From NCBI GenBank assembly GCA_964470695.1, contig CAYYDR010000002.1, positions 200,401-264,400 of the forward strand: DNA of 64,000 nucleotides, given 5' to 3'. Both the position numbers and the translations under genes were made by a program. The stretch comes from an uncultured Gammaproteobacteria bacterium (GTDB lineage: Bacteria > Patescibacteriota > Patescibacteriia > Patescibacteriales > UBA12465). The notes beneath the pieces were generated by a model. It had not been told where the DNA came from, ran no database searches, and worked only from the letters and a program-made list of their open reading frames with translations. The number at the start of each line of letters is the position of its first letter. Position 1 is the first letter of the stretch. Positions 1 to 64,000 of this stretch are shown piece after piece.

Positions 1-1
1 G

Positions 2-3000
2 GGAACTTATACCATTGATGCTTATGGCGCTTCGGGCGGACAGGGAACGAGTTATACGCAATATGCTTTTGGTAAGGGGGCGCGCATGAAGGGAGACTTC
101 TTTTTGTATGCTGGGGAGGTTATTAGAATTTTAGTTGGTCAGCAGGGTCCGAGCGGAACTCATGATGGCGGTGGAGGTGGTGGAACTTTTATAGTTAGAC
201 AGATGGGCTCAATCCCTATGGTTGTAGCGGGCGGCGGCGGCGGAGCGAGTTATAGTGGGGCTGGTGCTGATGCGGTTACTACGACTAGTGGTACAGCTGG
301 TCCGCAGGGCGGAACGGGCGGAACAGCGGGCGGCGGCGGAACATCGGCGGGGCATGCCGGTGCCGGGGCTGGTTTTACTACTAATGGTGGCAACGGTCCC
401 TCTAGTGGCAGTAGTTGTAATGGCGGCATTTCTTATATTAATGGCGGCAATGGTGGTTGCGCTGCTTCTACGGCGACGGGCGGTTTTGGTGGTGGCGGTG
501 GCACCCATGGATCAGGCTGGGGCGGCGGTGGTGGTGGTGGATATTCTGGTGGTGGCGCCTCTACTAGCAGTCAATATGGTGGCGGTGGTGGCGGTTCTTA
601 TAATGCTGGTACTAATCAGACTAATACCGCCGGCACTAGAACCGGACATGGCCAGGTTTTTATTACTTCGCCTGGTGGCGATGTTACCATAGTCTCTTAT
701 GGTGATGCTGCTAAGTTTACAGGCAATGTTTCTTTGATTGGCGGTATTAAGCTAGGTGATCCAGGGGCTGGTTGTAATTCTCAACTAGAGGGTGGTATAA
801 AATATTCTACTTCTACTAAATCTTTTTTAGGCTGTAACGGAGCAAATTGGTCCGGCTTTGTCAGCGGCAATACTACCCCTGATGCTTTTTCTTTTGTTAC
901 CCAGACTGGTTTAAATGCCGCAACGACTACCATATCTAATATAGTTCAGATTAATGGCATTATTTCTGTGGCCGCTTCGGCTAGCGGACCGGGTTCACCT
1001 CAGATTAGGGTTTGTACTGATGCTAGCTGCTCTAATGTTACTACTGATTGGACTACGGCCGCCTCAGTTTTAAACGGCCGGTATATACAGGCTAAACAGC
1101 TTAGCTCTAGCCAGAGTTTAGGCACCAATGCAGCTCTAATAGCAGTCGGTTCAAGTGTGGCTAGTTGGCAAGTGACAACCGCCAACACCACGCCAAATCC
1201 CTTTATTTTAACTGCGGCCGTACCCCAGACTTATAATAATAGTTCTACTGGTCAAACTGGTACTATCCAAACTTGGACAGTGCCTACTACTGGCACTTAT
1301 AGTATTGAAGCTTATGGCGCATCGGGCGGACAGGGAACGAGTTATACGCAATATGCTTTTGGTAAAGGGGCGCGTATGAAAGGTGATTTTGTTTTAACGG
1401 CTGGACATGTTATTAAAATTTTAGTCGGCCAGCAAGGACCTAGTGGTTCTAATGATGGTGGTGGTGGTGGTGGAACATATGTCGTTAATGAAACTACTGG
1501 GACATTGTTATTAGCAGCGGGTGGTGGTGGTGGTGCGAGTTATAGCGGCCCGGGCGCTGATGCAGTAACCGGCACCAGCGGTACAGATGGCGTGCAGGGT
1601 GGGGCGGGCGGCACAGGCGGTAACGGCGGCACCTCAATCGGTTGTGCGGGAGCGGGAGCCGGATATAATAGTAACGGTGGCAATGGCCCATCTTGTGGTA
1701 GTTGTGGCGGCGGCGTTCGTTACGCGGGCGGCGGAAACGGGGGTACTTGCGGTTATGCCACTACGGGCGGCTTCGGCGGCGGCGGCGGTACTCATGGCGG
1801 CGGCTGGGGCGGCGGCGGCGGTGGCGGATATTCGGGTGGTGGCGCCTCTACTAGTAGCCAATATGGCGGCGGCGGCGGCGGTTCTTATAATGGCGGAACT
1901 AATCAATCTAATACGGCTGGCAATAATACTGGTCATGGAAAAGTCATTGTCACTGGTTCTAGTGGCGCTTTGTATCCTTTAAATACTTTAGTAAGTTCAA
2001 ATGTAGCACAAGTTACTGGTTTGACTGTTAATTCGTTAGTATTTTTAGCCGGTAGTGGTACGCCTCAATATAGACTTTGTAGTAATTCGGATTGTTCTAG
2101 TGTGTCTAGAGATTGGGGAACCACAACAGCCCCTATTGCTAATAATACTTTTTTACAAGTAAAAGCTTATAGTCCTAGTGCTTCTAATTCTACGACGACG
2201 GCTTTAGTTAGTATTGGGACCTCTACCACCCCATTTAATATTAATACGGGAAGCGATTTTGTGAACGCTTTTACTATTGCTAATACTACTAATGCTTATT
2301 TAAATTCCATTGTTTCTTCCACTCCGGTTCAGATTACTGGCAATACTGTCCCGGCCGGTATAGTTGTTACGGGATCTGGCTCGCCAACAGTTAGAATTTG
2401 TACTGACGCTGCTTGTAATAATCTGGTTGGCAATAATACTTATAATAATACCTCTACCGGTTATACGGGCACCATTCAGACATGGACAGTTCCGGTTACA
2501 GGAACTTATATTATTGAAACTTGGGGAGCAGAAGGCGGTAAGGCGACCAGTTATACTTATAACGGCGGCAAAGGGGCGCGCATGAGAGGTGAATTTTCTT
2601 TAACGGCTGGCGAAGTAATTAAAATTTTAGTTGGCCAAAAGGGTGGCGCTTATTCTAATGAAGCGATGGGCGGCGGCGGAACTTTTGTGGTTAAACAGAA
2701 TGGTAATGTGCCTTTAATTATAGCGGGCGGCGGCGGGGGATCATCCGGAAATAATGCTACTTATAGTACTGGTATGGATGCTTCTATTACGACCAGCAGT
2801 ACCGCTAGTCAGAATAATACTTGCGCCGGTGTCGCTGGTCCAAATGGTGGCAGTGCTTGTTCAAATGCTGGTTCTGGAGCGGGATTCAGTGGTAATGGGC
2901 AAGCTGGCTCTGTAAGTAGAATAGCCTATGCTTATACTAATGGTGGTAACGGAGCTGACACCGGTGAAAATTATACTGGCTATGGCGCTGGTGCGAGCGG

Positions 3001-4258
3001 CGGTTTCGGCGGCGGCGGGGGTTCCCATGGTGGGGCTAGTTATGGCGGTGGCGGGGGCGGGGGTTATGCGGGAGGAAGCGCCTATACTAGTTATTATGGT
3101 GGCGGCGGCGGAGGCTCTTATAACGCTGGCACTAATCAGTCTAATAGCGCCGGCGTCCAGACCGGCCATGGAAAAGTTGTTATTACTATGCCGAATTTAG
3201 CTCTTTCTTCTGGTCAGTATATTCAAGTTTTAGTTAATGCTGCCAAGGCGGCTAGTACTCCGACTACGGCGACGGTTACAGTTGGCTCGGGCGCACCCGT
3301 TACTTATACAGTGACAACCGGGACTGGCTCAGCAACGGCTTTTAGTTTTACCGATCAGACTGGAGTTTTAAAAAATACGGTTATCTCTTCAAACATAATT
3401 CCTATAACTAGTACGACTATAGTTGGGGCCACAGTAAGCGGAGCGGGGTCTCCCCAGCTTAGGATTTGTAGTACCAGTGATTGTTCTGCAGTAGTAAAGG
3501 ATTGGAGTGCGGCGGCTGACATTTCTAGTGGTCAATATTTACAAGTTAGGATGACTAGCTCTTTATCTGATTTAACAGCCATTATTACTAATGTTTATGT
3601 TGGTGATAAATCATCAAATTGGAGCGTTACTACTTTAACGCAAATTAGTCCGACCGGATTATCTTTAACACATAGCGCTAATTATAAATATTTCACTATC
3701 AATTGGACGGCTGGTACTGGTAACGGCGGGGCGGGCAGTTGTAAATTGCAGTTTATGGATCAGAACGTTTCTGGTACTTGGAAAGATATTGCTGGCACTT
3801 CTTTAAATTGTGACACTAATGTGTCTGGCCAAACTATTTATTTGCCAGAAGATTTTACTAGTAGTTGGACCAGTACTCATCAAGTTAGAATATATGTAAA
3901 TAATATTGCTCAGTCTGGAGGTACTTTTCCGCAGACTATTTCCTGTACTTCCCAGGGTCCTTCTTATTATAATCCTAGCCCTAATATTGATGAAAATTGC
4001 AACGGTAAGTTTGATGATCAAATAGAGTGGTATCAAAATACTTATCAGTGCTCTGACCAGGGGAATATTTGTGCTCATATGTGGACTTCAAATAGTACTG
4101 AAAATTGTGGTACTCAAGAGGGCGATTGGGGCGGCGGTTGCTACAGTTCTCTTAACTGTTACTATTGGTATGCGGGCCACTCTTATGGCACCTTTGCCGA
4201 GAGCCCTAGTTATGCTAATAACTGTATCTGGGATGAGTGGGTTTATTATTATTACTAA
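2..4258 (+). CDS. Giant secreted/surface protein with at least 3 ALK/LTK-type glycine-rich domains (GRD, Pfam Gly_rich-like); 5' end cut by the window edge
   Basis: Frame 2 is open from base 2. Bases 2-85 encode GTYTIDAYGASGGQGTSYTQYAFGKGAR, the same module as at 1292-1375. There are three copies of TGTY.IE..GA.GG...GKGARM.G.F.L.AG..I.ILVGQ.G...GGGGGT(F/Y)VV...AGGGGG...GFGGGGG.HGG.WGGGGGGGYSGG...GHGKV.IT, interleaved with ~95-aa Cys-pair beta-type modules. The Cys-rich tail ends in YYYY. Confidence 0.8.
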   Translation, partial: GTYTIDAYGASGGQGTSYTQYAFGKGARMKGDFFLYAGEVIRILVGQQGPSGTHDGGGGGGTFIVRQMGSIPMVVAGGGGGASYSGAGADAVTTTSGTAGPQGGTGGTAGGGGTSAGHAGAGAGFTTNGGNGPSSGSSCNGGISYINGGNGGCAASTATGGFGGGGGTHGSGWGGGGGGGYSGGGASTSSQYGGGGGGSYNAGTNQTNTAGTRTGHGQVFITSPGGDVTIVSYGDAAKFTGNVSLIGGIKLGDPGAGCNSQLEGGIKYSTSTKSFLGCNGANWSGFVSGNTTPDAFSFVTQTGLNAATTTISNIVQINGIISVAASASGPGSPQIRVCTDASCSNVTTDWTTAASVLNGRYIQAKQLSSSQSLGTNAALIAVGSSVASWQVTTANTTPNPFILTAAVPQTYNNSSTGQTGTIQTWTVPTTGTYSIEAYGASGGQGTSYTQYAFGKGARMKGDFVLTAGHVIKILVGQQGPSGSNDGGGGGGTYVVNETTGTLLLAAGGGGGASYSGPGADAVTGTSGTDGVQGGAGGTGGNGGTSIGCAGAGAGYNSNGGNGPSCGSCGGGVRYAGGGNGGTCGYATTGGFGGGGGTHGGGWGGGGGGGYSGGGASTSSQYGGGGGGSYNGGTNQSNTAGNNTGHGKVIVTGSSGALYPLNTLVSSNVAQVTGLTVNSLVFLAGSGTPQYRLCSNSDCSSVSRDWGTTTAPIANNTFLQVKAYSPSASNSTTTALVSIGTSTTPFNINTGSDFVNAFTIANTTNAYLNSIVSSTPVQITGNTVPAGIVVTGSGSPTVRICTDAACNNLVGNNTYNNTSTGYTGTIQTWTVPVTGTYIIETWGAEGGKATSYTYNGGKGARMRGEFSLTAGEVIKILVGQKGGAYSNEAMGGGGTFVVKQNGNVPLIIAGGGGGSSGNNATYSTGMDASITTSSTASQNNTCAGVAGPNGGSACSNAGSGAGFSGNGQAGSVSRIAYAYTNGGNGADTGENYTGYGAGASGGFGGGGGSHGGASYGGGGGGGYAGGSAYTSYYGGGGGGSYNAGTNQSNSAGVQTGHGKVVITMPNLALSSGQYIQVLVNAAKAASTPTTATVTVGSGAPVTYTVTTGTGSATAFSFTDQTGVLKNTVISSNIIPITSTTIVGATVSGAGSPQLRICSTSDCSAVVKDWSAAADISSGQYLQVRMTSSLSDLTAIITNVYVGDKSSNWSVTTLTQISPTGLSLTHSANYKYFTINWTAGTGNGGAGSCKLQFMDQNVSGTWKDIAGTSLNCDTNVSGQTIYLPEDFTSSWTSTHQVRIYVNNIAQSGGTFPQTISCTSQGPSYYNPSPNIDENCNGKFDDQIEWYQNTYQCSDQGNICAHMWTSNSTENCGTQEGDWGGGCYSSLNCYYWYAGHSYGTFAESPSYANNCIWDEWVYYYY
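21..75 (+). repeat. Intragenic near-identical DNA repeat; partner at 1311-1365
   Basis: Bases 32-75 are identical to 1322-1365 (44 nt, tcgggcggacagggaacgagttatacgcaatatgcttttggtaa). This reflects recent duplication or gene conversion between GRD copies. Confidence 0.9.
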
Positions 4259-4263
4259 TTTCT

Positions 4264-4866
4264 ATGGTGAAACAGAAAATAATTTTATTAGTCTCAGCCC
4301 TTAGCTTATTATTAGTTGGTTTTATTTTGGCGCTCAGTCTCGGTAAAGGGGGTAATGATAGGGGTTTGGAGGCTTTAGAATTGGCCGCTAATCCGCCAGT
4401 TACCTATACTAAAACCCCCGTTGTTGAATCAACGGTTGAATTAGTGCCGCCCTATGTTCCCGAGAAAAACATAGAGCCGACTCCGCCACCTATTCCCGAA
4501 GGAGCCAAACTTAACAGCCGTTTTGTTCTGGCTCCGACTAAGCCAGCAGAATCAGTTACTGATCCTATTACTGGCCAGATGACTAAAATTATCAATATTA
4601 ATGTTAATGAAAATATATCGCCCGATAAGATTTATTTAAGTAAAGGCGATTTGGTTAGTTTAAAAATTAATAATCAGCAGTTATCTACTCTGACTTTGGT
4701 GAGTAATGATAAAACCAGAATGAGCGATATGGAAATAGCGCCTGGAGAATCTAAAACGGTTGTTTATGATACTCTAAAAACCAGTGATTTATTTTTGATT
4801 TGTCAGACTTGCGTTCCGCCTAAGCCTTTAAATATTAAAATTTTAGTCGGCGGCGCTCCGAAATAA
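4264..4866 (+). CDS. Small N-terminally membrane-anchored protein with a degenerate cupredoxin-like C-terminal domain (partner of GRD protein 1)
   Basis: The ATG at 4264 is 5 nt after the upstream stop; I prefer it over the ORF-track start 4237, which overlaps the GRD gene. Features are TM helix MVKQKIILLVSALSLLLVGFILAL, a Pro-rich linker, and a beta-rich C-terminus with a CQTCVPP motif. It is a paralog of 8893-9507. Confidence 0.7.
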   Translation: MVKQKIILLVSALSLLLVGFILALSLGKGGNDRGLEALELAANPPVTYTKTPVVESTVELVPPYVPEKNIEPTPPPIPEGAKLNSRFVLAPTKPAESVTDPITGQMTKIININVNENISPDKIYLSKGDLVSLKINNQQLSTLTLVSNDKTRMSDMEIAPGESKTVVYDTLKTSDLFLICQTCVPPKPLNIKILVGGAPK

Positions 4867-4872
4867 TTTTTT

Positions 4873-7800
4873 ATGTCTAAAAGATTTACCATCACTATCA
4901 TTTCCTGTCTCGCCTTTTTTGTTTTTGCTTATTATGTTGAGGCGGCCTCTTTTTATACTTGGTGGGGCAATGTCGGTATTGGTAAAATTCCGACTTCTAA
5001 CTTAGATATTATTGGCGGTAATAATTCCACGGGGGTTGTTAATGGGACCGCTCTTTGTATTGCTAGCGATTGTAAAGCTTCTTGGGCGGCTGTTTCTGGC
5101 GGCGGTTTATCGGTTGGCAGTTTGGGCCAGACTGTCAGACATAATGGAACCAGCTGGCTAGCTAGCTCTTTGCTTTTTAATACCGGCAGTAATATTGGTA
5201 TTAATACGACTAATCCCCAAGCCATTCTTGATGTATATGCGACTTCAACCCCGGGCGTTGTGCCAGGCCCTCCGGTTAGCACTACTTATAATAATAGTTC
5301 AACTGGGTATACGGGGACTATTTATACCTGGACCGTGCCGGCTACCGCGACTTATACCATTGATGCCTATGGCGCGCAGGCGGGGACGCCGACCAACTAT
5401 TCTAGTTATTACGGCGGATATGGCGCGCGCATGAAGGGCGATTTTGCTTTAACGGCTGGAGAAGTAATTAAAATTTTAGTCGGTCAGCAGGGCGGCACTT
5501 ATTCTGTAGAATCAATGGGCGGCGGCGGAACTTTTGTGGTTAAGCAGACTGGTAATGTTCCTTTAGTAGTCGCGGGCGGCGGCGGCGGATCAGCCGCTAG
5601 TGGCCGAGGATATGATGCCGTTACTACAACTAATGGTACTACTGATAGATCTGGCTCTTGCGCTGGTGGAACTGGCGGAGGCGGAGGGACGGCTTGCGGC
5701 AACGGTTCGGCTGGAGCTGGTTTTACTGGTAATGGTGGCGGCGGCGGTTGTGGGTTAGTTTCTTACTCTTATCTTAATGGCGGTAATGGTAGTAATACCG
5801 GTCAATCTTGTACTGGTTATGGTGCGGGCGCGAGCGGCGGTTTCGGCGGTGGCGGCGGTACTCATGGCGGCACTACTTGGGGCGGTGGTGGTGGCGGTGG
5901 ATATTCCGGTGGCGGTGGTGGCCAAGGTTCTTATGGCGGCGGCGGCGGCGGTTCTTATAACGCTGGGACTAACCAAACTAATACGGCCGGCGCTAATACC
6001 GGTCATGGAAAAGTTATTATTACGACCGCGGGCGCTGATGTCCCAGTTATAGTTTATGGTAAAGCAGCTACGGCGCTTGGAAATTTTAATGTGGCTGGAG
6101 GCGCCAAGATAGGAGAGCCTGGCGTTATTTGCAATTCACAGATAGAGGGCATGATTAAATACTCTTCGTCCACTAAAACTTTCATGGGTTGCGACGGTAC
6201 GTCTTGGTCGGGTTTAATTAGTGGCAATACTACTCCAGATAATTTTTCTTTTGCAACTCAGACTGGTTTAAACGTGGCCACGACCACTTTATCTAATATT
6301 GTTCAAATTAACGGCATAATTTCAGTAGCCGTTTCCACTAGCGGTTCTGGTTCACCGCAGTTTCGTACTTGCAGCAATTCCAGTTGTACGACTGTTATTT
6401 CCGATTGGGTTAGCGCTGGCTCTATTGCTAATGGTAAATATTTACAAGTTAGACAGTTGAGTTCTGACCAGAGTTTAGGAACGAACATAGCCTCTGTTGC
6501 CGTTGGAACTACTGTTGCTTCTTGGGCAATTACGACGGGTAATACAACCCCGAGCTCTTTTAGCTTTACTGTGCCGTCTCTGCAACCTTTAAATACAGTC
6601 GTTAATTCTAATATAGTTCAGATTAATGGTCTATCTATCCCTTCGTTAGTAGTTGTGGGTGGTAGTGGTAATCCTAATTTTAGGACTTGCAGTGATAGTA
6701 CTTGTTCGGCAATTTTAAGTGATTGGCGGGCGACTAGCACTACTATTAGTAATAGCAGTTATTTGCAGTTGCGGGCTTCTAGTCCCGCTACTCCTAATGC
6801 GACAACAACAGCTACCGTCAGTCTCGGAACTTCCACTGTCCCGTTTTATGTTCCTAGCGGCAGCGACTTTGTTAATCCTTTTTCTATTGCTAATACTACT
6901 AATGCTTATTTAAATGCTATTTCCTATTCAGTCCCGGTTCAAATTACTGGTAATACAGTACCCGCTGCGATAACAGTAACGGGCGGCGGTTCACCGCGGG
7001 CGAGAGCTTGTACTGATTCCGCTTGCGCGAATCCGATTGGCAATAATACTTATAACAATACCTCTACTGGTTATTATGGGTCTTATCAAAGTTGGACGGT
7101 CCCAACTACTGGAACTTATACTATTGAAGCTTGGGGGGCTGAGGGTGGGACGCCGACTAGTTATCCACAGTCTACCGGTGGCAAGGGGGCTCGCATGAGA
7201 GGAGATTTTACTTTAACGGCTGGTGAAGTTATTAGAATTTTAGTCGGCCAGCAAGGGAAGAGTGGTACTAATGATGGCGGTGGTGGAGGCGGAACATATG
7301 TTGCTAAGCAGACTGGCAATGTGCCTTTAATTGTTGCTGGCGGAGGCGGCGGCGGCGGGTATATGGCTCCTTATGGCGCTGGAATGGATGCGGTTACTGC
7401 AACTAACGGTACTAATGATAGGGCCGGTTCTTGTACGGGCGGCACTAATGGCAGTGGCGGGACTTGTTGTTCTAACGCCGCTTCAGGAGCTGGTTTTACT
7501 GGCAATGGTCAGGCTTGCTCTAACGCTTCTCACCTGCCTTATTCTTTTATCAGTGGTAATGGTTACGGTGGTGCAGGACAGTATGCTCCCTATATTGACG
7601 GCGGATTTGGCGGCGGCGGCGCGACTCATGGCGGCGGCTGGGGCGGAGCAGGCGGCGGCGGATATTCCGGTGGTGCTGGGTCTAGTGGTCAATATGGTGC
7701 CGGAGGCGGCGGTTCCTATAACTCTGGTTCTAATCAGAATAATTCTCCTGGAGTTCAGGTTGGTCATGGTAAAGTTATTATTACTATGCCTAACCCCGTT

Positions 7801-8865
7801 ATTACTTCTGGCCAATATCTTCAGGTTCTCGTTAATGCGGCAGCGACCGCTAGTACTCCGACAACAGCGACAGTTACGGTTGGCTCTTCAGCTGTTTCAG
7901 CTACTTATACTACGACTACTGGCACTGGTTCGGCGACGGCTTTCAGCTTTACAGACCAGACTAACGTCGCTAGGAGTGCTTTAATATTATCTAACATTGT
8001 CCAGATAACTAGTACGGCGATTGTCGGGGCCACTATTACTGGCTCTACAACGCCTCAGATTAGGGTCTGTGGCAATTCTAATTGTTCTAGTGTTGTGACC
8101 GATTGGACTAATGCGGCTAATATTTCTAGTGGCCAATATTTACAGGCCAGAATGAATAGCTCGGCCGTTAATTTAACGGCCGTGACGGCTAATATTGCCG
8201 TCGGTGATAAGACAGATGTTTGGAGTGTAACGACCAATCAAGTTGATCCGACTAATTTAGTTTTAACTCATACGGCTAATCGCAATACTTTTACTATTTC
8301 TTGGACGGCCGGTTTAAATAATGGCGGAGCAGGAGGATGCAAACTTCAGTTTATGGATCAAAACGTAACGGGGACCTGGAAGGATATAACCGGTGCGGCA
8401 GCCACTTTAAACTGCGATGCCGCTCTCTCTAGCCAGACCATTACTTTACCTGAGAGTTTTACTAGTAGTTGGTCGGGGACGCACCAAGTCAGAATTTTCG
8501 TAAATAATAGCGGCTTATCAGGCGGGACCTTCCCGACCGCCTTATCGTGTACTGTTACAGCCGGCTCCTATAATTCCGCTACGGCGACTATTGATGAAGA
8601 TTGTAATGGCGCCTTTGACAATACAGTTCTCTATGATTCTTATACTGAGAGTTGTAGTAATCAGAGTCTTATTTGTGTGGAAAATTATGCCTCTTATGGT
8701 GATCCTAATTGTGGCAATGTTAGCAGTTGGGGAGCATATTGCACCTCTTCTGTGCCTCCTTGTTATACCCCTTGGTATGATAATAATTCTATTGGTTACA
8801 GACAGTTATCAGAAAGCTGGGATAATGGCTGTATCTGGACGGAAAATATTTACTACTATTACTAA
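4873..8865 (+). CDS. Giant secreted protein with 2 ALK/LTK-type glycine-rich domains, paralog of 2-4258
   Basis: It has a signal-peptide-like N-terminus (FFVFAYYVEA/AS) and a fibre-like NVGIGK...NIGINTTNPQAILDV segment. GRD copies lie at ~5285-6020 and ~7045-7790. The C-terminal ~440 aa are collinear with gene 1, and the protein ends IYYYY. Confidence 0.85.
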   Translation: MSKRFTITIISCLAFFVFAYYVEAASFYTWWGNVGIGKIPTSNLDIIGGNNSTGVVNGTALCIASDCKASWAAVSGGGLSVGSLGQTVRHNGTSWLASSLLFNTGSNIGINTTNPQAILDVYATSTPGVVPGPPVSTTYNNSSTGYTGTIYTWTVPATATYTIDAYGAQAGTPTNYSSYYGGYGARMKGDFALTAGEVIKILVGQQGGTYSVESMGGGGTFVVKQTGNVPLVVAGGGGGSAASGRGYDAVTTTNGTTDRSGSCAGGTGGGGGTACGNGSAGAGFTGNGGGGGCGLVSYSYLNGGNGSNTGQSCTGYGAGASGGFGGGGGTHGGTTWGGGGGGGYSGGGGGQGSYGGGGGGSYNAGTNQTNTAGANTGHGKVIITTAGADVPVIVYGKAATALGNFNVAGGAKIGEPGVICNSQIEGMIKYSSSTKTFMGCDGTSWSGLISGNTTPDNFSFATQTGLNVATTTLSNIVQINGIISVAVSTSGSGSPQFRTCSNSSCTTVISDWVSAGSIANGKYLQVRQLSSDQSLGTNIASVAVGTTVASWAITTGNTTPSSFSFTVPSLQPLNTVVNSNIVQINGLSIPSLVVVGGSGNPNFRTCSDSTCSAILSDWRATSTTISNSSYLQLRASSPATPNATTTATVSLGTSTVPFYVPSGSDFVNPFSIANTTNAYLNAISYSVPVQITGNTVPAAITVTGGGSPRARACTDSACANPIGNNTYNNTSTGYYGSYQSWTVPTTGTYTIEAWGAEGGTPTSYPQSTGGKGARMRGDFTLTAGEVIRILVGQQGKSGTNDGGGGGGTYVAKQTGNVPLIVAGGGGGGGYMAPYGAGMDAVTATNGTNDRAGSCTGGTNGSGGTCCSNAASGAGFTGNGQACSNASHLPYSFISGNGYGGAGQYAPYIDGGFGGGGATHGGGWGGAGGGGYSGGAGSSGQYGAGGGGSYNSGSNQNNSPGVQVGHGKVIITMPNPVITSGQYLQVLVNAAATASTPTTATVTVGSSAVSATYTTTTGTGSATAFSFTDQTNVARSALILSNIVQITSTAIVGATITGSTTPQIRVCGNSNCSSVVTDWTNAANISSGQYLQARMNSSAVNLTAVTANIAVGDKTDVWSVTTNQVDPTNLVLTHTANRNTFTISWTAGLNNGGAGGCKLQFMDQNVTGTWKDITGAAATLNCDAALSSQTITLPESFTSSWSGTHQVRIFVNNSGLSGGTFPTALSCTVTAGSYNSATATIDEDCNGAFDNTVLYDSYTESCSNQSLICVENYASYGDPNCGNVSSWGAYCTSSVPPCYTPWYDNNSIGYRQLSESWDNGCIWTENIYYYY

Positions 8866-8892
8866 ACAAAAGATTTCAATAACTAGATTATT

Positions 8893-9507
8893 ATGTTTTT
8901 TCTGACAAAACAAAAAATATTATTTTTTTCATCCGGCTTAATTATTTTACTAATTGGTTTTTTTGGCGCCACTTATTTTAATAATAAATCGTTTAGTCAA
9001 ATAAACAACCAAATAAATAATCACCCGGCGGCAAATTCTTCCGCCCCCCTTCAATCCGCTTCCGACGTCGCGCTTGTTCCGCCTTATGTCCCCGAGCAAA
9101 AGACGGCTCCAGTCATTAACCCTGGTCTTAACTCGGTTTCCGCTACTCCGGCGACTGAGACAGTGACTGATGAAAAAACTGGCGAAGCTACTAAATTGAT
9201 TGATATTGTCATGAATGATAAAATTACTCCTAGCAAAATTTATCTTAATAAGAATGATAATGTTAAGTTAAATTTTATTAATCAGCAGTCTCAAGACGCG
9301 CTTCTAGTTAGTCTGAATAAAACTCGGTTAGATAATATTAAAATTGCCTCTGGAGCGGAAAAAGCCGTTTCTTATGATACGACTCTTTCTGGTGATTCAA
9401 CTTTAGTCTGTCAGACTTGCACCCCGCCTACGCCTTTATTTATTAGAGTGTTAGTCGGCCGGGCACCCAAAACATCGCCGAGTTCACCGTCCGAACCACT
9501 TAAATAA
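8893..9507 (+). CDS. Small membrane-anchored degenerate cupredoxin-like protein (partner of GRD protein 2)
   Basis: It has an N-terminal TM helix and a shared VPPYVPE linker. Its C-terminus aligns with 4264-4866 (KIYL.K.D.V.L..INQQ...CQTCTPP...VLVG.APK). Confidence 0.7.
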   Translation: MFFLTKQKILFFSSGLIILLIGFFGATYFNNKSFSQINNQINNHPAANSSAPLQSASDVALVPPYVPEQKTAPVINPGLNSVSATPATETVTDEKTGEATKLIDIVMNDKITPSKIYLNKNDNVKLNFINQQSQDALLVSLNKTRLDNIKIASGAEKAVSYDTTLSGDSTLVCQTCTPPTPLFIRVLVGRAPKTSPSSPSEPLK

Positions 9508-9550
9508 GCTGAACCACTTAAATAAAATTAATAATCTAATTTAGAATAAT

Positions 9551-10186
9551 ATGGATAATAAATACAAAATCATTCTTCTTTTCGTCGGCCTGGGCATTAT
9601 CACGGTGCTACTAATAATTTTATTCGCGCCTCAGAAAAAAACTTCTAACTATCAGGCTCAGTCTTATCCTAATGCTGATAATAGTCCGGCCGCGGTCGCC
9701 CCTAAAGTCCCCTTAGATATTGAGGCAATTGTGACCAGCGAGGATATGGATAACTCTAAAATAGAAGCGCCAGGGGCTAATCCGATTACCCCAAGCAATC
9801 AGGTTGTTACTGTAGAAGGGAAGAAGACTTTAAATGATGTTTCTCCGACTTCGCCGCAAGCCCCTTCCCAGACCGCGCCGCTTAAGTTGGAAAATTTGTC
9901 ACCTAACGCCGTAAAAATTGCCATTGGTAATGGCGGATTTAGCCCGGTTGTTTTTAGCGTTAATGCCGGCTCGCCAGTGACTATGGCTTTAACTGCAGTT
10001 GATTCTTATGCCCATAGTTTGGTTTTTGATAGCCCGTCCTTATCGGCGGTCGGCGTCGGGGTTTATTCTGGAGAAACTCGCGCTATTACTTTTAACGCTC
10101 CGGAGCAGAAAGGCGAATATAATTTCCGCTGCAATGTCGGCGGACATGCCGGACGAGGTGAAATCGGCAAGATGGTAGTTAAATAA
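9551..10186 (+). CDS. Membrane-anchored cupredoxin-like protein (Cupredoxin_1-like) retaining candidate Cu ligands
   Basis: It has an N-terminal TM helix. The C-terminus reads FSPVVFSVNAGSPVTMALTAVDSYAHSLVFD...GEYNFRCNVGGHAGRGEIGKMVVK, a His...Cys...His...Met arrangement. Confidence 0.7.
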   Translation: MDNKYKIILLFVGLGIITVLLIILFAPQKKTSNYQAQSYPNADNSPAAVAPKVPLDIEAIVTSEDMDNSKIEAPGANPITPSNQVVTVEGKKTLNDVSPTSPQAPSQTAPLKLENLSPNAVKIAIGNGGFSPVVFSVNAGSPVTMALTAVDSYAHSLVFDSPSLSAVGVGVYSGETRAITFNAPEQKGEYNFRCNVGGHAGRGEIGKMVVK

Positions 10187-10235
10187 AATAGTCGTAAAAT
10201 AAATAGCAGTAAAATAATTCGGGCGCTAATTTTTT

Positions 10236-13200
10236 ATGGTTGATATTTTGTTAATTGTTTCCACTTTAATATTGGTTTATCTCTCAGCTTATGCCTTAAT
10301 CTTTCTCGGCTTAAGCTTTTTTGCTTTTTGGCCTAAGTCGCGCGCCTTAGCTTTTAAGACTGAAAAGATTCAGCTGGTTAATCGCGGGCCAATAGCGGTT
10401 TTAATTCCTTCTCATAATGAAGGCGAGGGATTAATTGACGCCATAGAAACTGTTTTGCGGCAGGACTACCCAGGCCTAGTAGAAATTTACATATTACTTA
10501 ATGATCAAAAAAATAATGAGGCGGAAATAAAAGCTTTAACCAAATTTTATGAATTTGATGCTTCAAGCGTATTTAATAAAAATAACCGACGCATCCATTT
10601 AATTTTAAGTAACTTCCAGGCCAAAAAAGATAAAATAAATTTTATCTTAAATAAATTAGACCAACCCTTTACCGCCATTTTAGATGCTGATCATCGCCCT
10701 ATCTCTAACTGGCTCAGTTCTTCGGTTGCACTTTTTCCTGGTTATTCAAATAACGCTAATATTTCAGAAATTATTGCCGTCCAAACTCGTCGTCGCCCTT
10801 TAGCTGTTACTCACTTAGCACAAATATGGGACTCCGCCCAGAATCATTTAGGCAATGAATTATTTAATAATTTTTTAAGCCGCCTCGGCGTGCGGCGCGG
10901 TGGTAAAGTTTTTTTTACTGGTACGGCCGCTCTTTTTAAAACCGCTATCCTTAAAAAATATCCGCTCTCAGATTCAGTAACCGAGGACACTTATCTTTCC
11001 TATACTCTATGGTGCGCCGGTTATCAGATTATTTATAATAGCCACTCCGCCTCTTACGAGGAGGTTTCACCTTCTTTCCGTGACTATGTTATGCGCCGCC
11101 GCCGCTGGAGTGCCGGCCATAGCCGAACTTTTTTTAAGCATCTGATAAAAATATTAAAATCGCCGCTCCCTCTGTTAGATAAAATAATATTATTAGGCCA
11201 TGGCCAATTTTATTTAATTCCTTTAGCCGTCTGGTTGCTCTTGAGTGTTTATGGCTATTATTTTTTTAGGCAGCTCGGCACTAATTTCCAATTCGCCGTC
11301 GCTCTAGCGGCTTTTTTTATCGCCGGTCTTCTAGCTTATGCTTTTAGGCAAAAAAATCGCCGTCTCTATGGTGATTGGCTAGTCGCTTGGCTATGGCTAT
11401 TGCCTCAACTGGCTATTGTCTCAGTTTATGTTTATAAATTTATCGGTGCCGAAAATTATTATTATATTTTGATTTTTCCTTATGCTAAGGACTGGCTAAT
11501 CTGGCACTCCGTCCTTATCGGTTTGCCGCTAGTAGCTTTCTTGGCTAGTTTTTATTTTTTTAAAGATTCCCGCCAGTTAAAAAGTTTGTGGCTAATCCCG
11601 ACTTATCTGATTACGATGGCCCTAGATATTTACGCTTCTTTACTGGGCTTTTGGGATATGCTTTGGGGTCGGTCTTATTGGTCGCGCATAACGCGGCGTA
11701 ATGCCTACTCCCGAAATTTAGTTTCGTCTGATTTAAGTGCCAGTCTCGTGACTGGCCAGGCGGCGCCTCGTTCTCGCCGTTTGCCTTATGTTTTAGCCGT
11801 AGCCGGCTTAATTACCGTGGTTGTTTTGAATGATTTATTGGCGGTAAATAACTGCGGGGAAATTAAGAAATTTTTATGGCCGCCTTTATTTTTAAAGCCT
11901 CAATCAGCCGTTAACCTTAAAATCAGCGAAGATAAAAAAATTGCTGCTCCAGAAAACTTGCGTCTTAGTATTTATGCGGCCTTGACCGGCGGCGATGGTC
12001 ATTTTAATTTAACTTATTATATTGATGATAAATTTATCGGCCAGAAAGAGTTAAAGGGGGCATTGCCTTTAGAACCGATTAAGATTATTGATACCGAGTA
12101 TCCTTTGGGCTGGCAAAAGCATAAATTAGAGGTGCGATTGCAGGGCCAGGGAGCGGACCTGCAGACCACTTGCAATCGGCGGACCGCCTTTTCTACGGTC
12201 TTAAAAGAATTACGCGGTTCGGATTTATATATTAATGGCGAAAAATTTTTGGTTAAAGGCTTAATCCCATCTTTTATGAACGGCCAAATTGATTTAGAAC
12301 TCGCTGATGGATTTAAGCAGTTCCAGGCGATAGGCATTAATACTATCCGCTTGTATCATCGGGCCAATTCCGCTCTTTTGAGAGCGGCCGGAGAGAATGG
12401 CTTGTTAGTTATTGATCAGCCTGACCGTTCCACTTGGGACGAATTAGATCTTACTAGTGATCGCCAAGTAAACAGTTATTTAGAGCGTTATCAGGAAATG
12501 GTGACGAGTCATATCGGCGAACCATACCTCCTCTGGGACGGCTTAGGCAATGAATGGGAATTAGGCGGCCAGACCAATATGGCTCAGCTAGTTAATTTAA
12601 GTGATGAGATTATGGCTAGAGCCGCTAAGGAGATTTATAATTGGCCCAGCTCTTATTCTACTTATTTTACTTTTATTAATTACCCGGTTGATATTAGAGG
12701 TATTAATATGCTTGATACCGGCCTGACTTATTGGAACCGGGGAATTAAAATTATCAAAAGTTTGTCTAAGCCGTATTATGCTAGTGAGTTCGGCGGTTTT
12801 GTCGCTTTTTGGGAGAAGACCGTTCCTGAGCTTCGTTTAAAGCGTTTAGCCGATGAATGGAATATCTTATTGAATAACGGCGCCCTAGGAGCTAATTTTT
12901 ATGAATCACATGACAATTGGGCGCAGTCTGTGGTGGTTGGCTATAACGATCCTTTTAAAGCCGACCAGCCTGATGATACCCGTGGTTTTTGGGATCATGA
13001 TAATAAGCCTAAGCCAGAGCTTAGGGTCTTAAAAAAATTATTAGCTGATTTAGAGGTTAATTCCGCCTCTGATACCATTAACCCTCAGGCCGACCAAATA
13101 AATTTAACAGTCAAAAATATCCGCCCCTATAATTTGCGGCAAGTAATTTTATCAGCCGTGGGGAAAGATTATGAGGTTGGCGACTTGCAGCCGGGTGAAG

Positions 13201-13970
13201 AAAAAAACCTCGTGATTGATAATTTAGTATTGGGAGAGGGAAATAGTATATCAGGAGTAGAAAACCATATTTTAACTTTAAATTTCCGTTATAATTCCCA
13301 CGCCGGGCTAGCCGGCGCCACCGAAGTTGATTTGCCCTTGCCGTTTCTAAGTAAAGAGCCTCGGATATTAAATGACGACTTCCAGGTAGAGTCAATTAGC
13401 GAAAACAAATTAACTGGGCGTTTACGTAGCTCCAGCGCGGTGGATTTAGTTTTGCCAGATAGCTGGCTAAATTTTAGTCTAAACGGCCAGGCTTACGCGA
13501 AAACAAAAACAAGATTAGAATTACCCCTCGCTAACCCTTACCAAGCCGTATCTGATCTAGAAATTTCTCGGGACGGGGAGGCCTGGTCCAAACTGGATGC
13601 TGATGATAAATTAGGTGCTGGCCAATATTATATCCGTTTCCGCTGGCCGGCCCTTAAAGCTAAAACTCAACATTTAATTTTAGCTGGGCTAGGCACTGGC
13701 CAGATTGAAATATTGTGGCGCGGGCAGTCTAAACGCCTGGCGGCGCATAATTATCGTGAGAATATAATTAGCGCCCTTGATTTACAGAATCCCCGGTCGG
13801 GCGAATTAATTACCATCGTCTTTAATCGCAATCAGACCGCTTATGTTAATAAAGATATGGTGCGCCGTGATTTCCGAGCTGAGGCTATTTTAAGTGAAAA
13901 TACCGATGTCCAGTTTGAGCGGCCACGGCTTTTTGCTCCGGTGGATATTATTTTGGAGAAAATAAATTAG
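10236..13970 (+). CDS. Fusion protein: multi-TM processive family-2 glycosyltransferase plus a C-terminal extracytoplasmic clan GH-A-like glycoside hydrolase region
   Basis: GT2 motifs are VLIPSHNE, ILDADH (DxD), VTEDTYLS (TED) and RRRRWSAGH (QxxRW type), followed by about 6 TM helices. The hydrolase part has INGEKFLVKGL...IGINTIRLYH, GLGNEWELGG (acid/base NE) and YYASEFGG (nucleophile E). Confidence 0.75.
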   Translation: MVDILLIVSTLILVYLSAYALIFLGLSFFAFWPKSRALAFKTEKIQLVNRGPIAVLIPSHNEGEGLIDAIETVLRQDYPGLVEIYILLNDQKNNEAEIKALTKFYEFDASSVFNKNNRRIHLILSNFQAKKDKINFILNKLDQPFTAILDADHRPISNWLSSSVALFPGYSNNANISEIIAVQTRRRPLAVTHLAQIWDSAQNHLGNELFNNFLSRLGVRRGGKVFFTGTAALFKTAILKKYPLSDSVTEDTYLSYTLWCAGYQIIYNSHSASYEEVSPSFRDYVMRRRRWSAGHSRTFFKHLIKILKSPLPLLDKIILLGHGQFYLIPLAVWLLLSVYGYYFFRQLGTNFQFAVALAAFFIAGLLAYAFRQKNRRLYGDWLVAWLWLLPQLAIVSVYVYKFIGAENYYYILIFPYAKDWLIWHSVLIGLPLVAFLASFYFFKDSRQLKSLWLIPTYLITMALDIYASLLGFWDMLWGRSYWSRITRRNAYSRNLVSSDLSASLVTGQAAPRSRRLPYVLAVAGLITVVVLNDLLAVNNCGEIKKFLWPPLFLKPQSAVNLKISEDKKIAAPENLRLSIYAALTGGDGHFNLTYYIDDKFIGQKELKGALPLEPIKIIDTEYPLGWQKHKLEVRLQGQGADLQTTCNRRTAFSTVLKELRGSDLYINGEKFLVKGLIPSFMNGQIDLELADGFKQFQAIGINTIRLYHRANSALLRAAGENGLLVIDQPDRSTWDELDLTSDRQVNSYLERYQEMVTSHIGEPYLLWDGLGNEWELGGQTNMAQLVNLSDEIMARAAKEIYNWPSSYSTYFTFINYPVDIRGINMLDTGLTYWNRGIKIIKSLSKPYYASEFGGFVAFWEKTVPELRLKRLADEWNILLNNGALGANFYESHDNWAQSVVVGYNDPFKADQPDDTRGFWDHDNKPKPELRVLKKLLADLEVNSASDTINPQADQINLTVKNIRPYNLRQVILSAVGKDYEVGDLQPGEEKNLVIDNLVLGEGNSISGVENHILTLNFRYNSHAGLAGATEVDLPLPFLSKEPRILNDDFQVESISENKLTGRLRSSSAVDLVLPDSWLNFSLNGQAYAKTKTRLELPLANPYQAVSDLEISRDGEAWSKLDADDKLGAGQYYIRFRWPALKAKTQHLILAGLGTGQIEILWRGQSKRLAAHNYRENIISALDLQNPRSGELITIVFNRNQTAYVNKDMVRRDFRAEAILSENTDVQFERPRLFAPVDIILEKIN

Positions 13971-13983
13971 CGGATTTATTTTC

Positions 13984-14012
13984 TTGACCCTCGTCTTAGT
14001 AATTGCTATAAT
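13984..14012 (+). promoter_or_regulatory. Sigma70-type promoter
   Basis: TTGACC 13984-13989, 17-nt spacer, TATAAT 14007-14012. It lies upstream of 14043. Confidence 0.55.
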
Positions 14013-14042
14013 ATAAGAAGTTTTTATTAACTTATTTATTTT

Positions 14043-14249
14043 ATGAAAAAATCATTTATCGGCCCCTTATTGACCGTGATTGCCTTGGCCCTGGTCTTGG
14101 CAATGTTTATCTATTTTTATGTCTCTCTGAATCGGATGGAAAAGAGACTGACGACAGTTCAGACTTCTTTAGTAGAAGATTCTGGCAAGATTACCGCTAT
14201 CGTTAATTTCTTTAACGCTAATGCCAATGCCCAGAATACTCAAAAGTAA
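14043..14249 (+). CDS. Small membrane-anchored protein (68 aa)
   Basis: It has an N-terminal TM helix and a tail that aligns with the next gene (IVNFFNANA versus IVTFINNAT). Confidence 0.6.
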   Translation: MKKSFIGPLLTVIALALVLAMFIYFYVSLNRMEKRLTTVQTSLVEDSGKITAIVNFFNANANAQNTQK

Positions 14250-14316
14250 TTTAATAAATAATATAACTAGTCCGGCCGGATCATTAACTCCGCGCCGTGA
14301 CCTAAGTAATAATACT

Positions 14317-14547
14317 ATGAAAAGAGAATTTGTTTTCCCTCTAGTGGTTGGCCTTATCTTAGGCGCTTTAGTAATGATTTTTTGGCAGTTCAATGCCCGT
14401 TTAGCTAACGTCGCCGCCGGCGTCGTCCAGTTAGAACAGGCCACTAGCCAGAACACTAAGACCGTTGGTGACATTGTTACCTTTATTAACAATGCGACTG
14501 GCCAGAAAGCCCCGGCTGCTCCAGCGGCGGAAGCTCCTAAGCAGTAA
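14317..14547 (+). CDS. Small membrane-anchored protein, tandem paralog of 14043-14249
   Basis: I prefer the internal ATG 14317 (MKREFVFPLVVGLILGALV...) because the ORF-track start 14221 overlaps the previous gene. Confidence 0.55.
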   Translation: MKREFVFPLVVGLILGALVMIFWQFNARLANVAAGVVQLEQATSQNTKTVGDIVTFINNATGQKAPAAPAAEAPKQ

Positions 14548-14571
14548 TCTTAGAAATCATAAAATTCTGAG

Positions 14572-14607
14572 CCCTGCCTCTGCTTAAGAGGCAGGGTTTT
14601 TGTTTTT
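14572..14607 (+). terminator. Intrinsic terminator
   Basis: CCCTGCCTC-tgcttaa-GAGGCAGGG followed by TTTTTGTTTTT. Confidence 0.85.
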
Positions 14608-14612
14608 GCTAT

Positions 14613-14641
14613 TTGACGCGCTAGCTTCTTTGGGCTAAAAT
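14613..14641 (+). promoter_or_regulatory. Sigma70-type promoter of hutU, followed by the palindrome ATCACT-ct-AGTGAT (14647-14660) at about +1
   Basis: TTGACG 14613-14618, 17-nt spacer, TAAAAT 14636-14641. The 6-2-6 inverted repeat lies immediately downstream. Confidence 0.5.
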
Positions 14642-14733
14642 AATTAATCACTCTAGTGATAAAGTATTAACAGATTTGCCCTTTAAAATAAGAAAATAAA
14701 CAGTCATTCATTAACTAAGTGAGGAACACGGTC

Positions 14734-16743
14734 ATGAAAAAGAAGTGGTTTAAGGAAGTCAGTGGCGTTAGATTATCATCTTATCTGCCGGCCAAAAAAT
14801 TTTTTAAAGATGGTACTCGTCGCGCGCCTGATCGCGGACTGGAATTAAGTCCTGCCGAAATCAAGTTAGCGCTTCATAATGCTTTGCGCTATTTGCCGGC
14901 AGAGTTACATGCCAAAATGGCACCGGAGTTTTTACAAGAGTTAAAAACAAGGGGCCGGATTTATGGCTATCGTTTTCGCCCGGCCGGAAGAATCAAGGGA
15001 AAGCCGATTAATAGATATGTCGGTATTCCCGAGGCTAGAGCCCTTCAAGTCATGATTGATAATAATCTTGATTTTGAAGTTGCTCTATATCCTTATGAAT
15101 TAGTGACCTACGGAGAAACCGGACAAATTTTTCAGAACTGGATGCAGTATCATCTGGTTAAGAAATATTTGCAGATAATGAATAATAACCAGACTTTAGT
15201 AATTAGCTCCGGACATCCGGTCGGTTTATTTCCGTCTTCTCCTAACGCTCCCAGAGTCATTAGTACTAATGGGCTTCTAGTTGGGAAATGGGATAATCCG
15301 GCTGAATTTAAAAGGCTAGCCGCCCTCGGCGTTTCTAATTATGGTCAGATGACCGCTGGTGGTTGGATGTATATTGGCCCGCAAGGCATTGTCCATGGCA
15401 CTTATATCACCATCTTAAACGCAGCCAGAAAGTATTTAGGCTGGCCCGATGATAAAAATTTGGCCGGTGTTTGTTTTGTCTCTTCTGGTTTGGGAGGCAT
15501 GTCATGCGCTCAGGCTAAAGCTATGAAAATAGCGGGCGGGATTGCTGTTATTGCCGAAGTTGATGATAACCGCATCCGTATGCGCCTAGAACAAGGTTGG
15601 ATAGAAAAAGCCACTAACGATTTATCGGAAGTAGTTAAGCTAATCGCGGAGTATAAAAAATCCGGCCAGTCTTTAGCTTTAGGCTATCATGGTAACGTCG
15701 TTGACTTACTGGAATATCTGGGTGAAAAATTCGTATCAGTTGAATTAATTTCCGATCAGACCTCATGCCATGCCGTTTACGATGGTGGTTATACGCCAGC
15801 CGGACTTAATTTTTTGGCTGGGCGCCAGCTGCTAGGAGAAGACAAGGAGGCCTTCCGCGGTCAAGTTGACCTTTCTCTAAAGCGCCATTTTGCGGCGATT
15901 AAACGGTTGGTAGTAGAACAAGGTGCCCACTTCTGGGACTATGGTAATAGTTTTATGGCTTCAGTTTTTGAAGCCGGCGAAAAATCCATCGCCAAAAATT
16001 CTGAAGATACCAGAGACGGATTTATTTGGCCGTCTTATGTAGAAGACATTATGGGTCCGATTTGTTTTGACCGTGGTTTCGGTCCTTTCCGTTGGGTTTG
16101 TTTAAGTGGTAAACAGGCCGATTTGGATTATACGGATAGAATAGCTTTGAGTTTAATTGACCCTAAGAAAAGTTCTTTGCATTACGATAATCATAATTGG
16201 ATTAAAATGGCGAAGAAAAATAAATTAGTGGTCGGGACTAAGGCGAGAATTCTCTATAATGATGAAGAGGGAAGAATAGAAATCGCGTTAGCTTTTAATA
16301 AGGCGGTTAGAGAAGGAAAAATTGGCGCGGTTATGATTGGCCGTGATCATCATGATGTTTCCGGGACTGATTCGCCATTTCGCGAAACCGCCAATATTTA
16401 TGACGGCAGTCGCCCGACCGCTGACATGTCTGTCCAGTGTTTTGCCGGTAATGTCGCTCGCGGTCTGACTTTAGTTGTCTTATCTAATGGCGGCGGAGTC
16501 GGAATTGGAAGAGCCAGTAATGGCGGCAACGGCATTGTTTTAGACGGTAGCAAAAAGATTGACCGAGTTATCAAAAGCGGCTTATCTTGGGATGTTATGG
16601 GTGGAGTAGCTCGTCGTAATTGGGCTAGAAATCTTGGCGCCATGGAGACAGCTAAACGCTGGAATGAAAAACATTCGGAGGAAGGTCAGATAACCATTCC
16701 GTATTTGGTTGATCCAGATTTGATAGACCAGTTGGTTGATTAA
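14734..16743 (+). CDS. hutU: Urocanate hydratase
   Basis: The signature GGWMYIGPQGIVHGTYIT is present, with full-length collinearity. I prefer the ATG 14734 with GAGGA 8 nt upstream over the GTG at 14719. Confidence 0.93.
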   Translation: MKKKWFKEVSGVRLSSYLPAKKFFKDGTRRAPDRGLELSPAEIKLALHNALRYLPAELHAKMAPEFLQELKTRGRIYGYRFRPAGRIKGKPINRYVGIPEARALQVMIDNNLDFEVALYPYELVTYGETGQIFQNWMQYHLVKKYLQIMNNNQTLVISSGHPVGLFPSSPNAPRVISTNGLLVGKWDNPAEFKRLAALGVSNYGQMTAGGWMYIGPQGIVHGTYITILNAARKYLGWPDDKNLAGVCFVSSGLGGMSCAQAKAMKIAGGIAVIAEVDDNRIRMRLEQGWIEKATNDLSEVVKLIAEYKKSGQSLALGYHGNVVDLLEYLGEKFVSVELISDQTSCHAVYDGGYTPAGLNFLAGRQLLGEDKEAFRGQVDLSLKRHFAAIKRLVVEQGAHFWDYGNSFMASVFEAGEKSIAKNSEDTRDGFIWPSYVEDIMGPICFDRGFGPFRWVCLSGKQADLDYTDRIALSLIDPKKSSLHYDNHNWIKMAKKNKLVVGTKARILYNDEEGRIEIALAFNKAVREGKIGAVMIGRDHHDVSGTDSPFRETANIYDGSRPTADMSVQCFAGNVARGLTLVVLSNGGGVGIGRASNGGNGIVLDGSKKIDRVIKSGLSWDVMGGVARRNWARNLGAMETAKRWNEKHSEEGQITIPYLVDPDLIDQLVD

Positions 16744-16777
16744 AAAGTAGCTAATTTATGGACAGGAGAAATATAAA

Positions 16778-17419
16778 ATGAAAACGCTACTCTTGTTGTC
16801 TAGTAGTAAATTTCTTAACAACGATCTGACTGATTATTTGGGTCGACCCTTAAGCTCTCTGCGAATCGCTCATATCATTGATGCCTCAAAGGGCGAGAAG
16901 GACCCTATTAATTTACCTTGTTTAGGTAGAGCGAGAGGTATATTCCGACAGAATGGTTGTTATTTTGAAGATTTATATCTAGAAGGGAAAAAGGAAACTG
17001 AGCTCCGTAGTATCTTAAAAAGTTTTGACGCCGTCTTTGTTAACGGCGGCAGTACTTTTTATCTATTGCGGGCTGTTCTCGCCAGCGGGTTTGCCGAGGT
17101 TGTTAAAGAGTTATTGCCTCAAGGTCTAATTTATATTGGATCCAGCGCCGGTGCTTATGTAGCTTGCCCCACTATTGAAATGACTCTGTGGATAGATCCG
17201 CATAAGTATGATTATTGCGGGTTAACTGATTTTAAGGCGATGAATTTAGTGCCGTTCTTGGTAACTACTCACTATACCGCCAAGCAGAGAGATATTCTTA
17301 GAGCTAATACCGCTGCCGCTAACTATCCGGTTAAGATTCTTAGTAATAAACAGGCCATCTTAGTAAAAGACGACTATATTCAAATCCTGGGCGGAAAAGA
17401 AATAAAATTGTTTAAATAA
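16778..17419 (+). CDS. Peptidase S51 family (dipeptidase E-like)
   Basis: FVNGGSTFYLLRAV...IYIGSSAGAYVACP (nucleophile Ser motif). An SD sequence AGGAG lies upstream. Confidence 0.75.
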   Translation: MKTLLLLSSSKFLNNDLTDYLGRPLSSLRIAHIIDASKGEKDPINLPCLGRARGIFRQNGCYFEDLYLEGKKETELRSILKSFDAVFVNGGSTFYLLRAVLASGFAEVVKELLPQGLIYIGSSAGAYVACPTIEMTLWIDPHKYDYCGLTDFKAMNLVPFLVTTHYTAKQRDILRANTAAANYPVKILSNKQAILVKDDYIQILGGKEIKLFK

Positions 17420-17447
17420 TTTATAATTTGTTAACCATTTAAAAGCC

Positions 17448-17477
17448 AGCCGCACGACTAGTTCTGCGGCTTTTTTA
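17448..17477 (+). terminator. Intrinsic terminator
   Basis: AGCCGCA-10 nt loop-TGCGGCT followed by T6. Confidence 0.8.
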
Positions 17478-17502
17478 TTATTTTTTGATAGGCGGCAACC
17501 AA

Positions 17503-17531
17503 TTGACAATTTTACCTAATTTTGGTAAATT
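17503..17531 (+). promoter_or_regulatory. Sigma70-type promoter (extended -10) of hisS-hutH
   Basis: TTGACA 17503-17508, 17-nt spacer, TGgTAAATT ending at 17531. Confidence 0.55.
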
Positions 17532-17646
17532 ATCCTGAAGGTCTTTTGATTTAAATACTAAAGATTCTAAGCCCTTTAACATCAAAATAGCAAACACACT
17601 AAGCAAATAAAAAATAAAGTCAATCACAAACAAGACCGGAGGTCTT

Positions 17647-19086
17647 ATGGAAAAGAAACTAGTTAAACCAGACAGCCCGGCAGGGTTTCTGGATTTTCTA
17701 ACACCCGATTTTCTGGCGCGTGAAAGCGCCCTGAAAGTCATAAATAGAGTATTTAGGTCGTATGGATACGACCAGATTGAAGGGCCAGTAGCGGAGTTTC
17801 TGGACGTTCTGATCGGGGAAGACGAAACCAGTAAAAATATCTTTCTTCTCCGTGATAACGGCAGGTCTTCTGTGGAGCAGCAAATGGCTCTCCGTTTTGA
17901 CCTTACCGTTCAAACCGCTCGCATTTTGGCCGCCAATCCTTATGACCCAAAAACTCAGACCGGGATTAAGCTGCCTTGGCGACGCATGGTAGTCGGACCA
18001 GCTTTTAGGACCGATCAGCCGCAAAAAGGGCGGTACCGTCAATTCTATCAGTTTGACATTGATATCTTGGGAACAAGCTCAATGTTAGCTGATGCGGAAG
18101 TGGTTTCTATTATTAATGAAACTTTTCGCGCTCTCGGTATTGAGAGCTTCCTGATAAAAATTAATAATAGAAAAATTCTTAACAGTATCGCGGATTTAGT
18201 AGATTTGCAAAGCCGGCCTAAAGTTGACCGGGAAAATATTCTTCTAGCCATCTTAAGAATCTTGGATAAGATGGAAAAGATAGGTTTGGACGGCGTAGAA
18301 AACGAATTGTTGGCTGTGCCGGAAAGTGAATATGATCCTCGGCCAAATTTATCTCCACTCGCAGTAGAAAAGATAAAAAATCTCCTTTCTATTCCTGGAA
18401 GTAATTTAGAAAAGCTAAAAGCCGCTAAACAGATTTTTGCCGGGATTAAAATTGCCGAAGAAGGAATCGCGGAGCTGGAAGATATTATCCGGCTTTGCCC
18501 CGATGCTTCAGAGGTGGTTGAAGTTAATTTTTCGGTTGTCAGGGGGCTGGATTACTACACTGGCCCAGTTATGGAGACCTCTATTTTAGGTGCTGAGGAA
18601 TTTGGCAGCGTCTTCTCGGGCGGTCGCTATGACAACCTAATGGAACGGTTTACTGGAAAACCTTTACCCGCTGTCGGGGCTTCAATCGGCGTTGATCGCC
18701 TATTTGCCGCTTTAAAGCATTTAGGCCTCATCAAAACCGATAAGCAGTCGGCGACGGAAGTTATTATTCTGGATATTGATGCGTCCCTGACGCAACTCTA
18801 TTTACAGGTAGCAAAGGAAATAAGAACTATGGGCTATAACGTGGAAATCTGTCTATTAGAAGATAAAACGTTTAAGTCCCAGTTCAATTTTGCTCTTAGC
18901 CGGGGAGCAGCCTTTATGATAATTCTGGGCGCTGATGAAGCAGCCCGGGGAGTTGTCAAATTAAAAGACCTGTCTTCCCGCAAACAGATTGACCTTACTT
19001 TTTCTGAGCTAGCTCATTATTTTCAGAAGCTAGCAATAACAGAACTCGCAAATAAAATGATTGTAGGAGTTAAGCATGAAACGTAG
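17647..19086 (+). CDS. hisS: Histidine--tRNA ligase (archaeal/eukaryal-like motif set)
   Basis: RFDLTVQTAR, motif 2 FRTDQPQKGRYRQFYQFDIDILG, motif 3 GGRYDNL...PAVGASIGVDRL, and a C-terminal anticodon-binding domain. Confidence 0.9.
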   Translation: MEKKLVKPDSPAGFLDFLTPDFLARESALKVINRVFRSYGYDQIEGPVAEFLDVLIGEDETSKNIFLLRDNGRSSVEQQMALRFDLTVQTARILAANPYDPKTQTGIKLPWRRMVVGPAFRTDQPQKGRYRQFYQFDIDILGTSSMLADAEVVSIINETFRALGIESFLIKINNRKILNSIADLVDLQSRPKVDRENILLAILRILDKMEKIGLDGVENELLAVPESEYDPRPNLSPLAVEKIKNLLSIPGSNLEKLKAAKQIFAGIKIAEEGIAELEDIIRLCPDASEVVEVNFSVVRGLDYYTGPVMETSILGAEEFGSVFSGGRYDNLMERFTGKPLPAVGASIGVDRLFAALKHLGLIKTDKQSATEVIILDIDASLTQLYLQVAKEIRTMGYNVEICLLEDKTFKSQFNFALSRGAAFMIILGADEAARGVVKLKDLSSRKQIDLTFSELAHYFQKLAITELANKMIVGVKHET

Positions 19087-20749
19087 AATAATAGAAACCG
19101 TGGTCCTTAACGGCCACAATTTGACAATGGAGGAAGCTGTTGCGATTGCTCGCGGCAGCTTTGATCATCAAGGAAAAAGAGTTTATCCACTTGTTTCCTT
19201 AGACCCTCAAGCCAGAAACGATATTAAAGAATTTCGCGATGGCTTAGAAGCAAGAATCGCTGCTGGCGATATTATTTACGGCGTTAATACCGGTTGCGGA
19301 ATTAAAAAAGGCACCATAATCCCTAATGATGAAATTGATGATTATCAGGCTCACTATATTCCGGCACATTGCGTGGGATTTGGAGAACCTTTTAGCGAAG
19401 AAATAGTCAGATTAGCAATGGTGCTCAGAGTTAATTCTTTTGCCCTAGGACACTCCGGTGTCCGTTTAGAAATATGTGAGAAGATCCTGGAGTTATACAA
19501 CAAGAACGTCATACCATTTATTCCTGAAAAAGGTTCAGTCGGTGCTAGCGGAGATTTATGCCCTCTGGCTCATATGTCAGCTACTATGCTCGGATTGACC
19601 GGACAGCAGGCTTACTGGGTGGGCTCTCTAATGGAAGCCAAAGAAGCTTTGAAAATGGCAGGAATAGAATCAATAACCCTTAGAGCTAAGGAGGCGATGG
19701 GCCTGACCAATGGATCCACCTTTACCTTAGCTATTGGACTGTTAGCGGTTTATGACGCCAGAAAATTATTCTCGTATTCTAATTTTGCCGCCGCCTTATC
19801 ACTTGAAGCAATAAGAGGTGAAAAGGCTGCTTTTGATCCTCGTGTCCACAAAGCCCGTAAGAATTCTTATAGTATGGAAGTAGCTGAGACTATTCTTGAT
19901 TTAACTAAGAATTCTCAGCGCATGACTGCCGGGTCTCAGGCCGTTTGTCTGGAAGCAGAAAAGAAAATAAAAAAATACGATGACCGTTGGCATGAAAAAA
20001 CTCTTCCTCGGGTTCAAGACGCCTATTCTTTTAGGGGCTACCCTCAGGTTGCCGGGCCAGTCTTGAAGAATTTGGAATATGCTTATCAGGTATTTATTGA
20101 TGAGATAAATGCCGCAACGGATAATCCTCTGATTTTTAAGATTAAAACTGAAGGACAACCGGATAGATTTGAAACACTGTCTGGCGGTAATTTCCACGGC
20201 GAACCATTGGCTCAGGCTGTAGCGATATTGGCTATTGGCATGCAGAGTCTGGCCGGTATCTCTGATCGCCGATTCTATTCGCTAACAATGCCATCAACTA
20301 GTTACGGTTTGCCGGCTGATTTAGTCGGTCCAACTAAAAGTGATTTGAACACTGGATTTATGATTCTCCAATACACTACAGCCTCTCTAGTATCGGAGAA
20401 TAAAATACTTTGTTATCCAGCTGTTGTGGACTCTATACCCACCTCAGCAAACCAAGAGGACTACGTAAGCATGGGCATAATTGGCGCCCGTAACTTGCGT
20501 GAAGTCATCAACAATACCTACGGAATTATTGCTGCCGAATTATTAGCAGCGGCTCAAGGCATCTCTTTAACTGAAGATGAATTAAAAACCTCGAGCCACA
20601 GCAAGTTAGGCGACAAAACAACTTTGATCTTTAACAATATTCGTAAAGTTGTGCCCCCTATGCTAGAGGATAGATACATTTATACCGACTTTAGAAAAAT
20701 GATAGATTATCTCTTAGAGCATAATCCCGAAGACCTATTCGCCGACTAA
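19076..20749 (+). CDS. hutH: Histidine ammonia-lyase
   Basis: MIO-forming GSVGASGDLCPLAH. The start overlaps the hisS stop by 11 nt, and an SD sequence AGGAG lies at 19065-19069. Confidence 0.93.
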   Translation: MKRRIIETVVLNGHNLTMEEAVAIARGSFDHQGKRVYPLVSLDPQARNDIKEFRDGLEARIAAGDIIYGVNTGCGIKKGTIIPNDEIDDYQAHYIPAHCVGFGEPFSEEIVRLAMVLRVNSFALGHSGVRLEICEKILELYNKNVIPFIPEKGSVGASGDLCPLAHMSATMLGLTGQQAYWVGSLMEAKEALKMAGIESITLRAKEAMGLTNGSTFTLAIGLLAVYDARKLFSYSNFAAALSLEAIRGEKAAFDPRVHKARKNSYSMEVAETILDLTKNSQRMTAGSQAVCLEAEKKIKKYDDRWHEKTLPRVQDAYSFRGYPQVAGPVLKNLEYAYQVFIDEINAATDNPLIFKIKTEGQPDRFETLSGGNFHGEPLAQAVAILAIGMQSLAGISDRRFYSLTMPSTSYGLPADLVGPTKSDLNTGFMILQYTTASLVSENKILCYPAVVDSIPTSANQEDYVSMGIIGARNLREVINNTYGIIAAELLAAAQGISLTEDELKTSSHSKLGDKTTLIFNNIRKVVPPMLEDRYIYTDFRKMIDYLLEHNPEDLFAD

Positions 20750-20798
20750 GAAAGCTTGTTCATAAAATAATTAAGTAATTTTAATCAATAATTTATCC

Positions 20799-20830
20799 CC
20801 GGCCCCTGAAATAAACAGGAGCCGGTTTTT
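20799..20830 (+). terminator. Intrinsic terminator
   Basis: CCGGCcCCTG-aaataaa-CAGGaGCCGG followed by T5. Confidence 0.7.
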
Positions 20831-20845
20831 ATTTTTAAATCTTAT

Positions 20846-20875
20846 TTGACACGCATAGTATAAAAATGGTATATA
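20846..20875 (+). promoter_or_regulatory. Sigma70-type promoter (extended -10)
   Basis: TTGACA 20846-20851, 18-nt spacer, TGgTATATA ending at 20875. Confidence 0.5.
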
Positions 20876-20942
20876 TTTTAGTTAAATTAGTTCATTAATA
20901 AAAAATCAATTTATTTTTAATTATTTTCCAAGGAGCATTGTA

Positions 20943-21758
20943 ATGAATAAACTTGTTTTAATGGATTTAGATTTAACTTTAATTGATCGGGGGTATAACT
21001 TAACCGTTCCCTTGGACCAGATCAGGCCTGTTGTAGCGGCCGCTAAAATGAGGGGAATAACTATGGGACTAAATTCTGATTCTCCCTATGAATCACTTAG
21101 ACGTTGGTATGATAGCCTTGGTTTAAATGGACCGATTATTTCCGAAAGAGGGGCGAGAGTGTATTTGCCCGATTGGCCGACCCCGATAGATTTTTCCTCG
21201 CCTGGCGCTAGTCTTTTCCCGCGTCTGAGAGAAGATTTTATCAAAAATCTCCCCTCAGTTTGTTCTCATGTTCTTTGTGGCGATGCTAATAATCTGCAAG
21301 CTCAGCCTCGTCCCGATCCAGTCGGCGATAAATTCATTATAGTTAATGGTTATCGTGAGAGGAGTATTAGTTTTTTTGCTCGTCAGGTCGGTCCCGATGG
21401 CAAGCTTATCGCCGAACCAGACTTGCTTAAAAAGGCGGCTAGCCTCCTTAATGATTTGGCCCAGAAGTATCCCTTGCTTTGGGAAGAAAGAGATATTGAT
21501 GATAACCCAGATTACTGCATTTATATAATGCACAGCCGGATTTCCCAGAAACATTCTACGGTAGTTAGGCTACTAAATGAGTTTAATTTAGAGCAGCTAT
21601 GGATGGTGGGCGATAATCTGCCCGATTTCATAGATGACTTAAGGGTTAATCATGTCGCCGTCGCTAACGCCCGCGACACCTTCAAGGCCAAAGCTAAAAT
21701 AATAACCGCTAAGCCCATTACCGAAGGAGTATTAGAATTTTTAGAAGCCTTAGCTTAA
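20943..21758 (+). CDS. HAD-superfamily phosphatase (Cof/IIB-like)
   Basis: Motif I LMDLDLTLID, late motif VGDNLPDFIDD, and an SD sequence AAGGAG. Confidence 0.6.
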   Translation: MNKLVLMDLDLTLIDRGYNLTVPLDQIRPVVAAAKMRGITMGLNSDSPYESLRRWYDSLGLNGPIISERGARVYLPDWPTPIDFSSPGASLFPRLREDFIKNLPSVCSHVLCGDANNLQAQPRPDPVGDKFIIVNGYRERSISFFARQVGPDGKLIAEPDLLKKAASLLNDLAQKYPLLWEERDIDDNPDYCIYIMHSRISQKHSTVVRLLNEFNLEQLWMVGDNLPDFIDDLRVNHVAVANARDTFKAKAKIITAKPITEGVLEFLEALA

Positions 21759-21792
21759 GATTTTATCTTAAGGTGTTGGTATTTTTTAGACA

Positions 21793-21819
21793 GCAGCTGA
21801 ACCAATCGGCTGCTTTTTT
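21793..21819 (+). terminator. Intrinsic terminator
   Basis: GCAGCTG-aaccaat-CGGCTGC followed by T6. Confidence 0.75.
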
Positions 21820-21894
21820 ATAGCCATTTTGTTTATCTATTTTAAGATTTTTATTGATTTTTTGACTTTAATCTGTCATTATTTTAGTAAGCAT

Positions 21895-22557
21895 ATGTTT
21901 GATAGAGCTAAAACAATTTTTTTTGATTTGGATGGAACTCTCTATAAGATGAAGGGTGGTTCTTATAATGAATCGCCGCTTAAGCGTTATGTTCTAAAAA
22001 ACGCGGCCTCTTTTATTTCTTTTAGACTAAAAAAGAAAAAAACTGAAGGCAAGCGAATATTGGAAAGTATTCTAAAAAAATACGAAGAAGAGATAAGTAT
22101 TGGTGTGGAAAAAGAACTAGGTTTAGATCGTCATGATTATTTTAATACAGTTTGGGATATTCCCGCTCGCTCTATAGTTAGTCGGGAGAGGAATTTACGC
22201 GTCAATCTTTTAAAGTTAAAAAAACGTTATCGTCTGGTAATTATATCGGACGCCCCATTAGTCTGGACTAGAAATGTTTTAGTTGAGCTGGGGATATATG
22301 ATATATTTAAGACTAATATTTTCTCCGGAGAGAGTAATATTCGTAAAGGATTTAAGACCGCCTTCCCAAGTATCATGAAAACCCTGAAAGTTAAAGCAGA
22401 GGAGTGTATTTCCGTTGGAGACCAGGAGCATAGCGATATAATACCGGCTAAAAAATTAGGCCTTAAGACCGTTTTTATCAGCCAGACCCAGAAATCAGTC
22501 TCAGCTGACTATAATATTAAATCTATTAAAGAATTAGCAGATCTATTATTAAAATAG
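21895..22557 (+). CDS. HAD-superfamily hydrolase (subfamily IA-like)
   Basis: FFDLDGTLYK at the N-terminus when started from ATG 21895, plus SVGDQEHSDI. The ORF-track start 21829 would add a nonsensical hydrophobic leader across the promoter. Confidence 0.65.
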   Translation: MFDRAKTIFFDLDGTLYKMKGGSYNESPLKRYVLKNAASFISFRLKKKKTEGKRILESILKKYEEEISIGVEKELGLDRHDYFNTVWDIPARSIVSRERNLRVNLLKLKKRYRLVIISDAPLVWTRNVLVELGIYDIFKTNIFSGESNIRKGFKTAFPSIMKTLKVKAEECISVGDQEHSDIIPAKKLGLKTVFISQTQKSVSADYNIKSIKELADLLLK

Positions 22558-22701
22558 AAATAACTTTTTGCTTTGGCCAAAGCATAAAAAGGTGGTGTTT
22601 TTCTCTTGACTCTTTTAAGTATATATGTCATACTTAATTGAGTTATTTTTTTTATTTTTTAGTAGTTCATTAATAAAAATATTTTTTATCAAGGAGATAA
22701 A

Positions 22702-23583
22702 ATGAAATCAGTGATAATACAATTACTAGAGAGCTTGTTGCAAGCCGAGTTTATCGGTGAATATTCCCCAGGACATATGGGAGCATCAGTCTTACGTTTC
22801 AAACATCTAGTCAAAGGGGCATTGGTAGTTAAAATAGCTGCTGATGATGGGTCTATGGCCGCTCAAGACATAGCTGATAACCTAGTCGGGTATCAAAAAA
22901 TAAGACTTATAGGAGGGGGAGGCATCCTGCCCGACAACCTAGAAGAATTGACCGTTCCAGGCTATAAGGCCATTGTAATGAGTGATTTGGGTAAAGCTAT
23001 CCGTTACTCAGAAAAATGCCCTATTAAAGCTAAACTTCTCTGGCTCCACTATCTGGATATTGTTATGGTGACTAGGAAGACGGCCTCTAAATTAGCCAGC
23101 GATTACAATCCCAAGCTTTTTATTGAAGAGGTTTTAGAAGCTATCAAGCGCTTTGAAGGAGAAGGGGCGGTAATTTCTAGTGCTATCAGCCAGTCTGATT
23201 TATCTGATAATTATGGCGACCCCGCTCTAATGCTGCTTGATTTTACTCCTGATAACGTTTTTATGACCCCAGCCAATCTATCTTTCATAGACCCCTGGAA
23301 ACAGAAGAGTTATCTAGGCCATCCGGCAGTTAGCATCGGTCAGTTCGTTACCTTATGCCGTATTTATGCGGTAAACGGTTATGAAGAAGCGAATAGCTTC
23401 TTAAGAAAGACTTGCCTTAATGAGATGCCGAAATTGATTGATTGCAGCCCTAAATCAGTAGAGAAAGCTTTTCGCTTGGGAGCTACTTTACAGCTGGTTT
23501 TATCGGCTTATGTTCGCCGGGTCTCTGAGCCGGAAAGAGCGGAAGCCTTTCTAGACGAGGCCAAACAATTGTGGGTGCAGTGA
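22702..23583 (+). CDS. Kinase-like protein (aminoglycoside/choline-kinase phosphotransferase fold)
   Basis: VVKIA (beta3 Lys) and LLDFTPDNVFM...SFIDPW, resembling the HxDxxxxN...D catalytic loop. A strong SD sequence AAGGAG is present. Confidence 0.45.
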   Translation: MKSVIIQLLESLLQAEFIGEYSPGHMGASVLRFKHLVKGALVVKIAADDGSMAAQDIADNLVGYQKIRLIGGGGILPDNLEELTVPGYKAIVMSDLGKAIRYSEKCPIKAKLLWLHYLDIVMVTRKTASKLASDYNPKLFIEEVLEAIKRFEGEGAVISSAISQSDLSDNYGDPALMLLDFTPDNVFMTPANLSFIDPWKQKSYLGHPAVSIGQFVTLCRIYAVNGYEEANSFLRKTCLNEMPKLIDCSPKSVEKAFRLGATLQLVLSAYVRRVSEPERAEAFLDEAKQLWVQ

Positions 23584-23587
23584 TTTG

Positions 23588-23618
23588 GGGTGGTGTTCTA
23601 ACAGACATCACCCTTTTT
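23588..23618 (+). terminator. Intrinsic terminator
   Basis: GGGTGGTGT-8 nt loop-ACATCACCC followed by T5. Confidence 0.75.
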
Positions 23619-23668
23619 ATAAAAAATAACTCAAAATATATCTAAGGGCGAGGTAGGGAGCAGATTAT

Positions 23669-23697
23669 TTGACATAATTCTACGAATAAGCTATTAT
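23669..23697 (+). promoter_or_regulatory. Sigma70-type promoter of the His-leader/PRTase-like unit
   Basis: TTGACA 23669-23674, 17-nt spacer, TATTAT 23692-23697. Confidence 0.6.
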
Positions 23698-23714
23698 TGT
23701 ATTAATCGTAAAAT

Positions 23715-23792
23715 ATGAATAATTATCAATTAATCACAATCTCTATCCATCATCACAATCACCTCTCCCGAGAAGAGATTAATTTTGGTTAA
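23715..23792 (+). CDS. Candidate 25-codon His-rich leader peptide MNNYQLITISIHHHNHLSREEINFG
   Basis: The ATG is 18 nt after the -10 element. Codons CAT CAT CAC AAT CAC lie at 23748-23762, and a terminator lies 38 nt after the stop. There is no clear SD sequence. Confidence 0.45.
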   Translation: MNNYQLITISIHHHNHLSREEINFG

Positions 23793-23829
23793 TTATTTTT
23801 TAAGATAAATTAAACTAACCTAACTTGAT

Positions 23830-23850
23830 CCCTTCTCAGAAGGGTTTTTT
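23830..23850 (+). terminator. Leader (attenuator-type) intrinsic terminator
   Basis: CCCTTC-tca-GAAGGG followed by T6. It sits between the promoter and the SD-preceded start at 23912. Confidence 0.6.
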
Positions 23851-23911
23851 GTTTTAAATGGCAAATGATAGTTCCTTTAAAAATTTTATAAACATAAACG
23901 GAGGAAGGACG

Positions 23912-24796
23912 ATGAATCGATCCTACATAGTTTCGCAAGATATCCAACTGCTCTTAAAACAATGGGCAGGACAGAGAAATTTTATTTTACCATCAGCAGA
24001 CTTCTTTGCCGCTTCACGTTTAAGAATGACTGAGAAGTTAGAGCAGATTTTCAAGCATGTCAAAATGCTTGAAGAAGAGGATTTGCAAAAAGGTGCTGCG
24101 AGCCTTATCCAGCATAGTATTTTCCCGGTCGTCTCTCTAGACAGAATTTATGTGGAGGCCGAACATTATTTAGACTTGACGCGCTTATCAATAATCGCCG
24201 ATAGCGTATTTAATGAAATTGGTCTGCAGAGCAGACACGGAGCGCCCAGTATAGATGATCAAGTTAATTTGTTAATGCTTGATTTATCTGAGCAAAAGCT
24301 CCCTTGGACTATAGCCTTATTTGATGACGTTATCTATTCGGGAAACGGAATCTTAAAAGTTATAGATCTATTGAAAAAAGTCGGTGTGACAGTGGCCGAA
24401 GTTTACGTGGCTGTCGGCGTTACTAAGGGGGTAGATAAAATTCGAGCCCGAGACATCCCAGTAAAGTGTGTTTACGAATTTGATGAAGTAATTGATGAAA
24501 TTTGTGAGCGTGATTTTTTCCCTGGCGTCCCCTTGTCCGGCAAATTGATAGACGGAGTAAGACATACCTACCTTTCCTTAGAAAACATTGGTGATTGTGC
24601 CTCTATTCCCGAGGAACACCAGAGAGACTTTTCATTATTTTGTTGGCAGCAGACAGCTGAATTGTTTGCCGCTATTGAAGAGTGCTCGGGTAAGCCAGTC
24701 CTATGTCGCGATTTGGGCGTTTTAATCCATGGCATTCCCACTAACGGTACGCGTTATGTAGAAGCCATAGAAACTGTTCTTTTAAGCCTTAACTAA
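23912..24796 (+). CDS. Type I phosphoribosyltransferase-like protein of unknown specificity
   Basis: PRPP-loop-like IALFDDVIYSGNGILKVIDLLKKVG. I prefer the ATG 23912 with GGAGGA 6 nt upstream over ATG 23858, which abuts the terminator. Confidence 0.5.
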   Translation: MNRSYIVSQDIQLLLKQWAGQRNFILPSADFFAASRLRMTEKLEQIFKHVKMLEEEDLQKGAASLIQHSIFPVVSLDRIYVEAEHYLDLTRLSIIADSVFNEIGLQSRHGAPSIDDQVNLLMLDLSEQKLPWTIALFDDVIYSGNGILKVIDLLKKVGVTVAEVYVAVGVTKGVDKIRARDIPVKCVYEFDEVIDEICERDFFPGVPLSGKLIDGVRHTYLSLENIGDCASIPEEHQRDFSLFCWQQTAELFAAIEECSGKPVLCRDLGVLIHGIPTNGTRYVEAIETVLLSLN

Positions 24797-24828
24797 ACTG
24801 AGGTTAGTCTCGAATAGTTTAGAAGAAT

Positions 24829-24857
24829 AACCGGTAATCTAATTTACCGGTTTTTTA
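24829..24857 (+). terminator. Intrinsic terminator
   Basis: AACCGGTAA-6 nt loop-TTACCGGTT followed by T6. Confidence 0.85.
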
Positions 24858-24876
24858 TTTCTAAATGGCGTTATAG

Positions 24877-24905
24877 TTGACTTTTTCTCAGAAATTAGGC
24901 ATTAT
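24877..24905 (+). promoter_or_regulatory. Sigma70-type promoter
   Basis: TTGACT 24877-24882, 17-nt spacer, CATTAT 24900-24905. Confidence 0.45.
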
Positions 24906-24940
24906 TATCTTAGTAAATCACAATAAAATTGACTAAAAAT

Positions 24941-25483
24941 ATGAAAGAAACAGACAGAAAACTACAAATAGGCGTGATGGGCTCAGCCGCCGACTTAAAT
25001 TATTCTAAGAATATAGAAGAATTGGCTTTTGCGATTGGCCAGGAAGTTGCTAAAAGCGGCAATATTACTGTTTACGGAGCCGAAAAAGATTATGATTCTT
25101 TATCAACGGCGGCTTCTCGGGGCGCTAAAAGTCTTAACGGTTTAACGGTCGGAGTAACTTATGGTAAAGGGAAGGACATTTGGGACAAAGAAGGCAATAC
25201 GGATGTTATTATTGTAACTGGTTTGGAGCGTGGCGGGGGGAGAGAATTTGTTTTGGTAAATTCTTGTGATGTGATTATTATTGTCTCAGGTGGCTCAGGA
25301 ACTTTAACCGAATCAGCTATTGCTTATCAGATGAATATTCCTATTATCGCTTTATCCGGTACGGGCGGTTGGGCTGATAAATTAGCCGATACTTATATTG
25401 ACGAAAGACAGCGAGTGAAAGTTGTGTCCGCCCAAACCCCCCAAGAAGCGGTCGCTTTAGCGATTAAGTTAGCTAAAAATTAA
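24941..25483 (+). CDS. LOG/TIGR00725-like Rossmann protein (nucleotide-binding, possible phosphoribohydrolase family)
   Basis: IGVMGSA...GLERGGGREFVLVNSCDVIIIVSGGSGTLTE. The ATG 24941 lies inside the ORF that the track starts at TTG 24929. Confidence 0.55.
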   Translation: MKETDRKLQIGVMGSAADLNYSKNIEELAFAIGQEVAKSGNITVYGAEKDYDSLSTAASRGAKSLNGLTVGVTYGKGKDIWDKEGNTDVIIVTGLERGGGREFVLVNSCDVIIIVSGGSGTLTESAIAYQMNIPIIALSGTGGWADKLADTYIDERQRVKVVSAQTPQEAVALAIKLAKN

Positions 25484-25553
25484 ATTAAATAGTAGTTAGC
25501 GTTTTTAGATTCTTTAATAAATTAATATAAACTAAAATCATTGAGGAGTGCCA

Positions 25554-26087
25554 ATGAAAACAATGACCGTAGAACCAGATTTAGCCACAGCCGTAAAAGA
25601 GGCAGAAATCTTAGCTATTAAACACGGCGGCTTTTACGCTATTATTCTTGATAACTGGCGGGGCTGGTATTTTATATATGATAGTCCTGAGGTTAGACTA
25701 TGCAATAATGATTGTGCTAATTGCAAATTGTATGAAGCGGTTAGCAGCAGTAGTGAAAATTCTCAGTACGCTCATTTTTTTGAAGCTAGTGAGTTAGATA
25801 AGAAGATGTTCGGGCCGCATAATTTCCGCAATTGCAAAACTCTGGATGGTTACAAAAAATCCTATGAATATTTTCTGGTAAATGAAACTAATTCACCAGA
25901 AGAAATTAAAGATGAACTTGATTTACTTTTAGGCATGAGAATAGTCTATGCTCAGGAGGGGAGCTCTTCTGATTTAGAGCTTAGCTTCAAGCGATCAGTT
26001 ATTGACTCTGTTTTGGCTCAGTGTGAAAAAGCTAAAAGCAACATAATTCGCGAGCATCTTTTGTCTAGAAATTTTTCAATCAGTTAA
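25554..26087 (+). CDS. Hypothetical protein (177 aa)
   Basis: ORF with a GAGGAG SD sequence upstream of ATG 25554. I recognise no motifs. Confidence 0.5.
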   Translation: MKTMTVEPDLATAVKEAEILAIKHGGFYAIILDNWRGWYFIYDSPEVRLCNNDCANCKLYEAVSSSSENSQYAHFFEASELDKKMFGPHNFRNCKTLDGYKKSYEYFLVNETNSPEEIKDELDLLLGMRIVYAQEGSSSDLELSFKRSVIDSVLAQCEKAKSNIIREHLLSRNFSIS

Positions 26088-26110
26088 AAGAAGCGTTATT
26101 ACTAAAGCTC

Positions 26111-26138
26111 TTGACATATTTATAATTTATGTTAATAT
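26111..26138 (+). promoter_or_regulatory. Sigma70-type promoter upstream of tRNA-His
   Basis: TTGACA 26111-26116, 16-nt spacer, TAATAT 26133-26138. Confidence 0.45.
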
Positions 26139-26189
26139 TCAATATTAAATTATAAGTCCTTTTAATAACAGATCAAACAAAGCTGAACC

Positions 26190-26263
26190 GGGTTCGTAGC
26201 TCAGTTGGTCAGAGCGCCAGATTGTGGATCTGGAGGTCGTGGGTTCGATCCCCACCGTTCCCT
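26190..26263 (+). tRNA. tRNA-His (anticodon GTG at 26224-26226), atypical acceptor end
   Basis: Manual cloverleaf. The D arm is GCTC/GAGC, the anticodon arm is CCAGA-TTGTGGA-TCTGG, and the T arm is GTGGG-TTCGATC-CCCAC. The acceptor GGGTTCG/CGTTCCC has two U:U mismatches (4:69 and 5:68). Position -1 is C, the discriminator is T, and no CCA is encoded. Confidence 0.7.
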
Positions 26264-26266
26264 CGC

Positions 26267-26299
26267 ACGGCAATTCTTTAAATGAATTGCCGTTTTTTT
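26267..26299 (+). terminator. Intrinsic terminator after tRNA-His
   Basis: ACGGCAATTC-7 nt loop-GAATTGCCGT followed by T7. Confidence 0.85.
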
Positions 26300-26314
26300 A
26301 TTATTATCTCTCGG

Positions 26315-26343
26315 TTGACACTAACGCCCTGAATTGCTATATT
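26315..26343 (+). promoter_or_regulatory. Sigma70-type promoter
   Basis: TTGACA 26315-26320, 17-nt spacer, TATATT 26338-26343. Confidence 0.55.
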
Positions 26344-26403
26344 TTATTATTGGTTCTTTTATAAACGGATTTACTTAACAACGATCAATATCCCGGAGGT
26401 TCA

Positions 26404-27003
26404 ATGCCTAACTCAGATGTAATATTAGGGGTAGTAGATGAAGAAGAGCATTTTTATCTTCCTGCTATTATTCCCGCAACCCTAACTAACGGCGACTCTG
26501 CCATCAAGGCAGCTTTGAAATTTTATCAAAAAGCCGGCCTAGTCCCGTCTGGCCTGGAATGTCCAGCCATGAATATTGTCCCCCATAAATTGTTTAAGTT
26601 AGCGACATTAGGGGAAGCGTTTACTTCTAATGGCAGTAGTTTAGACGACAACTGTCTGACCGTGGAACAATCCATATTATTTATATCCAATTTTCGTCAC
26701 TGGATTATAAAAGATGGTAATATCACTTGCTGTTTCTTACTAAAAATAGATGAACAGTATAAAGCGGTTTGCCTTTCCATGTGGCCGAGCTGGTATGAAA
26801 ATTTGACGATTCGTTTTGTAAGGTCCAACCTTTTGGTCCCTTTTCAGAATTTGTCGGTTAATCAATCGGGAGCTAAAAGCCAGGAAGATTGTCTGGGAAT
26901 GATAGGCGATGGTAATGCTATCCTGCAGATTTTTCCAGTCAATCATCCCGAATTATTATCTCCGGAGATGAATATTATAGTTTTATTGCCGTCTTGCCCT
27001 TAA
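26404..27003 (+). CDS. Hypothetical protein (199 aa)
   Basis: ORF with a GGAGG SD sequence. I recognise no motifs. Confidence 0.5.
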   Translation: MPNSDVILGVVDEEEHFYLPAIIPATLTNGDSAIKAALKFYQKAGLVPSGLECPAMNIVPHKLFKLATLGEAFTSNGSSLDDNCLTVEQSILFISNFRHWIIKDGNITCCFLLKIDEQYKAVCLSMWPSWYENLTIRFVRSNLLVPFQNLSVNQSGAKSQEDCLGMIGDGNAILQIFPVNHPELLSPEMNIIVLLPSCP

Positions 27004-27019
27004 CGGCTCGTCGTAAAGT

Positions 27020-27047
27020 CCTCTTTTAAACTTAAAGAGGGCTTTTT
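27020..27047 (+). terminator. Intrinsic terminator
   Basis: CCTCTTT-7 nt loop-AAAGAGG, then gc and T5. Confidence 0.6.
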
Positions 27048-27051
27048 AATT

Positions 27052-27083
27052 AAAAAAGCATCGGTTTATAGCCGATGCTTTTT
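27052..27083. terminator. Bidirectional terminator between convergent genes
   Basis: A6-GCATCGG-7 nt loop-CCGATGC-T5. Confidence 0.75.
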
Positions 27084-27106
27084 GGTATTTTCGTTAACCG
27101 TTTTTA

Positions 27107-27739
27107 CTAACTTAATCCTAGCAGGGCGGTAATATATATCAACAAGAGGTTGGTAATATACAGAAGACTCCCGGCCTGGAGACCGGCGACACCGTCATCC
27201 ATCATTACCCCAAATGGACTTTCTAGCTGATCAAAAAATTTGACCGGCCAGATCTTGATAATATCAAATAATCGGAAATAACCAAACCCTATAATTAGTA
27301 GAACAGCCATTTTCCAGGAAATAGTTTCAACGCTTATTAGCCCTAAGAAAATTGGGTAATAAGTAATAAACATTCCCCAGATTTCATCAACGACGATGTT
27401 ATTCTGGTCGTGAGTTTTGGTTTTTCCTTTCCAATCAACCCGTGGTCCGATTACCTTCTCGGCTAATCCGATGGTTGTGCGCCCCAAGAAGTAAATATAG
27501 ATCAATATGCTGGCATATTTTACTATTGCCCCATATAAATCGCAGGATCCGTCTGTCAGGGTCGGCTGGCAGCAAACCGCCATAGCGGCTAGACAAAATG
27601 GGATAGCGAATAGACTGCCCCAGGTGCCTGCCATACTCTTTTTGGTTATAGACGGGATAAACCCCGTATAGAACCAGCTAGCGATAAAGACAGCTAGTTT
27701 TTCGTTGAAATCTCTTCCTAGCATAATCTGTTTCTCCAT
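27107..27739 (-). CDS. pgpA: Phosphatidylglycerophosphatase A family protein
   Basis: PgpA-like blocks MAGTWGSLFAIP, NIVVDEIWGM, FRLFDIIKIWP and GVMMDDGVAG. Confidence 0.7.
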   Translation of the reverse strand: MEKQIMLGRDFNEKLAVFIASWFYTGFIPSITKKSMAGTWGSLFAIPFCLAAMAVCCQPTLTDGSCDLYGAIVKYASILIYIYFLGRTTIGLAEKVIGPRVDWKGKTKTHDQNNIVVDEIWGMFITYYPIFLGLISVETISWKMAVLLIIGFGYFRLFDIIKIWPVKFFDQLESPFGVMMDDGVAGLQAGSLLYITNLLLIYITALLGLS

Positions 27740-27895
27740 TTAGTGTTTAAAGTTTGTTATAGTCTAAATTTCTATTTAAATGAACGCCCGCCACTAATTA
27801 ACTATTATTTCAGGTATACTATTTTTATTTATAAAAGTCAAATGGATAATCTCAGTCGGCCGTCTTTTTGGCTAGTTCAGGAAATTCTATCTTTG

Positions 27896-30096
<2,201 letters not shown>

Positions 30097-30098
30097 TT

Positions 30099-30386
30099 AT
30101 GCCAATCACTAGAGAAGAAATAAATCATATTGCGGAATTATCTCGTTTAGAGCTTACTGATGAAGAAAAGACTAGATACGGTCTGCAGCTGGACGCCATC
30201 TTAAAATATGTCAGCCAGCTGGACGAGGTTGATACTTCTAAAATTGAGCCAACCGCTCAGGTAAGCGGACTGGTTGATGTTTGGCGCGAGGATAAAGTTA
30301 ATGATTGGTCGCCGAACGAAGTTGCCGAAGCTTTGCATCAAGGCGAGCTGGAGGACCGCCAGATAAAAGTAAAGCGAGTCCTTTAA
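30099..30386 (+). CDS. gatC: Asp/Glu-tRNA amidotransferase subunit C
   Basis: The 95-aa sequence ITREEINHIAELSRLELTDEE...LDAILKYVSQLDEVDT is typical of GatC. It lies 2 nt after ligA and upstream of gatA. Confidence 0.9.
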   Translation: MPITREEINHIAELSRLELTDEEKTRYGLQLDAILKYVSQLDEVDTSKIEPTAQVSGLVDVWREDKVNDWSPNEVAEALHQGELEDRQIKVKRVL

Positions 30387-30412
30387 GTTAAGGAATTTTT
30401 TTATATTTTTTT

Positions 30413-31852
30413 ATGTCTCTTAATATATTAACCATTAAACAAGCACGTCAGAAATTAGACAGTGGTGAAATAAGCGCACGCGCTATTGTAATTGATTGCT
30501 TGGCGCGAATCAGGGAAATTGATCCAGAATTAAACGCTTGTTTAGCGGTAGATGAGAAAGCGGCCTTAGCCGCCGCTGATGAAGCAGATCATAGACTAAA
30601 ATCCGGTGAACGCGGCTCTCTTTTAGGTATTCCGTATCTCGCTAAAGATAATATTATGACGCGTGGTTGGCGTACTAGTGCCGCCTCAAAAATTTTAAGC
30701 GAATACGTTGCTCCGTATGACGCGACAGTTATTAAAAAATTAAGAGAAGCGGGTGCTATTCTTTTGGGCAAGACCAACATGGATGAATTCGCCCATGGCG
30801 CCTCAACCGAAAATTCCGCCTACGGCTCAACCAAAAATTATCATGATCCTAGCCGTGTCCCGGGCGGGTCTTCTGGCGGCAGTGCTGCCGCCGTGGCCGC
30901 CGATATGTGTTTATTCGCTTTAGGTTCAGATACGGGCGGATCCATCCGCCATCCCGCTAGTTTCTCTGGCGTAGTCGGTTTGAAGCCTAGTTATGGGCGC
31001 GTTTCTCGTTCTGGCTTATTATCTATGACCTCTTCAACTGATGTTATCGGTCCTTTGGCTAAGACCGCTTATGACGCTGCCTTAGTATTAGAAGTAATTG
31101 CGGGACGCGATACCTTAGATGCGACTACTGCTCATGAAATCACTGATGAGTATAGCGAAGAAGCTGAAGGAGAGTCTGATCTAAGCGGCTTGATGATAGG
31201 TCTGCCAAAAGAATATTTTTTAGACGAATTAGATGTTAGCGTCGCCCATAAAATGGAAGCAGCGGTTAAAAAACTAGAAGCAGCTGGTGCCCGCTTTAAA
31301 GAAGTTAGCCTCCCTTATACTAAATATGGCATTCCCGTTTATTATATAATTACTCCATCAGAAATTAGCTCTAACTTAGCGCGCTTTGACGGCGTCGGCT
31401 GGGGCTCATCTGATGATGAGGCTAAGAATTTACAGGAATTTTATAAGAAGAGCCGAGGAGCGGGCTTTGGACAGGAAGTAAAGCGCCGGATTATGCTCGG
31501 CACTTATGCTCTTAGCGCTGGTTATTATGACGCCTATTATAAAAAGGCCCAGGCAGTTAGAACTTTAATTGTGGATGATTTTAAACAAGTTTTTAAACAA
31601 GTAGATTTATTATTAACTCCGACCGCGCCGCATCCCGCTTTTAAAATTGGTGAACAGGCCAATGACCCTCTAGCGATGTACATGGAGGATATTTTTGTGA
31701 CGGGAGCATCTTTAGCTGGATTACCAGCCATATCCGTGCCAGCCGGGCGCGTTCCGGCGGCCGATGGGACCGAAATGCCCATTGGTGCTCAGTTAATAGC
31801 GCCACGGTTAGAGGAAAAACTGTTGTTTAGAGTAGCGAAAGCACTAGAGTAA
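30413..31852 (+). CDS. gatA: Asp/Glu-tRNA amidotransferase subunit A (amidase signature)
   Basis: GIPYLAKDNI, GGSSGGSAAAVAA and GSDTGGSIRHPASF. Confidence 0.95.
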   Translation: MSLNILTIKQARQKLDSGEISARAIVIDCLARIREIDPELNACLAVDEKAALAAADEADHRLKSGERGSLLGIPYLAKDNIMTRGWRTSAASKILSEYVAPYDATVIKKLREAGAILLGKTNMDEFAHGASTENSAYGSTKNYHDPSRVPGGSSGGSAAAVAADMCLFALGSDTGGSIRHPASFSGVVGLKPSYGRVSRSGLLSMTSSTDVIGPLAKTAYDAALVLEVIAGRDTLDATTAHEITDEYSEEAEGESDLSGLMIGLPKEYFLDELDVSVAHKMEAAVKKLEAAGARFKEVSLPYTKYGIPVYYIITPSEISSNLARFDGVGWGSSDDEAKNLQEFYKKSRGAGFGQEVKRRIMLGTYALSAGYYDAYYKKAQAVRTLIVDDFKQVFKQVDLLLTPTAPHPAFKIGEQANDPLAMYMEDIFVTGASLAGLPAISVPAGRVPAADGTEMPIGAQLIAPRLEEKLLFRVAKALE

Positions 31853-31879
31853 ATAAGCGTTAAAATAAATCAAATATCT

Positions 31880-32653
31880 ATGAAAAAATTGTTTAAAAAA
31901 CATGAAAATCGCTTATTAATTATTGTCGTCGTGGTCATGATTATTGTTTTTATAATCTTATCCATCGTAAATTTATTTAAGCAAGATAAAAATGATGATA
32001 GGGAAGGCGACAATTATTTAAGCACTCAGACTAATTTTAATACTGCCTCTACTAAAATTGATAATCCTCAGGCGGCTAGTTATATCGCTCCGGATTTGCC
32101 AACCCTGAAAGATAATGACAAAATTTTTGGTTCAGCCGATGCCCCCCTTAAAATTTTTGTTTATGAAGATTACACCAATATTTTTAGTGCCTCTTTGGCT
32201 GATACTTTAGAAAAGATTAAAGCGGAAGCCGGTAATAAGCTTGCGGTAGTTATTCGTTCTTATTTTAAGGACGCCCCGCTAGCCTTAAAAGCCTCGGCCG
32301 CAGTTGATTGCGCTGGTGAGCAGGGGAAATGGGTGCAAATGCGCGCCCTATTATTCGCGCGGGCTAAGAATCATCAGTCATTAACACCGGATTTTAGTTC
32401 ATATATTAAGCAATTAAATTTAAATGGCGAAGAATTTGCCGTCTGCTTGACTAATGCCGAAAAATCAGGAAAAATAGAGAAGTCCGCGGCTGAAGCCGAG
32501 TCCTATATGGTCCAGGGGACGCCAACAATTTTTGTCGGCGATGAAATGATTTTAGGCGCGCGGCCTTATGAAAATTTTATAGACTCTAATGGCGATCAGA
32601 TTGAAGGACTAAAAACGATAGTTGATAAGAAATTATTGATTGAGAATAAATAA
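31880..32653 (+). CDS. Membrane-anchored DsbA/thioredoxin_4-like protein lacking the CxxC active site
   Basis: GSADAPLKIFVYEDYTNIFSAS occupies the place where the family has (D/E)FxCPxC. Family blocks CAGEQGKW and VQGTPTIFVGD are kept. Confidence 0.6.
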   Translation: MKKLFKKHENRLLIIVVVVMIIVFIILSIVNLFKQDKNDDREGDNYLSTQTNFNTASTKIDNPQAASYIAPDLPTLKDNDKIFGSADAPLKIFVYEDYTNIFSASLADTLEKIKAEAGNKLAVVIRSYFKDAPLALKASAAVDCAGEQGKWVQMRALLFARAKNHQSLTPDFSSYIKQLNLNGEEFAVCLTNAEKSGKIEKSAAEAESYMVQGTPTIFVGDEMILGARPYENFIDSNGDQIEGLKTIVDKKLLIENK

Positions 32654-32666
32654 GAATAAAAAATTG

Positions 32667-32755
32667 GGAGAGTTCGCATAGTTGGTCTAGTGCGCACGCC
32701 TGGAAAGTGTGTATACCGCAAGGTATCGAGGGTTCGAATCCCTCACTCTCCGCCA
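32667..32755 (+). tRNA. tRNA-Ser (anticodon GGA at 32702-32704), CCA encoded
   Basis: Acceptor GGAGAGT/ACTCTCC, anticodon arm CACGC-CTGGAAA-GTGTG, long variable arm ATACC-gcaa-GGTAT, and T arm GAGGG-TTCGAAT-CCCTC. The gene ends GCCA. Confidence 0.9.
32735..32753 (+). repeat. 19-bp direct repeat (att, tRNA-proximal copy) cgaatccctcactctccgc
   Basis: Identical to 48928-48946. Confidence 0.9.
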
Positions 32756-32783
32756 AGACAATTTAGTATCGGATAGACCCACG

Positions 32784-32808
32784 AAGCCTCGTATTTACGG
32801 GGCTTTTT
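32784..32808 (+). terminator. Intrinsic terminator after tRNA-Ser(GGA)
   Basis: AAGCCTCG-tattta-CGGGGCTT (one G:U pair) running into T5. Confidence 0.65.
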
Positions 32809-32922
32809 GGTATATTTTAAACGTTACTCCGTTTATTAGACCGTTTATTCCCTATATTAAAATATAGAGAAAAACTGGTATTAAGCATATATTATTGGTA
32901 TAATAAGAAAAATAAAAGCATC

Positions 32923-33300
32923 ATGAAACTTAGACAAACACTTACAACTCTGGCTGTTTTAGCGGGATTAATCGTTGTTCTGGCCAACTGGCAGGTTTGC
33001 TTACCTGATGGCTGTGTTTTTAGTTATCAAGCTCAAACATGCCAAGATGGCAGTTGCTTTAACGAAGGTGTTGGCAGCCATTTGCAAGAAAGATTAGCAT
33101 TTTTAACTGTAATCGCAAGTAATAATTTAATTGGTGGTTTGTTGATTGTAATCATTGCATTTTTTTTATTACTGAATAATAAAGCATTACTTTTAGCCTG
33201 CCATCATAAATTTAGAATAACATTAAAATATTTTTCTCTTGATTATAACTTGTTAAATTTTTTATTTGCCAAGGGGTTACTGCATCCAAAAATTTATTAA
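32923..33300 (+). CDS. Small membrane protein with Cys-rich loop (125 aa)
   Basis: Two TM segments and the loop CLPDGCVFSYQAQTCQDGSCF. There is no homology I can name. Confidence 0.45.
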   Translation: MKLRQTLTTLAVLAGLIVVLANWQVCLPDGCVFSYQAQTCQDGSCFNEGVGSHLQERLAFLTVIASNNLIGGLLIVIIAFFLLLNNKALLLACHHKFRITLKYFSLDYNLLNFLFAKGLLHPKIY

Positions 33301-33371
33301 TAAGTTCGCACAAAACTATCTTTTTTGTAATTGATAGTTTTTTATTTGTGTAATTATTAATAAATTTAAAT

Positions 33372-34388
33372 ATGAATATAAGTAAAAAAGCAAATAAACA
33401 AACATTAACTGGGGTTATTGCTGGAATAGTTTTGGTAATTATATTGGGTTCGATATATTTTGCTATTCAAGCATATAAAGAAAAAATATCGTGGTTGCCA
33501 GTAGAAAATATTGAAGAAAAATCAACTAGTTTTGTAAATTCTGAACTTTTACAAGGTAAGGGCTCGGCTACGGTAAAGGTAACTGGAAAGGAAGGAAATC
33601 TTTATAAGTTAGAAGTTGTCTATAACGGGCAAACTATTAATTCTTTTGTGTCTAAAGATGGTTCAAAGTTTTTCCCACAATCATTGGAAATGATTAAAAG
33701 TGCTCAGGCTGGCAGTCAGGAAAATACTAACAAAACAAACTCTGAAACAGTCGCTGATAATATTGATAAAAAAACCGATAAACCAGTAGTAGAATTATTT
33801 GTTATGAGTCATTGTCCTTATGGTTTACAGATGGAAAAAGGAATTGTGCCAGTTGTAAAAGCCTTGGGGGATAAAATTGATTTCAAGCTTAAATTTACTG
33901 ATTACGCGATGCATGGTGAAAAGGAATTAAAAGAAGAGTTGAACCAGTATTGTATTCAAAAAGAACAACCTAAAAAACTTTTAGCTTATTTGGATGCCTT
34001 CTTAAAAAGTGGCGACTCGGAAACAAGCATTACTGAATCTGGTGTAGATAAAAATAAAATGCTTAGTTGCGTAACTCAAACAGATAAAGAATTCAAAGTC
34101 TTAGAAAATTTTAGTAACAATTCTGGTTTCAAGGGGTCTTATCCTGGTTTTGAGGTTTTTAAAGCGGATAATGCTAAATATAATGTTGGCGGATCTCCTA
34201 CTTTAATTATTAATGGATCACAAAGTGAAAGTGCTAGAGATTCAAAAAGTTTATTAAAATCAATTTGTTCCGCTTTTAATAATCAACCTAAAGAATGTTC
34301 CACTCAACTGTCTGGTGATGCCCCGGCTCCAGGTTTCGGTATTGGCACAGCACCTTCTGGCGGTTCAGGCAGTGGTTGCGGACAGTAA
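33372..34388 (+). CDS. Membrane-anchored thioredoxin-fold protein (single-Cys CPYG motif)
   Basis: N-terminal TM helix; ELFVMSHCPYGLQ; GGSPTLIINGS; and a Gly/Ser tail ending GSGCGQ. Confidence 0.55.
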   Translation: MNISKKANKQTLTGVIAGIVLVIILGSIYFAIQAYKEKISWLPVENIEEKSTSFVNSELLQGKGSATVKVTGKEGNLYKLEVVYNGQTINSFVSKDGSKFFPQSLEMIKSAQAGSQENTNKTNSETVADNIDKKTDKPVVELFVMSHCPYGLQMEKGIVPVVKALGDKIDFKLKFTDYAMHGEKELKEELNQYCIQKEQPKKLLAYLDAFLKSGDSETSITESGVDKNKMLSCVTQTDKEFKVLENFSNNSGFKGSYPGFEVFKADNAKYNVGGSPTLIINGSQSESARDSKSLLKSICSAFNNQPKECSTQLSGDAPAPGFGIGTAPSGGSGSGCGQ

Positions 34389-34448
34389 TTAAATGTATTA
34401 ATCGGGGGTAATGTAAAATTATCCCCGATTAATAATTAGTAGAAATAT

Positions 34449-35660
34449 ATGTTAAATTCAGAAATAATAAGAGCGGACTTCAAAATATTTAATAAAGTAG
34501 GCAATAAAACACTTCCTATATATTTTGATAATGCTAGTATGAGTTTAAAACCGAGGCAAGTGATTGAAGCCATGGATGATTATTATTTTAATTATCCTAC
34601 TGCTGCTGGCCGAAGTTCATATAAATTGGCAGAAGTAACAACAAACAAAATAAAAGAAGTTAGACGTCTGGTCGCTAATTTTATTAACGCCAGTAATGAT
34701 TCGGAAATTGTTTTTGTTAGAAATACCACAGAAGCTATAAATCTTTTGGCTCATTCATTAAAACTCGGTGCTGGCGATATAATCTTAACTACAGATAAGG
34801 AACATAATTCCAATTTAATTCCTTGGCAGATTTTAGTTGAGAAGAAAGGCATTATTCATAAAATCGTTAAATCTAAAAATGATGGCACTTTTGATCTGGA
34901 TAGTTATAAAGAATTAATCAAAGGAGTGAAGTTAGTAGCTATGGTTCATACCTCTAATTTAGATGGTACAACTATTCCTGCTAAAGAGATTATTAAGATT
35001 GCTCACGATAATGGTACTCTGGTTTTGCTAGATGCCGCTCAAAGTGCACCTCATAAAAAGATTGATGTTAGAGATTTGGATGTAGATTTCTTAGCTTTTT
35101 CTGGACATAAGCTATTGGGCCCAACTGGCACTGGTGTTTTATACGGTAAATATAGTTTACTGGAAAAATTAGAACCATTTATAGTTGGTGGCGGTACTGT
35201 CGAGTATTCTACTTATACAGAATATAAAATGTTAAACGCACCTGAAAAATTTGAGGCAGGGTTACAGGATTATGCTGGAATTATTGGTTTAGGTGCGGCA
35301 GTGAAATATCTCGACGCAGTCGGCTTTGAAAATATTAGAGAACAGGAGCTTAAACTTAATCAATATATAACAGAAGAAATAAGCAAAATACCAAGAATTA
35401 AAATTATTGGTCCGCTTGACCCGTCGCTTAGATCGGGAATAATATCATTCTATATTGATGGTCTAGATATGCACCAATTTGCGTTATTGCTTGACGAAAT
35501 GTCCGGTGTTATGATTAGATCAGGACGGCACTGTGTTCATTCTTGGTTTAACGATAAAAAAATTAAAAATTCCGCCAGAGTGTCTTTGTATTTTTATAAT
35601 ACAATGGAAGAGGCGGAAACACTGGTAAGCAGTTTAATAAAAATTATGAAGATTATATAA
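34449..35660 (+). CDS. Cysteine desulfurase, class V aminotransferase (SufS/CsdA-like)
   Basis: PLP-Lys motif FSGHKLLGPTGTGVLYG and catalytic Cys loop RSGRHCVH. Confidence 0.85.
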   Translation: MLNSEIIRADFKIFNKVGNKTLPIYFDNASMSLKPRQVIEAMDDYYFNYPTAAGRSSYKLAEVTTNKIKEVRRLVANFINASNDSEIVFVRNTTEAINLLAHSLKLGAGDIILTTDKEHNSNLIPWQILVEKKGIIHKIVKSKNDGTFDLDSYKELIKGVKLVAMVHTSNLDGTTIPAKEIIKIAHDNGTLVLLDAAQSAPHKKIDVRDLDVDFLAFSGHKLLGPTGTGVLYGKYSLLEKLEPFIVGGGTVEYSTYTEYKMLNAPEKFEAGLQDYAGIIGLGAAVKYLDAVGFENIREQELKLNQYITEEISKIPRIKIIGPLDPSLRSGIISFYIDGLDMHQFALLLDEMSGVMIRSGRHCVHSWFNDKKIKNSARVSLYFYNTMEEAETLVSSLIKIMKII

Positions 35661-35666
35661 AAATTT

Positions 35667-36599
35667 ATGCTATGTATAGTTGCTCTAATAGGGTTCTCGA
35701 TACTTGGTATTTTCAGTGCTACTCATAGAATTTTAGCAAAGGAGGCTCTGGATTGTGTGTTTAGACGAATAACACTAAGACCTTGTAATACTGGTTTTAA
35801 GGAAAAAATAAAAAATAAAATACTAGTCAGGTTAATGAGTCGCTCTGTTTTTGTGGCTCGCTTATTTAACAAACATTTTGAGATTTTTTCTTGGATATTT
35901 TTTATTCTGATGGTCGGCAGTACTTTTTGGGTGGTAAAAGGCGGTTATAATTACTATCTGTATGGTAGTTGTAACGGTTTAAACCAAGCCGGTTTTTGTG
36001 CCTTTGATCCTAAGGGGGAAAATAATAAAGTGACTGATATTAGTCAGCAATGTGGTGCTGTTGAAAAGAAAGAAGAGAATGTGACTTTGGAAAATATTGA
36101 TTTATCAACTTTTCCAACCAAAAATATTAATTCAAAAGATACAGTAGTTTTGATTGGTTGTTATGAATGTGATTACACTAGGAAAGCTTATTCCGATATT
36201 CAGAAATTAGTTAGAGATAAAAAAACTAATTATATTTTTGCCCATTATCCTGCTAAAGAAAATACTAACTATCTGTCAGAAGTCGGTTATTGTGTTTATA
36301 AAGAATACGGAGAGAGATTTTGGGCCTTTAATGATTATTTGTTTACAGTTGATAAAGTGGAAATTTATCAACCTGAATACATTGGAGCAATATTGAAAAA
36401 TTTTGATTTTGACGAGAAAAAAATAAGTGATTGTGTCAGTAGCCCAGAAATTAAGAAAATTGTTGCAGGTCAAGTTAATCAATTAAGAAAAACTCATCTA
36501 TACGGAACGCCAACAGTATTTATAAATGGGAAAGCCTTGGTCGGGCCGAAGCCACTAAGAGTTTACAAGAGTATGCTTAATAAATTTATTATATTTTAA
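35667..36599 (+). CDS. Membrane protein with C-terminal DsbA-like thioredoxin domain (CYEC active site)
   Basis: N-terminal TM segments with Cys pairs; VVLIGCYECDYTRKAY; YGTPTVFINGK. Confidence 0.6.
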   Translation: MLCIVALIGFSILGIFSATHRILAKEALDCVFRRITLRPCNTGFKEKIKNKILVRLMSRSVFVARLFNKHFEIFSWIFFILMVGSTFWVVKGGYNYYLYGSCNGLNQAGFCAFDPKGENNKVTDISQQCGAVEKKEENVTLENIDLSTFPTKNINSKDTVVLIGCYECDYTRKAYSDIQKLVRDKKTNYIFAHYPAKENTNYLSEVGYCVYKEYGERFWAFNDYLFTVDKVEIYQPEYIGAILKNFDFDEKKISDCVSSPEIKKIVAGQVNQLRKTHLYGTPTVFINGKALVGPKPLRVYKSMLNKFIIF

Positions 36600-36603
36600 A
36601 TAT

Positions 36604-38535
36604 ATGGATAATTGCTGTGATAGTTGCTCTGATAAAAAAAAGAGCGAAATTAAAACAAAAACAAATAAAATTTGGTGGCTAGTAATGGCTTTATTGTTTA
36701 TTGCCCCTCTTGAAATACTGTCGCTCTTCTCAATTGACCTAGCTATATGGATTAAATTACCACTTTTTATCGGTATTATTTTTATTTTTGGTAGGGCAAC
36801 TATTATTAGCGGTTTTAAAAGTCTATTTAAATTAAATTTCTCAGATATAAATCTGTTGATGACTATTGCTATTATTGGAGCCATATTTTTGCAAAAATAC
36901 GAAGAAGCCGCTATCATCGTTGTTTTGTTTAGTTTGGGTGAGGCTCTTGAAGAATATGGTTTAGAGCGAAGTCGACAGGCTTTAGAAAAATTGGTTAATA
37001 ATTTTCCGAAAACAGCTGAACTTAAAGCTGGAAATAGAATCGTAAGCATCGATCAAATAACAATCGGGGAACTTATAATTATCAGGCCTGGAGATCAGGT
37101 TGGCTTAGATGGTGAAGTGGTATATGGGGGTAGTCTAGTTGACGAATCAACGATTACTGGGGAACCGCTACCAAAAAGCAAAAGCCTTGGTGAGAAAATA
37201 TACGCTGGGTCAATTAACATCGGCGGTTATTTAGAAGTTAAAGTTTTAAAAGAATCTAAGGATTCAACTTTAAACAAAATTGTGCAGTTAACAGAAAATT
37301 CTTTAAAGAGAAAGGCTGATTCACAAAAGTTTATAGAAAAATTTGCTCGTTATTATACTCCGGCCGTTACTGCCTTTGCAGTTATTCTATTTATTATTCC
37401 GGTTTTATTTTTTGATGGATCTGTAGCTTTTTGGTTAGTTCAATCGTTAACCATTCTTTTAATATCTTGTCCCTGTGCTTTAGTAATCTCTACTCCTATT
37501 TCAGTTTTTTCTGCGATTGGAAATGCCAGTCAAAAAGGAATTTTAGTGAAAGGCGGTAAAGCCATCGAAGACTTGGCTTGTATTACTGAGATTGGTTTTG
37601 ATAAAACTAAAACACTTACAGTTGGCAAGCCCGAAGTAACTGATATTATTCCCTTTAATGGTTTTACTAAAGAAGAAGTCTTAAGTTGTTCGGCTGGGTT
37701 AAGTGAATATTCTGAGCACCCGTTGTCTCAAGGAATTGTTGAAAAAGCTAAAAAGGATGGAATAAATATTCACGGCTTCAAAAATTTTCAATCAGTCCAA
37801 GGGCAAGGCATTGTTGGTGAATGTTTAGTTTGTACTGATATAAAACATTGTTTAGGTAAAATAAATTTGATTGATAATCAGATTGGTAAAATGGAGTTAA
37901 GCGAACTGATGGCTAAAGAAAAAGAAAGACTGGAAAAAGAAGGCAAGACGGTTGTATTTCTGGGTGATGAAAAAGCCATAAAAGGACTAATAGCCTTGTC
38001 TGATAGAATAAAGGATGAAAGTAAACAAGTAATAAAAGAGTTACAGGAACAAAAAATAAAATGTTTTATGGTGACAGGTGACAATGATGGAGCTGCTCAG
38101 TATGTTTCGAGCGCTCTTGGTATATCAGAAATACATTCAGGAAAGTTACCGGAAGATAAGGCGGAGCTCATCATTAATAAATCAAAAAATAATATAAAAG
38201 TAGCCATGGTTGGTGATGGTGTAAATGATGCACCTTCTTTAGCTGGAGCCAGTGTTGGTATTGCTATGGGCTCTCTTGGTTCTGATATTGCCATTGAAAC
38301 TGCTGATATTGCTTTAATGAATGATGATCTTAAGTTAATTCCTTATATAATTAAATTAAGTAAAAAAACGGTAACTAAAATTAAATTTAATACTTATTTT
38401 GCTCTTGGCACGAAATCGATTTTTCTGATATTAGCAGTTATGGGTATAAGTAATTTATCATTAGCTATATTTGCCGATGTGGGTGTAACCGTAATCGTGG
38501 TAGTTAATGGTTTGAGTTTGTATAGATTTAAATAA
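36604..38535 (+). CDS. P1B-type heavy-metal-translocating ATPase (Cd/Zn/Pb-like, CPC motif)
   Basis: N-terminal MDNCCDSCSD, TGEPLP, SCPCALVISTP, phosphorylation site FDKTKTLT (DKTKT, not DKTGT), SEHPL and GDGVNDAP. Confidence 0.88.
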   Translation: MDNCCDSCSDKKKSEIKTKTNKIWWLVMALLFIAPLEILSLFSIDLAIWIKLPLFIGIIFIFGRATIISGFKSLFKLNFSDINLLMTIAIIGAIFLQKYEEAAIIVVLFSLGEALEEYGLERSRQALEKLVNNFPKTAELKAGNRIVSIDQITIGELIIIRPGDQVGLDGEVVYGGSLVDESTITGEPLPKSKSLGEKIYAGSINIGGYLEVKVLKESKDSTLNKIVQLTENSLKRKADSQKFIEKFARYYTPAVTAFAVILFIIPVLFFDGSVAFWLVQSLTILLISCPCALVISTPISVFSAIGNASQKGILVKGGKAIEDLACITEIGFDKTKTLTVGKPEVTDIIPFNGFTKEEVLSCSAGLSEYSEHPLSQGIVEKAKKDGINIHGFKNFQSVQGQGIVGECLVCTDIKHCLGKINLIDNQIGKMELSELMAKEKERLEKEGKTVVFLGDEKAIKGLIALSDRIKDESKQVIKELQEQKIKCFMVTGDNDGAAQYVSSALGISEIHSGKLPEDKAELIINKSKNNIKVAMVGDGVNDAPSLAGASVGIAMGSLGSDIAIETADIALMNDDLKLIPYIIKLSKKTVTKIKFNTYFALGTKSIFLILAVMGISNLSLAIFADVGVTVIVVVNGLSLYRFK

Positions 38536-38557
38536 ATATTATTTAGAAAATATTACA

Positions 38558-39913
38558 TTATTCATTTCTCAGATTTAAATTTTTATCTTTTAATGTAATC
38601 TTGCTTCTCAAATTGGCCAGTAACTCCCTTTTTTCAACAGAACTTCCTTCTTTAAGCACGTATCTAGCATAAACACGCATATCAACTGCGGGCTTATGTT
38701 TTTTGTGAGGCTGTTTTTCCCCAAGTATCATATTTTGAAATTTGTTTAATCGCTCAACTTCCATTTCCATTCTGGTCAGTATTCCGAGTTCGTTCATATC
38801 TACTTTATCTATTATTTTTAATAATTCAGTTATTAATTCTTCTTCTCTAATATATTTATTTTTACAGAACCTATCTCTGGCCCTCGAACAACCATAATAA
38901 ATATAATGAGCCGTTGTTCCATCTTTAAGTTGTTTGTATTTATCTTCCGCCGATATGCCTGATCCGCAACAGCCGCAAGTAATCAGTTTTGTGAAAGCGA
39001 ATTCCTTGTTTTCCCTTTGAATATTATCTCGTTTAAGTTGGACTTTGGTCTTCTCAAATAATTCCTGGGTAATTAGTGGCTTATGTTTTCCTTGATACCA
39101 ATTGCCACTTCCTCTCGGTTTTTCAAATACGCCATAATAGAAAGGATTATCTAGTATTCTGTATATGCCGCTTAAAGTTAATGGTTTATTACCTCTAGTA
39201 TAAAAATTTAGCTCATGCCTGAGCCAATGATATAGTTTCCGTCCACTATATTTTTTATAGGCCACCATCTCAAACATTTGTTTTATAGCAGGGGATCGTA
39301 GCGGATCAACTATAACCTGGCATTTCTTATCCATTCTATTTTGATTTAAATAGCCGAGTGGCGCTCGCCCAACCCATAATCCCATTTCTGCTCTTGTTCT
39401 TAGTCCACGCTTTACATTAACGCCTCTATTATCATTTTCTAATTTGGCCTGTGATCCTAAAATCATCAGCAGAAATTTTTCATTAGGATTATTGGTAAAT
39501 CTTTGGCTGAAGGTGCGAATTTCTTTTAATATCCCTTGGTCTATCAAATCTACGATAGATCCTAGATCTCCAGCGTTTCTAGATATGCGATCTGGCGCCC
39601 AAGTTAGGATAGCATTGAATTTACCTTGTCTTATATCACTCACTAATTCGTTAAAGATTTTGCGTTGGCCAGTCTCTTTAGCGCTGTGTGATTCTCGCCT
39701 AATTTCGATAATATTTAGATTCTCTCGAGTGGCTAGATCAAGCATCTCTTTAATCTGGCTATCAATGGATAGTACCTGTCTTTCCTCGGATTCCGTGGAC
39801 TTTCGGGCGTAAAGGCAGTATTTGAGCGTTTCTTGCGGCAAGACCCCTAGATTAGCCCCATTTTGGCCTTCTAGGGTCGTTTTGGGGCTTAAAACTGTGC
39901 TTGTTTGGTTCAT
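38558..39913 (-). CDS. Large serine recombinase (resolvase domain + recombinase domain + zinc ribbon + coiled coil)
   Basis: YARKSTESEERQVLSIDSQ (catalytic Ser), DRISRN, Zn ribbon CGCCGSG...YYGCS...C. It is homologous to 59605-60984. Confidence 0.88.
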   Translation of the reverse strand: MNQTSTVLSPKTTLEGQNGANLGVLPQETLKYCLYARKSTESEERQVLSIDSQIKEMLDLATRENLNIIEIRRESHSAKETGQRKIFNELVSDIRQGKFNAILTWAPDRISRNAGDLGSIVDLIDQGILKEIRTFSQRFTNNPNEKFLLMILGSQAKLENDNRGVNVKRGLRTRAEMGLWVGRAPLGYLNQNRMDKKCQVIVDPLRSPAIKQMFEMVAYKKYSGRKLYHWLRHELNFYTRGNKPLTLSGIYRILDNPFYYGVFEKPRGSGNWYQGKHKPLITQELFEKTKVQLKRDNIQRENKEFAFTKLITCGCCGSGISAEDKYKQLKDGTTAHYIYYGCSRARDRFCKNKYIREEELITELLKIIDKVDMNELGILTRMEMEVERLNKFQNMILGEKQPHKKHKPAVDMRVYARYVLKEGSSVEKRELLANLRSKITLKDKNLNLRNE

Positions 39914-40034
39914 ATGGTTATAGTTGTTTAACCAATGAATGACGCAATTTGGCGGGGAAGTCCAGGCCTCAGAAGTAGATAAACTGTAGGTAACTTTTCT
40001 TTACTTTTAGGCTATTTTGAGTTATATTTTAAGT

Positions 40035-40207
40035 GCTAAACCGTAACCAAATTTCGTGAAGTCGCACCCATTATTGGGTGGCCTTGGCTTATTTGCATAC
40101 AGGAACGGACACACCGACCCTTATGCAAGTAGGCGTCTTCACGGACACTGATTGCGGTTTAGCGACCGGGTCGGGTGTCCGTTTTTGTATTTACGGACAT
40201 CGGACAT
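40035..40207. repeat. Repeat- and inverted-repeat-rich spacer upstream of the recombinase
   Basis: (A)CGGACA occurs 4 times in direct orientation (40105, 40141, 40193, 40200) and once inverted (40176-40182). Long-range complements are GCTAAACCG 40035-43 / CGGTTTAGC 40155-63, CGTGAAGTCGC 40055-65 / GCGTCTTCACG 40133-43, and ACGGACACACCGACCC 40105-20 / GGGTCGGGTGTCCGT 40168-82 followed by T5. Confidence 0.5.
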
Positions 40208-40232
40208 TCATAACTTATTAATTAAATAATCT

Positions 40233-40568
40233 ATGAAAAAATGTCCATTTTGTTCCGAAGAAATTCAGGACGAGGCCATTAAGTGCAAGCATTGCGCCTC
40301 AGATTTAGTGGTCACCGTAGTCAACGGTGAAAAAATAAACAAACTAACCTGCAAGCAATGTGGCGGAGAAATGGTAAGAAGAAAAATTTATAGCAATATT
40401 GGCTCGTCTCTGCTTATTTTTTTCTTAGGATTTATTTTCGCCCCTTTTAGTAACGTTATAGGCGGAGCATTATTCATTGTTGGTTTGATTTTATTCATTA
40501 TTAGAATAGCATCCCCAAAAAGATATTGGGTATGTAATAAGTGTAGCTACAAGATTGAGAAGTGGTAA
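40233..40568 (+). CDS. Double zinc-ribbon membrane protein (111 aa)
   Basis: CPFC...CKHC and CKQC...CNKC flank two TM helices. Confidence 0.55.
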
Positions 40569-40577
40569 TAAAATAAT

Positions 40578-41003
40578 CTATAGTTCTTCTCTGCTTTTTT
40601 GGCCGCTCTCCATGTCTTTAATAGTGGAATCCAGTTCTTCATCGGACATATTCGAGAGATTCTTATGTCCGCAAGTCTTACAATGATCACCCGGTATCGG
40701 GGCTACCGGACTTATGGGCAACGGATTAGACATATAGTTTTCATGATTATGAGATAAATAAAATTTAGAGGCATTTATATTGCCCTTCTTAGCCTGAGAA
40801 ATAAGCGACATCTCTACTATTTCGTTGGTTCCCATTCTCCCTTGTTCTAAAGCAATATTTACTCTTTGCTTGAAATCCGAATTATCTTTTAGCCAACGAT
40901 ATATAGTTGCCCGAGAAATGCCTATTTTCTTGGCTGCATAGTAGATAGTAGGCATTTCTCGGAGAAACTCAATAAATCTAGATTTTTCCTGACTAGACCT
41001 CAT
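40578..41003 (-). CDS. HTH DNA-binding protein (phage terminase-small-subunit-like N-terminus)
   Basis: TIYYAAKKIGISRATIYRWLKDNSDF...KFYLSHNH. The start overlaps the methylase stop by 11 nt. Confidence 0.5.
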   Translation of the reverse strand: MRSSQEKSRFIEFLREMPTIYYAAKKIGISRATIYRWLKDNSDFKQRVNIALEQGRMGTNEIVEMSLISQAKKGNINASKFYLSHNHENYMSNPLPISPVAPIPGDHCKTCGHKNLSNMSDEELDSTIKDMESGQKSREEL

Positions 41004-42330
41004 ATATTTTTACCCGCTTCTTGCCGGTATACTTTTCCCAACGGTTGAGTATCACCTCGGCGTAGACTGGAGATTTCTCCATTAAAAAGCATTTCCGGCC
41101 TAGCATGGTCGAGGCAATAAGCGTACTACCGGATCCGCCGAATGGTTCAAGAACCAGTTGGTCGCGCTTGGTTAGAACTTTGATATAGGGAATGAGGATA
41201 TTTGTCGGTTTCGTTCCAAAGATTATTCCTTGACCAGACGATTTTTCATCTGCGGCCACATGTTCAATGAAGTCGGTTGGGCAGTATTTTTTGCCAGCCT
41301 CATAATTTTCCCATTGCGGTTTACCAGAAATGGCGAAAAGAGCAGTTTCATATTCATTCTGTAAGCCTTCACCCTCACCTTCTAGATTATACTCGATATT
41401 AGCATCCTCAGTGCACCCGACAACGGCTATGTCATATTTATTGAAGAATTTATACTTGGCGGCAAAGCCCTGGACTCGATTATTGAGATGCCACACAATC
41501 ATATTCTTTACTTTCCAGTGTTTTTCCATTTCATTCCATATTGTCCGGATGTTCTTCCAGTTTTCGTAGACGATGATAGAGGCACTATCGGCTTGAACTT
41601 TAGCCACACCGCACATCCATAATTCGGTGAAGTTATTGGGCAGGGAGTCGGTTTCTAAGTAACGCCTGTTCTTCTTAGCGCCAAAGCCAGTGGTTGCTTC
41701 GCCATGACGTGATTTGCCGTGTAAGTAATCTAATAAATAAGGGGGATCTGTTAATATTAGCGAAAATTTATTCCCATCAGCCAGCTTTAGCATGTCCGCT
41801 TCAATCGTGCTATCGCCGCACATCAGTCTCGATCCATCTAAATCATAGATATCGCCTTTTTGGATATTGATTTCATTAATATTCAATTTCTCTAGCTCCT
41901 TATTCAGGTCAAAAATTTCCTCAGTCGGATCTTCCTCAAAGATTTTATCTAATTCTTCAGAATCAAATCCGACATCTTTCAGAAATTCTTCATCAAATTC
42001 AGCTAATAGAGTAAGATCGAATTCGCCTTGATTTTTGTTCAGTCTGAGATTGAGCTCCTTTTCTTTTTCTATATCTGGAATGTTCACATAACAAACTGGC
42101 ACTGTCTCAAAGCCCAGTTCTTTAGCCATCGCCCAGCGGAAGTGGCCACCGATGATGATATTCAGGCGCTCTGGAGCTGAATTAACTACAAATGGGTCGA
42201 CTAACCCAAAGCGTTTGATACCTTCTTTTAGCTGTTCAGCCGCTTCTTTATCCCATTTTCTAGGATTGTACTCGGCTGGTTTTAACTCGTTGATTGGCAG
42301 GTATGTGACCTGTAGTTTTTCTTTGTTCAT
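40993..42330 (-). CDS. ParB-like nuclease domain fused to N6A/N4C DNA methyltransferase (beta class)
   Basis: ParBc block LKPAEYNPRKW...IIIGGHFRW. Methylase motif IV is LILTDPPY and motif I is LEPFGGSGSTLIA. Confidence 0.85.
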   Translation of the reverse strand: MNKEKLQVTYLPINELKPAEYNPRKWDKEAAEQLKEGIKRFGLVDPFVVNSAPERLNIIIGGHFRWAMAKELGFETVPVCYVNIPDIEKEKELNLRLNKNQGEFDLTLLAEFDEEFLKDVGFDSEELDKIFEEDPTEEIFDLNKELEKLNINEINIQKGDIYDLDGSRLMCGDSTIEADMLKLADGNKFSLILTDPPYLLDYLHGKSRHGEATTGFGAKKNRRYLETDSLPNNFTELWMCGVAKVQADSASIIVYENWKNIRTIWNEMEKHWKVKNMIVWHLNNRVQGFAAKYKFFNKYDIAVVGCTEDANIEYNLEGEGEGLQNEYETALFAISGKPQWENYEAGKKYCPTDFIEHVAADEKSSGQGIIFGTKPTNILIPYIKVLTKRDQLVLEPFGGSGSTLIASTMLGRKCFLMEKSPVYAEVILNRWEKYTGKKRVKIYEV

Positions 42331-42373
42331 AGATTTATGAATTAATTATTAAGCCATAAAATAGTTAATAAAT

Positions 42374-42438
42374 AAAAAAATCCGAGAGAAATTCAAAAAC
42401 TCTTAAAACATAAAAGATTTGAATCTCTCTCGGATTTT
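42374..42438. terminator. Long A-run/T-run flanked hairpin (bidirectional terminator-like) in the methylase leader
   Basis: ATCCGAGAGAAATTCAAA / TTTGAATCTCTCTCGGAT pair at 17 of 18 positions with a 20-nt loop. A7 lies on the left and T4 on the right. On the minus strand the hairpin is followed by T7 and sits 44 nt upstream of the ATG. Confidence 0.55.
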
Positions 42439-42562
42439 CTAGAGCATCTATCTCCCCCGAAAGAATAAAATAAAAATATATTTGACTAAATAATTCCGCA
42501 CGTTCCCCCTGAGTGTGCTTGAATAGTTAGGGAACTACAGATAAAGAACGATTGATACCTTT

Positions 42563-42591
42563 ATTATAGTACGAAATCAAAAAGTCTACAA
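42563..42591 (-). promoter_or_regulatory. Sigma70-type promoter (minus strand) for the ParB-MTase operon or a leader RNA
   Basis: The reverse complement reads TTGTAG (42591-42586), 17-nt spacer, TATAAT (42568-42563). Confidence 0.45.
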
Positions 42592-42685
42592 TAGCATTTT
42601 TTTATTTAAAATTAGTTAAATTATTTTATAAATAAATTTAAATTAGTAAATTCTGTAAATTGCGTTTAATCTGTTTAAAATATTA

Positions 42686-42714
42686 TTGACATTTCTTTAT
42701 TTAGGGTGTATATT
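42686..42714 (+). promoter_or_regulatory. Sigma70-type promoter of the LexA-like operon
   Basis: TTGACA 42686-42691, 17-nt spacer, TATATT 42709-42714. Confidence 0.6.
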
Positions 42715-42735
42715 ATGGTTAGTAATAAAAAATAT

Positions 42736-43371
42736 ATGCATAAAAACCAAGAGAGCTTGATTGAGTTGGCTAAAAAAAAGGATATTTCAAAAATGAGTTA
42801 TCGGGAAATAGGCCGGGAGGTAGGTATAGCAAATCCGCAGACTGTTGTTCATCATCTTAATCAATTAAAGAGGATGGGGCTTTTGTACCTTGGTTCTGAC
42901 AATAAGCAAAAAGTAGCCAAAAATGAACCGTTCGTGACCGACAATCTATTTAATATTCCTATTCTAGGGTGTGCCAACTGCGGTCAGGCCTTAGAGTTAG
43001 CGCAACAGAATCTTTTAGGCTTTTTGAAAATTTCTCCTAGGATATTGGAGCGTAAGAGGCCGGATCAGCTTTATATTGTTAAAGCGGTGGGCGAATCAAT
43101 GAACCAGGCTCGAGACGTTAAAGGTGGTCCTATAGAAAATGGTGATTATGTTATAGTTGACTACGGAAACAAGGATCCGCAAGACGGGGATTATGTTTTA
43201 TCAGTCATTGATGGTGCGGCTAATATAAAAAGATTTTATAAGAACAGGAAAGAAATCAGACTAATCTCTGAATCCAGTTTAGGTATTCCACCGATTATTT
43301 TACACGAAGATGATTTAGAGGCTCACGGTTATTTGGTAAATGGTGTCGTAGTCAGAGTGATTAAGAATTGA
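42736..43371 (+). CDS. LexA/CI-like repressor (wHTH + S24 peptidase)
   Basis: N-terminal HTH MSYREIGREVGIANPQTVVHHLNQLKRMG, S24 Ser VKAVGESM, and Lys ANIKRFY. The ATGs at 42706/42715 lie inside the -10 element, so ATG 42736 is the first plausible start. Confidence 0.8.
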   Translation: MHKNQESLIELAKKKDISKMSYREIGREVGIANPQTVVHHLNQLKRMGLLYLGSDNKQKVAKNEPFVTDNLFNIPILGCANCGQALELAQQNLLGFLKISPRILERKRPDQLYIVKAVGESMNQARDVKGGPIENGDYVIVDYGNKDPQDGDYVLSVIDGAANIKRFYKNRKEIRLISESSLGIPPIILHEDDLEAHGYLVNGVVVRVIKN

Positions 43372-43381
43372 TTATAAAAAT

Positions 43382-43624
43382 ATGTCTAATTATCATGTAT
43401 CAAAAGATAAAGATACTGGCGACTGGCGAATAAAACGTGAAGGTGCTGATCGCGCCAGTGGCTTTGCTGACACTCAAAAAGAAGCTGAGAAAATTGCTAA
43501 AGAATTATCTGGCAATTCTGGCGGTGGTGAAGTCAGAATCCATGGTCGAGATGGAAAAATTCGCGACAGCGATACTGTAGCTCCTGGCAATGACCCGTGC
43601 CCTCCAGTTGATAAGAAAAAATAA
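43382..43624 (+). CDS. DUF2188-family small protein
   Basis: YHVSKDKDTGDWRIKREGADRASGFADTQKEAEKIAKEL...VRIHGRDGKIRDSDT...PPVDKK matches the DUF2188 pattern as I recall it. Confidence 0.7.
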   Translation: MSNYHVSKDKDTGDWRIKREGADRASGFADTQKEAEKIAKELSGNSGGGEVRIHGRDGKIRDSDTVAPGNDPCPPVDKKK

Positions 43625-43629
43625 TTAAT

Positions 43630-46600
43630 ATGAAATGGATTGATGTAGGAGATATAAAAAATTGGGTTAACGGTAAACAAAGGCATTGTGCTCAAACGTT
43701 GCCAGAGCTTATTCGTAGGCTTATTTTTGCTACGTCCTCGACGATAGAAGAAATCAATTTTCCAAGTGGTGATAGTGTAGCAAATGGAGGCTGGGATGGA
43801 TATTTAAAAACACCAAATATTTCTCCTTTATTTCCATCAGGCATTTCTGTTTGGGAAATTGGCACAAAAAAAACTCCGGGCAAGAAGGCTGATGCTGATT
43901 ATTTAAAAAGAACTACTAATCCGTTAGGAGTTAATAAAGGTGATACTAGTTTTGTTTTTGTAACTCCATATACTTGGCAAAAGGGCAAGGAGTGGGAAAA
44001 AAATAAAAGGCTATTAAATGAATGGAAGGATGTTCGAGTCGTGTCTTCTGATCATATTGAATTGTGGCTTGAATCGGCTCCGGCAGTAGCGTTATGGCTT
44101 GGTAGACAAATAAAGGGACTATCTGATCAGATTCGTGATATTGAAGGCTTTTGGGAGGAGTGGGCTGTTGCCACCAATCCGGAAATGACGGCAGAACTTG
44201 TTTTAGGAGGAAGAATCAAAGAAGCAAAACACATACAAAATTGGATAAAAGATAAAGCGTCTATTGTAGAGGTTAGAGGAGATTCGCCTGATGAGCCATT
44301 CGCTTTTTTTTATAGTGCAGTTTCAACTCTTCCAGAAGCCGAAAAAATACAAGTTTTTTCACGTTGTATTGTTGTTGAAGATATAAAACAATTTCGTACT
44401 TGTGTTACTACTTTTCAAAACCCTCTCATTATTGCTGCTCCATCTGAGTGCAGAGATGCGGCCGGATTAGCGGTAAAAAATGGGCATCATGTATTTTTAA
44501 GCGCCGATTCAAAATCACTAGATTTTCGTTCTAATCTTTTGCAGCTTTCTCGCCCCAGGCGCGAGATAGTGGAAGAATGTTTAAAAAAATCTGGCCTCTC
44601 TGAAAAAGATTCAAGAAGTCTTGCGAGAGATTTTGGTAGAAGTATCCCCGTTCTGAGACGTCATCAATTTGTGGCAAGCGCTAAAATACCTGAATGGGCT
44701 AGCGAAGACTCATCTAAAACATTGATTCCATTATTGTTTGCCGGTGCATGGGATGAAAATAAAGAAGGCGACAGACAACTTATCGAGCTATTAGCAGGCG
44801 TTTCTTACGACGAATATATTAAATTATTATCTCCGCTCCTTTTAATTGATGATTCCCCAATTAGGAAAGTCGGCAGTGTTTGGATACTAAAATCTCCCCT
44901 TGATGCTTGGTACATAATTGCTCTAAATGTTACTGATGACAATTTGAATCTTTTCGAACAAGCAGTGGCTGCTGCTTTAACAAAAACTGATCCTAAATAT
45001 GATTTAGAAGCGGAAAAACGCTGGATGGCTAGTGTATACGGAAAATCTAATCCATACTCTGAGTGGGTTAGAGAAGGTTTGGTTGAATCACTAGTTCTAA
45101 TCGCCGTTTATGGCAATCGTTCGCCTTTTATCAAAACATCTACTCAGATATTTGCAGACAACGTAGTTAAAAATATTCTTGCCAGTGCAAATAAATGGGA
45201 GATGTGGGCGTCTATCAAGGATGTGACTCCGCTGTTAGCAGAAGCCTCTCCTGACGCTTTTATGAGTGCTGTAGAAAAAATCATAATTGAAGATAAGGGA
45301 CTTTTAAAAGACCTTCTATCAGACGATGGAACAATGTTTGGCGAGTGTCGTCATGCTGGTTTGCTTTGGGCGCTCGAATCAATTTCTTGGAGTCCGGAAC
45401 ATTTTTCTCGTGCTGTAAATATACTGTATGAGTTATCAAATATAGATTTAGGAGGCAAATGGAGCAATCGCCCCATAAATAGCCTGAAAGATATTTTTGC
45501 GCCAGGACTACCACAAACTCATGCTGATCCGAATCAACGCTTATTAGTTTTGAAATCATTTATAGAGAAAGACCCTAAAACTACTTGGAGATTTGTTAAA
45601 GATTATTACGGAATGGGATCAATGAGCGAGTCCCATATGTTTAGGTGGCGTGATACCGGCGGGAGCCGTCGTGGTTTAGAGCACGAGAGTCCAGATGATC
45701 ACTCTGTTTACATTAAAGGGTTATTGCCATTATTTACTGAATTAGCTTGTAAAAAAGAAAATATAATTTATGCCACTGATGATTTCACTCGTCTATCGGG
45801 AGATATAAGAGAGTATCTTTTAAAAACGTTAGAAAAAGAAACTATCAATTCTTTTTCCGTGGAAGAAAGATTGGAAATTTTTCATAATGTAAGAGAAGCT
45901 TTAAATTGGGTTAATAGTTATGGTAAAGATGAATTCCGCAAGCAAATCCCTGCGTTAGAAAATATATATAAAAAATTCACTCCTGAAAATATTTTAGACA
46001 AATATGGTTGGCTAATAAGTGATCCTTGGCCGAGATTACCTCAAGGAGAGCCAAAAGATTATGAGGCTAAAAATGACACCGTAAAAATCGCTCAGGAAGA
46101 AGCAGCTAGAGAAGTTTTAAATCAAGTTTCGGCAAAAGACATAGTTTATTATTCTACAACAATAGGATATCCAGGAGTTTTTGGACGCATACTTGGTAGA
46201 ATTGTAAATAATGGCGAAGAAGAAAACAAGATATTTGATGAGATGATCAAGGATTACGCAAAAAATTCAATATTTATTCAAGGTTATGTTACTGGTAGGT
46301 TTGAAAAAAATGGTGATGGTTGGCTAGAGCAGCAAATTACAAGATTAAAAGAGTTAGGCGTCTATTCTGCTGAAGCTTGCGCTTTGTTATATCTTGGGAG
46401 AAAAGAGAATGCTGAAACATGGTCTATGATTAGTAAATATGGGGAAGACGTGGAAGACTCTTACTGGAGACAAGCCACTGGATATTCTGTAGATAACAAA
46501 AAGGAAGACGCATATATTGCAATAGAAAAACTGTTGGATGTTGAAAGACCGGCAGCAGCCCTTAAAATTGCTGGCGACTCTGATATACTGGTGCCAAGCC

Positions 46601-47415
46601 AGCTATTGCAAAGACTCCTTCAGGATTTTGTAAAAATTGAAAATAATGAACCACGGGATAGAACAATGGATGTATATTATTTAGGAAATATATTTAATCA
46701 ACTATATCAAAGAAATGATTTGCCATTAGAGGTTGTAGCAAAACTCGAATGGCCATATGTTTCTTTATTTGATGAATTTAAACGTTATACAACTTTTTCA
46801 ACAGCATTACATCGAAATTTGCAAACAGACCCTTTATTATTTGCCCAACTAATACCTTTTTTATATAAATCAAGTAACAAAGAATTTGATAAAGATAATA
46901 AATTAGATAAAAAATCTCAAGAAAGGATGTGGCATGTCGCTCATGATTTATTAGATTCCTGGTATCTCCTACCTGGATTAGAGGATGATGGAAATTTGGA
47001 CGAAGAAAAATTAAAAAAATGGATAGTTGATGCTCGCAGTAAATGCCAAGAAACTGGTCATGTTACTGGATGTGATATTCAAATTGGATTTATATTAGCA
47101 CATTCTCCTAGCAATCTAGATGGAACATGGCCACATGCGGCCGTTTGCAATATTATAGAGTTTTTAGATAATGAGACCATTGATAGACATATTGAAAATG
47201 AAATATATAATAGCAGGGGCGTTACTTCAAGAGGGTTAAATGATGGAGGTGCACAAGAAAGAGACTTAGTTCAAAAATATAAAAAAATGAGCGATGACGC
47301 TAAAGCTAAGTGGCCGCGAACCAGTAGATTGCTATTGAATATTTCTAAATCTTATGAGCTCGAGGCAAAAAGACATGATGTCGATTCTGATTTGCATGAT
47401 TTAAGCTGGAAATAA
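43630..47415 (+). CDS. 1261-aa protein of unknown function: N-terminal alpha/beta domain (possible PD-(D/E)xK-like) followed by a long helical-repeat body; no NTPase motifs found
   Basis: The start is 5 nt after DUF2188. The N-terminus reads LPELIRRLI...SGDSVANGGWDGYL...SVWEIGTKK...DADYLKR. I could find no Walker A (GxxxxGK[ST]) and no DExx helicase box by eye. Confidence 0.75.
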   Translation: MKWIDVGDIKNWVNGKQRHCAQTLPELIRRLIFATSSTIEEINFPSGDSVANGGWDGYLKTPNISPLFPSGISVWEIGTKKTPGKKADADYLKRTTNPLGVNKGDTSFVFVTPYTWQKGKEWEKNKRLLNEWKDVRVVSSDHIELWLESAPAVALWLGRQIKGLSDQIRDIEGFWEEWAVATNPEMTAELVLGGRIKEAKHIQNWIKDKASIVEVRGDSPDEPFAFFYSAVSTLPEAEKIQVFSRCIVVEDIKQFRTCVTTFQNPLIIAAPSECRDAAGLAVKNGHHVFLSADSKSLDFRSNLLQLSRPRREIVEECLKKSGLSEKDSRSLARDFGRSIPVLRRHQFVASAKIPEWASEDSSKTLIPLLFAGAWDENKEGDRQLIELLAGVSYDEYIKLLSPLLLIDDSPIRKVGSVWILKSPLDAWYIIALNVTDDNLNLFEQAVAAALTKTDPKYDLEAEKRWMASVYGKSNPYSEWVREGLVESLVLIAVYGNRSPFIKTSTQIFADNVVKNILASANKWEMWASIKDVTPLLAEASPDAFMSAVEKIIIEDKGLLKDLLSDDGTMFGECRHAGLLWALESISWSPEHFSRAVNILYELSNIDLGGKWSNRPINSLKDIFAPGLPQTHADPNQRLLVLKSFIEKDPKTTWRFVKDYYGMGSMSESHMFRWRDTGGSRRGLEHESPDDHSVYIKGLLPLFTELACKKENIIYATDDFTRLSGDIREYLLKTLEKETINSFSVEERLEIFHNVREALNWVNSYGKDEFRKQIPALENIYKKFTPENILDKYGWLISDPWPRLPQGEPKDYEAKNDTVKIAQEEAAREVLNQVSAKDIVYYSTTIGYPGVFGRILGRIVNNGEEENKIFDEMIKDYAKNSIFIQGYVTGRFEKNGDGWLEQQITRLKELGVYSAEACALLYLGRKENAETWSMISKYGEDVEDSYWRQATGYSVDNKKEDAYIAIEKLLDVERPAAALKIAGDSDILVPSQLLQRLLQDFVKIENNEPRDRTMDVYYLGNIFNQLYQRNDLPLEVVAKLEWPYVSLFDEFKRYTTFSTALHRNLQTDPLLFAQLIPFLYKSSNKEFDKDNKLDKKSQERMWHVAHDLLDSWYLLPGLEDDGNLDEEKLKKWIVDARSKCQETGHVTGCDIQIGFILAHSPSNLDGTWPHAAVCNIIEFLDNETIDRHIENEIYNSRGVTSRGLNDGGAQERDLVQKYKKMSDDAKAKWPRTSRLLLNISKSYELEAKRHDVDSDLHDLSWK

Positions 47416-47422
47416 AAAATAT

Positions 47423-47908
47423 ATGACATGGTACAAAAAGTATTTAACCGAATATAAAAAAGAAATTATCGTATCAGTAACATTTACTATTATCTTTGCC
47501 ATATTTTTATCGTTGTGGCATTATGCACTTGGAAAGAGTTTTGTCTGGAAAGAAATTGACCCAATACCAAAACCACAAGAATTTGTCAGATTTATTTATA
47601 GCGCACTTGTTTTTGCAACATTCGGTGCTTTTTTATATTGGATTAAATTTTATAAATTTTTACATTCAGTAATTGTCAGGGAGCTAGGAGCCTGGAAATT
47701 GTATAGAGACATCAAGTCGGTTATTTGGACTTCATTGATTTTAGTGATGTATTTTTTTGTTGTCCCGAAAGTTATTGATTTTCTAAACAGTACTATTTCA
47801 ATTATTTATAATTTATTCTTTTTTATTGTTTATTTATTACCGCCACTCCTCGTGTCAGTATTAATAATTATATTTGTAATTTATTTAATAAGGAAATCTA
47901 ATAAATAA
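47423..47908 (+). CDS. Four-TM small membrane protein (161 aa)
   Basis: The start is 7 nt after the upstream stop. Four hydrophobic helices are present and the C-terminus ends in a basic tail (IRKSNK). Confidence 0.65.
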   Translation: MTWYKKYLTEYKKEIIVSVTFTIIFAIFLSLWHYALGKSFVWKEIDPIPKPQEFVRFIYSALVFATFGAFLYWIKFYKFLHSVIVRELGAWKLYRDIKSVIWTSLILVMYFFVVPKVIDFLNSTISIIYNLFFFIVYLLPPLLVSVLIIIFVIYLIRKSNK

Positions 47909-47912
47909 AAGT

Positions 47913-48557
47913 ATGGCTAATTTTCATCTTAACTTAGAAGATAGTATTGGCATTTCTGAATCAGTTACTGCTCGATCTGAGTCAAATTACTTAATCATTA
48001 AGAATAAAGAAATTTGTTCTAGTATATTAAGAATGCCAGAGCCAGGCGAGAACGACTTGATTGATTTTTTCGTTTCAATTCACTTAGTTATGGAAATAAG
48101 TCTTAATACTTTTTTTCGTGTAATATCACTGAATGAAATGCAAAAAAGAGTAGATCCCTTGGCCGTAATAAAAAATTTAGACGGGATTAATTTTATAGAT
48201 AAAACTATTTTATTTATTTATAATTCCCATTTTAATTTTAATGGAGATGTAGATAGCGCTGACCGATACCATTCTATTATTGGCCAACTAAGGCAATTCT
48301 CGGAACCGAGAAATAAGTTATTGCACGGACATTCAATAAGTACAATTTTTCATCAGGACACAAATAGACATTCAGATACTAGAAATATTATTACGCGAGA
48401 AAGGATGAATAGTCAGATAAGTTTATATAAAAGTGTTATGGATGGATTAAAATTCTATTTTGATTGTCTGCGGTCATCATTTAGCGTTAGCGGAAAAGAC
48501 ACTATAAAAAGAGAATATTTGGACGATGGATTTCTTAATATAAATAGTAATGATTAG
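47913..48557 (+). CDS. 214-aa protein with HEPN-type Rx4H motif (candidate RNase effector)
   Basis: The start is 4 nt after the upstream stop. The motif is SEPRNKLLHGHS (R133...H138, nt 48309-48326), in the R-N-x-x-x-H form common in Abi-type HEPN domains. Confidence 0.6.
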   Translation: MANFHLNLEDSIGISESVTARSESNYLIIKNKEICSSILRMPEPGENDLIDFFVSIHLVMEISLNTFFRVISLNEMQKRVDPLAVIKNLDGINFIDKTILFIYNSHFNFNGDVDSADRYHSIIGQLRQFSEPRNKLLHGHSISTIFHQDTNRHSDTRNIITRERMNSQISLYKSVMDGLKFYFDCLRSSFSVSGKDTIKREYLDDGFLNINSND

Positions 48558-48782
48558 TGATTATATATTTAAGCCCTCTAAAATTGAGTATATATTTATT
48601 ATTTTGTAAATTATTAGCCAAAATAATCAATAATCCCTTATAAATCGCTAAAAGCTCTGCAGTGTCTCATTTGTCTCATTTACCCGACCCACTTACTTAT
48701 TTTGGGCTCAAAAAAAGACGCTCAAAATTCCTTATAAACCTCGCTAATGGTGGTATCTAACCCGGTTAGCCCGCTAACGAAA

Positions 48783-48810
48783 ATAACCTCACCTGCGTGA
48801 GGTTATTTTT
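48783..48810 (+). terminator. Intrinsic terminator ending the LexA-like operon
   Basis: ATAACCTCAC-ctgc-GTGAGGTTAT running into T5. Confidence 0.8.
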
Positions 48811-48815
48811 GTTAA

Positions 48816-48946
48816 TGTTGTAGTTGGGGAGGGATTCGAAAGCCGGAGGCGATGCGCACTTGTGCGCCGCCGAGGCCGGGTCGGGGCGCTTGCTTTTCGC
48901 TGAGCGTAGCGAAAGCGAAAAGCTTAGCGACCGTGACCGAATCCCT
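48816..48946 (+). ncRNA. GC-rich, strongly structured element of unknown identity abutting the island end (candidate ncRNA or cis-regulatory/att-associated structure)
   Basis: A closing helix GAGGGATTCG 48819-28 / CGAATCCCTC 48928-37 encloses two hairpins. The first is GGCG-at-GCGCA-CTTG-TGCGC-CGCC (48838-61). The second is GCTTTTCGCT 48882-91 / AGCGAAAAGC 48904-13. The element is flanked by terminators on both sides and is very GC-rich for this genome. Confidence 0.35.
48928..48946 (+). repeat. 19-bp direct repeat (att, distal copy; displaced original tRNA-Ser 3' end)
   Basis: cgaatccctcactctccgc is identical to 32735-32753. It continues ACAT, so there is no CCA. Confidence 0.9.
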
Positions 48947-48950
48947 CACT

Positions 48951-48981
48951 CTCCGCACATAAAATAACCCTAGTAAAATGG
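48951..48981 (+). terminator. Weak intrinsic terminator (probable original tRNA-Ser terminator)
   Basis: AAAATAACCC-10 nt loop-GGGTTGTTTT with a T-run. Confidence 0.4.
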
Positions 48982-49005
48982 GGTTGTTTTTGTTATCCTT
49001 AAAAT

Positions 49006-49971
49006 ATGTTTTACCCCCTCCAAATATTAGCCGATTGGCTGACTTACTCAATTTTTAAAATTGCCCCGCAGACTCTAATAGCCAGCGCCTTAAATTTTTT
49101 TATTTTTGATACACTAAAAATATTTATTCTTCTTTTAGTTATCATTTTTCTAGTTTCTTATATACGTACCTATCTGCCGCCGGAAAAAGTTCGTTTATTT
49201 TTAGCTAAGAGAAATAGATTAACTGGACATATCTTAGCCTCACTGCTCGGTATAGTTACGCCTTTCTGCTCTTGCTCGGCTGTCCCTTTATTTTTAGGGT
49301 TTGTGGAAGCTGGAGTGCCGCTAGGTGTGACCTTTTCTTTTTTAATTGCCTCACCGATGATTAATGAAGTGGCTTTAGTAATGCTTCTGAGTTTGTTCGG
49401 TTGGAAGATATCCCTACTTTATGTTTTAAGCGGCTTGGTCATCGCTATAGTTTCCGGATTATTAATAGGCCAAATGAAGGTTGAACACTTAGTGGCTGAT
49501 TTTGTCTGGAAAAATAAATTAAAAGATGGCACTATGGTCGCCGCGTCAACCAGTCAGAAAGAAAAAATAGTTTATGCGCTTGATTATTCATTTAGTATTA
49601 TAAAAAATGTTTGGCCGTATGTTCTGATTGGAATTGGCTTAGGTGCCTGGATACACGGTTATGTTCCCGCTGATTTTTTAGTTAAATATGCCGGCGCTGA
49701 TAAATGGTATGCTGTGCCTTTAGCAACTTTAATTGGCATCCCATTATATTCTAATGCGGCCGGCATCATGCCCCTGGTCCATGCTCTAACGGAGAAGGGA
49801 GTGGCAATCGGTACGACCTTATCTTTTATGATGGCTGTTACCGCTTTGTCGTTGCCAGAATTTATGATTTTGAAAAAAGTTATGAAAACTAAGCTGATAA
49901 TTATTTTTGCCTCAATCGTTGGTTTGGGGATTATTTTTACCGGCTACTTTTTTAATGTTATTTTAAAATAG
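49006..49971 (+). CDS. PF03773/ArsP-like permease
   Basis: LLGIVTPFCSCSAVPLFLGFVEAGVPLGVTFSFLIASPMINE and about 8 TM helices. Confidence 0.7.
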   Translation: MFYPLQILADWLTYSIFKIAPQTLIASALNFFIFDTLKIFILLLVIIFLVSYIRTYLPPEKVRLFLAKRNRLTGHILASLLGIVTPFCSCSAVPLFLGFVEAGVPLGVTFSFLIASPMINEVALVMLLSLFGWKISLLYVLSGLVIAIVSGLLIGQMKVEHLVADFVWKNKLKDGTMVAASTSQKEKIVYALDYSFSIIKNVWPYVLIGIGLGAWIHGYVPADFLVKYAGADKWYAVPLATLIGIPLYSNAAGIMPLVHALTEKGVAIGTTLSFMMAVTALSLPEFMILKKVMKTKLIIIFASIVGLGIIFTGYFFNVILK

Positions 49972-49981
49972 AGTTGTAAAA

Positions 49982-50010
49982 TAAAAAAGCCCCCGTATCC
50001 TCCAGGGGCT
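49982..50010 (-). terminator. Intrinsic terminator for the minus-strand gene 50046-50315
   Basis: AGCCCC-11 nt loop-GGGGCT. On the minus strand it is followed by T6. Confidence 0.5.
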
Positions 50011-50045
50011 AAAATTTATATTTGTGTTTTTCTTCTTTTCTAGAA

Positions 50046-50315
50046 CTAAGAAATGAGATTGATTATTACAGCTGCTAAATATCGGCAGCCGGTGCTAATT
50101 AAGTCGGCTAAGATGCCAATATAGTAACCGATGCCAGGGAAGAGTCCAGGCAAAATCCAGTTGATTACTAGATAGATTATCCAGCCCAGTATTGCGCCGA
50201 AGATGAGCATCCAAACTACCTCACCGTTATCGGTGATAATCATAGCGATTATGAAGATGGCTGTAATGAAGCCAATAAACATTCCCCATAATGGCGAAAT
50301 CATCGCTGTTTCCAT
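50046..50315 (-). CDS. Small three-TM membrane protein (89 aa)
   Basis: Hydrophobic ORF with an SD-like AAGGGA upstream. Confidence 0.5.
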   Translation of the reverse strand: METAMISPLWGMFIGFITAIFIIAMIITDNGEVVWMLIFGAILGWIIYLVINWILPGLFPGIGYYIGILADLISTGCRYLAAVIINLIS

Positions 50316-50494
50316 GATTTATCCCTTTCTCTTTTAAATGTACAGCTACATCTACAACGTTATTTGGTATGGTCTATGCTTGATTAAAATACTTAATTAA
50401 ACTTAAGGACATTATACAATATTTTATTAATATTGTCAATGTTTTATTAAATAAGGCAAAAAAACCTTATTTTTTGTTAATATTACAGTAAGTA

Positions 50495-50523
50495 TTGACA
50501 AAATATTGTTAATATGCTATTAT
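50495..50523 (+). promoter_or_regulatory. Sigma70-type promoter
   Basis: TTGACA 50495-50500, 17-nt spacer, TATTAT 50518-50523. Confidence 0.55.
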
Positions 50524-50594
50524 TATTTTACGTAAATTTAAGAACCTTACCAATTTAAATCTCAAATAACCTCAAAAAAACAAGGAATCTTGTC

Positions 50595-51071
50595 ATGAAA
50601 AATCTAGTTCTCGCCCTCGTTTTGTTTATTGTTTCATTGCCTGGATCAACTAAGGCTCAGCATGTGGTCCCTTTAATTAACGATTCTCGGCAATATTCTT
50701 TTGCCGAATTGGATAGGCTTTATAAAAAAGCTTCGCCCCTGGCAAATGATGTTGAGGGCTTACCATTAGATAATAAAGATAATTATATCTTTATTAATGA
50801 TAAGTATCTGTTAATTATGTTGCAGACTTATCATCGCCCAATACATGGTTTGACGGAACAGAATATAATGCCGGAACACTATACCTGGAACGTGACCATG
50901 AATGGTCAGATAGTAGACATTCCTAATCGGTTGTCCTATCAATCCATTGAGCTCCCCAAGTTAATTGGCAGTGATATTGTTTTCAGAGCCGTAAACCGTC
51001 TTAGCAATAAATATTTTTATACCGTTATTTCTGATGACGGTAAAAAAGTTTATTATTTAAATCGTTATTGA
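50595..51071 (+). CDS. Secreted hypothetical protein (158 aa)
   Basis: Signal peptide MKNLVLALVLFIVSLPGSTKA/QH and an SD sequence AAGGAA. Confidence 0.55.
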   Translation: MKNLVLALVLFIVSLPGSTKAQHVVPLINDSRQYSFAELDRLYKKASPLANDVEGLPLDNKDNYIFINDKYLLIMLQTYHRPIHGLTEQNIMPEHYTWNVTMNGQIVDIPNRLSYQSIELPKLIGSDIVFRAVNRLSNKYFYTVISDDGKKVYYLNRY

Positions 51072-51101
51072 TTTTACAACCAAAAATAGCAAGAGGAAGC
51101 A

Positions 51102-51758
51102 ATGAATGTAAAAAATGTAGTGAAGCGTTTTAAGGAAATTGCCAGTCAAGTAAAATTTCAGGGCTGGTCGCTAGTCGGGAATTATGAGCTCGGTGAAAAA
51201 ATTCCGTATTTTGGGCAAGTACTAAAGTACAAGCTCAGAACCGGTAATGGTGACGAAGAATATTTTTCTTTAATCCGCCACTTCGGCTGGTGCGTTGTCT
51301 TTGGAGTCACCGAAGAGAATAATGTTGTTACCCTAGTGCAGTGGAAACCTGGCGTTAATCAGGCTAGCTGGGAACTTCCTCCTGGCGGTATTGGCAAGGT
51401 TGATCCAGGCGCTTCTCCGGAAGAAATCTTGGAAAAAACTAGAGCAATCTACTTAGCCGAAACCGGTTACGGCGGCGGAGAATGGACTAATCTCGGTTCT
51501 GTTCTGGTTGAAACCGGCAAGTATCGCGGCTCCGGTCCTAATGATCACGGTCTCCCGGCTCACCTGATGTTGGTGACCGGACTAAAGAAAGAGAAAGATG
51601 CCCGGCAGCCCAATAGGAACGAAATTATTGAAACTCTGGAAGTACCTTTAGATCAGTTTCAGGAAGTTTTGGAGTCTGGTCTATTTAATGAAGCGAGCGC
51701 TGTACCTTGCGCCATGCTCGCCTTACTCAAACTTGGCAAACTAAAGTGGGCAAAATAA
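51102..51758 (+). CDS. Nudix-fold protein with degenerate Nudix box
   Basis: WELPPGGIGKVDPGASPEEILEKTRAIYLAETGY resembles GX5EX7REUXEEXGU, but the RE/EE positions are substituted. Confidence 0.45.
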   Translation: MNVKNVVKRFKEIASQVKFQGWSLVGNYELGEKIPYFGQVLKYKLRTGNGDEEYFSLIRHFGWCVVFGVTEENNVVTLVQWKPGVNQASWELPPGGIGKVDPGASPEEILEKTRAIYLAETGYGGGEWTNLGSVLVETGKYRGSGPNDHGLPAHLMLVTGLKKEKDARQPNRNEIIETLEVPLDQFQEVLESGLFNEASAVPCAMLALLKLGKLKWAK

Positions 51759-51782
51759 TTGCCGCTATCACAAATTCTAAAG

Positions 51783-51813
51783 CCCCAACCTGAAAAGTGT
51801 TGGGGATTTTTTT
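51783..51813 (+). terminator. Intrinsic terminator
   Basis: CCCCAAC-9 nt loop-GTTGGGG, then a and T7. Confidence 0.85.
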
Positions 51814-51882
51814 ATTTAAAATAGTTTTGAGGCCAGTCGGGCGACCCTATAAAAACAGAGCTGGTTTTGCTATAATTAATTT

Positions 51883-52680
51883 ATGGTTAATTTTTTTATC
51901 CAAGTCGCTCAGGCTACGCTTATTCAGATTGTTTCTATCTTCGGAATTTTTTTTGTTTTAGGATTTCTGTTATCTAAAATTCAAGCCGCTATTTTAAAAA
52001 ATTATAGCCGCTCCATTGGATGGCGCGGTCTGCTTTGGACGGCCTGGCTAGGAACGCCCGTACATGAATATAGCCATGCTCTTTTAGCGGTTATATTCGG
52101 GCATAAAATAACCGAAGTAGTTTTATTTTCTCCCGACCCTAATACCGGAGAATTAGGCCATGTTAGCCATTCTTATAACCAAAGAAGTTTTTATCAGAGT
52201 GTCGGGAATTTTTTTATCGGTTTAGCTCCCTTAATCATCGGTCCGCTTATTTTAATTGTTCTTCTTTATGTCTTGGTGCCGCAGGGGCGGGAAGTATTTG
52301 CTCAGCTATCTTATCATCAAAATTCTTTAGCACTATTAGGGGATGGTGTTAAGCAATTTTTAATTTTGTTATTTTCTCCAGCCAATTTAACTAGTTATCG
52401 TTTCTGGATATTTTTGTATATTTCTTTCTGCATTGCTTCACATCTCGCTCCTAGTCAGAGCGATCGCCGCGGCGCTTGGCACGGCTCTCTAGTAATTATT
52501 TTCTGGTTGATATTTATTAATATCTTAGCGCAGTTAGCCAGCTTTGATATAACTAGCCGCATAGTTAGTTTATCTCGTTTTTTTACAGAGCTCGTGACTG
52601 TTTATATTTATACTCTGATAATTTCTCTGATTCATTGGTTTATATCCTATCTTATTCTTAGGCCCTGGCGGAGAAGCTGA
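51883..52680 (+). CDS. Polytopic membrane protein with HExxH motif (possible DUF3267-like zincin)
   Basis: TPVHEYSHALLAVIFGHK and about 6 TM helices. Confidence 0.45.
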   Translation: MVNFFIQVAQATLIQIVSIFGIFFVLGFLLSKIQAAILKNYSRSIGWRGLLWTAWLGTPVHEYSHALLAVIFGHKITEVVLFSPDPNTGELGHVSHSYNQRSFYQSVGNFFIGLAPLIIGPLILIVLLYVLVPQGREVFAQLSYHQNSLALLGDGVKQFLILLFSPANLTSYRFWIFLYISFCIASHLAPSQSDRRGAWHGSLVIIFWLIFINILAQLASFDITSRIVSLSRFFTELVTVYIYTLIISLIHWFISYLILRPWRRS

Positions 52681-52721
52681 AAAATTAAGCAGTATTATTA
52701 ATTAAGCCTAACCTAAATTTT

Positions 52722-53243
52722 ATGGCTTTAGAAAAAGTATTAGTAATGAGCCGGGCCAGAGTTATTGTCTTAGCCCAATTTATTGTTTTATTGTCTGCCG
52801 CTGTTTTTGCGCCCTTAGTTCATAATCAAATAATTACCGGTTCAATAGTTAACGCGACTTTGTTTGTGTCTGCCGCTCTTCTCGGCCTAGAGGGAGCAAT
52901 TTTAATTGGATTATTGCCTAGTCTTTTTGCTTTGACGGCCGGGACTTTGCCAATGGCTCTGGCGCCGCTTATTCCCTTTATAATGCTTAGTAATATTTTA
53001 TTAGTTTTAGTTTTTAGTTCATTAGGCAAGGCCGACTATTGGCTGAAAATGGTTAGTGCCGCGGTCCTAAAATTTATCTTTTTGTCCGCCGTTTCTTATT
53101 GGGTGGTTAATTTATTATTGCCCGGTAAAATTGCTGGCGCCGCCGCCGCGATGTTGAACTGGCCCCAGCTGATTACGGCTTTATTAGGCGGATTTTTGGC
53201 TTATGCAGTTTTGCGGAGCGGGCAGTTTATTAGTAATAAATAA
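52722..53243 (+). CDS. Polytopic membrane protein (173 aa), possibly an ECF S-component-like transporter
   Basis: Five or six TM helices and a NQIITGSIVNATLF block. The family assignment is weak. Confidence 0.35.
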   Translation: MALEKVLVMSRARVIVLAQFIVLLSAAVFAPLVHNQIITGSIVNATLFVSAALLGLEGAILIGLLPSLFALTAGTLPMALAPLIPFIMLSNILLVLVFSSLGKADYWLKMVSAAVLKFIFLSAVSYWVVNLLLPGKIAGAAAAMLNWPQLITALLGGFLAYAVLRSGQFISNK

Positions 53244-53267
53244 AAAACCATCGATTAATACCGATGG
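53242..53267 (-). terminator. Intrinsic terminator for 53294-54823
   Basis: CCATCG-8 nt loop-CGATGG. On the minus strand it is followed by T6. Confidence 0.6.
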
Positions 53268-53293
53268 CTGTTAAAAGTGAAAAATAAATTAAT

Positions 53294-54823
53294 TTAAACT
53301 TTTTCTTCTTCTAGATGGACATGGATTTTATGTCCTTTTTTTGTTAACTTTTCCGCGCCGATTTTAGATATTCCCTTATCATACTTATTAAAGATAATTA
53401 CTTCCATAATATTTCTTTCTTCCTTAAGAAATTTGATTGCTATTTTGGAGATATTGATAGTATGGTTAAGCTCTTTTAAAATAGCGAGAATTTCTTCGTC
53501 ATTCTTGGAGGCCAGGATCTTGGTTAACGGTTCCATCCAGTAATCACTATTAGCGTGATAGCCAACTTTTTTAATAATTTCCATAATACAGTTTTCGCTG
53601 TGTATGAATTTTATTAGAATTTGGCCAACATTTTGAATGAAGTCCGCTTTTTTTAGCAATGAGAATATTTCTTCCTCTTTTTTTTCTTCCAGCTTTAAAG
53701 CGGATAGAAAAACTTCGCAGGCCTTAGCTCGGTAGCTTATTTTTTTAAGTAGGTTCATAACCTCGTCACCAGATTTCTTATCTAAATTAAGATAAGGCGC
53801 GCAGGTAACACAGGCCGTATCGCTGAATTTATCCCGAAGAATAATGTCTATTAATTCTTCTTCGGTTTTGTTAATTAGGTCAAGACGACCAATTGCTAGC
53901 TCAGTGATATTTTTATTGCTATGCCCCTTTTCCCAAATAAAATAAATATTGCTTTCCAGCTTTAATCTTTTAATAGCCGAGGAGCAAACCTTTTCAGCAT
54001 AATTAGTCTGCTTGGCTATAGCTAGAATTAAATCCTCATTTTCTAGCTGTTCTATGGCCGCCTCGCACACCAGATAATTGTAATTTGTAGCCATTACTAG
54101 CCACATAATATTACCAACATCTTTGGTAGTGTAAATTACTTCCTGACAGAAATAAGGGTTGTATTCCAAGTTTTTAATCATTTCGGCTATTTCCGGCCAG
54201 GGCCGCTGTCTTAAGCATAGTTTTTGGTAGCAGATTTGGCGGGTTATAGCTTCCTCCTCTAGGCTGCTATCGCTGGATTTTTCAATTACTGTTAAAAGAT
54301 GTTCCGGTAGTTTAAGATAGGGGGTAATGGCTGGTTTAGCTAGCCAGTTGAAGTTTAGCTGTTCTAGTAGTTTCCAGAGTTCATCTTCGGTCTTATCTTT
54401 TAGCTTGATGAACGGCCAGCAGGCCTGGTAAACTTCCGAACGGTGGGATTTCGCCATGAATCTTATTATTTCTTCTTCCTTAAAGATACTAAAGTCAAGC
54501 ACTTTAGCGGCCGGAATAGCGATTGACCAGTGATAATTTGTCTTTTCTAGTAGAATAAGGACAGCTGATTTAGAATGAATAGATAGATCCAAATATTCGC
54601 CAGCTGGTCTAAAAATTGTTTCTTGATATTTTGTTTTTTCAATCAAGTCCCAAAATTCTCCGTCACCCCAGCCGAGAGTTTTTAGAAGTTTAATTCCTTT
54701 TTGACAGGCAGTATTATCATAACTGCTGTCTGTCATAATTTTTACTATTGTCTCCGGTACATTAGTTACCGCTAGTAGCTGTAATGCTAAATCTGTTTCT
54801 AGTGTTTTTGTTTCCATTTTCAC
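53294..54823 (-). CDS. 509-aa all-helical tandem-repeat protein of unknown function
   Basis: There are about 12 degenerate ~38-aa units of pattern (E/D)E(I/L)..LL.K..Y......AI..LKLE (for example EEIFSLLKKADFIQNVGQILIKF and EEILAILKELNHTINISKIAIKFLKEE). Confidence 0.6.
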   Translation of the reverse strand: MKMETKTLETDLALQLLAVTNVPETIVKIMTDSSYDNTACQKGIKLLKTLGWGDGEFWDLIEKTKYQETIFRPAGEYLDLSIHSKSAVLILLEKTNYHWSIAIPAAKVLDFSIFKEEEIIRFMAKSHRSEVYQACWPFIKLKDKTEDELWKLLEQLNFNWLAKPAITPYLKLPEHLLTVIEKSSDSSLEEEAITRQICYQKLCLRQRPWPEIAEMIKNLEYNPYFCQEVIYTTKDVGNIMWLVMATNYNYLVCEAAIEQLENEDLILAIAKQTNYAEKVCSSAIKRLKLESNIYFIWEKGHSNKNITELAIGRLDLINKTEEELIDIILRDKFSDTACVTCAPYLNLDKKSGDEVMNLLKKISYRAKACEVFLSALKLEEKKEEEIFSLLKKADFIQNVGQILIKFIHSENCIMEIIKKVGYHANSDYWMEPLTKILASKNDEEILAILKELNHTINISKIAIKFLKEERNIMEVIIFNKYDKGISKIGAEKLTKKGHKIHVHLEEEKV

Positions 54824-54965
54824 GCTCTCCCGAGTTTAGTTGTCATTAAGGTTTATTTTATTTTCCAGACGTGTTTAAATAGTTTTTAAATAACAAATAA
54901 CCCTCTAATTTAGCATTTTTAATCTTATTTTGTCAATAAAATAGAGTTTATGCTAAAATATAGCT

Positions 54966-55634
54966 ATGAATAAAAATTATCAATATCTCGGGACTATCAG
55001 CGTCTTTTTTGTCGCTGTGCTGCTTATTTCTAATATTGCTTCGTCTAAGATAGTCGGCCTTGGCTGGCTGACTTTTGATGCTGGAACTTTATTATTTCCT
55101 TTTAGCTATATCTTTGGCGACATTTTAACCGAAGTGTATGGCTATAAACAATCCCGCCGCGTTATTTGGCTCGGTTTTAGCGCCGCCCTTTTAATGTCGC
55201 TAGTTTTAATTGTAGTGGGCTATTTGCCGCCGGCCGCGGATTGGAATAACCAGGATGCTTATAATAAGATCTTAGGCCTAACGCCGCGTTTAGTATTGGC
55301 TAGTTTAGTCGCTTATTTAGTGGGCGAATTTGCTAATTCTTTTATATTAGCTAAGTTGAAAATTAAGACCCAGGGCCGCTGGCTATGGACGCGCACTATC
55401 GGCTCCACTTTAGTCGGAGAATTATTAGATAGCGTCATTTTTGTGGTTCTGGCTTTTGGCGGTATTTTAGCTACGCCGCTGCTTGTTACCGTTATTATTT
55501 CTAATTATGTTTTTAAGACGGCAGTAGAAGTTATTTTTACTCCCTTAACTTATCGTTTCGTTAAATTTCTTAAAACAAGAGAAGGGGAAGATTATTATGA
55601 TAATGAGACTAACTTTAACCCTTTAAAGTTCTAA
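54966..55634 (+). CDS. yhhQ: Queuosine-precursor transporter (YhhQ/DUF165, VUT family)
   Basis: LLFPFSYIFGDILTEVYGY and GEFANSFILAK blocks, with 6 TM helices. Confidence 0.8.
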   Translation: MNKNYQYLGTISVFFVAVLLISNIASSKIVGLGWLTFDAGTLLFPFSYIFGDILTEVYGYKQSRRVIWLGFSAALLMSLVLIVVGYLPPAADWNNQDAYNKILGLTPRLVLASLVAYLVGEFANSFILAKLKIKTQGRWLWTRTIGSTLVGELLDSVIFVVLAFGGILATPLLVTVIISNYVFKTAVEVIFTPLTYRFVKFLKTREGEDYYDNETNFNPLKF

Positions 55635-55638
55635 GCTT

Positions 55639-56199
55639 ATGCCTAATGTTTTTATCTTTCATGGCACCGAAGGATATCCAGAAGAGAACTGGTTCCCTTG
55701 GCTTAAGAAAGAGTTAGAAGAAAGAGGCTGCCGGGTCTTTGTGCCGCAGTTTCCTTCGCCGCCCGGCGTCGCCGCTTCAGTAGCGGAGTGGTTTGCTGTC
55801 CTTAAAGATTATGAAAAGGATATTAATGAAGAAACTATTCTTATCGGCCATAGTTTAGGCGGCGTTTTTACTCTTCGCTTATTAGAAAAATTAACCCAGA
55901 ATGTTAAAGCAGTTTGTTTGACTGGGACGCCGGTTGGGATACGGCCGCTTTTTAATTATGATCGCGATGATAGTTTCAGCGGCTTTTCTTTTAATTGGCC
56001 GGTGATTAAAAGCCGATCAAAAAATTTTATTGTTTTTCACTCTGATAACGACCCTTATGTTTCTTTGGGAAATGGCGAGGCCCTAGCTAAAGAGCTGGGC
56101 GTAGAATTATCTTTTATTCCTAACGCCGGTCATTTTAACGCCAAGGCTGGTTATTTTAAATTCCCCGAATTATTAAAAAAGTTAGACCAGATATTATAA
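55639..56199 (+). CDS. Alpha/beta serine hydrolase (YdeN/RBBP9-like)
   Basis: GHSLGG nucleophile elbow, FHSDNDPYV, and a late GH. Confidence 0.65.
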   Translation: MPNVFIFHGTEGYPEENWFPWLKKELEERGCRVFVPQFPSPPGVAASVAEWFAVLKDYEKDINEETILIGHSLGGVFTLRLLEKLTQNVKAVCLTGTPVGIRPLFNYDRDDSFSGFSFNWPVIKSRSKNFIVFHSDNDPYVSLGNGEALAKELGVELSFIPNAGHFNAKAGYFKFPELLKKLDQIL

Positions 56200-56214
56200 C
56201 TGGTCAGAAATTTT

Positions 56215-56868
56215 ATGCTGAATAATAAAAAACACACCAAGCTAAAACCGCAGATATTTTTTGTCCACGGCGGAATGACTTTTTATAATAAGAAAAACTA
56301 TTTTCATTATTTAAAAACTAGAGAGATTTCTTTGGTTAAAAAAGTTTCCTGGACCGGGGAATACTTCCATAAAAAACTAGGCCGAGATTGTGACATTATT
56401 CAACCGCGCTTTCCTTTGGAAGATGACGCTAAATATGCTGATTGGAAAATATATTTTACCAGATTTTTTCCTTATTTGCGCGATGGAGTTATTCTTATCG
56501 GCTCGTCGCTAGGCGGAATATTCTTAGCGCGATATTTATCGGAAAATAGATTTCCCAAAAAGATCCGCTCAGTTTATCTGGTGTGTTCGCCTTTTGATAA
56601 ATCCGGACTTTTAGAAGATTTGGGCGGCGGCTTCCGCTTAAAATCCGATTTGTCGTTAATAACTAAAAATTGTCCCCGCGTTACTTTTTTATTTTCCCAA
56701 AACGATGATGTTGTTCCAGCCGCTCACGCCGGTAAATATGCTAAAAAATTACCCCAGGCGCGAGTAATAGTCTATCCGCATATCAAAGGACATTTTAGGA
56801 TTAGCGAGTTTCCCGAAATCATTAAAATGATTAGGGAAGACTTAAAAAATAAATATGCTAAAAAATAA
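56215..56868 (+). CDS. Alpha/beta serine hydrolase (YdeN/RBBP9-like paralog)
   Basis: GSSLGG, SQNDDVVP, and a late GH. Confidence 0.6.
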   Translation: MLNNKKHTKLKPQIFFVHGGMTFYNKKNYFHYLKTREISLVKKVSWTGEYFHKKLGRDCDIIQPRFPLEDDAKYADWKIYFTRFFPYLRDGVILIGSSLGGIFLARYLSENRFPKKIRSVYLVCSPFDKSGLLEDLGGGFRLKSDLSLITKNCPRVTFLFSQNDDVVPAAHAGKYAKKLPQARVIVYPHIKGHFRISEFPEIIKMIREDLKNKYAKK

Positions 56869-58327
56869 AACCCCATTTTTTACCGCCCGCTTAAAAGAAG
56901 TTTATTATATTCAGAGCTTAAGCGCCCGGCCGCTCTTTCTTAATTCCTCGGCTGTGAGCGGTTTTAGTATGCGTAAATATTTAGGTTATAACTATCACCA
57001 TTTTTTGATTAATTATAATAATGATTACGGCCAGGGCTGCTACCTCTTGAAAGATTTTGGCCGGCTGTGGTTAACGATAAAGAAAAAGATGGTTAAGGAT
57101 AATAACTATTTAGAGCAGGTTAATCGCGAATACTGGCGGACGCTAAAGAAATATAATTCTTATTATCAAGCTATTAGCCAAGAAGATTTATCATCTTGGC
57201 CAGAAGCCCGCCTTTTAGAATATTTTAGAGTTTTAGTTCAAGCTCAGATTGATGTGGTCGGCGTTTCTCATATTATTGAGGTTATTGGTTTAAAAATTGA
57301 AGACGAATTCCGGCGGCAATTGCTAAAAGAACTGAAGGGGCATGACCAGGCTAATTTTAATTATCTTTTTCAAGCTTTATTAATCCCGACTAAGCCGTCT
57401 TTCGTTGTTCAGGAAGAGAGAGCTTGGCAAAAATTATTAGCTAAGAGGGCCAGCGGAATAGCGTTAACTAAATTATTATCCGTTCATCTCCAGAAATATT
57501 TTTGGCTGCAAAATAGTTACGCCGGACCCCAGCCATTAACTCTGAAACAGTTAGAAGTCCGTTACCGTCTTGATAGGCGAGAAAATCGGCCGGCTAATTT
57601 AGTTGCTAATCAGGCGGTTATTAAGGAAAGATTAATGAGTAAATATAATTTTTCCGTCCAGTTGAGAAAAACTATTAATGTTATTGACTATACTGCTGCC
57701 TGGCAGGACGAACGTAAAGCGGTTATTTTTAAAAACATCGGCTACCTCGGTTTAGTGTCGGAAGAAATAGCGCGGCGCTTAAAAATAAAACCGGAGCTGA
57801 TATATTATTTAAGCGACAGTGAAGCCTTAAAGCTGAAAACATTTTTTGATTTAAAGACTTGGCTGCCCGAATTAAAGAAGCGAGTATCTGGCGTGCTTTT
57901 CTTTATGAATCCCCAGGGAGAAAGCTTTATTAGCGGGGAAGAATATAAAAAACTAGACCCGCATCAGACTCTGGTAAAATCTTTCGGTGCCGATCAGGCG
58001 GGCCGGGAATTGCGTGGCACTATCGCTAATGCCGGTCCGGCCTTAGTGGGACCAGTGAGAATACTCAAAAGCTTAGCGGATATTAAGAAGGTAGAGCCGG
58101 GGGATATTCTAGTCGCCTCTATGACTAGGCCGGAATTTATGTCAGCTATTCGTAAAGCAGCCGCGATTATTACCGATGAGGGCGGAATTACCTGCCACGC
58201 CGCGATTATTGCCCGAGAGTTGAATATCCCGGCCATCATTGGCACTAAGGTCGCGACTAAGATACTGCGTGATGGATGCCTGGTGGAAATTAAAGCCAAT
58301 CATGGATTAGTGCGAATATTAAAGTAG
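56855..58327 (+). CDS. PEP-utilising-enzyme mobile-domain protein (PpsA/PPDK-related swivel domain at the C-terminus)
   Basis: ILVASMTRPEFMSAIRKAAAIITDEGGITCHAAIIARELNIPAIIGT (phospho-His loop). It overlaps the upstream gene by 14 nt. Confidence 0.7.
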   Translation: MLKNKTPFFTARLKEVYYIQSLSARPLFLNSSAVSGFSMRKYLGYNYHHFLINYNNDYGQGCYLLKDFGRLWLTIKKKMVKDNNYLEQVNREYWRTLKKYNSYYQAISQEDLSSWPEARLLEYFRVLVQAQIDVVGVSHIIEVIGLKIEDEFRRQLLKELKGHDQANFNYLFQALLIPTKPSFVVQEERAWQKLLAKRASGIALTKLLSVHLQKYFWLQNSYAGPQPLTLKQLEVRYRLDRRENRPANLVANQAVIKERLMSKYNFSVQLRKTINVIDYTAAWQDERKAVIFKNIGYLGLVSEEIARRLKIKPELIYYLSDSEALKLKTFFDLKTWLPELKKRVSGVLFFMNPQGESFISGEEYKKLDPHQTLVKSFGADQAGRELRGTIANAGPALVGPVRILKSLADIKKVEPGDILVASMTRPEFMSAIRKAAAIITDEGGITCHAAIIARELNIPAIIGTKVATKILRDGCLVEIKANHGLVRILK

Positions 58328-58416
58328 AACCGGCTCCACGATTATTGCCCTTAAAATATGGGGCTCAAGATGCTATAATATAAGTATTAATATTTTAAAT
58401 AATTAATTTAAAACTT

Positions 58417-59319
58417 ATGAAAAAAATTATTTATTCATTAGCGCTAATTGCGTTTTTGGTTTCTATAGCTGCCTTATCAGCGGCCCGAGCCGAAGACTCT
58501 TCTGAAGATGTCATTAAAACTGATGCCACGGTAACCAGTTTCATGCCAAAGTTGAATGATCAGGACGGAAAAAAATTAGAGAAAATACCAGCTCCAGCCC
58601 AAATTTATCTTTATGAGAAAATTGAAAAAATGGGCACCGCTCTCTGGGGGGTTAGAAAGGATATGGTCCAGATTAAAAATAAGATAGAAAACAAGATAGA
58701 AAATAAGCTGGAAAATAAAATAGAGAATAAAATAGAAAACAAGATGCCGGCCCACGATAGATTGCTTGATGGCACTTTAGATACCAGTAAACTAGAAAAG
58801 ATTGTTAGCCCGGACCAGATTAAGATGTACGATAAAATTAAGAAAGTCGGAACCGCGCTCTGGGGAATCAAAAAGGATATTGGCGGCATGGTTAATCCTA
58901 AGCCAGCTATCATTACTGCCGAAAATTCGGCTTGCGTTATCAGTGCTATTGATGTGAAAGATAAAGCTCTGCAGGAAAAAGTCGGTGTAGCAGCGGAAAG
59001 TTTAAGGGCGGCTATTGGCTTGCGCAGTACCTGCCAGCAGCAGGCCGTTAAATCAACCGAAAGACAGAGAGAATATTTAGATGCTTGCGTCAAAGCTTTT
59101 AGAGAGGAGCATAAGAAAATTAATGAGACCGCCAGAAAAGCTCAGAATGATATTTGGGGAGTCTATAAGACTAGTCTGAAGTCTTGCCACCCAGTTGTTG
59201 CTACGACTACTTCAGCCACGGTTAGCACTGAGTCAGTTAAGGTTGAGCAGGGCGTTATCATGATTGAAGATGGCAGTGAAAATATTACCGATACTGTTTT
59301 GAAAATAAATCAAGAATAA
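58417..59319 (+). CDS. Secreted protein with internal duplication and (NKIE)n repeat
   Basis: Signal peptide ...AALSAARA/ED. The duplicated block is LEKI..P.QI..Y.KI.K.GTALWG..KD. The low-complexity stretch is KIENKIENKLENKIENKIENK. Confidence 0.6.
   Translation: MKKIIYSLALIAFLVSIAALSAARAEDSSEDVIKTDATVTSFMPKLNDQDGKKLEKIPAPAQIYLYEKIEKMGTALWGVRKDMVQIKNKIENKIENKLENKIENKIENKMPAHDRLLDGTLDTSKLEKIVSPDQIKMYDKIKKVGTALWGIKKDIGGMVNPKPAIITAENSACVISAIDVKDKALQEKVGVAAESLRAAIGLRSTCQQQAVKSTERQREYLDACVKAFREEHKKINETARKAQNDIWGVYKTSLKSCHPVVATTTSATVSTESVKVEQGVIMIEDGSENITDTVLKINQE
58678..58743 (+). repeat. 12-bp-period tandem repeat (about 5.5 units) encoding NKIE
   Basis: aataagatagaa/aacaagatagaa/aataagctggaa/aataaaatagag/aataaaatagaa/aacaag. 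Confidence 0.85.
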
Positions 59320-59341
59320 CTAGCTTTAGTTTGTTTCCCTA

Positions 59342-59372
59342 AAGCCCCGGCGTCTTTAGCGCCGGGGCTTTT
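59342..59372 (+). terminator. Intrinsic terminator
   Basis: AAGCCCCGGCG-7 nt loop-CGCCGGGGCTT followed by TT. Confidence 0.8.
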
Positions 59373-59418
59373 ACTTGATTTATTGTTTGGTTTTATGTTA
59401 GAGTTTATTTTGTAAATT

Positions 59419-59505
59419 GGAGAGGTGCCAGAGTGGTTTAATGGAACAGTCTTGAAAACTGTCGTCGATGAAAGTCGACCCAGGGTTCGAATCCCTGCCT
59501 CTCCG
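59419..59505 (+). tRNA. tRNA-Ser (anticodon TGA at 59453-59455), no CCA encoded
   Basis: Acceptor GGAGAGG/CCTCTCC, anticodon arm ACAGT-CTTGAAA-ACTGT, long variable arm CGTCGA-tgaaag-TCGACC, and T arm CAGGG-TTCGAAT-CCCTG. Confidence 0.9.
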
Positions 59506-59511
59506 CAGATT
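59499..59511 (+). repeat. 13-bp direct repeat (att, tRNA-proximal) ctctccgcagatt
   Basis: Identical to 63437-63449. Confidence 0.8.
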
Positions 59512-59534
59512 GTCAATATCGTTATCAACAGAAC

Positions 59535-59586
59535 AATTAGCTAGGGTTTCAAAGGGTTCTTTGAAGTTAATCTTAGCTAATTTTTT
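59535..59586 (+). terminator. Compound hairpin + T6 (current tRNA-Ser(UGA) terminator, island-derived)
   Basis: AATTAGCTA / TAGCTAATT enclose the inner hairpin TTCAAA-gggttc-TTTGAA, followed by T6. Confidence 0.45.
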
Positions 59587-59604
59587 GTTGGCTATTTCAG
59601 TGTT

Positions 59605-60984
59605 CTAAAGTATCTCATTAAGCATTTTTCTTTTATCGTCTAAACTGATTTTGAAAAATGCTTTTTTCATTGATTTAGGGGCTAAAAAGAAATTTCTGGT
59701 GAGTTCCAAATCTTTTTCTGTTAAGACTACTTCCTGCTCGCTTTCCAGTTTTTTGAGGGCTTCGTTAAATTCCTTTATCTCATTTTTTATTGCTGCCTCT
59801 TTGGCCTCGTAATCCCCCTGGCTGATCGTTTTATCCAGCCGCAGGTTAAATAGCTCGTCTTTCCTATTTTCTCGTTTCCTAATCTCGTTTAAGAGGTTAT
59901 TTTTGGCCTCCAGGTATTCTCGTTTGTCTGGATTGTGGTTAATGAGTAGCTCTCGGCTATTGTGGTACATACGCTCTACTAAGCCCTCGTCAATGACTAG
60001 GTTATCAAACACTCCTCCTAACGTTTTAATGGCTTCCTCCTCTTTGAGATAATGATTATGCTCGCTACAGCCGCCCCGGCCATTGGTGCAGTAGTAATAG
60101 ACGTATCGGCCTTTCTTTCGGCTAGCTGTCAGCAGGCAGCCGCATTTGGCACAGGTCATGAGTCCCCGGAAGTGAAAATATGGTCGTTTCTTTTTGGGGT
60201 GCTGTTTAAGATTCATTACCGCTTGGCACTCGTTAAATAGTTGTTTAGATATAATCGTTTCATGTTTGCCTGGATATTCTTTGCCGTGAAATTGCATGAG
60301 GCCACAATAGAAAGAATCATTAATTAGTTTATAGATCTTGCTCTTGTGATATTTAACATTGCCCCTACTTCTAAATCCCTCCTCATACATCTGATTAGCT
60401 AATTCTTTCATGGTATAATTGCCAGTCGCATATAGTTTAAATATCTTCTTGATATACTTCGCCCTAACTTTATCAATTTTAATTCCACCTTTCCCGTCAT
60501 TGAGATAGCCGATAGGAGCAAAGTTTGGCCATAACCCCTTTTCAATTTTAGTTTGTATTCCTCGTTTAACATTTTTTGATAAGTCCAAAATATATTGATT
60601 AGCCATTGAGCCCTCGATATTGAGCAAGAGAACATTATCACTGGGCAGATATTGCCTATCGCTCGTTTGGATAGCCTTAATATGCCCCTGTTGGAGCAAC
60701 CATTGAATTTTTCCGCTATCTATTGGATTACGAGACAACCTATCTATCTTCCAACAGATAATTCCGTAGTCTTCGGAGCTATTATTTTCTAATAGCTTAA
60801 CCATTTCTAAAAAAAGCGGTCTATTGTTTGGCAACTTAGCCGATTTGCTCTCGGTGTAGGTTAAAGCAATGTCTAGCCCCAGATTAGAAGCCAGTTTATT
60901 CATTTCTATCACTTGGCTTTCCAGAGATAGGATTTGTTTGCTCTTGTCCTCGGAGGACTTGCGAGCATAGAGGATGTATTTCAT
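59605..60984 (-). CDS. Large serine recombinase
   Basis: MKYILYARKSSEDKSKQILSLESQ (catalytic Ser), DRLSRN, Zn ribbon CAKCGC...YYYCTNGRGGC, and a C-terminal coiled coil. Confidence 0.88.
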   Translation of the reverse strand: MKYILYARKSSEDKSKQILSLESQVIEMNKLASNLGLDIALTYTESKSAKLPNNRPLFLEMVKLLENNSSEDYGIICWKIDRLSRNPIDSGKIQWLLQQGHIKAIQTSDRQYLPSDNVLLLNIEGSMANQYILDLSKNVKRGIQTKIEKGLWPNFAPIGYLNDGKGGIKIDKVRAKYIKKIFKLYATGNYTMKELANQMYEEGFRSRGNVKYHKSKIYKLINDSFYCGLMQFHGKEYPGKHETIISKQLFNECQAVMNLKQHPKKKRPYFHFRGLMTCAKCGCLLTASRKKGRYVYYYCTNGRGGCSEHNHYLKEEEAIKTLGGVFDNLVIDEGLVERMYHNSRELLINHNPDKREYLEAKNNLLNEIRKRENRKDELFNLRLDKTISQGDYEAKEAAIKNEIKEFNEALKKLESEQEVVLTEKDLELTRNFFLAPKSMKKAFFKISLDDKRKMLNEIL

Positions 60985-61020
60985 ATAGTTTTAGCTAAAT
61001 AGCTTTAAGGTGAATTATGG

Positions 61021-61216
61021 TGACGGCCCTTTGTGTGCGTATAGTCAAGTTAATATATATCTAGGGAAGGGCCGTCAGGATCGGCCGCGTTTTCCTTTTT
61101 TCGGCTCCCCCAAGGGGATGCCGCCAAAAAAAGGAAAAAACTGCGGCGGCCGGTCTGCCGTCCCCATTACTCTAACACACCGCTATTCCCGAAAGTTACG
61201 GGTAAAATTTAGGGGA
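61021..61216. other. GC-rich multi-hairpin element between the recombinase and the CHAT gene (candidate ncRNA or recombination/regulatory structure)
   Basis: Helix A is TGACGGCCCTT 61021-31 / AAGGGCCGTCA 61067-77. A ~79-nt rod (61078-61156) is built from GGATCGGCCGC/GCGGCCGGTCT, GTTTTCCTTTTTT/AAAAAAAGGAAAAAAC and CGGCtCCCC-caa-GGGGatGCCG. The helix TCCCC 61161-65 / GGGGA 61212-16 encloses CCCG-7 nt-CGGG. Confidence 0.4.
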
Positions 61217-61269
61217 ATTTTCTATCAAAAAGGCCAATTATTTCTATGTTTTTAGGGTAGCAGGTTAAA

Positions 61270-61397
61270 GTTCTGAAAAGTTCTGGTACCATTTTTCAGA
61301 ACAAGTCATATCTATTGTTTTTATTGAACTTTTTAATTAATGTTTTCAGAATAGCATAGGAGCATTTGGAAAAGTTTGGTCAAAGATTTGGTCAAAG
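61270..61397. promoter_or_regulatory. Iteron-like repeats upstream of the CHAT gene
   Basis: GTTCTGAAAA 61270-79 / TTTTCAGAAC 61293-302 form an inverted repeat, with an extra direct GTTCTG at 61280-85. The tandem TTTGGTCAAAG occurs at 61375-85 and 61387-97. Confidence 0.4.
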
Positions 61398-61507
61398 TTT
61401 ATATGATTAGTTTATGCAAAGGCACTAGAATATCATTTATAGAATGTATTTTTTAGATTTGCTGATTCTGTATTTTTATGGTATTTCTATAGAGTAGATG
61501 CATTATT

Positions 61508-63376
61508 ATGATTTTAGAAATAGATAAAAGGGCGGTTTGCATAACGCATGATTATAAAATGGCTGCCATTATTTCTACTTATTTCAACCATGAAAATCGG
61601 TATTTTTCGGTTTTTTATCTTCCGAATGTAAAAAAAGATGGAGATATAGTAAATAAAATATCAGGAGAAATAAATTCAATATTTATATCAAATAGAATTA
61701 TTAAATTAAAACCAGAATTTATAATATTGGCCGGATTAAGTAATTTTCAAAAGTCGCTGTTCAAAAAATTCAAAAATATATTAAGTATTGATAACCTTGA
61801 GGAAATTCATGACAAATTAAAAATTTTTAATAGTTTTGATGGTGATTTATTATGTTCAGAAAAAGATTTGATCAAGGGCTTGTTTGTTGCAAAACAAGAA
61901 AATAAGAGGATTATTATTGACAAATCAGCACCTCCAATTAATATCGTTAATAAAAAGAAAGGGATTATTTCAGTTATTGAAGATCATTTAGATGTCTTTT
62001 CTTTAACATCAATTAATTATATTTCTACTATTAAATCAGATTTGGTGATAATACCGTCAGTTTCTGAAAAACAATTGAGTCAGCTAAAAAAATATTTATT
62101 TAGGCACAAGAGTGAACCAGAAAATATTGAGATAGATTGTCATGTTAAAGTACTAACAAAAAATATAAGTGGAATTAAATTTAATATCTATACTAGAGCA
62201 ATTTTTTTCACTATTGGCGTGCCTTATGGGTATTTGATAAATAATTCTATACCAAATTCTCATGTTTTTAGCCGCCTTGTTGGCTATTTTATTTTTGATA
62301 ATATATTTATTAGTGAATTTCATGACACTTTTTTTTCATTTTTGAATTTTTCTATATTTAAAAATGACGAATCATCAAAAATTATTAAAATATTTAAAAA
62401 ATGTGGTTTTTATACCAAAAACTTATCAGAAGAAGATGGCACATCCACAAGATATAATTTTAAAAATTATGTAGAACATTTCCCGTATGATATTTTGCAT
62501 ATTTGTAGTCACGGAGGAATGTTAAGCGGGAACTTTATTAAAAAAGATTTTTTGGACGATAATGGGAATATGCATAGCTTGGAATATTATGAGGTGGTTG
62601 ATTTTGAAAAAATCGATAGAATTGATAGCAGAGGGGAACCGTTAATTGGCGTGACTAGAAAATTGGTTTATATAAAGTTAGACGGCTACCCTTGGGCAAG
62701 CGATGAATTACATAATGCGAATATTCCAGAATCAGTAATTAAAAAAATTAGAGACGTTTCTTCTATAGATGGGCTAAATGGTGAAGATGTGGTTATCGTA
62801 CCGTTTAAAGGATATATACCGTCGTCTTGTTATGTTAAATGTTTAGATAACATTCATCAGGGTAATTTTCATTATTTAGCTGGTCAAACATCGCCTATAA
62901 TTTTTAATAATTCCTGCCATTCATGGGATTCTTTGGCATATCAGTGGATAGGAAGGGGAGCGCGAGGATATGTAGGTACGCTTTGGGAAGTAGGTGATGA
63001 CGTCGCAAAATATTCAGCAGAAAATTTTTATAGATTTGCTTTAAATAATAATGCAGAGATAGTGTCTTGTGTATTTAATTTAAATAAAAGAATAAAAAAA
63101 GAAAAATATAAAAACATTTATATATATTGGGGCCTGCCTTTAGTAAAAATTGAAAAACCAGCAAAACCCATTATGCTAAAGAGTATAATTAGTGGTGTAT
63201 CGAGAGCATTAATGGAGCATTTAAGAGGTCTCGAATCAATATATAAAGATAAAAGTACAGAAGAAGAAGTCAGAGAAAATAGTTTTGATGTTTTAAAGTT
63301 TATTTTTAATGTTTTAGCATTTGATTTAAAAGTATTAAATTTAAATAAATTAAGACAAATTATTAATAAAAAATAG
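61508..63376 (+). CDS. 622-aa protein: unknown N-terminal ~330 aa + C-terminal CHAT (caspase-like clan CD) protease domain
   Basis: The His block is YDILHICSHGG and the Cys block is SPIIFNNSCHSWD. It also has the CHAT-typical tail GARGYVGTLWEVGDDVAKYSAENFY. Confidence 0.65.
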   Translation: MILEIDKRAVCITHDYKMAAIISTYFNHENRYFSVFYLPNVKKDGDIVNKISGEINSIFISNRIIKLKPEFIILAGLSNFQKSLFKKFKNILSIDNLEEIHDKLKIFNSFDGDLLCSEKDLIKGLFVAKQENKRIIIDKSAPPINIVNKKKGIISVIEDHLDVFSLTSINYISTIKSDLVIIPSVSEKQLSQLKKYLFRHKSEPENIEIDCHVKVLTKNISGIKFNIYTRAIFFTIGVPYGYLINNSIPNSHVFSRLVGYFIFDNIFISEFHDTFFSFLNFSIFKNDESSKIIKIFKKCGFYTKNLSEEDGTSTRYNFKNYVEHFPYDILHICSHGGMLSGNFIKKDFLDDNGNMHSLEYYEVVDFEKIDRIDSRGEPLIGVTRKLVYIKLDGYPWASDELHNANIPESVIKKIRDVSSIDGLNGEDVVIVPFKGYIPSSCYVKCLDNIHQGNFHYLAGQTSPIIFNNSCHSWDSLAYQWIGRGARGYVGTLWEVGDDVAKYSAENFYRFALNNNAEIVSCVFNLNKRIKKEKYKNIYIYWGLPLVKIEKPAKPIMLKSIISGVSRALMEHLRGLESIYKDKSTEEEVRENSFDVLKFIFNVLAFDLKVLNLNKLRQIINKK

Positions 63377-63436
63377 TAATTTATTTTTTTTCTAATTAAT
63401 ATTATTAAATAAATTTCTTTCCAATATAGTACCAAG

Positions 63437-63449
63437 CTCTCCGCAGATT
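63437..63449 (+). repeat. 13-bp direct repeat (att, distal copy)
   Basis: ctctccgcagatt is identical to 59499-59511. Confidence 0.8.
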
Positions 63450-63453
63450 ATAA

Positions 63454-63477
63454 ATAGCCCTTTTTAGGGCTATTTTT
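63454..63477 (+). terminator. Orphan intrinsic terminator (probable original tRNA-Ser(UGA) terminator)
   Basis: ATAGCCC-tttta-GGGCTAT running into T5. No gene ends here. Confidence 0.7.
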
Positions 63478-63505
63478 AATAGGAGTTTATCACTTGGGAG
63501 CGGCA

Positions 63506-63514
63506 TGGTATAAT
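63506..63514 (+). promoter_or_regulatory. Extended -10 promoter; near-leaderless start of ribokinase
   Basis: TGgTATAAT at 63506-63514. The ATG lies 9 nt downstream. Confidence 0.45.
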
Positions 63515-63522
63515 TAAATAAT

Positions 63523-64000
63523 ATGAACAAAGTAATAGTCGCGGGGAGTATTAATCAGGATATCGTCGTTTTTTCTAAAAGTCATCCTAAAATTGGCGAA
63601 ACTATCCTTGGTCTAGATATTAAATATTTCCCTGGTGGCAAGGGGGCGAATCAGGCCGTGGCCTCGGCAAAGTTTGGCGCAAAAACATTAATGTTGGGCA
63701 AGGTCGGTAATGATGTCTTTGGTAGGCAGTTAGTCGCCTTCCTTAATCAGCAAAGTGTTGAAACTAGGGTCTCGGTTGATCGGGCTATGCCTACGGGAAT
63801 AGCCATTATTACGGTAGCGGAAGAAACGGCAAATAATACTATAGTAGTTGTCCCTGGTGCTAATTTTGCTCTAGCAGAAGACAATATTAACAATGTAAAC
63901 TTTGAGAAAGGTGATGTTCTTGTTTCTCAATTTGAAATACCAATAAAAACAATAGTATCTTTTTTTAAAAAAGGCAGAGAGGTGGGGGCAACTAATATCT
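63523..64000 (+). CDS. rbsK: Ribokinase (PfkB family), 3' end beyond the window
   Basis: MNKVIVAGSINQDIVV...YFPGGKGANQAVASAKFG...GNDVFG. The frame is open to the window end and is not in the ORF track. Confidence 0.8.
   Translation, partial: MNKVIVAGSINQDIVVFSKSHPKIGETILGLDIKYFPGGKGANQAVASAKFGAKTLMLGKVGNDVFGRQLVAFLNQQSVETRVSVDRAMPTGIAIITVAEETANNTIVVVPGANFALAEDNINNVNFEKGDVLVSQFEIPIKTIVSFFKKGREVGATNI

Follow-up and report, generated by a model that had tools for sequence, protein, structure and literature searches.

The hairpins of the 61021-61216 element are real, and its motif and rod were shown to be homologous to a module that lies immediately upstream of an HUH Rep gene in relatives. Across the family this module, composed of a 20-mer and the rod, goes with rolling-circle Rep and filamentous-phage genes rather than with the large serine recombinase (LSR). 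The element is probably the cis-acting intergenic origin of replication of filamentous prophages that use the rolling-circle route and form a family in CPR bacteria, left as an orphan in a stripped-down island that has lost the genes for its own replication and virions. Little is known of the mobile elements and viruses of CPR/Patescibacteria; what emerges here is a conserved, covarying DNA module tied to tRNA-integrating, LSR-bearing filamentous prophages and their reduced derivatives.

Island 2 and the structure of its hairpin element

The element lies in island 2, an insertion of about 3.9 kb in the window (the whole 64-kb stretch of DNA analysed). The att direct repeats bounding the island share 18/20 identity across 20 nt. 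The relevant features are as follows.

59419-59506, plus strand: tRNA-Ser(TGA), integration target and left boundary of island 2 (ARAGORN, Rfam)
59420-59604, minus strand: conserved C-terminal tail of the LSR, in frame past the TAG codon; its translation, NTEIANKKLAKINFKEPFETLAN..RGRDSNPG, matches the tails of homologues
59499-59511: att core, left copy of the 13-bp direct repeat CTCTCCGCAGATT (repeat search)
59605-60984, minus strand: LSR, 459 aa (Pfam Resolvase, Recombinase, Zn_ribbon_recom)
61021-61031: helix 1, 5' arm (TGACGGCCCTT), perfect 11-bp complement of 61067-61077
61033-61060, minus strand: near-invariant motif block ATTAACTTGACTATACGCAC, within which 61035-61054 is the 20-mer (exact 20-mer/19-mer in relatives)
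61067-61077: helix 1, 3' arm (AAGGGCCGTCA), pairing with 61021-61031
61078-61157: rod hairpin of about 33 bp, a candidate single-strand signal (covariance model R1, covariation)
61161-61220: weak third hairpin, a 'triple-hexamer' unit ATTCCC-GAAA-GTTACG-N12-GGGAAT (MFE folds)
61271-61303: second triple-hexamer unit, GTTCTG-AAAA-GTTCTG-N11-CAGAAC, with a 97% match over 39 nt in locus L004
61508-63376, plus strand: cargo ORF, 622 aa, weakly CHAT-like
63437-63449: att core, right copy of the 13-bp repeat and right boundary of island 2

An in-frame TAG at 59605-59607 shortens the LSR; at this position homologues, which are 500-530 aa long and have a conserved tail, carry Trp. The tail of the island-2 copy reads into the complement of the tRNA gene. 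This nonsense codon suggests that the island-2 copy may be decaying. The cargo ORF matches Pfam CHAT at 23.0 bits, under the 24.0 cutoff, and has no match in PHROG. To the right of the island, a ribokinase-like host gene was noted by eye from 63524. Rep was absent from the 64-kb window when searched by tblastn and with a profile of 88 Reps at maximum sensitivity (best E 0.5), as were Zot, p97 and p120.

All coordinates given for the element in the sequence-only reading agree with the sequence. The 11-bp helix 1 is exactly complementary, encloses a loop of 35 nt and is the longest such stem within the family. The rod, described as a helix of about 33 bp over 61078-61156, indeed forms about 33 pairs: a GC-rich base, a T-rich 5' arm on an A-rich 3' arm, and a GC apex (CGGCtCCCC-CAA-GGGGatGCCG) with its loop at 61111-61113. 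The third helix held up in part. Positions 61161-65 (TCCCC) can pair with 61212-16 (GGGGA), but the helix is short and not conserved as such in relatives, and a rival pairing of ATTCCC (61186-91) with GGGAAT (61213-18) is equally good. The triple-hexamer pattern reappears in relatives with different hexamers, and the second unit of the window is also found in L081 and L102. Inspection by eye, and no scan, also gave a possible extended -10 facing left, TGTGTTAGAGT, on the minus strand at about 61169-61180.

Folded as RNA, the plus strand of 61015-61225 reaches -83.6 kcal/mol (z = -4.5), with 0/200 shuffles as good; the minus strand gives -74.2 as RNA (z = -3.1) and -45.5 as DNA (z = -5.0). GC content is 52-62% in 50-nt windows across 61075-61150 against 20-36% deeper in the island, bearing out the description of a GC-rich element in AT-rich surroundings. 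An internal repeat search found no further copies in the 64-kb window, where the rod covariance model matches at 61078-61157 only. The region at 40035-40207, which precedes the recombinase of the other island, had been taken for an equivalent; it is unrelated to the element and contains ACGGACA repeats and a different hairpin.

Several other candidates were considered for the element and rejected. On both strands a T-run precedes the apical hairpin and an A-run follows it, unlike an intrinsic or bidirectional terminator, and a terminator scan of the element returned only a 5-bp stem at 61070-61086. The 35-bp spacer is too short for an invertible promoter, an attP does not fit because the att core sits at the island ends, and neither a reverse transcriptase nor an Rfam match points to pieces of a retron or group II intron.

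Conservation of the rod and the motif in relatives

The rod shows strong covariation across 72 distinct relatives. This result comes from a hand-structured covariance model, which replaced a MAFFT and RNAalifold alignment of 33 rods that recovered 13 pairs only, because stem lengths vary. The model has 90.7% of cells paired, where shuffles give 79.2% and sliding the pairing gives no more than 65.6%; 26/32 pairs show compensatory change, and 0/500 shuffles attain the observed score. The window rod scores 93.7 bits with model R1 on the plus strand and 33.4 on the minus strand, ranking among the top-scoring copies. Orientation is fixed: relative to the adjacent gene the best match never changes strand, and it exceeds the opposite strand by about 60 bits. 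A conserved long imperfect hairpin with fixed orientation, a feature of inovirus intergenic regions, is thus present. Signals as to which strand folds are mixed: the plus strand is favoured by G-T wobbles in an alignment fitted to that strand (84, against 56 A-C), while the minus strand, which is the gene-sense strand, folds better, if slightly, in 45/62 relatives.

Helix 1 is enriched in relatives without being universal, a stem of at least 7 bp occurring in 27/71 compared with 9% in a cross-control. In single-stranded DNA folds the motif core is unpaired in 50/71 relatives and enclosed by a loop in 38/71. In the Rep-adjacent subfamily the motif forms the loop of a perfect 11-bp hairpin. The window likewise has a perfect 11-bp stem round the motif, which is the nick-motif-in-hairpin feature of a rolling-circle double-strand origin.

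The exact 20-mer was found in 99 metagenome stretches and three viral (IMG/VR) ones. The exact 19-mer is present at 10/12 loci reached by LSR homology alone. Read on the Rep/LSR-sense strand, the motif is TTAACTTGACTATAC, with variants CAACTTGATTAT (in the diverged Rep loci L057 and L059) and AACTTGATTAT (in L053). The nick site of the phiX174 origin was checked as CAACTTG^ATATTAATAAC, that is, CAACTTG^AT. The window motif, AACTTGAC, resembles the phiX174 sequence CAACTTGAT over 7 nt (AACTTGA), for which we estimate a chance probability of about 6% for a 7-mer when the block is compared with the 30-nt phiX174 origin. The variants in L057 and L059 carry CAACTTGAT itself, a 9-nt match. From this resemblance of 7-9 nt and from gene adjacency, the two grounds for the assignment, we infer that Rep would nick the minus strand of the motif, with the cut falling between 61046 and 61045 (CTTG^AC); the candidate nick-site stretch as single-stranded DNA is 5'-TATATTAACTTGACTATACGCACAC-3'. 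Two blocks known from full phages, TCTAAAATCTCATTTA and TTAGCGTCAGCTTATC, are lacking in the window, and a TAGCGT (CS-6-like) block occurs only in fuller relatives.

Rep and filamentous-phage genes beside the module

The module is carried by about 100 metagenome contigs (in samples such as Ga0172367-82 and Ga0265297) and three from IMG/VR. To its left there is always the start of a divergent gene, at a variable distance of 10-134 nt, and the genes in this position are mutually unrelated, encoding an LSR, Rep, a 120-aa ORF or an HTH protein. Rep is a protein of 257-269 aa that matches Pfam REP_ORF2-G2P (5e-15) and PHROG RCR initiators. Aligned with phiX174 protein A, it shows motif 1, the HUH motif (IHYHVL/LHFHAV) and VGLYVAKYIGK/VGFYVAKYVNK, at about 23% identity over 239 aligned positions; no solved structures were found for Rep. 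It is present at 97/181 loci, and the exact 20-mer stands no more than 450 nt upstream of Rep in 54/94 Rep loci. Three loci (L085, L100 and L145) have the gene order tRNA, LSR, Rep, module.

The fullest elements have a filamentous-phage block, encoding a Zot/pI ATPase and a coat-like protein, and in these the module is placed between this block and Rep. The Zot proteins match Pfam at 8e-11 and 4e-9 and match 'protein I of M13' in PHROG, and a protein of 85 aa is similar to the CTXphi coat. At least 24 loci encode Zot, all three IMG/VR contigs among them. Integration into tRNA genes by an LSR is found throughout the family. Among 12 related loci a second att repeat was seen only for L080 and L145, because the flanks are too short. 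We found no DNA similarity of the elements to deposited phages.

The presence of Rep varies with LSR identity to the window copy. Rep lies within 1.5 kb in 0/37 loci with LSR identity of at least 70%, in 33/50 at 45-70% and in 32/50 below 45%. The clade at 70% or above is therefore Rep-less, and it retains the module. One Rep-less element, locus L003, sits in a complete CPR genome (OW818634.1). In its members, with LSRs down to 73-86% identity, the flanking intergenic sequence is scrambled and the rod pairing and 19/20-mer are kept. We have thus identified a diverged LSR clade in which the origin is kept and Rep is lost.

The window copy belongs with this clade. The cognate HUH Rep gene, which in relatives stands right beside the module, is missing from it, and the pI/Zot and coat genes that surround the module in relatives (L130, L163) are absent. 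With no phage genes in the window, the copy is a derivative that stands outside any phage genome; and since island 2 has neither Rep nor virion genes and its LSR contains a nonsense codon, the origin is an orphan. Given that no Rep or Zot is encoded in the 64 kb, origin function in the window is hypothetical and would depend on an unseen helper.

A candidate phage origin and its alternatives

The family would be one of small mobile elements of CPR bacteria (Patescibacteria, Falkowbacteria-like) that integrate into tRNA genes through the LSR and replicate by a rolling circle. Helix 1 would display the near-invariant motif in its loop, and on the Rep/LSR-sense strand TTAACTTG^ACTATAC is the putative Rep nick site, marking the plus-strand origin. 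Rep would nick this motif on the supercoiled excised circle and so set off displacement synthesis. The 33-bp rod may then fold on the displaced single strand as a packaging signal, a start site for the complementary strand, or both. The origin of island 2 would be active only with Rep, and coat proteins, supplied in trans from a related co-resident or infecting element, as for a phagemid or miniphage; alternatively, it may be a recent relic. A concrete candidate nick site and single-strand signal are now available, and both are open to biochemical testing.

Filamentous phages and rolling-circle replicons are well known to have structured origin regions like this one. A close counterpart, with a matching layout, is the Ff (M13/f1/fd) intergenic region, a non-coding hairpin cluster immediately upstream of Rep (gene II), in which a nick-site hairpin stands beside a long imperfect hairpin. 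On the 5' side of the Ff nick hairpin and of gene II stand hairpin A, the packaging signal, and hairpins B and C, the minus-strand origin; the plus-strand origin contains the gpII nick site. The CPR relatives also encode Zot/pI and a coat-like protein. They differ from Ff in having no sequence similarity, a nick motif closer to phiX174/pC194 than to the Ff site, and LSR-mediated integration into tRNA genes; the window copy is without any phage genes, and the hairpin roles here are putative. The general picture of double-strand-origin nick hairpins, sso and the Ff intergenic region follows PMC5714925 and PMC10334589. Phagemids and miniphage, which retain only the intergenic region, rely on a helper for their replication and packaging (PMC10334589).

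The phiX174/pC194 type of origin (CTTG^ATA, HUH Y2 Rep) shares the AACTTGA core with the window and CAACTTGAT with the variants; the associated Rep and protein A have the HUH and YVAKY motifs in common, and the putative nick strand is likewise that of rep sense. The phiX174 origin, however, is located within gene A and works without a hairpin; the CPR motif is intergenic and often in a loop. The rod, whose function is putative, resembles an sso/ssi, although known sso sequence types are not recognisable in the window. Such single-strand origins are long, orientation-specific imperfect hairpins of 80-150 nt that lie next to the double-strand origin and are Rep-independent (PMC5714925). Actinomycete AICEs such as pSAM2 likewise combine tRNA-gene integration with rolling-circle replication after excision (PMC2440964), but use tyrosine integrases and conjugation. 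Inoviruses have been predicted in CPR hosts, with protein families that include RCR Reps and serine recombinases (PMC6813254). Inoviruses that are integrated and carry serine recombinases (Roux et al. 2019) are a comparable case. The literature searched had nothing specific on these CPR elements, and neither the module nor the Rep-less LSR clade appeared in it.

The sequence-only reading had raised the possibility that the element directs the LSR, either as a guide or bridge-like RNA or as a platform for accessory factors. The element does adjoin a recombinase gene and has several hairpins with conserved loops, but the motif and apical hairpin stay constant beside LSRs that are 30-86% identical and have different targets; loop and motif are invariant over eight or more tRNA targets, which in the related elements comprise Ser TGA/CGA/GGA/GCT, Glu TTC/CTC, Gln and Asn. 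The element and the att flanks of the island share no complementarity of 11 nt or more, the adjacent gene in most of the family is Rep and not an LSR, the second LSR of the window has no such element, and the recombinase is a large serine recombinase rather than a DEDD/IS110 enzyme. Nor did Rfam point to a known RNA: scans of the window at both the gathering and a permissive threshold, and of 8 related loci at the gathering threshold, returned tRNAs only, and the best Rfam 15 match on the element was mir-734 (E = 8.9). An RNA-guided LSR, tempting as it was, is very improbable and has been removed as unsupported. We see practically no chance that the 81-aa ORF (61010-61255) encodes a small protein. 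The frame is open in the window, but it has no Pfam match, and the spacing between motif and rod (50-149 nt in relatives) falls without bias into the three mod-3 classes (20/18/14), so no reading frame is conserved. The longest stop-free frames change strand and frame between relatives, and the conservation pattern is that of paired helices. The earlier preference for a structured non-coding element over a protein was therefore sound.

The element might also be the control region of the leftward operon (the LSR here; Rep and the LSR in relatives), the motif being a promoter or operator and the rod a 5'-UTR structure, such as a hairpin for RNase III or for control of translation, or else the place from which a small antisense RNA arises. 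Because the module abuts a divergent gene start, a promoter, operator or 5'-UTR role equally explains its conservation in Rep-less elements, including the clade that retains it. Rolling-circle origins commonly overlap rep promoters, a conserved TGnTAnAnT resembling an extended -10 was noted by eye on the gene-sense strand, immediately to the right of the rod, and the slight folding advantage of that strand fits as well. Against this, no sigma-70-type consensus promoter was found on either strand in 60900-61500, the sole scan match falling at 61568-61596; the rod is no terminator on either strand and has no Rfam family match; the module stands at varying distances from the start codon, and the genes downstream of it have no relation to one another; and the invariant 20-28-nt block with its phiX-like CTTGA core exceeds the needs of a promoter. 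We consider a control region unlikely, though worth keeping in mind. A non-functional relic, namely the origin region of a phage ancestor whose decay is still pending in the window copy, would fit the nonsense codon in the LSR, the absence of Rep and virion genes and the two missing blocks. We judge this quite unlikely, given a 19/20-mer that is exact at 10/12 loci, compensatory rod changes despite 73-86% LSR identity, and a window rod among the best-scoring.

If the element is a phage origin, as we favour, a more tentative extension is that islands made up of LSR, origin and cargo (the clade with at least 70% LSR identity) may be natural phagemid-like satellites of CPR filamentous phages. Such islands would excise with their own LSR, be copied into single strands by a helper phage's Rep at the conserved nick motif, be packaged through the rod and ferry cargo genes, in the window a CHAT-like protein, between ultra-small bacteria. 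Should they prove helper-dependent, they would be phagemids of natural origin, matching the laboratory kind, and would provide a path for gene flow among bacteria that are not yet open to manipulation. Miniphage, phagemids and the satellite filamentous phages RS1 and TLC of Vibrio cholerae are similarly small, depend on a helper for morphogenesis and keep a cis-acting origin. RS1 and TLC carry their own Rep-type initiator; window-type elements differ in having no initiator, with an LSR integrase and cargo instead. Rep-encoding and Rep-less elements stand in tandem on single contigs in L124 and L126, and the Rep-encoding members are possible helpers.

The hairpin element and its island

The element lies in one of two islands of the window that carry a large serine recombinase (LSR). 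The two copies of a tRNA-derived repeat give this one, island 2, a length of about 3.9 kb.

Features of island 2 and of the hairpin element
59419-59506, tRNA-Ser(TGA)
59499-59511 and 63437-63449, direct repeat CTCTCCGCAGATT, the last 8 nt of tRNA-Ser(TGA) plus the 5 bases after it
59605-60984, minus strand, LSR (Pfam Resolvase, Recombinase, Zn_ribbon_recom)
beyond the LSR, a spacer of 523 bp with the hairpin element inside
past the spacer, an ORF of 622 aa with a CHAT match below threshold
61021-31 / 61067-77, helix 1, a perfect 11-bp stem with a 35-nt loop
61078-61156, rod of about 33 bp, with a T-rich 5' arm, an A-rich 3' arm and a GC apex on top

The sequence-only reading had proposed a multi-hairpin element at 61021-61216, and the sequence bears this out. 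Its third helix (61161-65 / 61212-16) can pair, but the pairing is weak and an alternative is equally good. Folded as RNA, the plus strand of 61015-61225 reaches -83.6 kcal/mol (z = -4.5) and the minus strand -74.2 (z = -3.1); the minus strand as DNA reaches -45.5 (z = -5.0), and in each case no shuffle was as good. Local GC rises to 52-62% against an island mean of 30-32%. An Rfam scan of the element gave zero matches at any threshold. The reading frame of the 81-aa ORF is not conserved in relatives, and that it codes for a protein can practically be dismissed. The earlier preference for a structured nucleic-acid element over a protein is upheld.

Units of the form GTTxxx-AAAA-GTTxxx-N10-12-xxxAAC, in which a hexamer stands twice in direct and once in inverted orientation, lie at 61186-61220, 61271-61303 and 61370-61395, alongside TTTGGTCAAAG direct repeats. 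The hexamer varies by element (GTTAAG, GTTCTG, GTTCCC, TTTGAC) and its direct copy co-varies as well, which a simple hairpin leaves unexplained; the units may be protein-binding sites with changing specificity.

The window LSR looks to have suffered a single-base nonsense mutation, TGG to TAG, judging from an in-frame TAG (59605-59607, minus strand) where every aligned homologue has Trp and from the conserved tail of about 60 aa (59420-59607) that stays in frame behind it and enters the tRNA-Ser complement. Homologous LSRs have 500-530 aa, their additional C-terminal tail running into the tRNA complement (..RDSNPR). The ORF of these homologues (related loci L001-L060; cf. window 59419-59604) crosses the attachment site, ..RDSNPR coming from the complement of the host tRNA T-arm, so an integrated and an excised element would have different LSR C-termini.

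Conservation of the motif and the rod

LSR relatives occur at 79 genome loci, almost all in MAGs of Falkowbacteria or other Patescibacteria. Many element-bearing MAGs carry the title 'uncultured Gammaproteobacteria'; gene content and nearest relatives place them in the Patescibacteria, and the taxonomy of those records is probably wrong. Among the 12 closest LSR relatives (74-86% protein identity) the spacer is mostly scrambled, and a motif block and the rod stand out. The block reads GTGTGTGCGTATAGTCAAGTTAAT(A)TATA, its core 19-mer being exact in 10 of the 12 loci, and the rods show evident compensatory changes (in L009, for example, TTTTGG...CCCAAAA and CGACGAG...CTCGTCG). We refer to the near-invariant 20-mer GTGCSTATRGTCAAGTTAAT (61035-61054) and the rod hairpin together as the module. 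The 20-mer is present in 99 metagenome stretches and three IMG/VR contigs, nearly always with the rod after it. To its left a divergent gene starts in all cases, 10-134 nt away, and the identity of this gene varies by element: it may be this LSR, an ORF of about 120 aa or about 100 aa, an HTH_17 protein, or a 257-269-aa rolling-circle HUH initiator (Rep). The module is not tied to the window-type LSR.

A covariance model of the rod, built from a hand-checked structure, has a single match in the window (61078-61157, 93.7 bits) and recovers it in about 140 loci, among them those with diverged motifs and an LSR only 30-60% identical. Of the cells in 72 distinct sequences, 90.7% pair; shuffling gives 79.2%, and sliding the partners at most 65.6%. 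Two-sided changes affect 26 of the 32 rod pairs, and covariation scores 0.354 versus 0.152 (0/500 shuffles); the alignment is model-fitted, which favours the score, yet the margin is large. The best match keeps a constant orientation relative to the neighbouring gene, about 60 bits above the opposite strand, which means that the rod has kept its asymmetries (3' CC bulge, extra A's). Signs of the folding strand conflict, with G-T at 84 versus A-C at 56 and the gene-sense strand more stable in 45 of 62. Neither strand of the rod makes a terminator, because the T-tract lies 5' of the apical hairpin. In the related locus L005 (~3830-3880) an AT-rich insertion splits the rod at the apex (..GGGGATG|ATATATTTATATTAGAG..).

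An origin-like motif among filamentous-phage genes

On the Rep/LSR-sense strand the window motif is ATTAACTTGACTATACGCAC, and the phiX174 origin (NC_001422, annotated rep_origin at 4306) is CAACTTG^ATATTAATAAC. Loci with a diverged Rep have at this position CAACTTGATTAT (L057 and L059, both with Zot, the pI-type filamentous-phage ATPase) or AACTTGATTAT (L053), and the variants thus give a family core AACTTGA(Y)(Y)AT. Members of the Rep-adjacent subfamily present the core as the loop on a perfect 11-bp stem. When 71 non-redundant copies were folded as ssDNA, the core was unpaired in 50 and both unpaired and stem-enclosed in 38; a flanking stem of at least 7 bp is found in 27 of the 71, versus 9% in cross-pairings, the longest being the window's 11 bp. 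Its resemblance to phiX174 and its adjacency to Rep make the motif a candidate Rep nick site.

Rep matches Pfam REP_ORF2-G2P at 5e-15, as well as PHROG rolling-circle initiators, and aligns with phiX174 protein A over three HUH-Rep motifs, including VGLYVAKYIGK / VGFYVAKYVNK. It was found at 97 of 181 loci, and the exact 20-mer lies at most 450 nt upstream of it in 54 of 94 Rep loci. One locus, L085, has the order tRNA-Glu, LSR, Rep, module, which is the window order plus an inserted Rep. Two others, L130 and L163, are among the most complete relatives, which are filamentous prophages. Right of the module they have a gene for a Zot/pI ATPase (Pfam 8e-11 and 4e-9, above cutoff; PHROG 'protein I of M13'), and they further encode small membrane proteins, large ORFs of adsorption-protein size and a protein of 85 aa that matches the PHROG of the CTXphi core pilin/coat. 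Zot homologues occur at no fewer than 24 loci, all three IMG/VR contigs among them, and every such element also has an LSR. These relatives lead us to read the module as the intergenic region that a CPR inovirus family and the elements derived from it share. In deposited phages the closest Rep relatives are initiators of uncultivated inoviruses and microviruses (25-42% identity), and the module itself matches none of these phages at the DNA level. CPR-host inoviruses have been reported, and inovirus protein families include rolling-circle Reps and serine recombinases (PMC6813254); we found no description of the module or of the reduced elements in the literature. On the sense strand the rod stands 5' of both the candidate nick hairpin and Rep, a position corresponding to that of the packaging-signal and minus-origin hairpins of Ff (PMC10334589), and by this analogy it would be a packaging signal or a minus-strand (complementary-strand) origin.

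A second origin-like motif, GGTTATCCTTGTTAA(A/G)AGAAC.., lies beside the LSR start, between it and the 20-mer, in the close relatives L001-L003 and L007, and immediately before the rod in the clade of L028, L045, L048 and L033, where Rep is only 28-33% identical. Its core TTATCCTTG resembles the pC194-type TTATCTTGATA. To the right of the rod, at a distance of about 60-110 nt, L100, L130, L163, L087 and other full phage relatives share an extra conserved block, ATTGTCTATCTGTGG..TCTCATTTTAGCGTCAGCTTATCG, which the window lacks; it includes TAGCGT, the hexamer called CS-6 in single-strand origins of the ssoA type. In phage-type elements (L100 2680-3033, L130, L163) the ORF of about 120 aa left of the module (MIYKNIKxEFDYILWLRERI..) starts about 35 nt from it and overlaps the Rep ORF start in a different frame; a family search with this ORF gave no match.

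The Rep-less window copy and alternative roles

Within the 64 kb, tblastn found no Rep, an 88-sequence HMM reached a best E of 0.5, and no Zot, p97 or p120 was found. None of the 37 loci with an LSR at least 70% identical to that of the window has Zot or, within 1.5 kb, a Rep; an adjacent Rep is present at 33 of 50 loci with 45-70% LSR identity and at 32 of 50 below 45%, where 11 have Zot. Absence of Rep is a property of the window's LSR clade. The clade keeps both motif and rod, which implies a function independent of a cis Rep, either through action in trans or in a Rep-independent role. Single contigs carry tandem elements, either a Rep-encoding element beside a Rep-less LSR mini-element (L124, L126) or two mini-elements (L176), so that one cell can house a Rep-less element together with a helper.

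We consider it reasonably probable that the element is the origin/intergenic region of rolling-circle filamentous phages, here an orphan in a reduced LSR island; the sequence family is new, its kind already known. That LSR islands of the window type are helper-dependent, phagemid-like satellites is a tentative proposal. A promoter, operator or 5'-UTR role would suit the fixed position of the module upstream of a gene and its retention in the absence of Rep, but we think it unlikely given a scan without a consensus promoter, downstream genes unrelated among elements and a phiX-like motif core. Far less probable still is the suggestion that the hairpins are a guide RNA for the LSR, as the element is invariant over at least eight tRNA targets and LSRs down to 30% identity and lacks complementarity to the att flanks.

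The supposedly equivalent structured region upstream of the LSR of island 1 (40035-40207) proved not to be homologous to the element. It contains ACGGACA about five times, in both orientations, and a 15-bp hairpin (ACGGACACACCGACCC / GGGTCGGGTGTCCGT) followed by a T-run.

Contents of island 1, assigned by eye
38558-39913, second serine recombinase
40993-42330, ParB/methylase-like ORF
42706-43371, LexA-like ORF
43630-47415, ORF of 1261 aa

A 19-nt repeat of the tRNA-Ser(GGA) 3' end (32735-32753 and 48938-48956) suggests that island 1 extends over about 16.2 kb.
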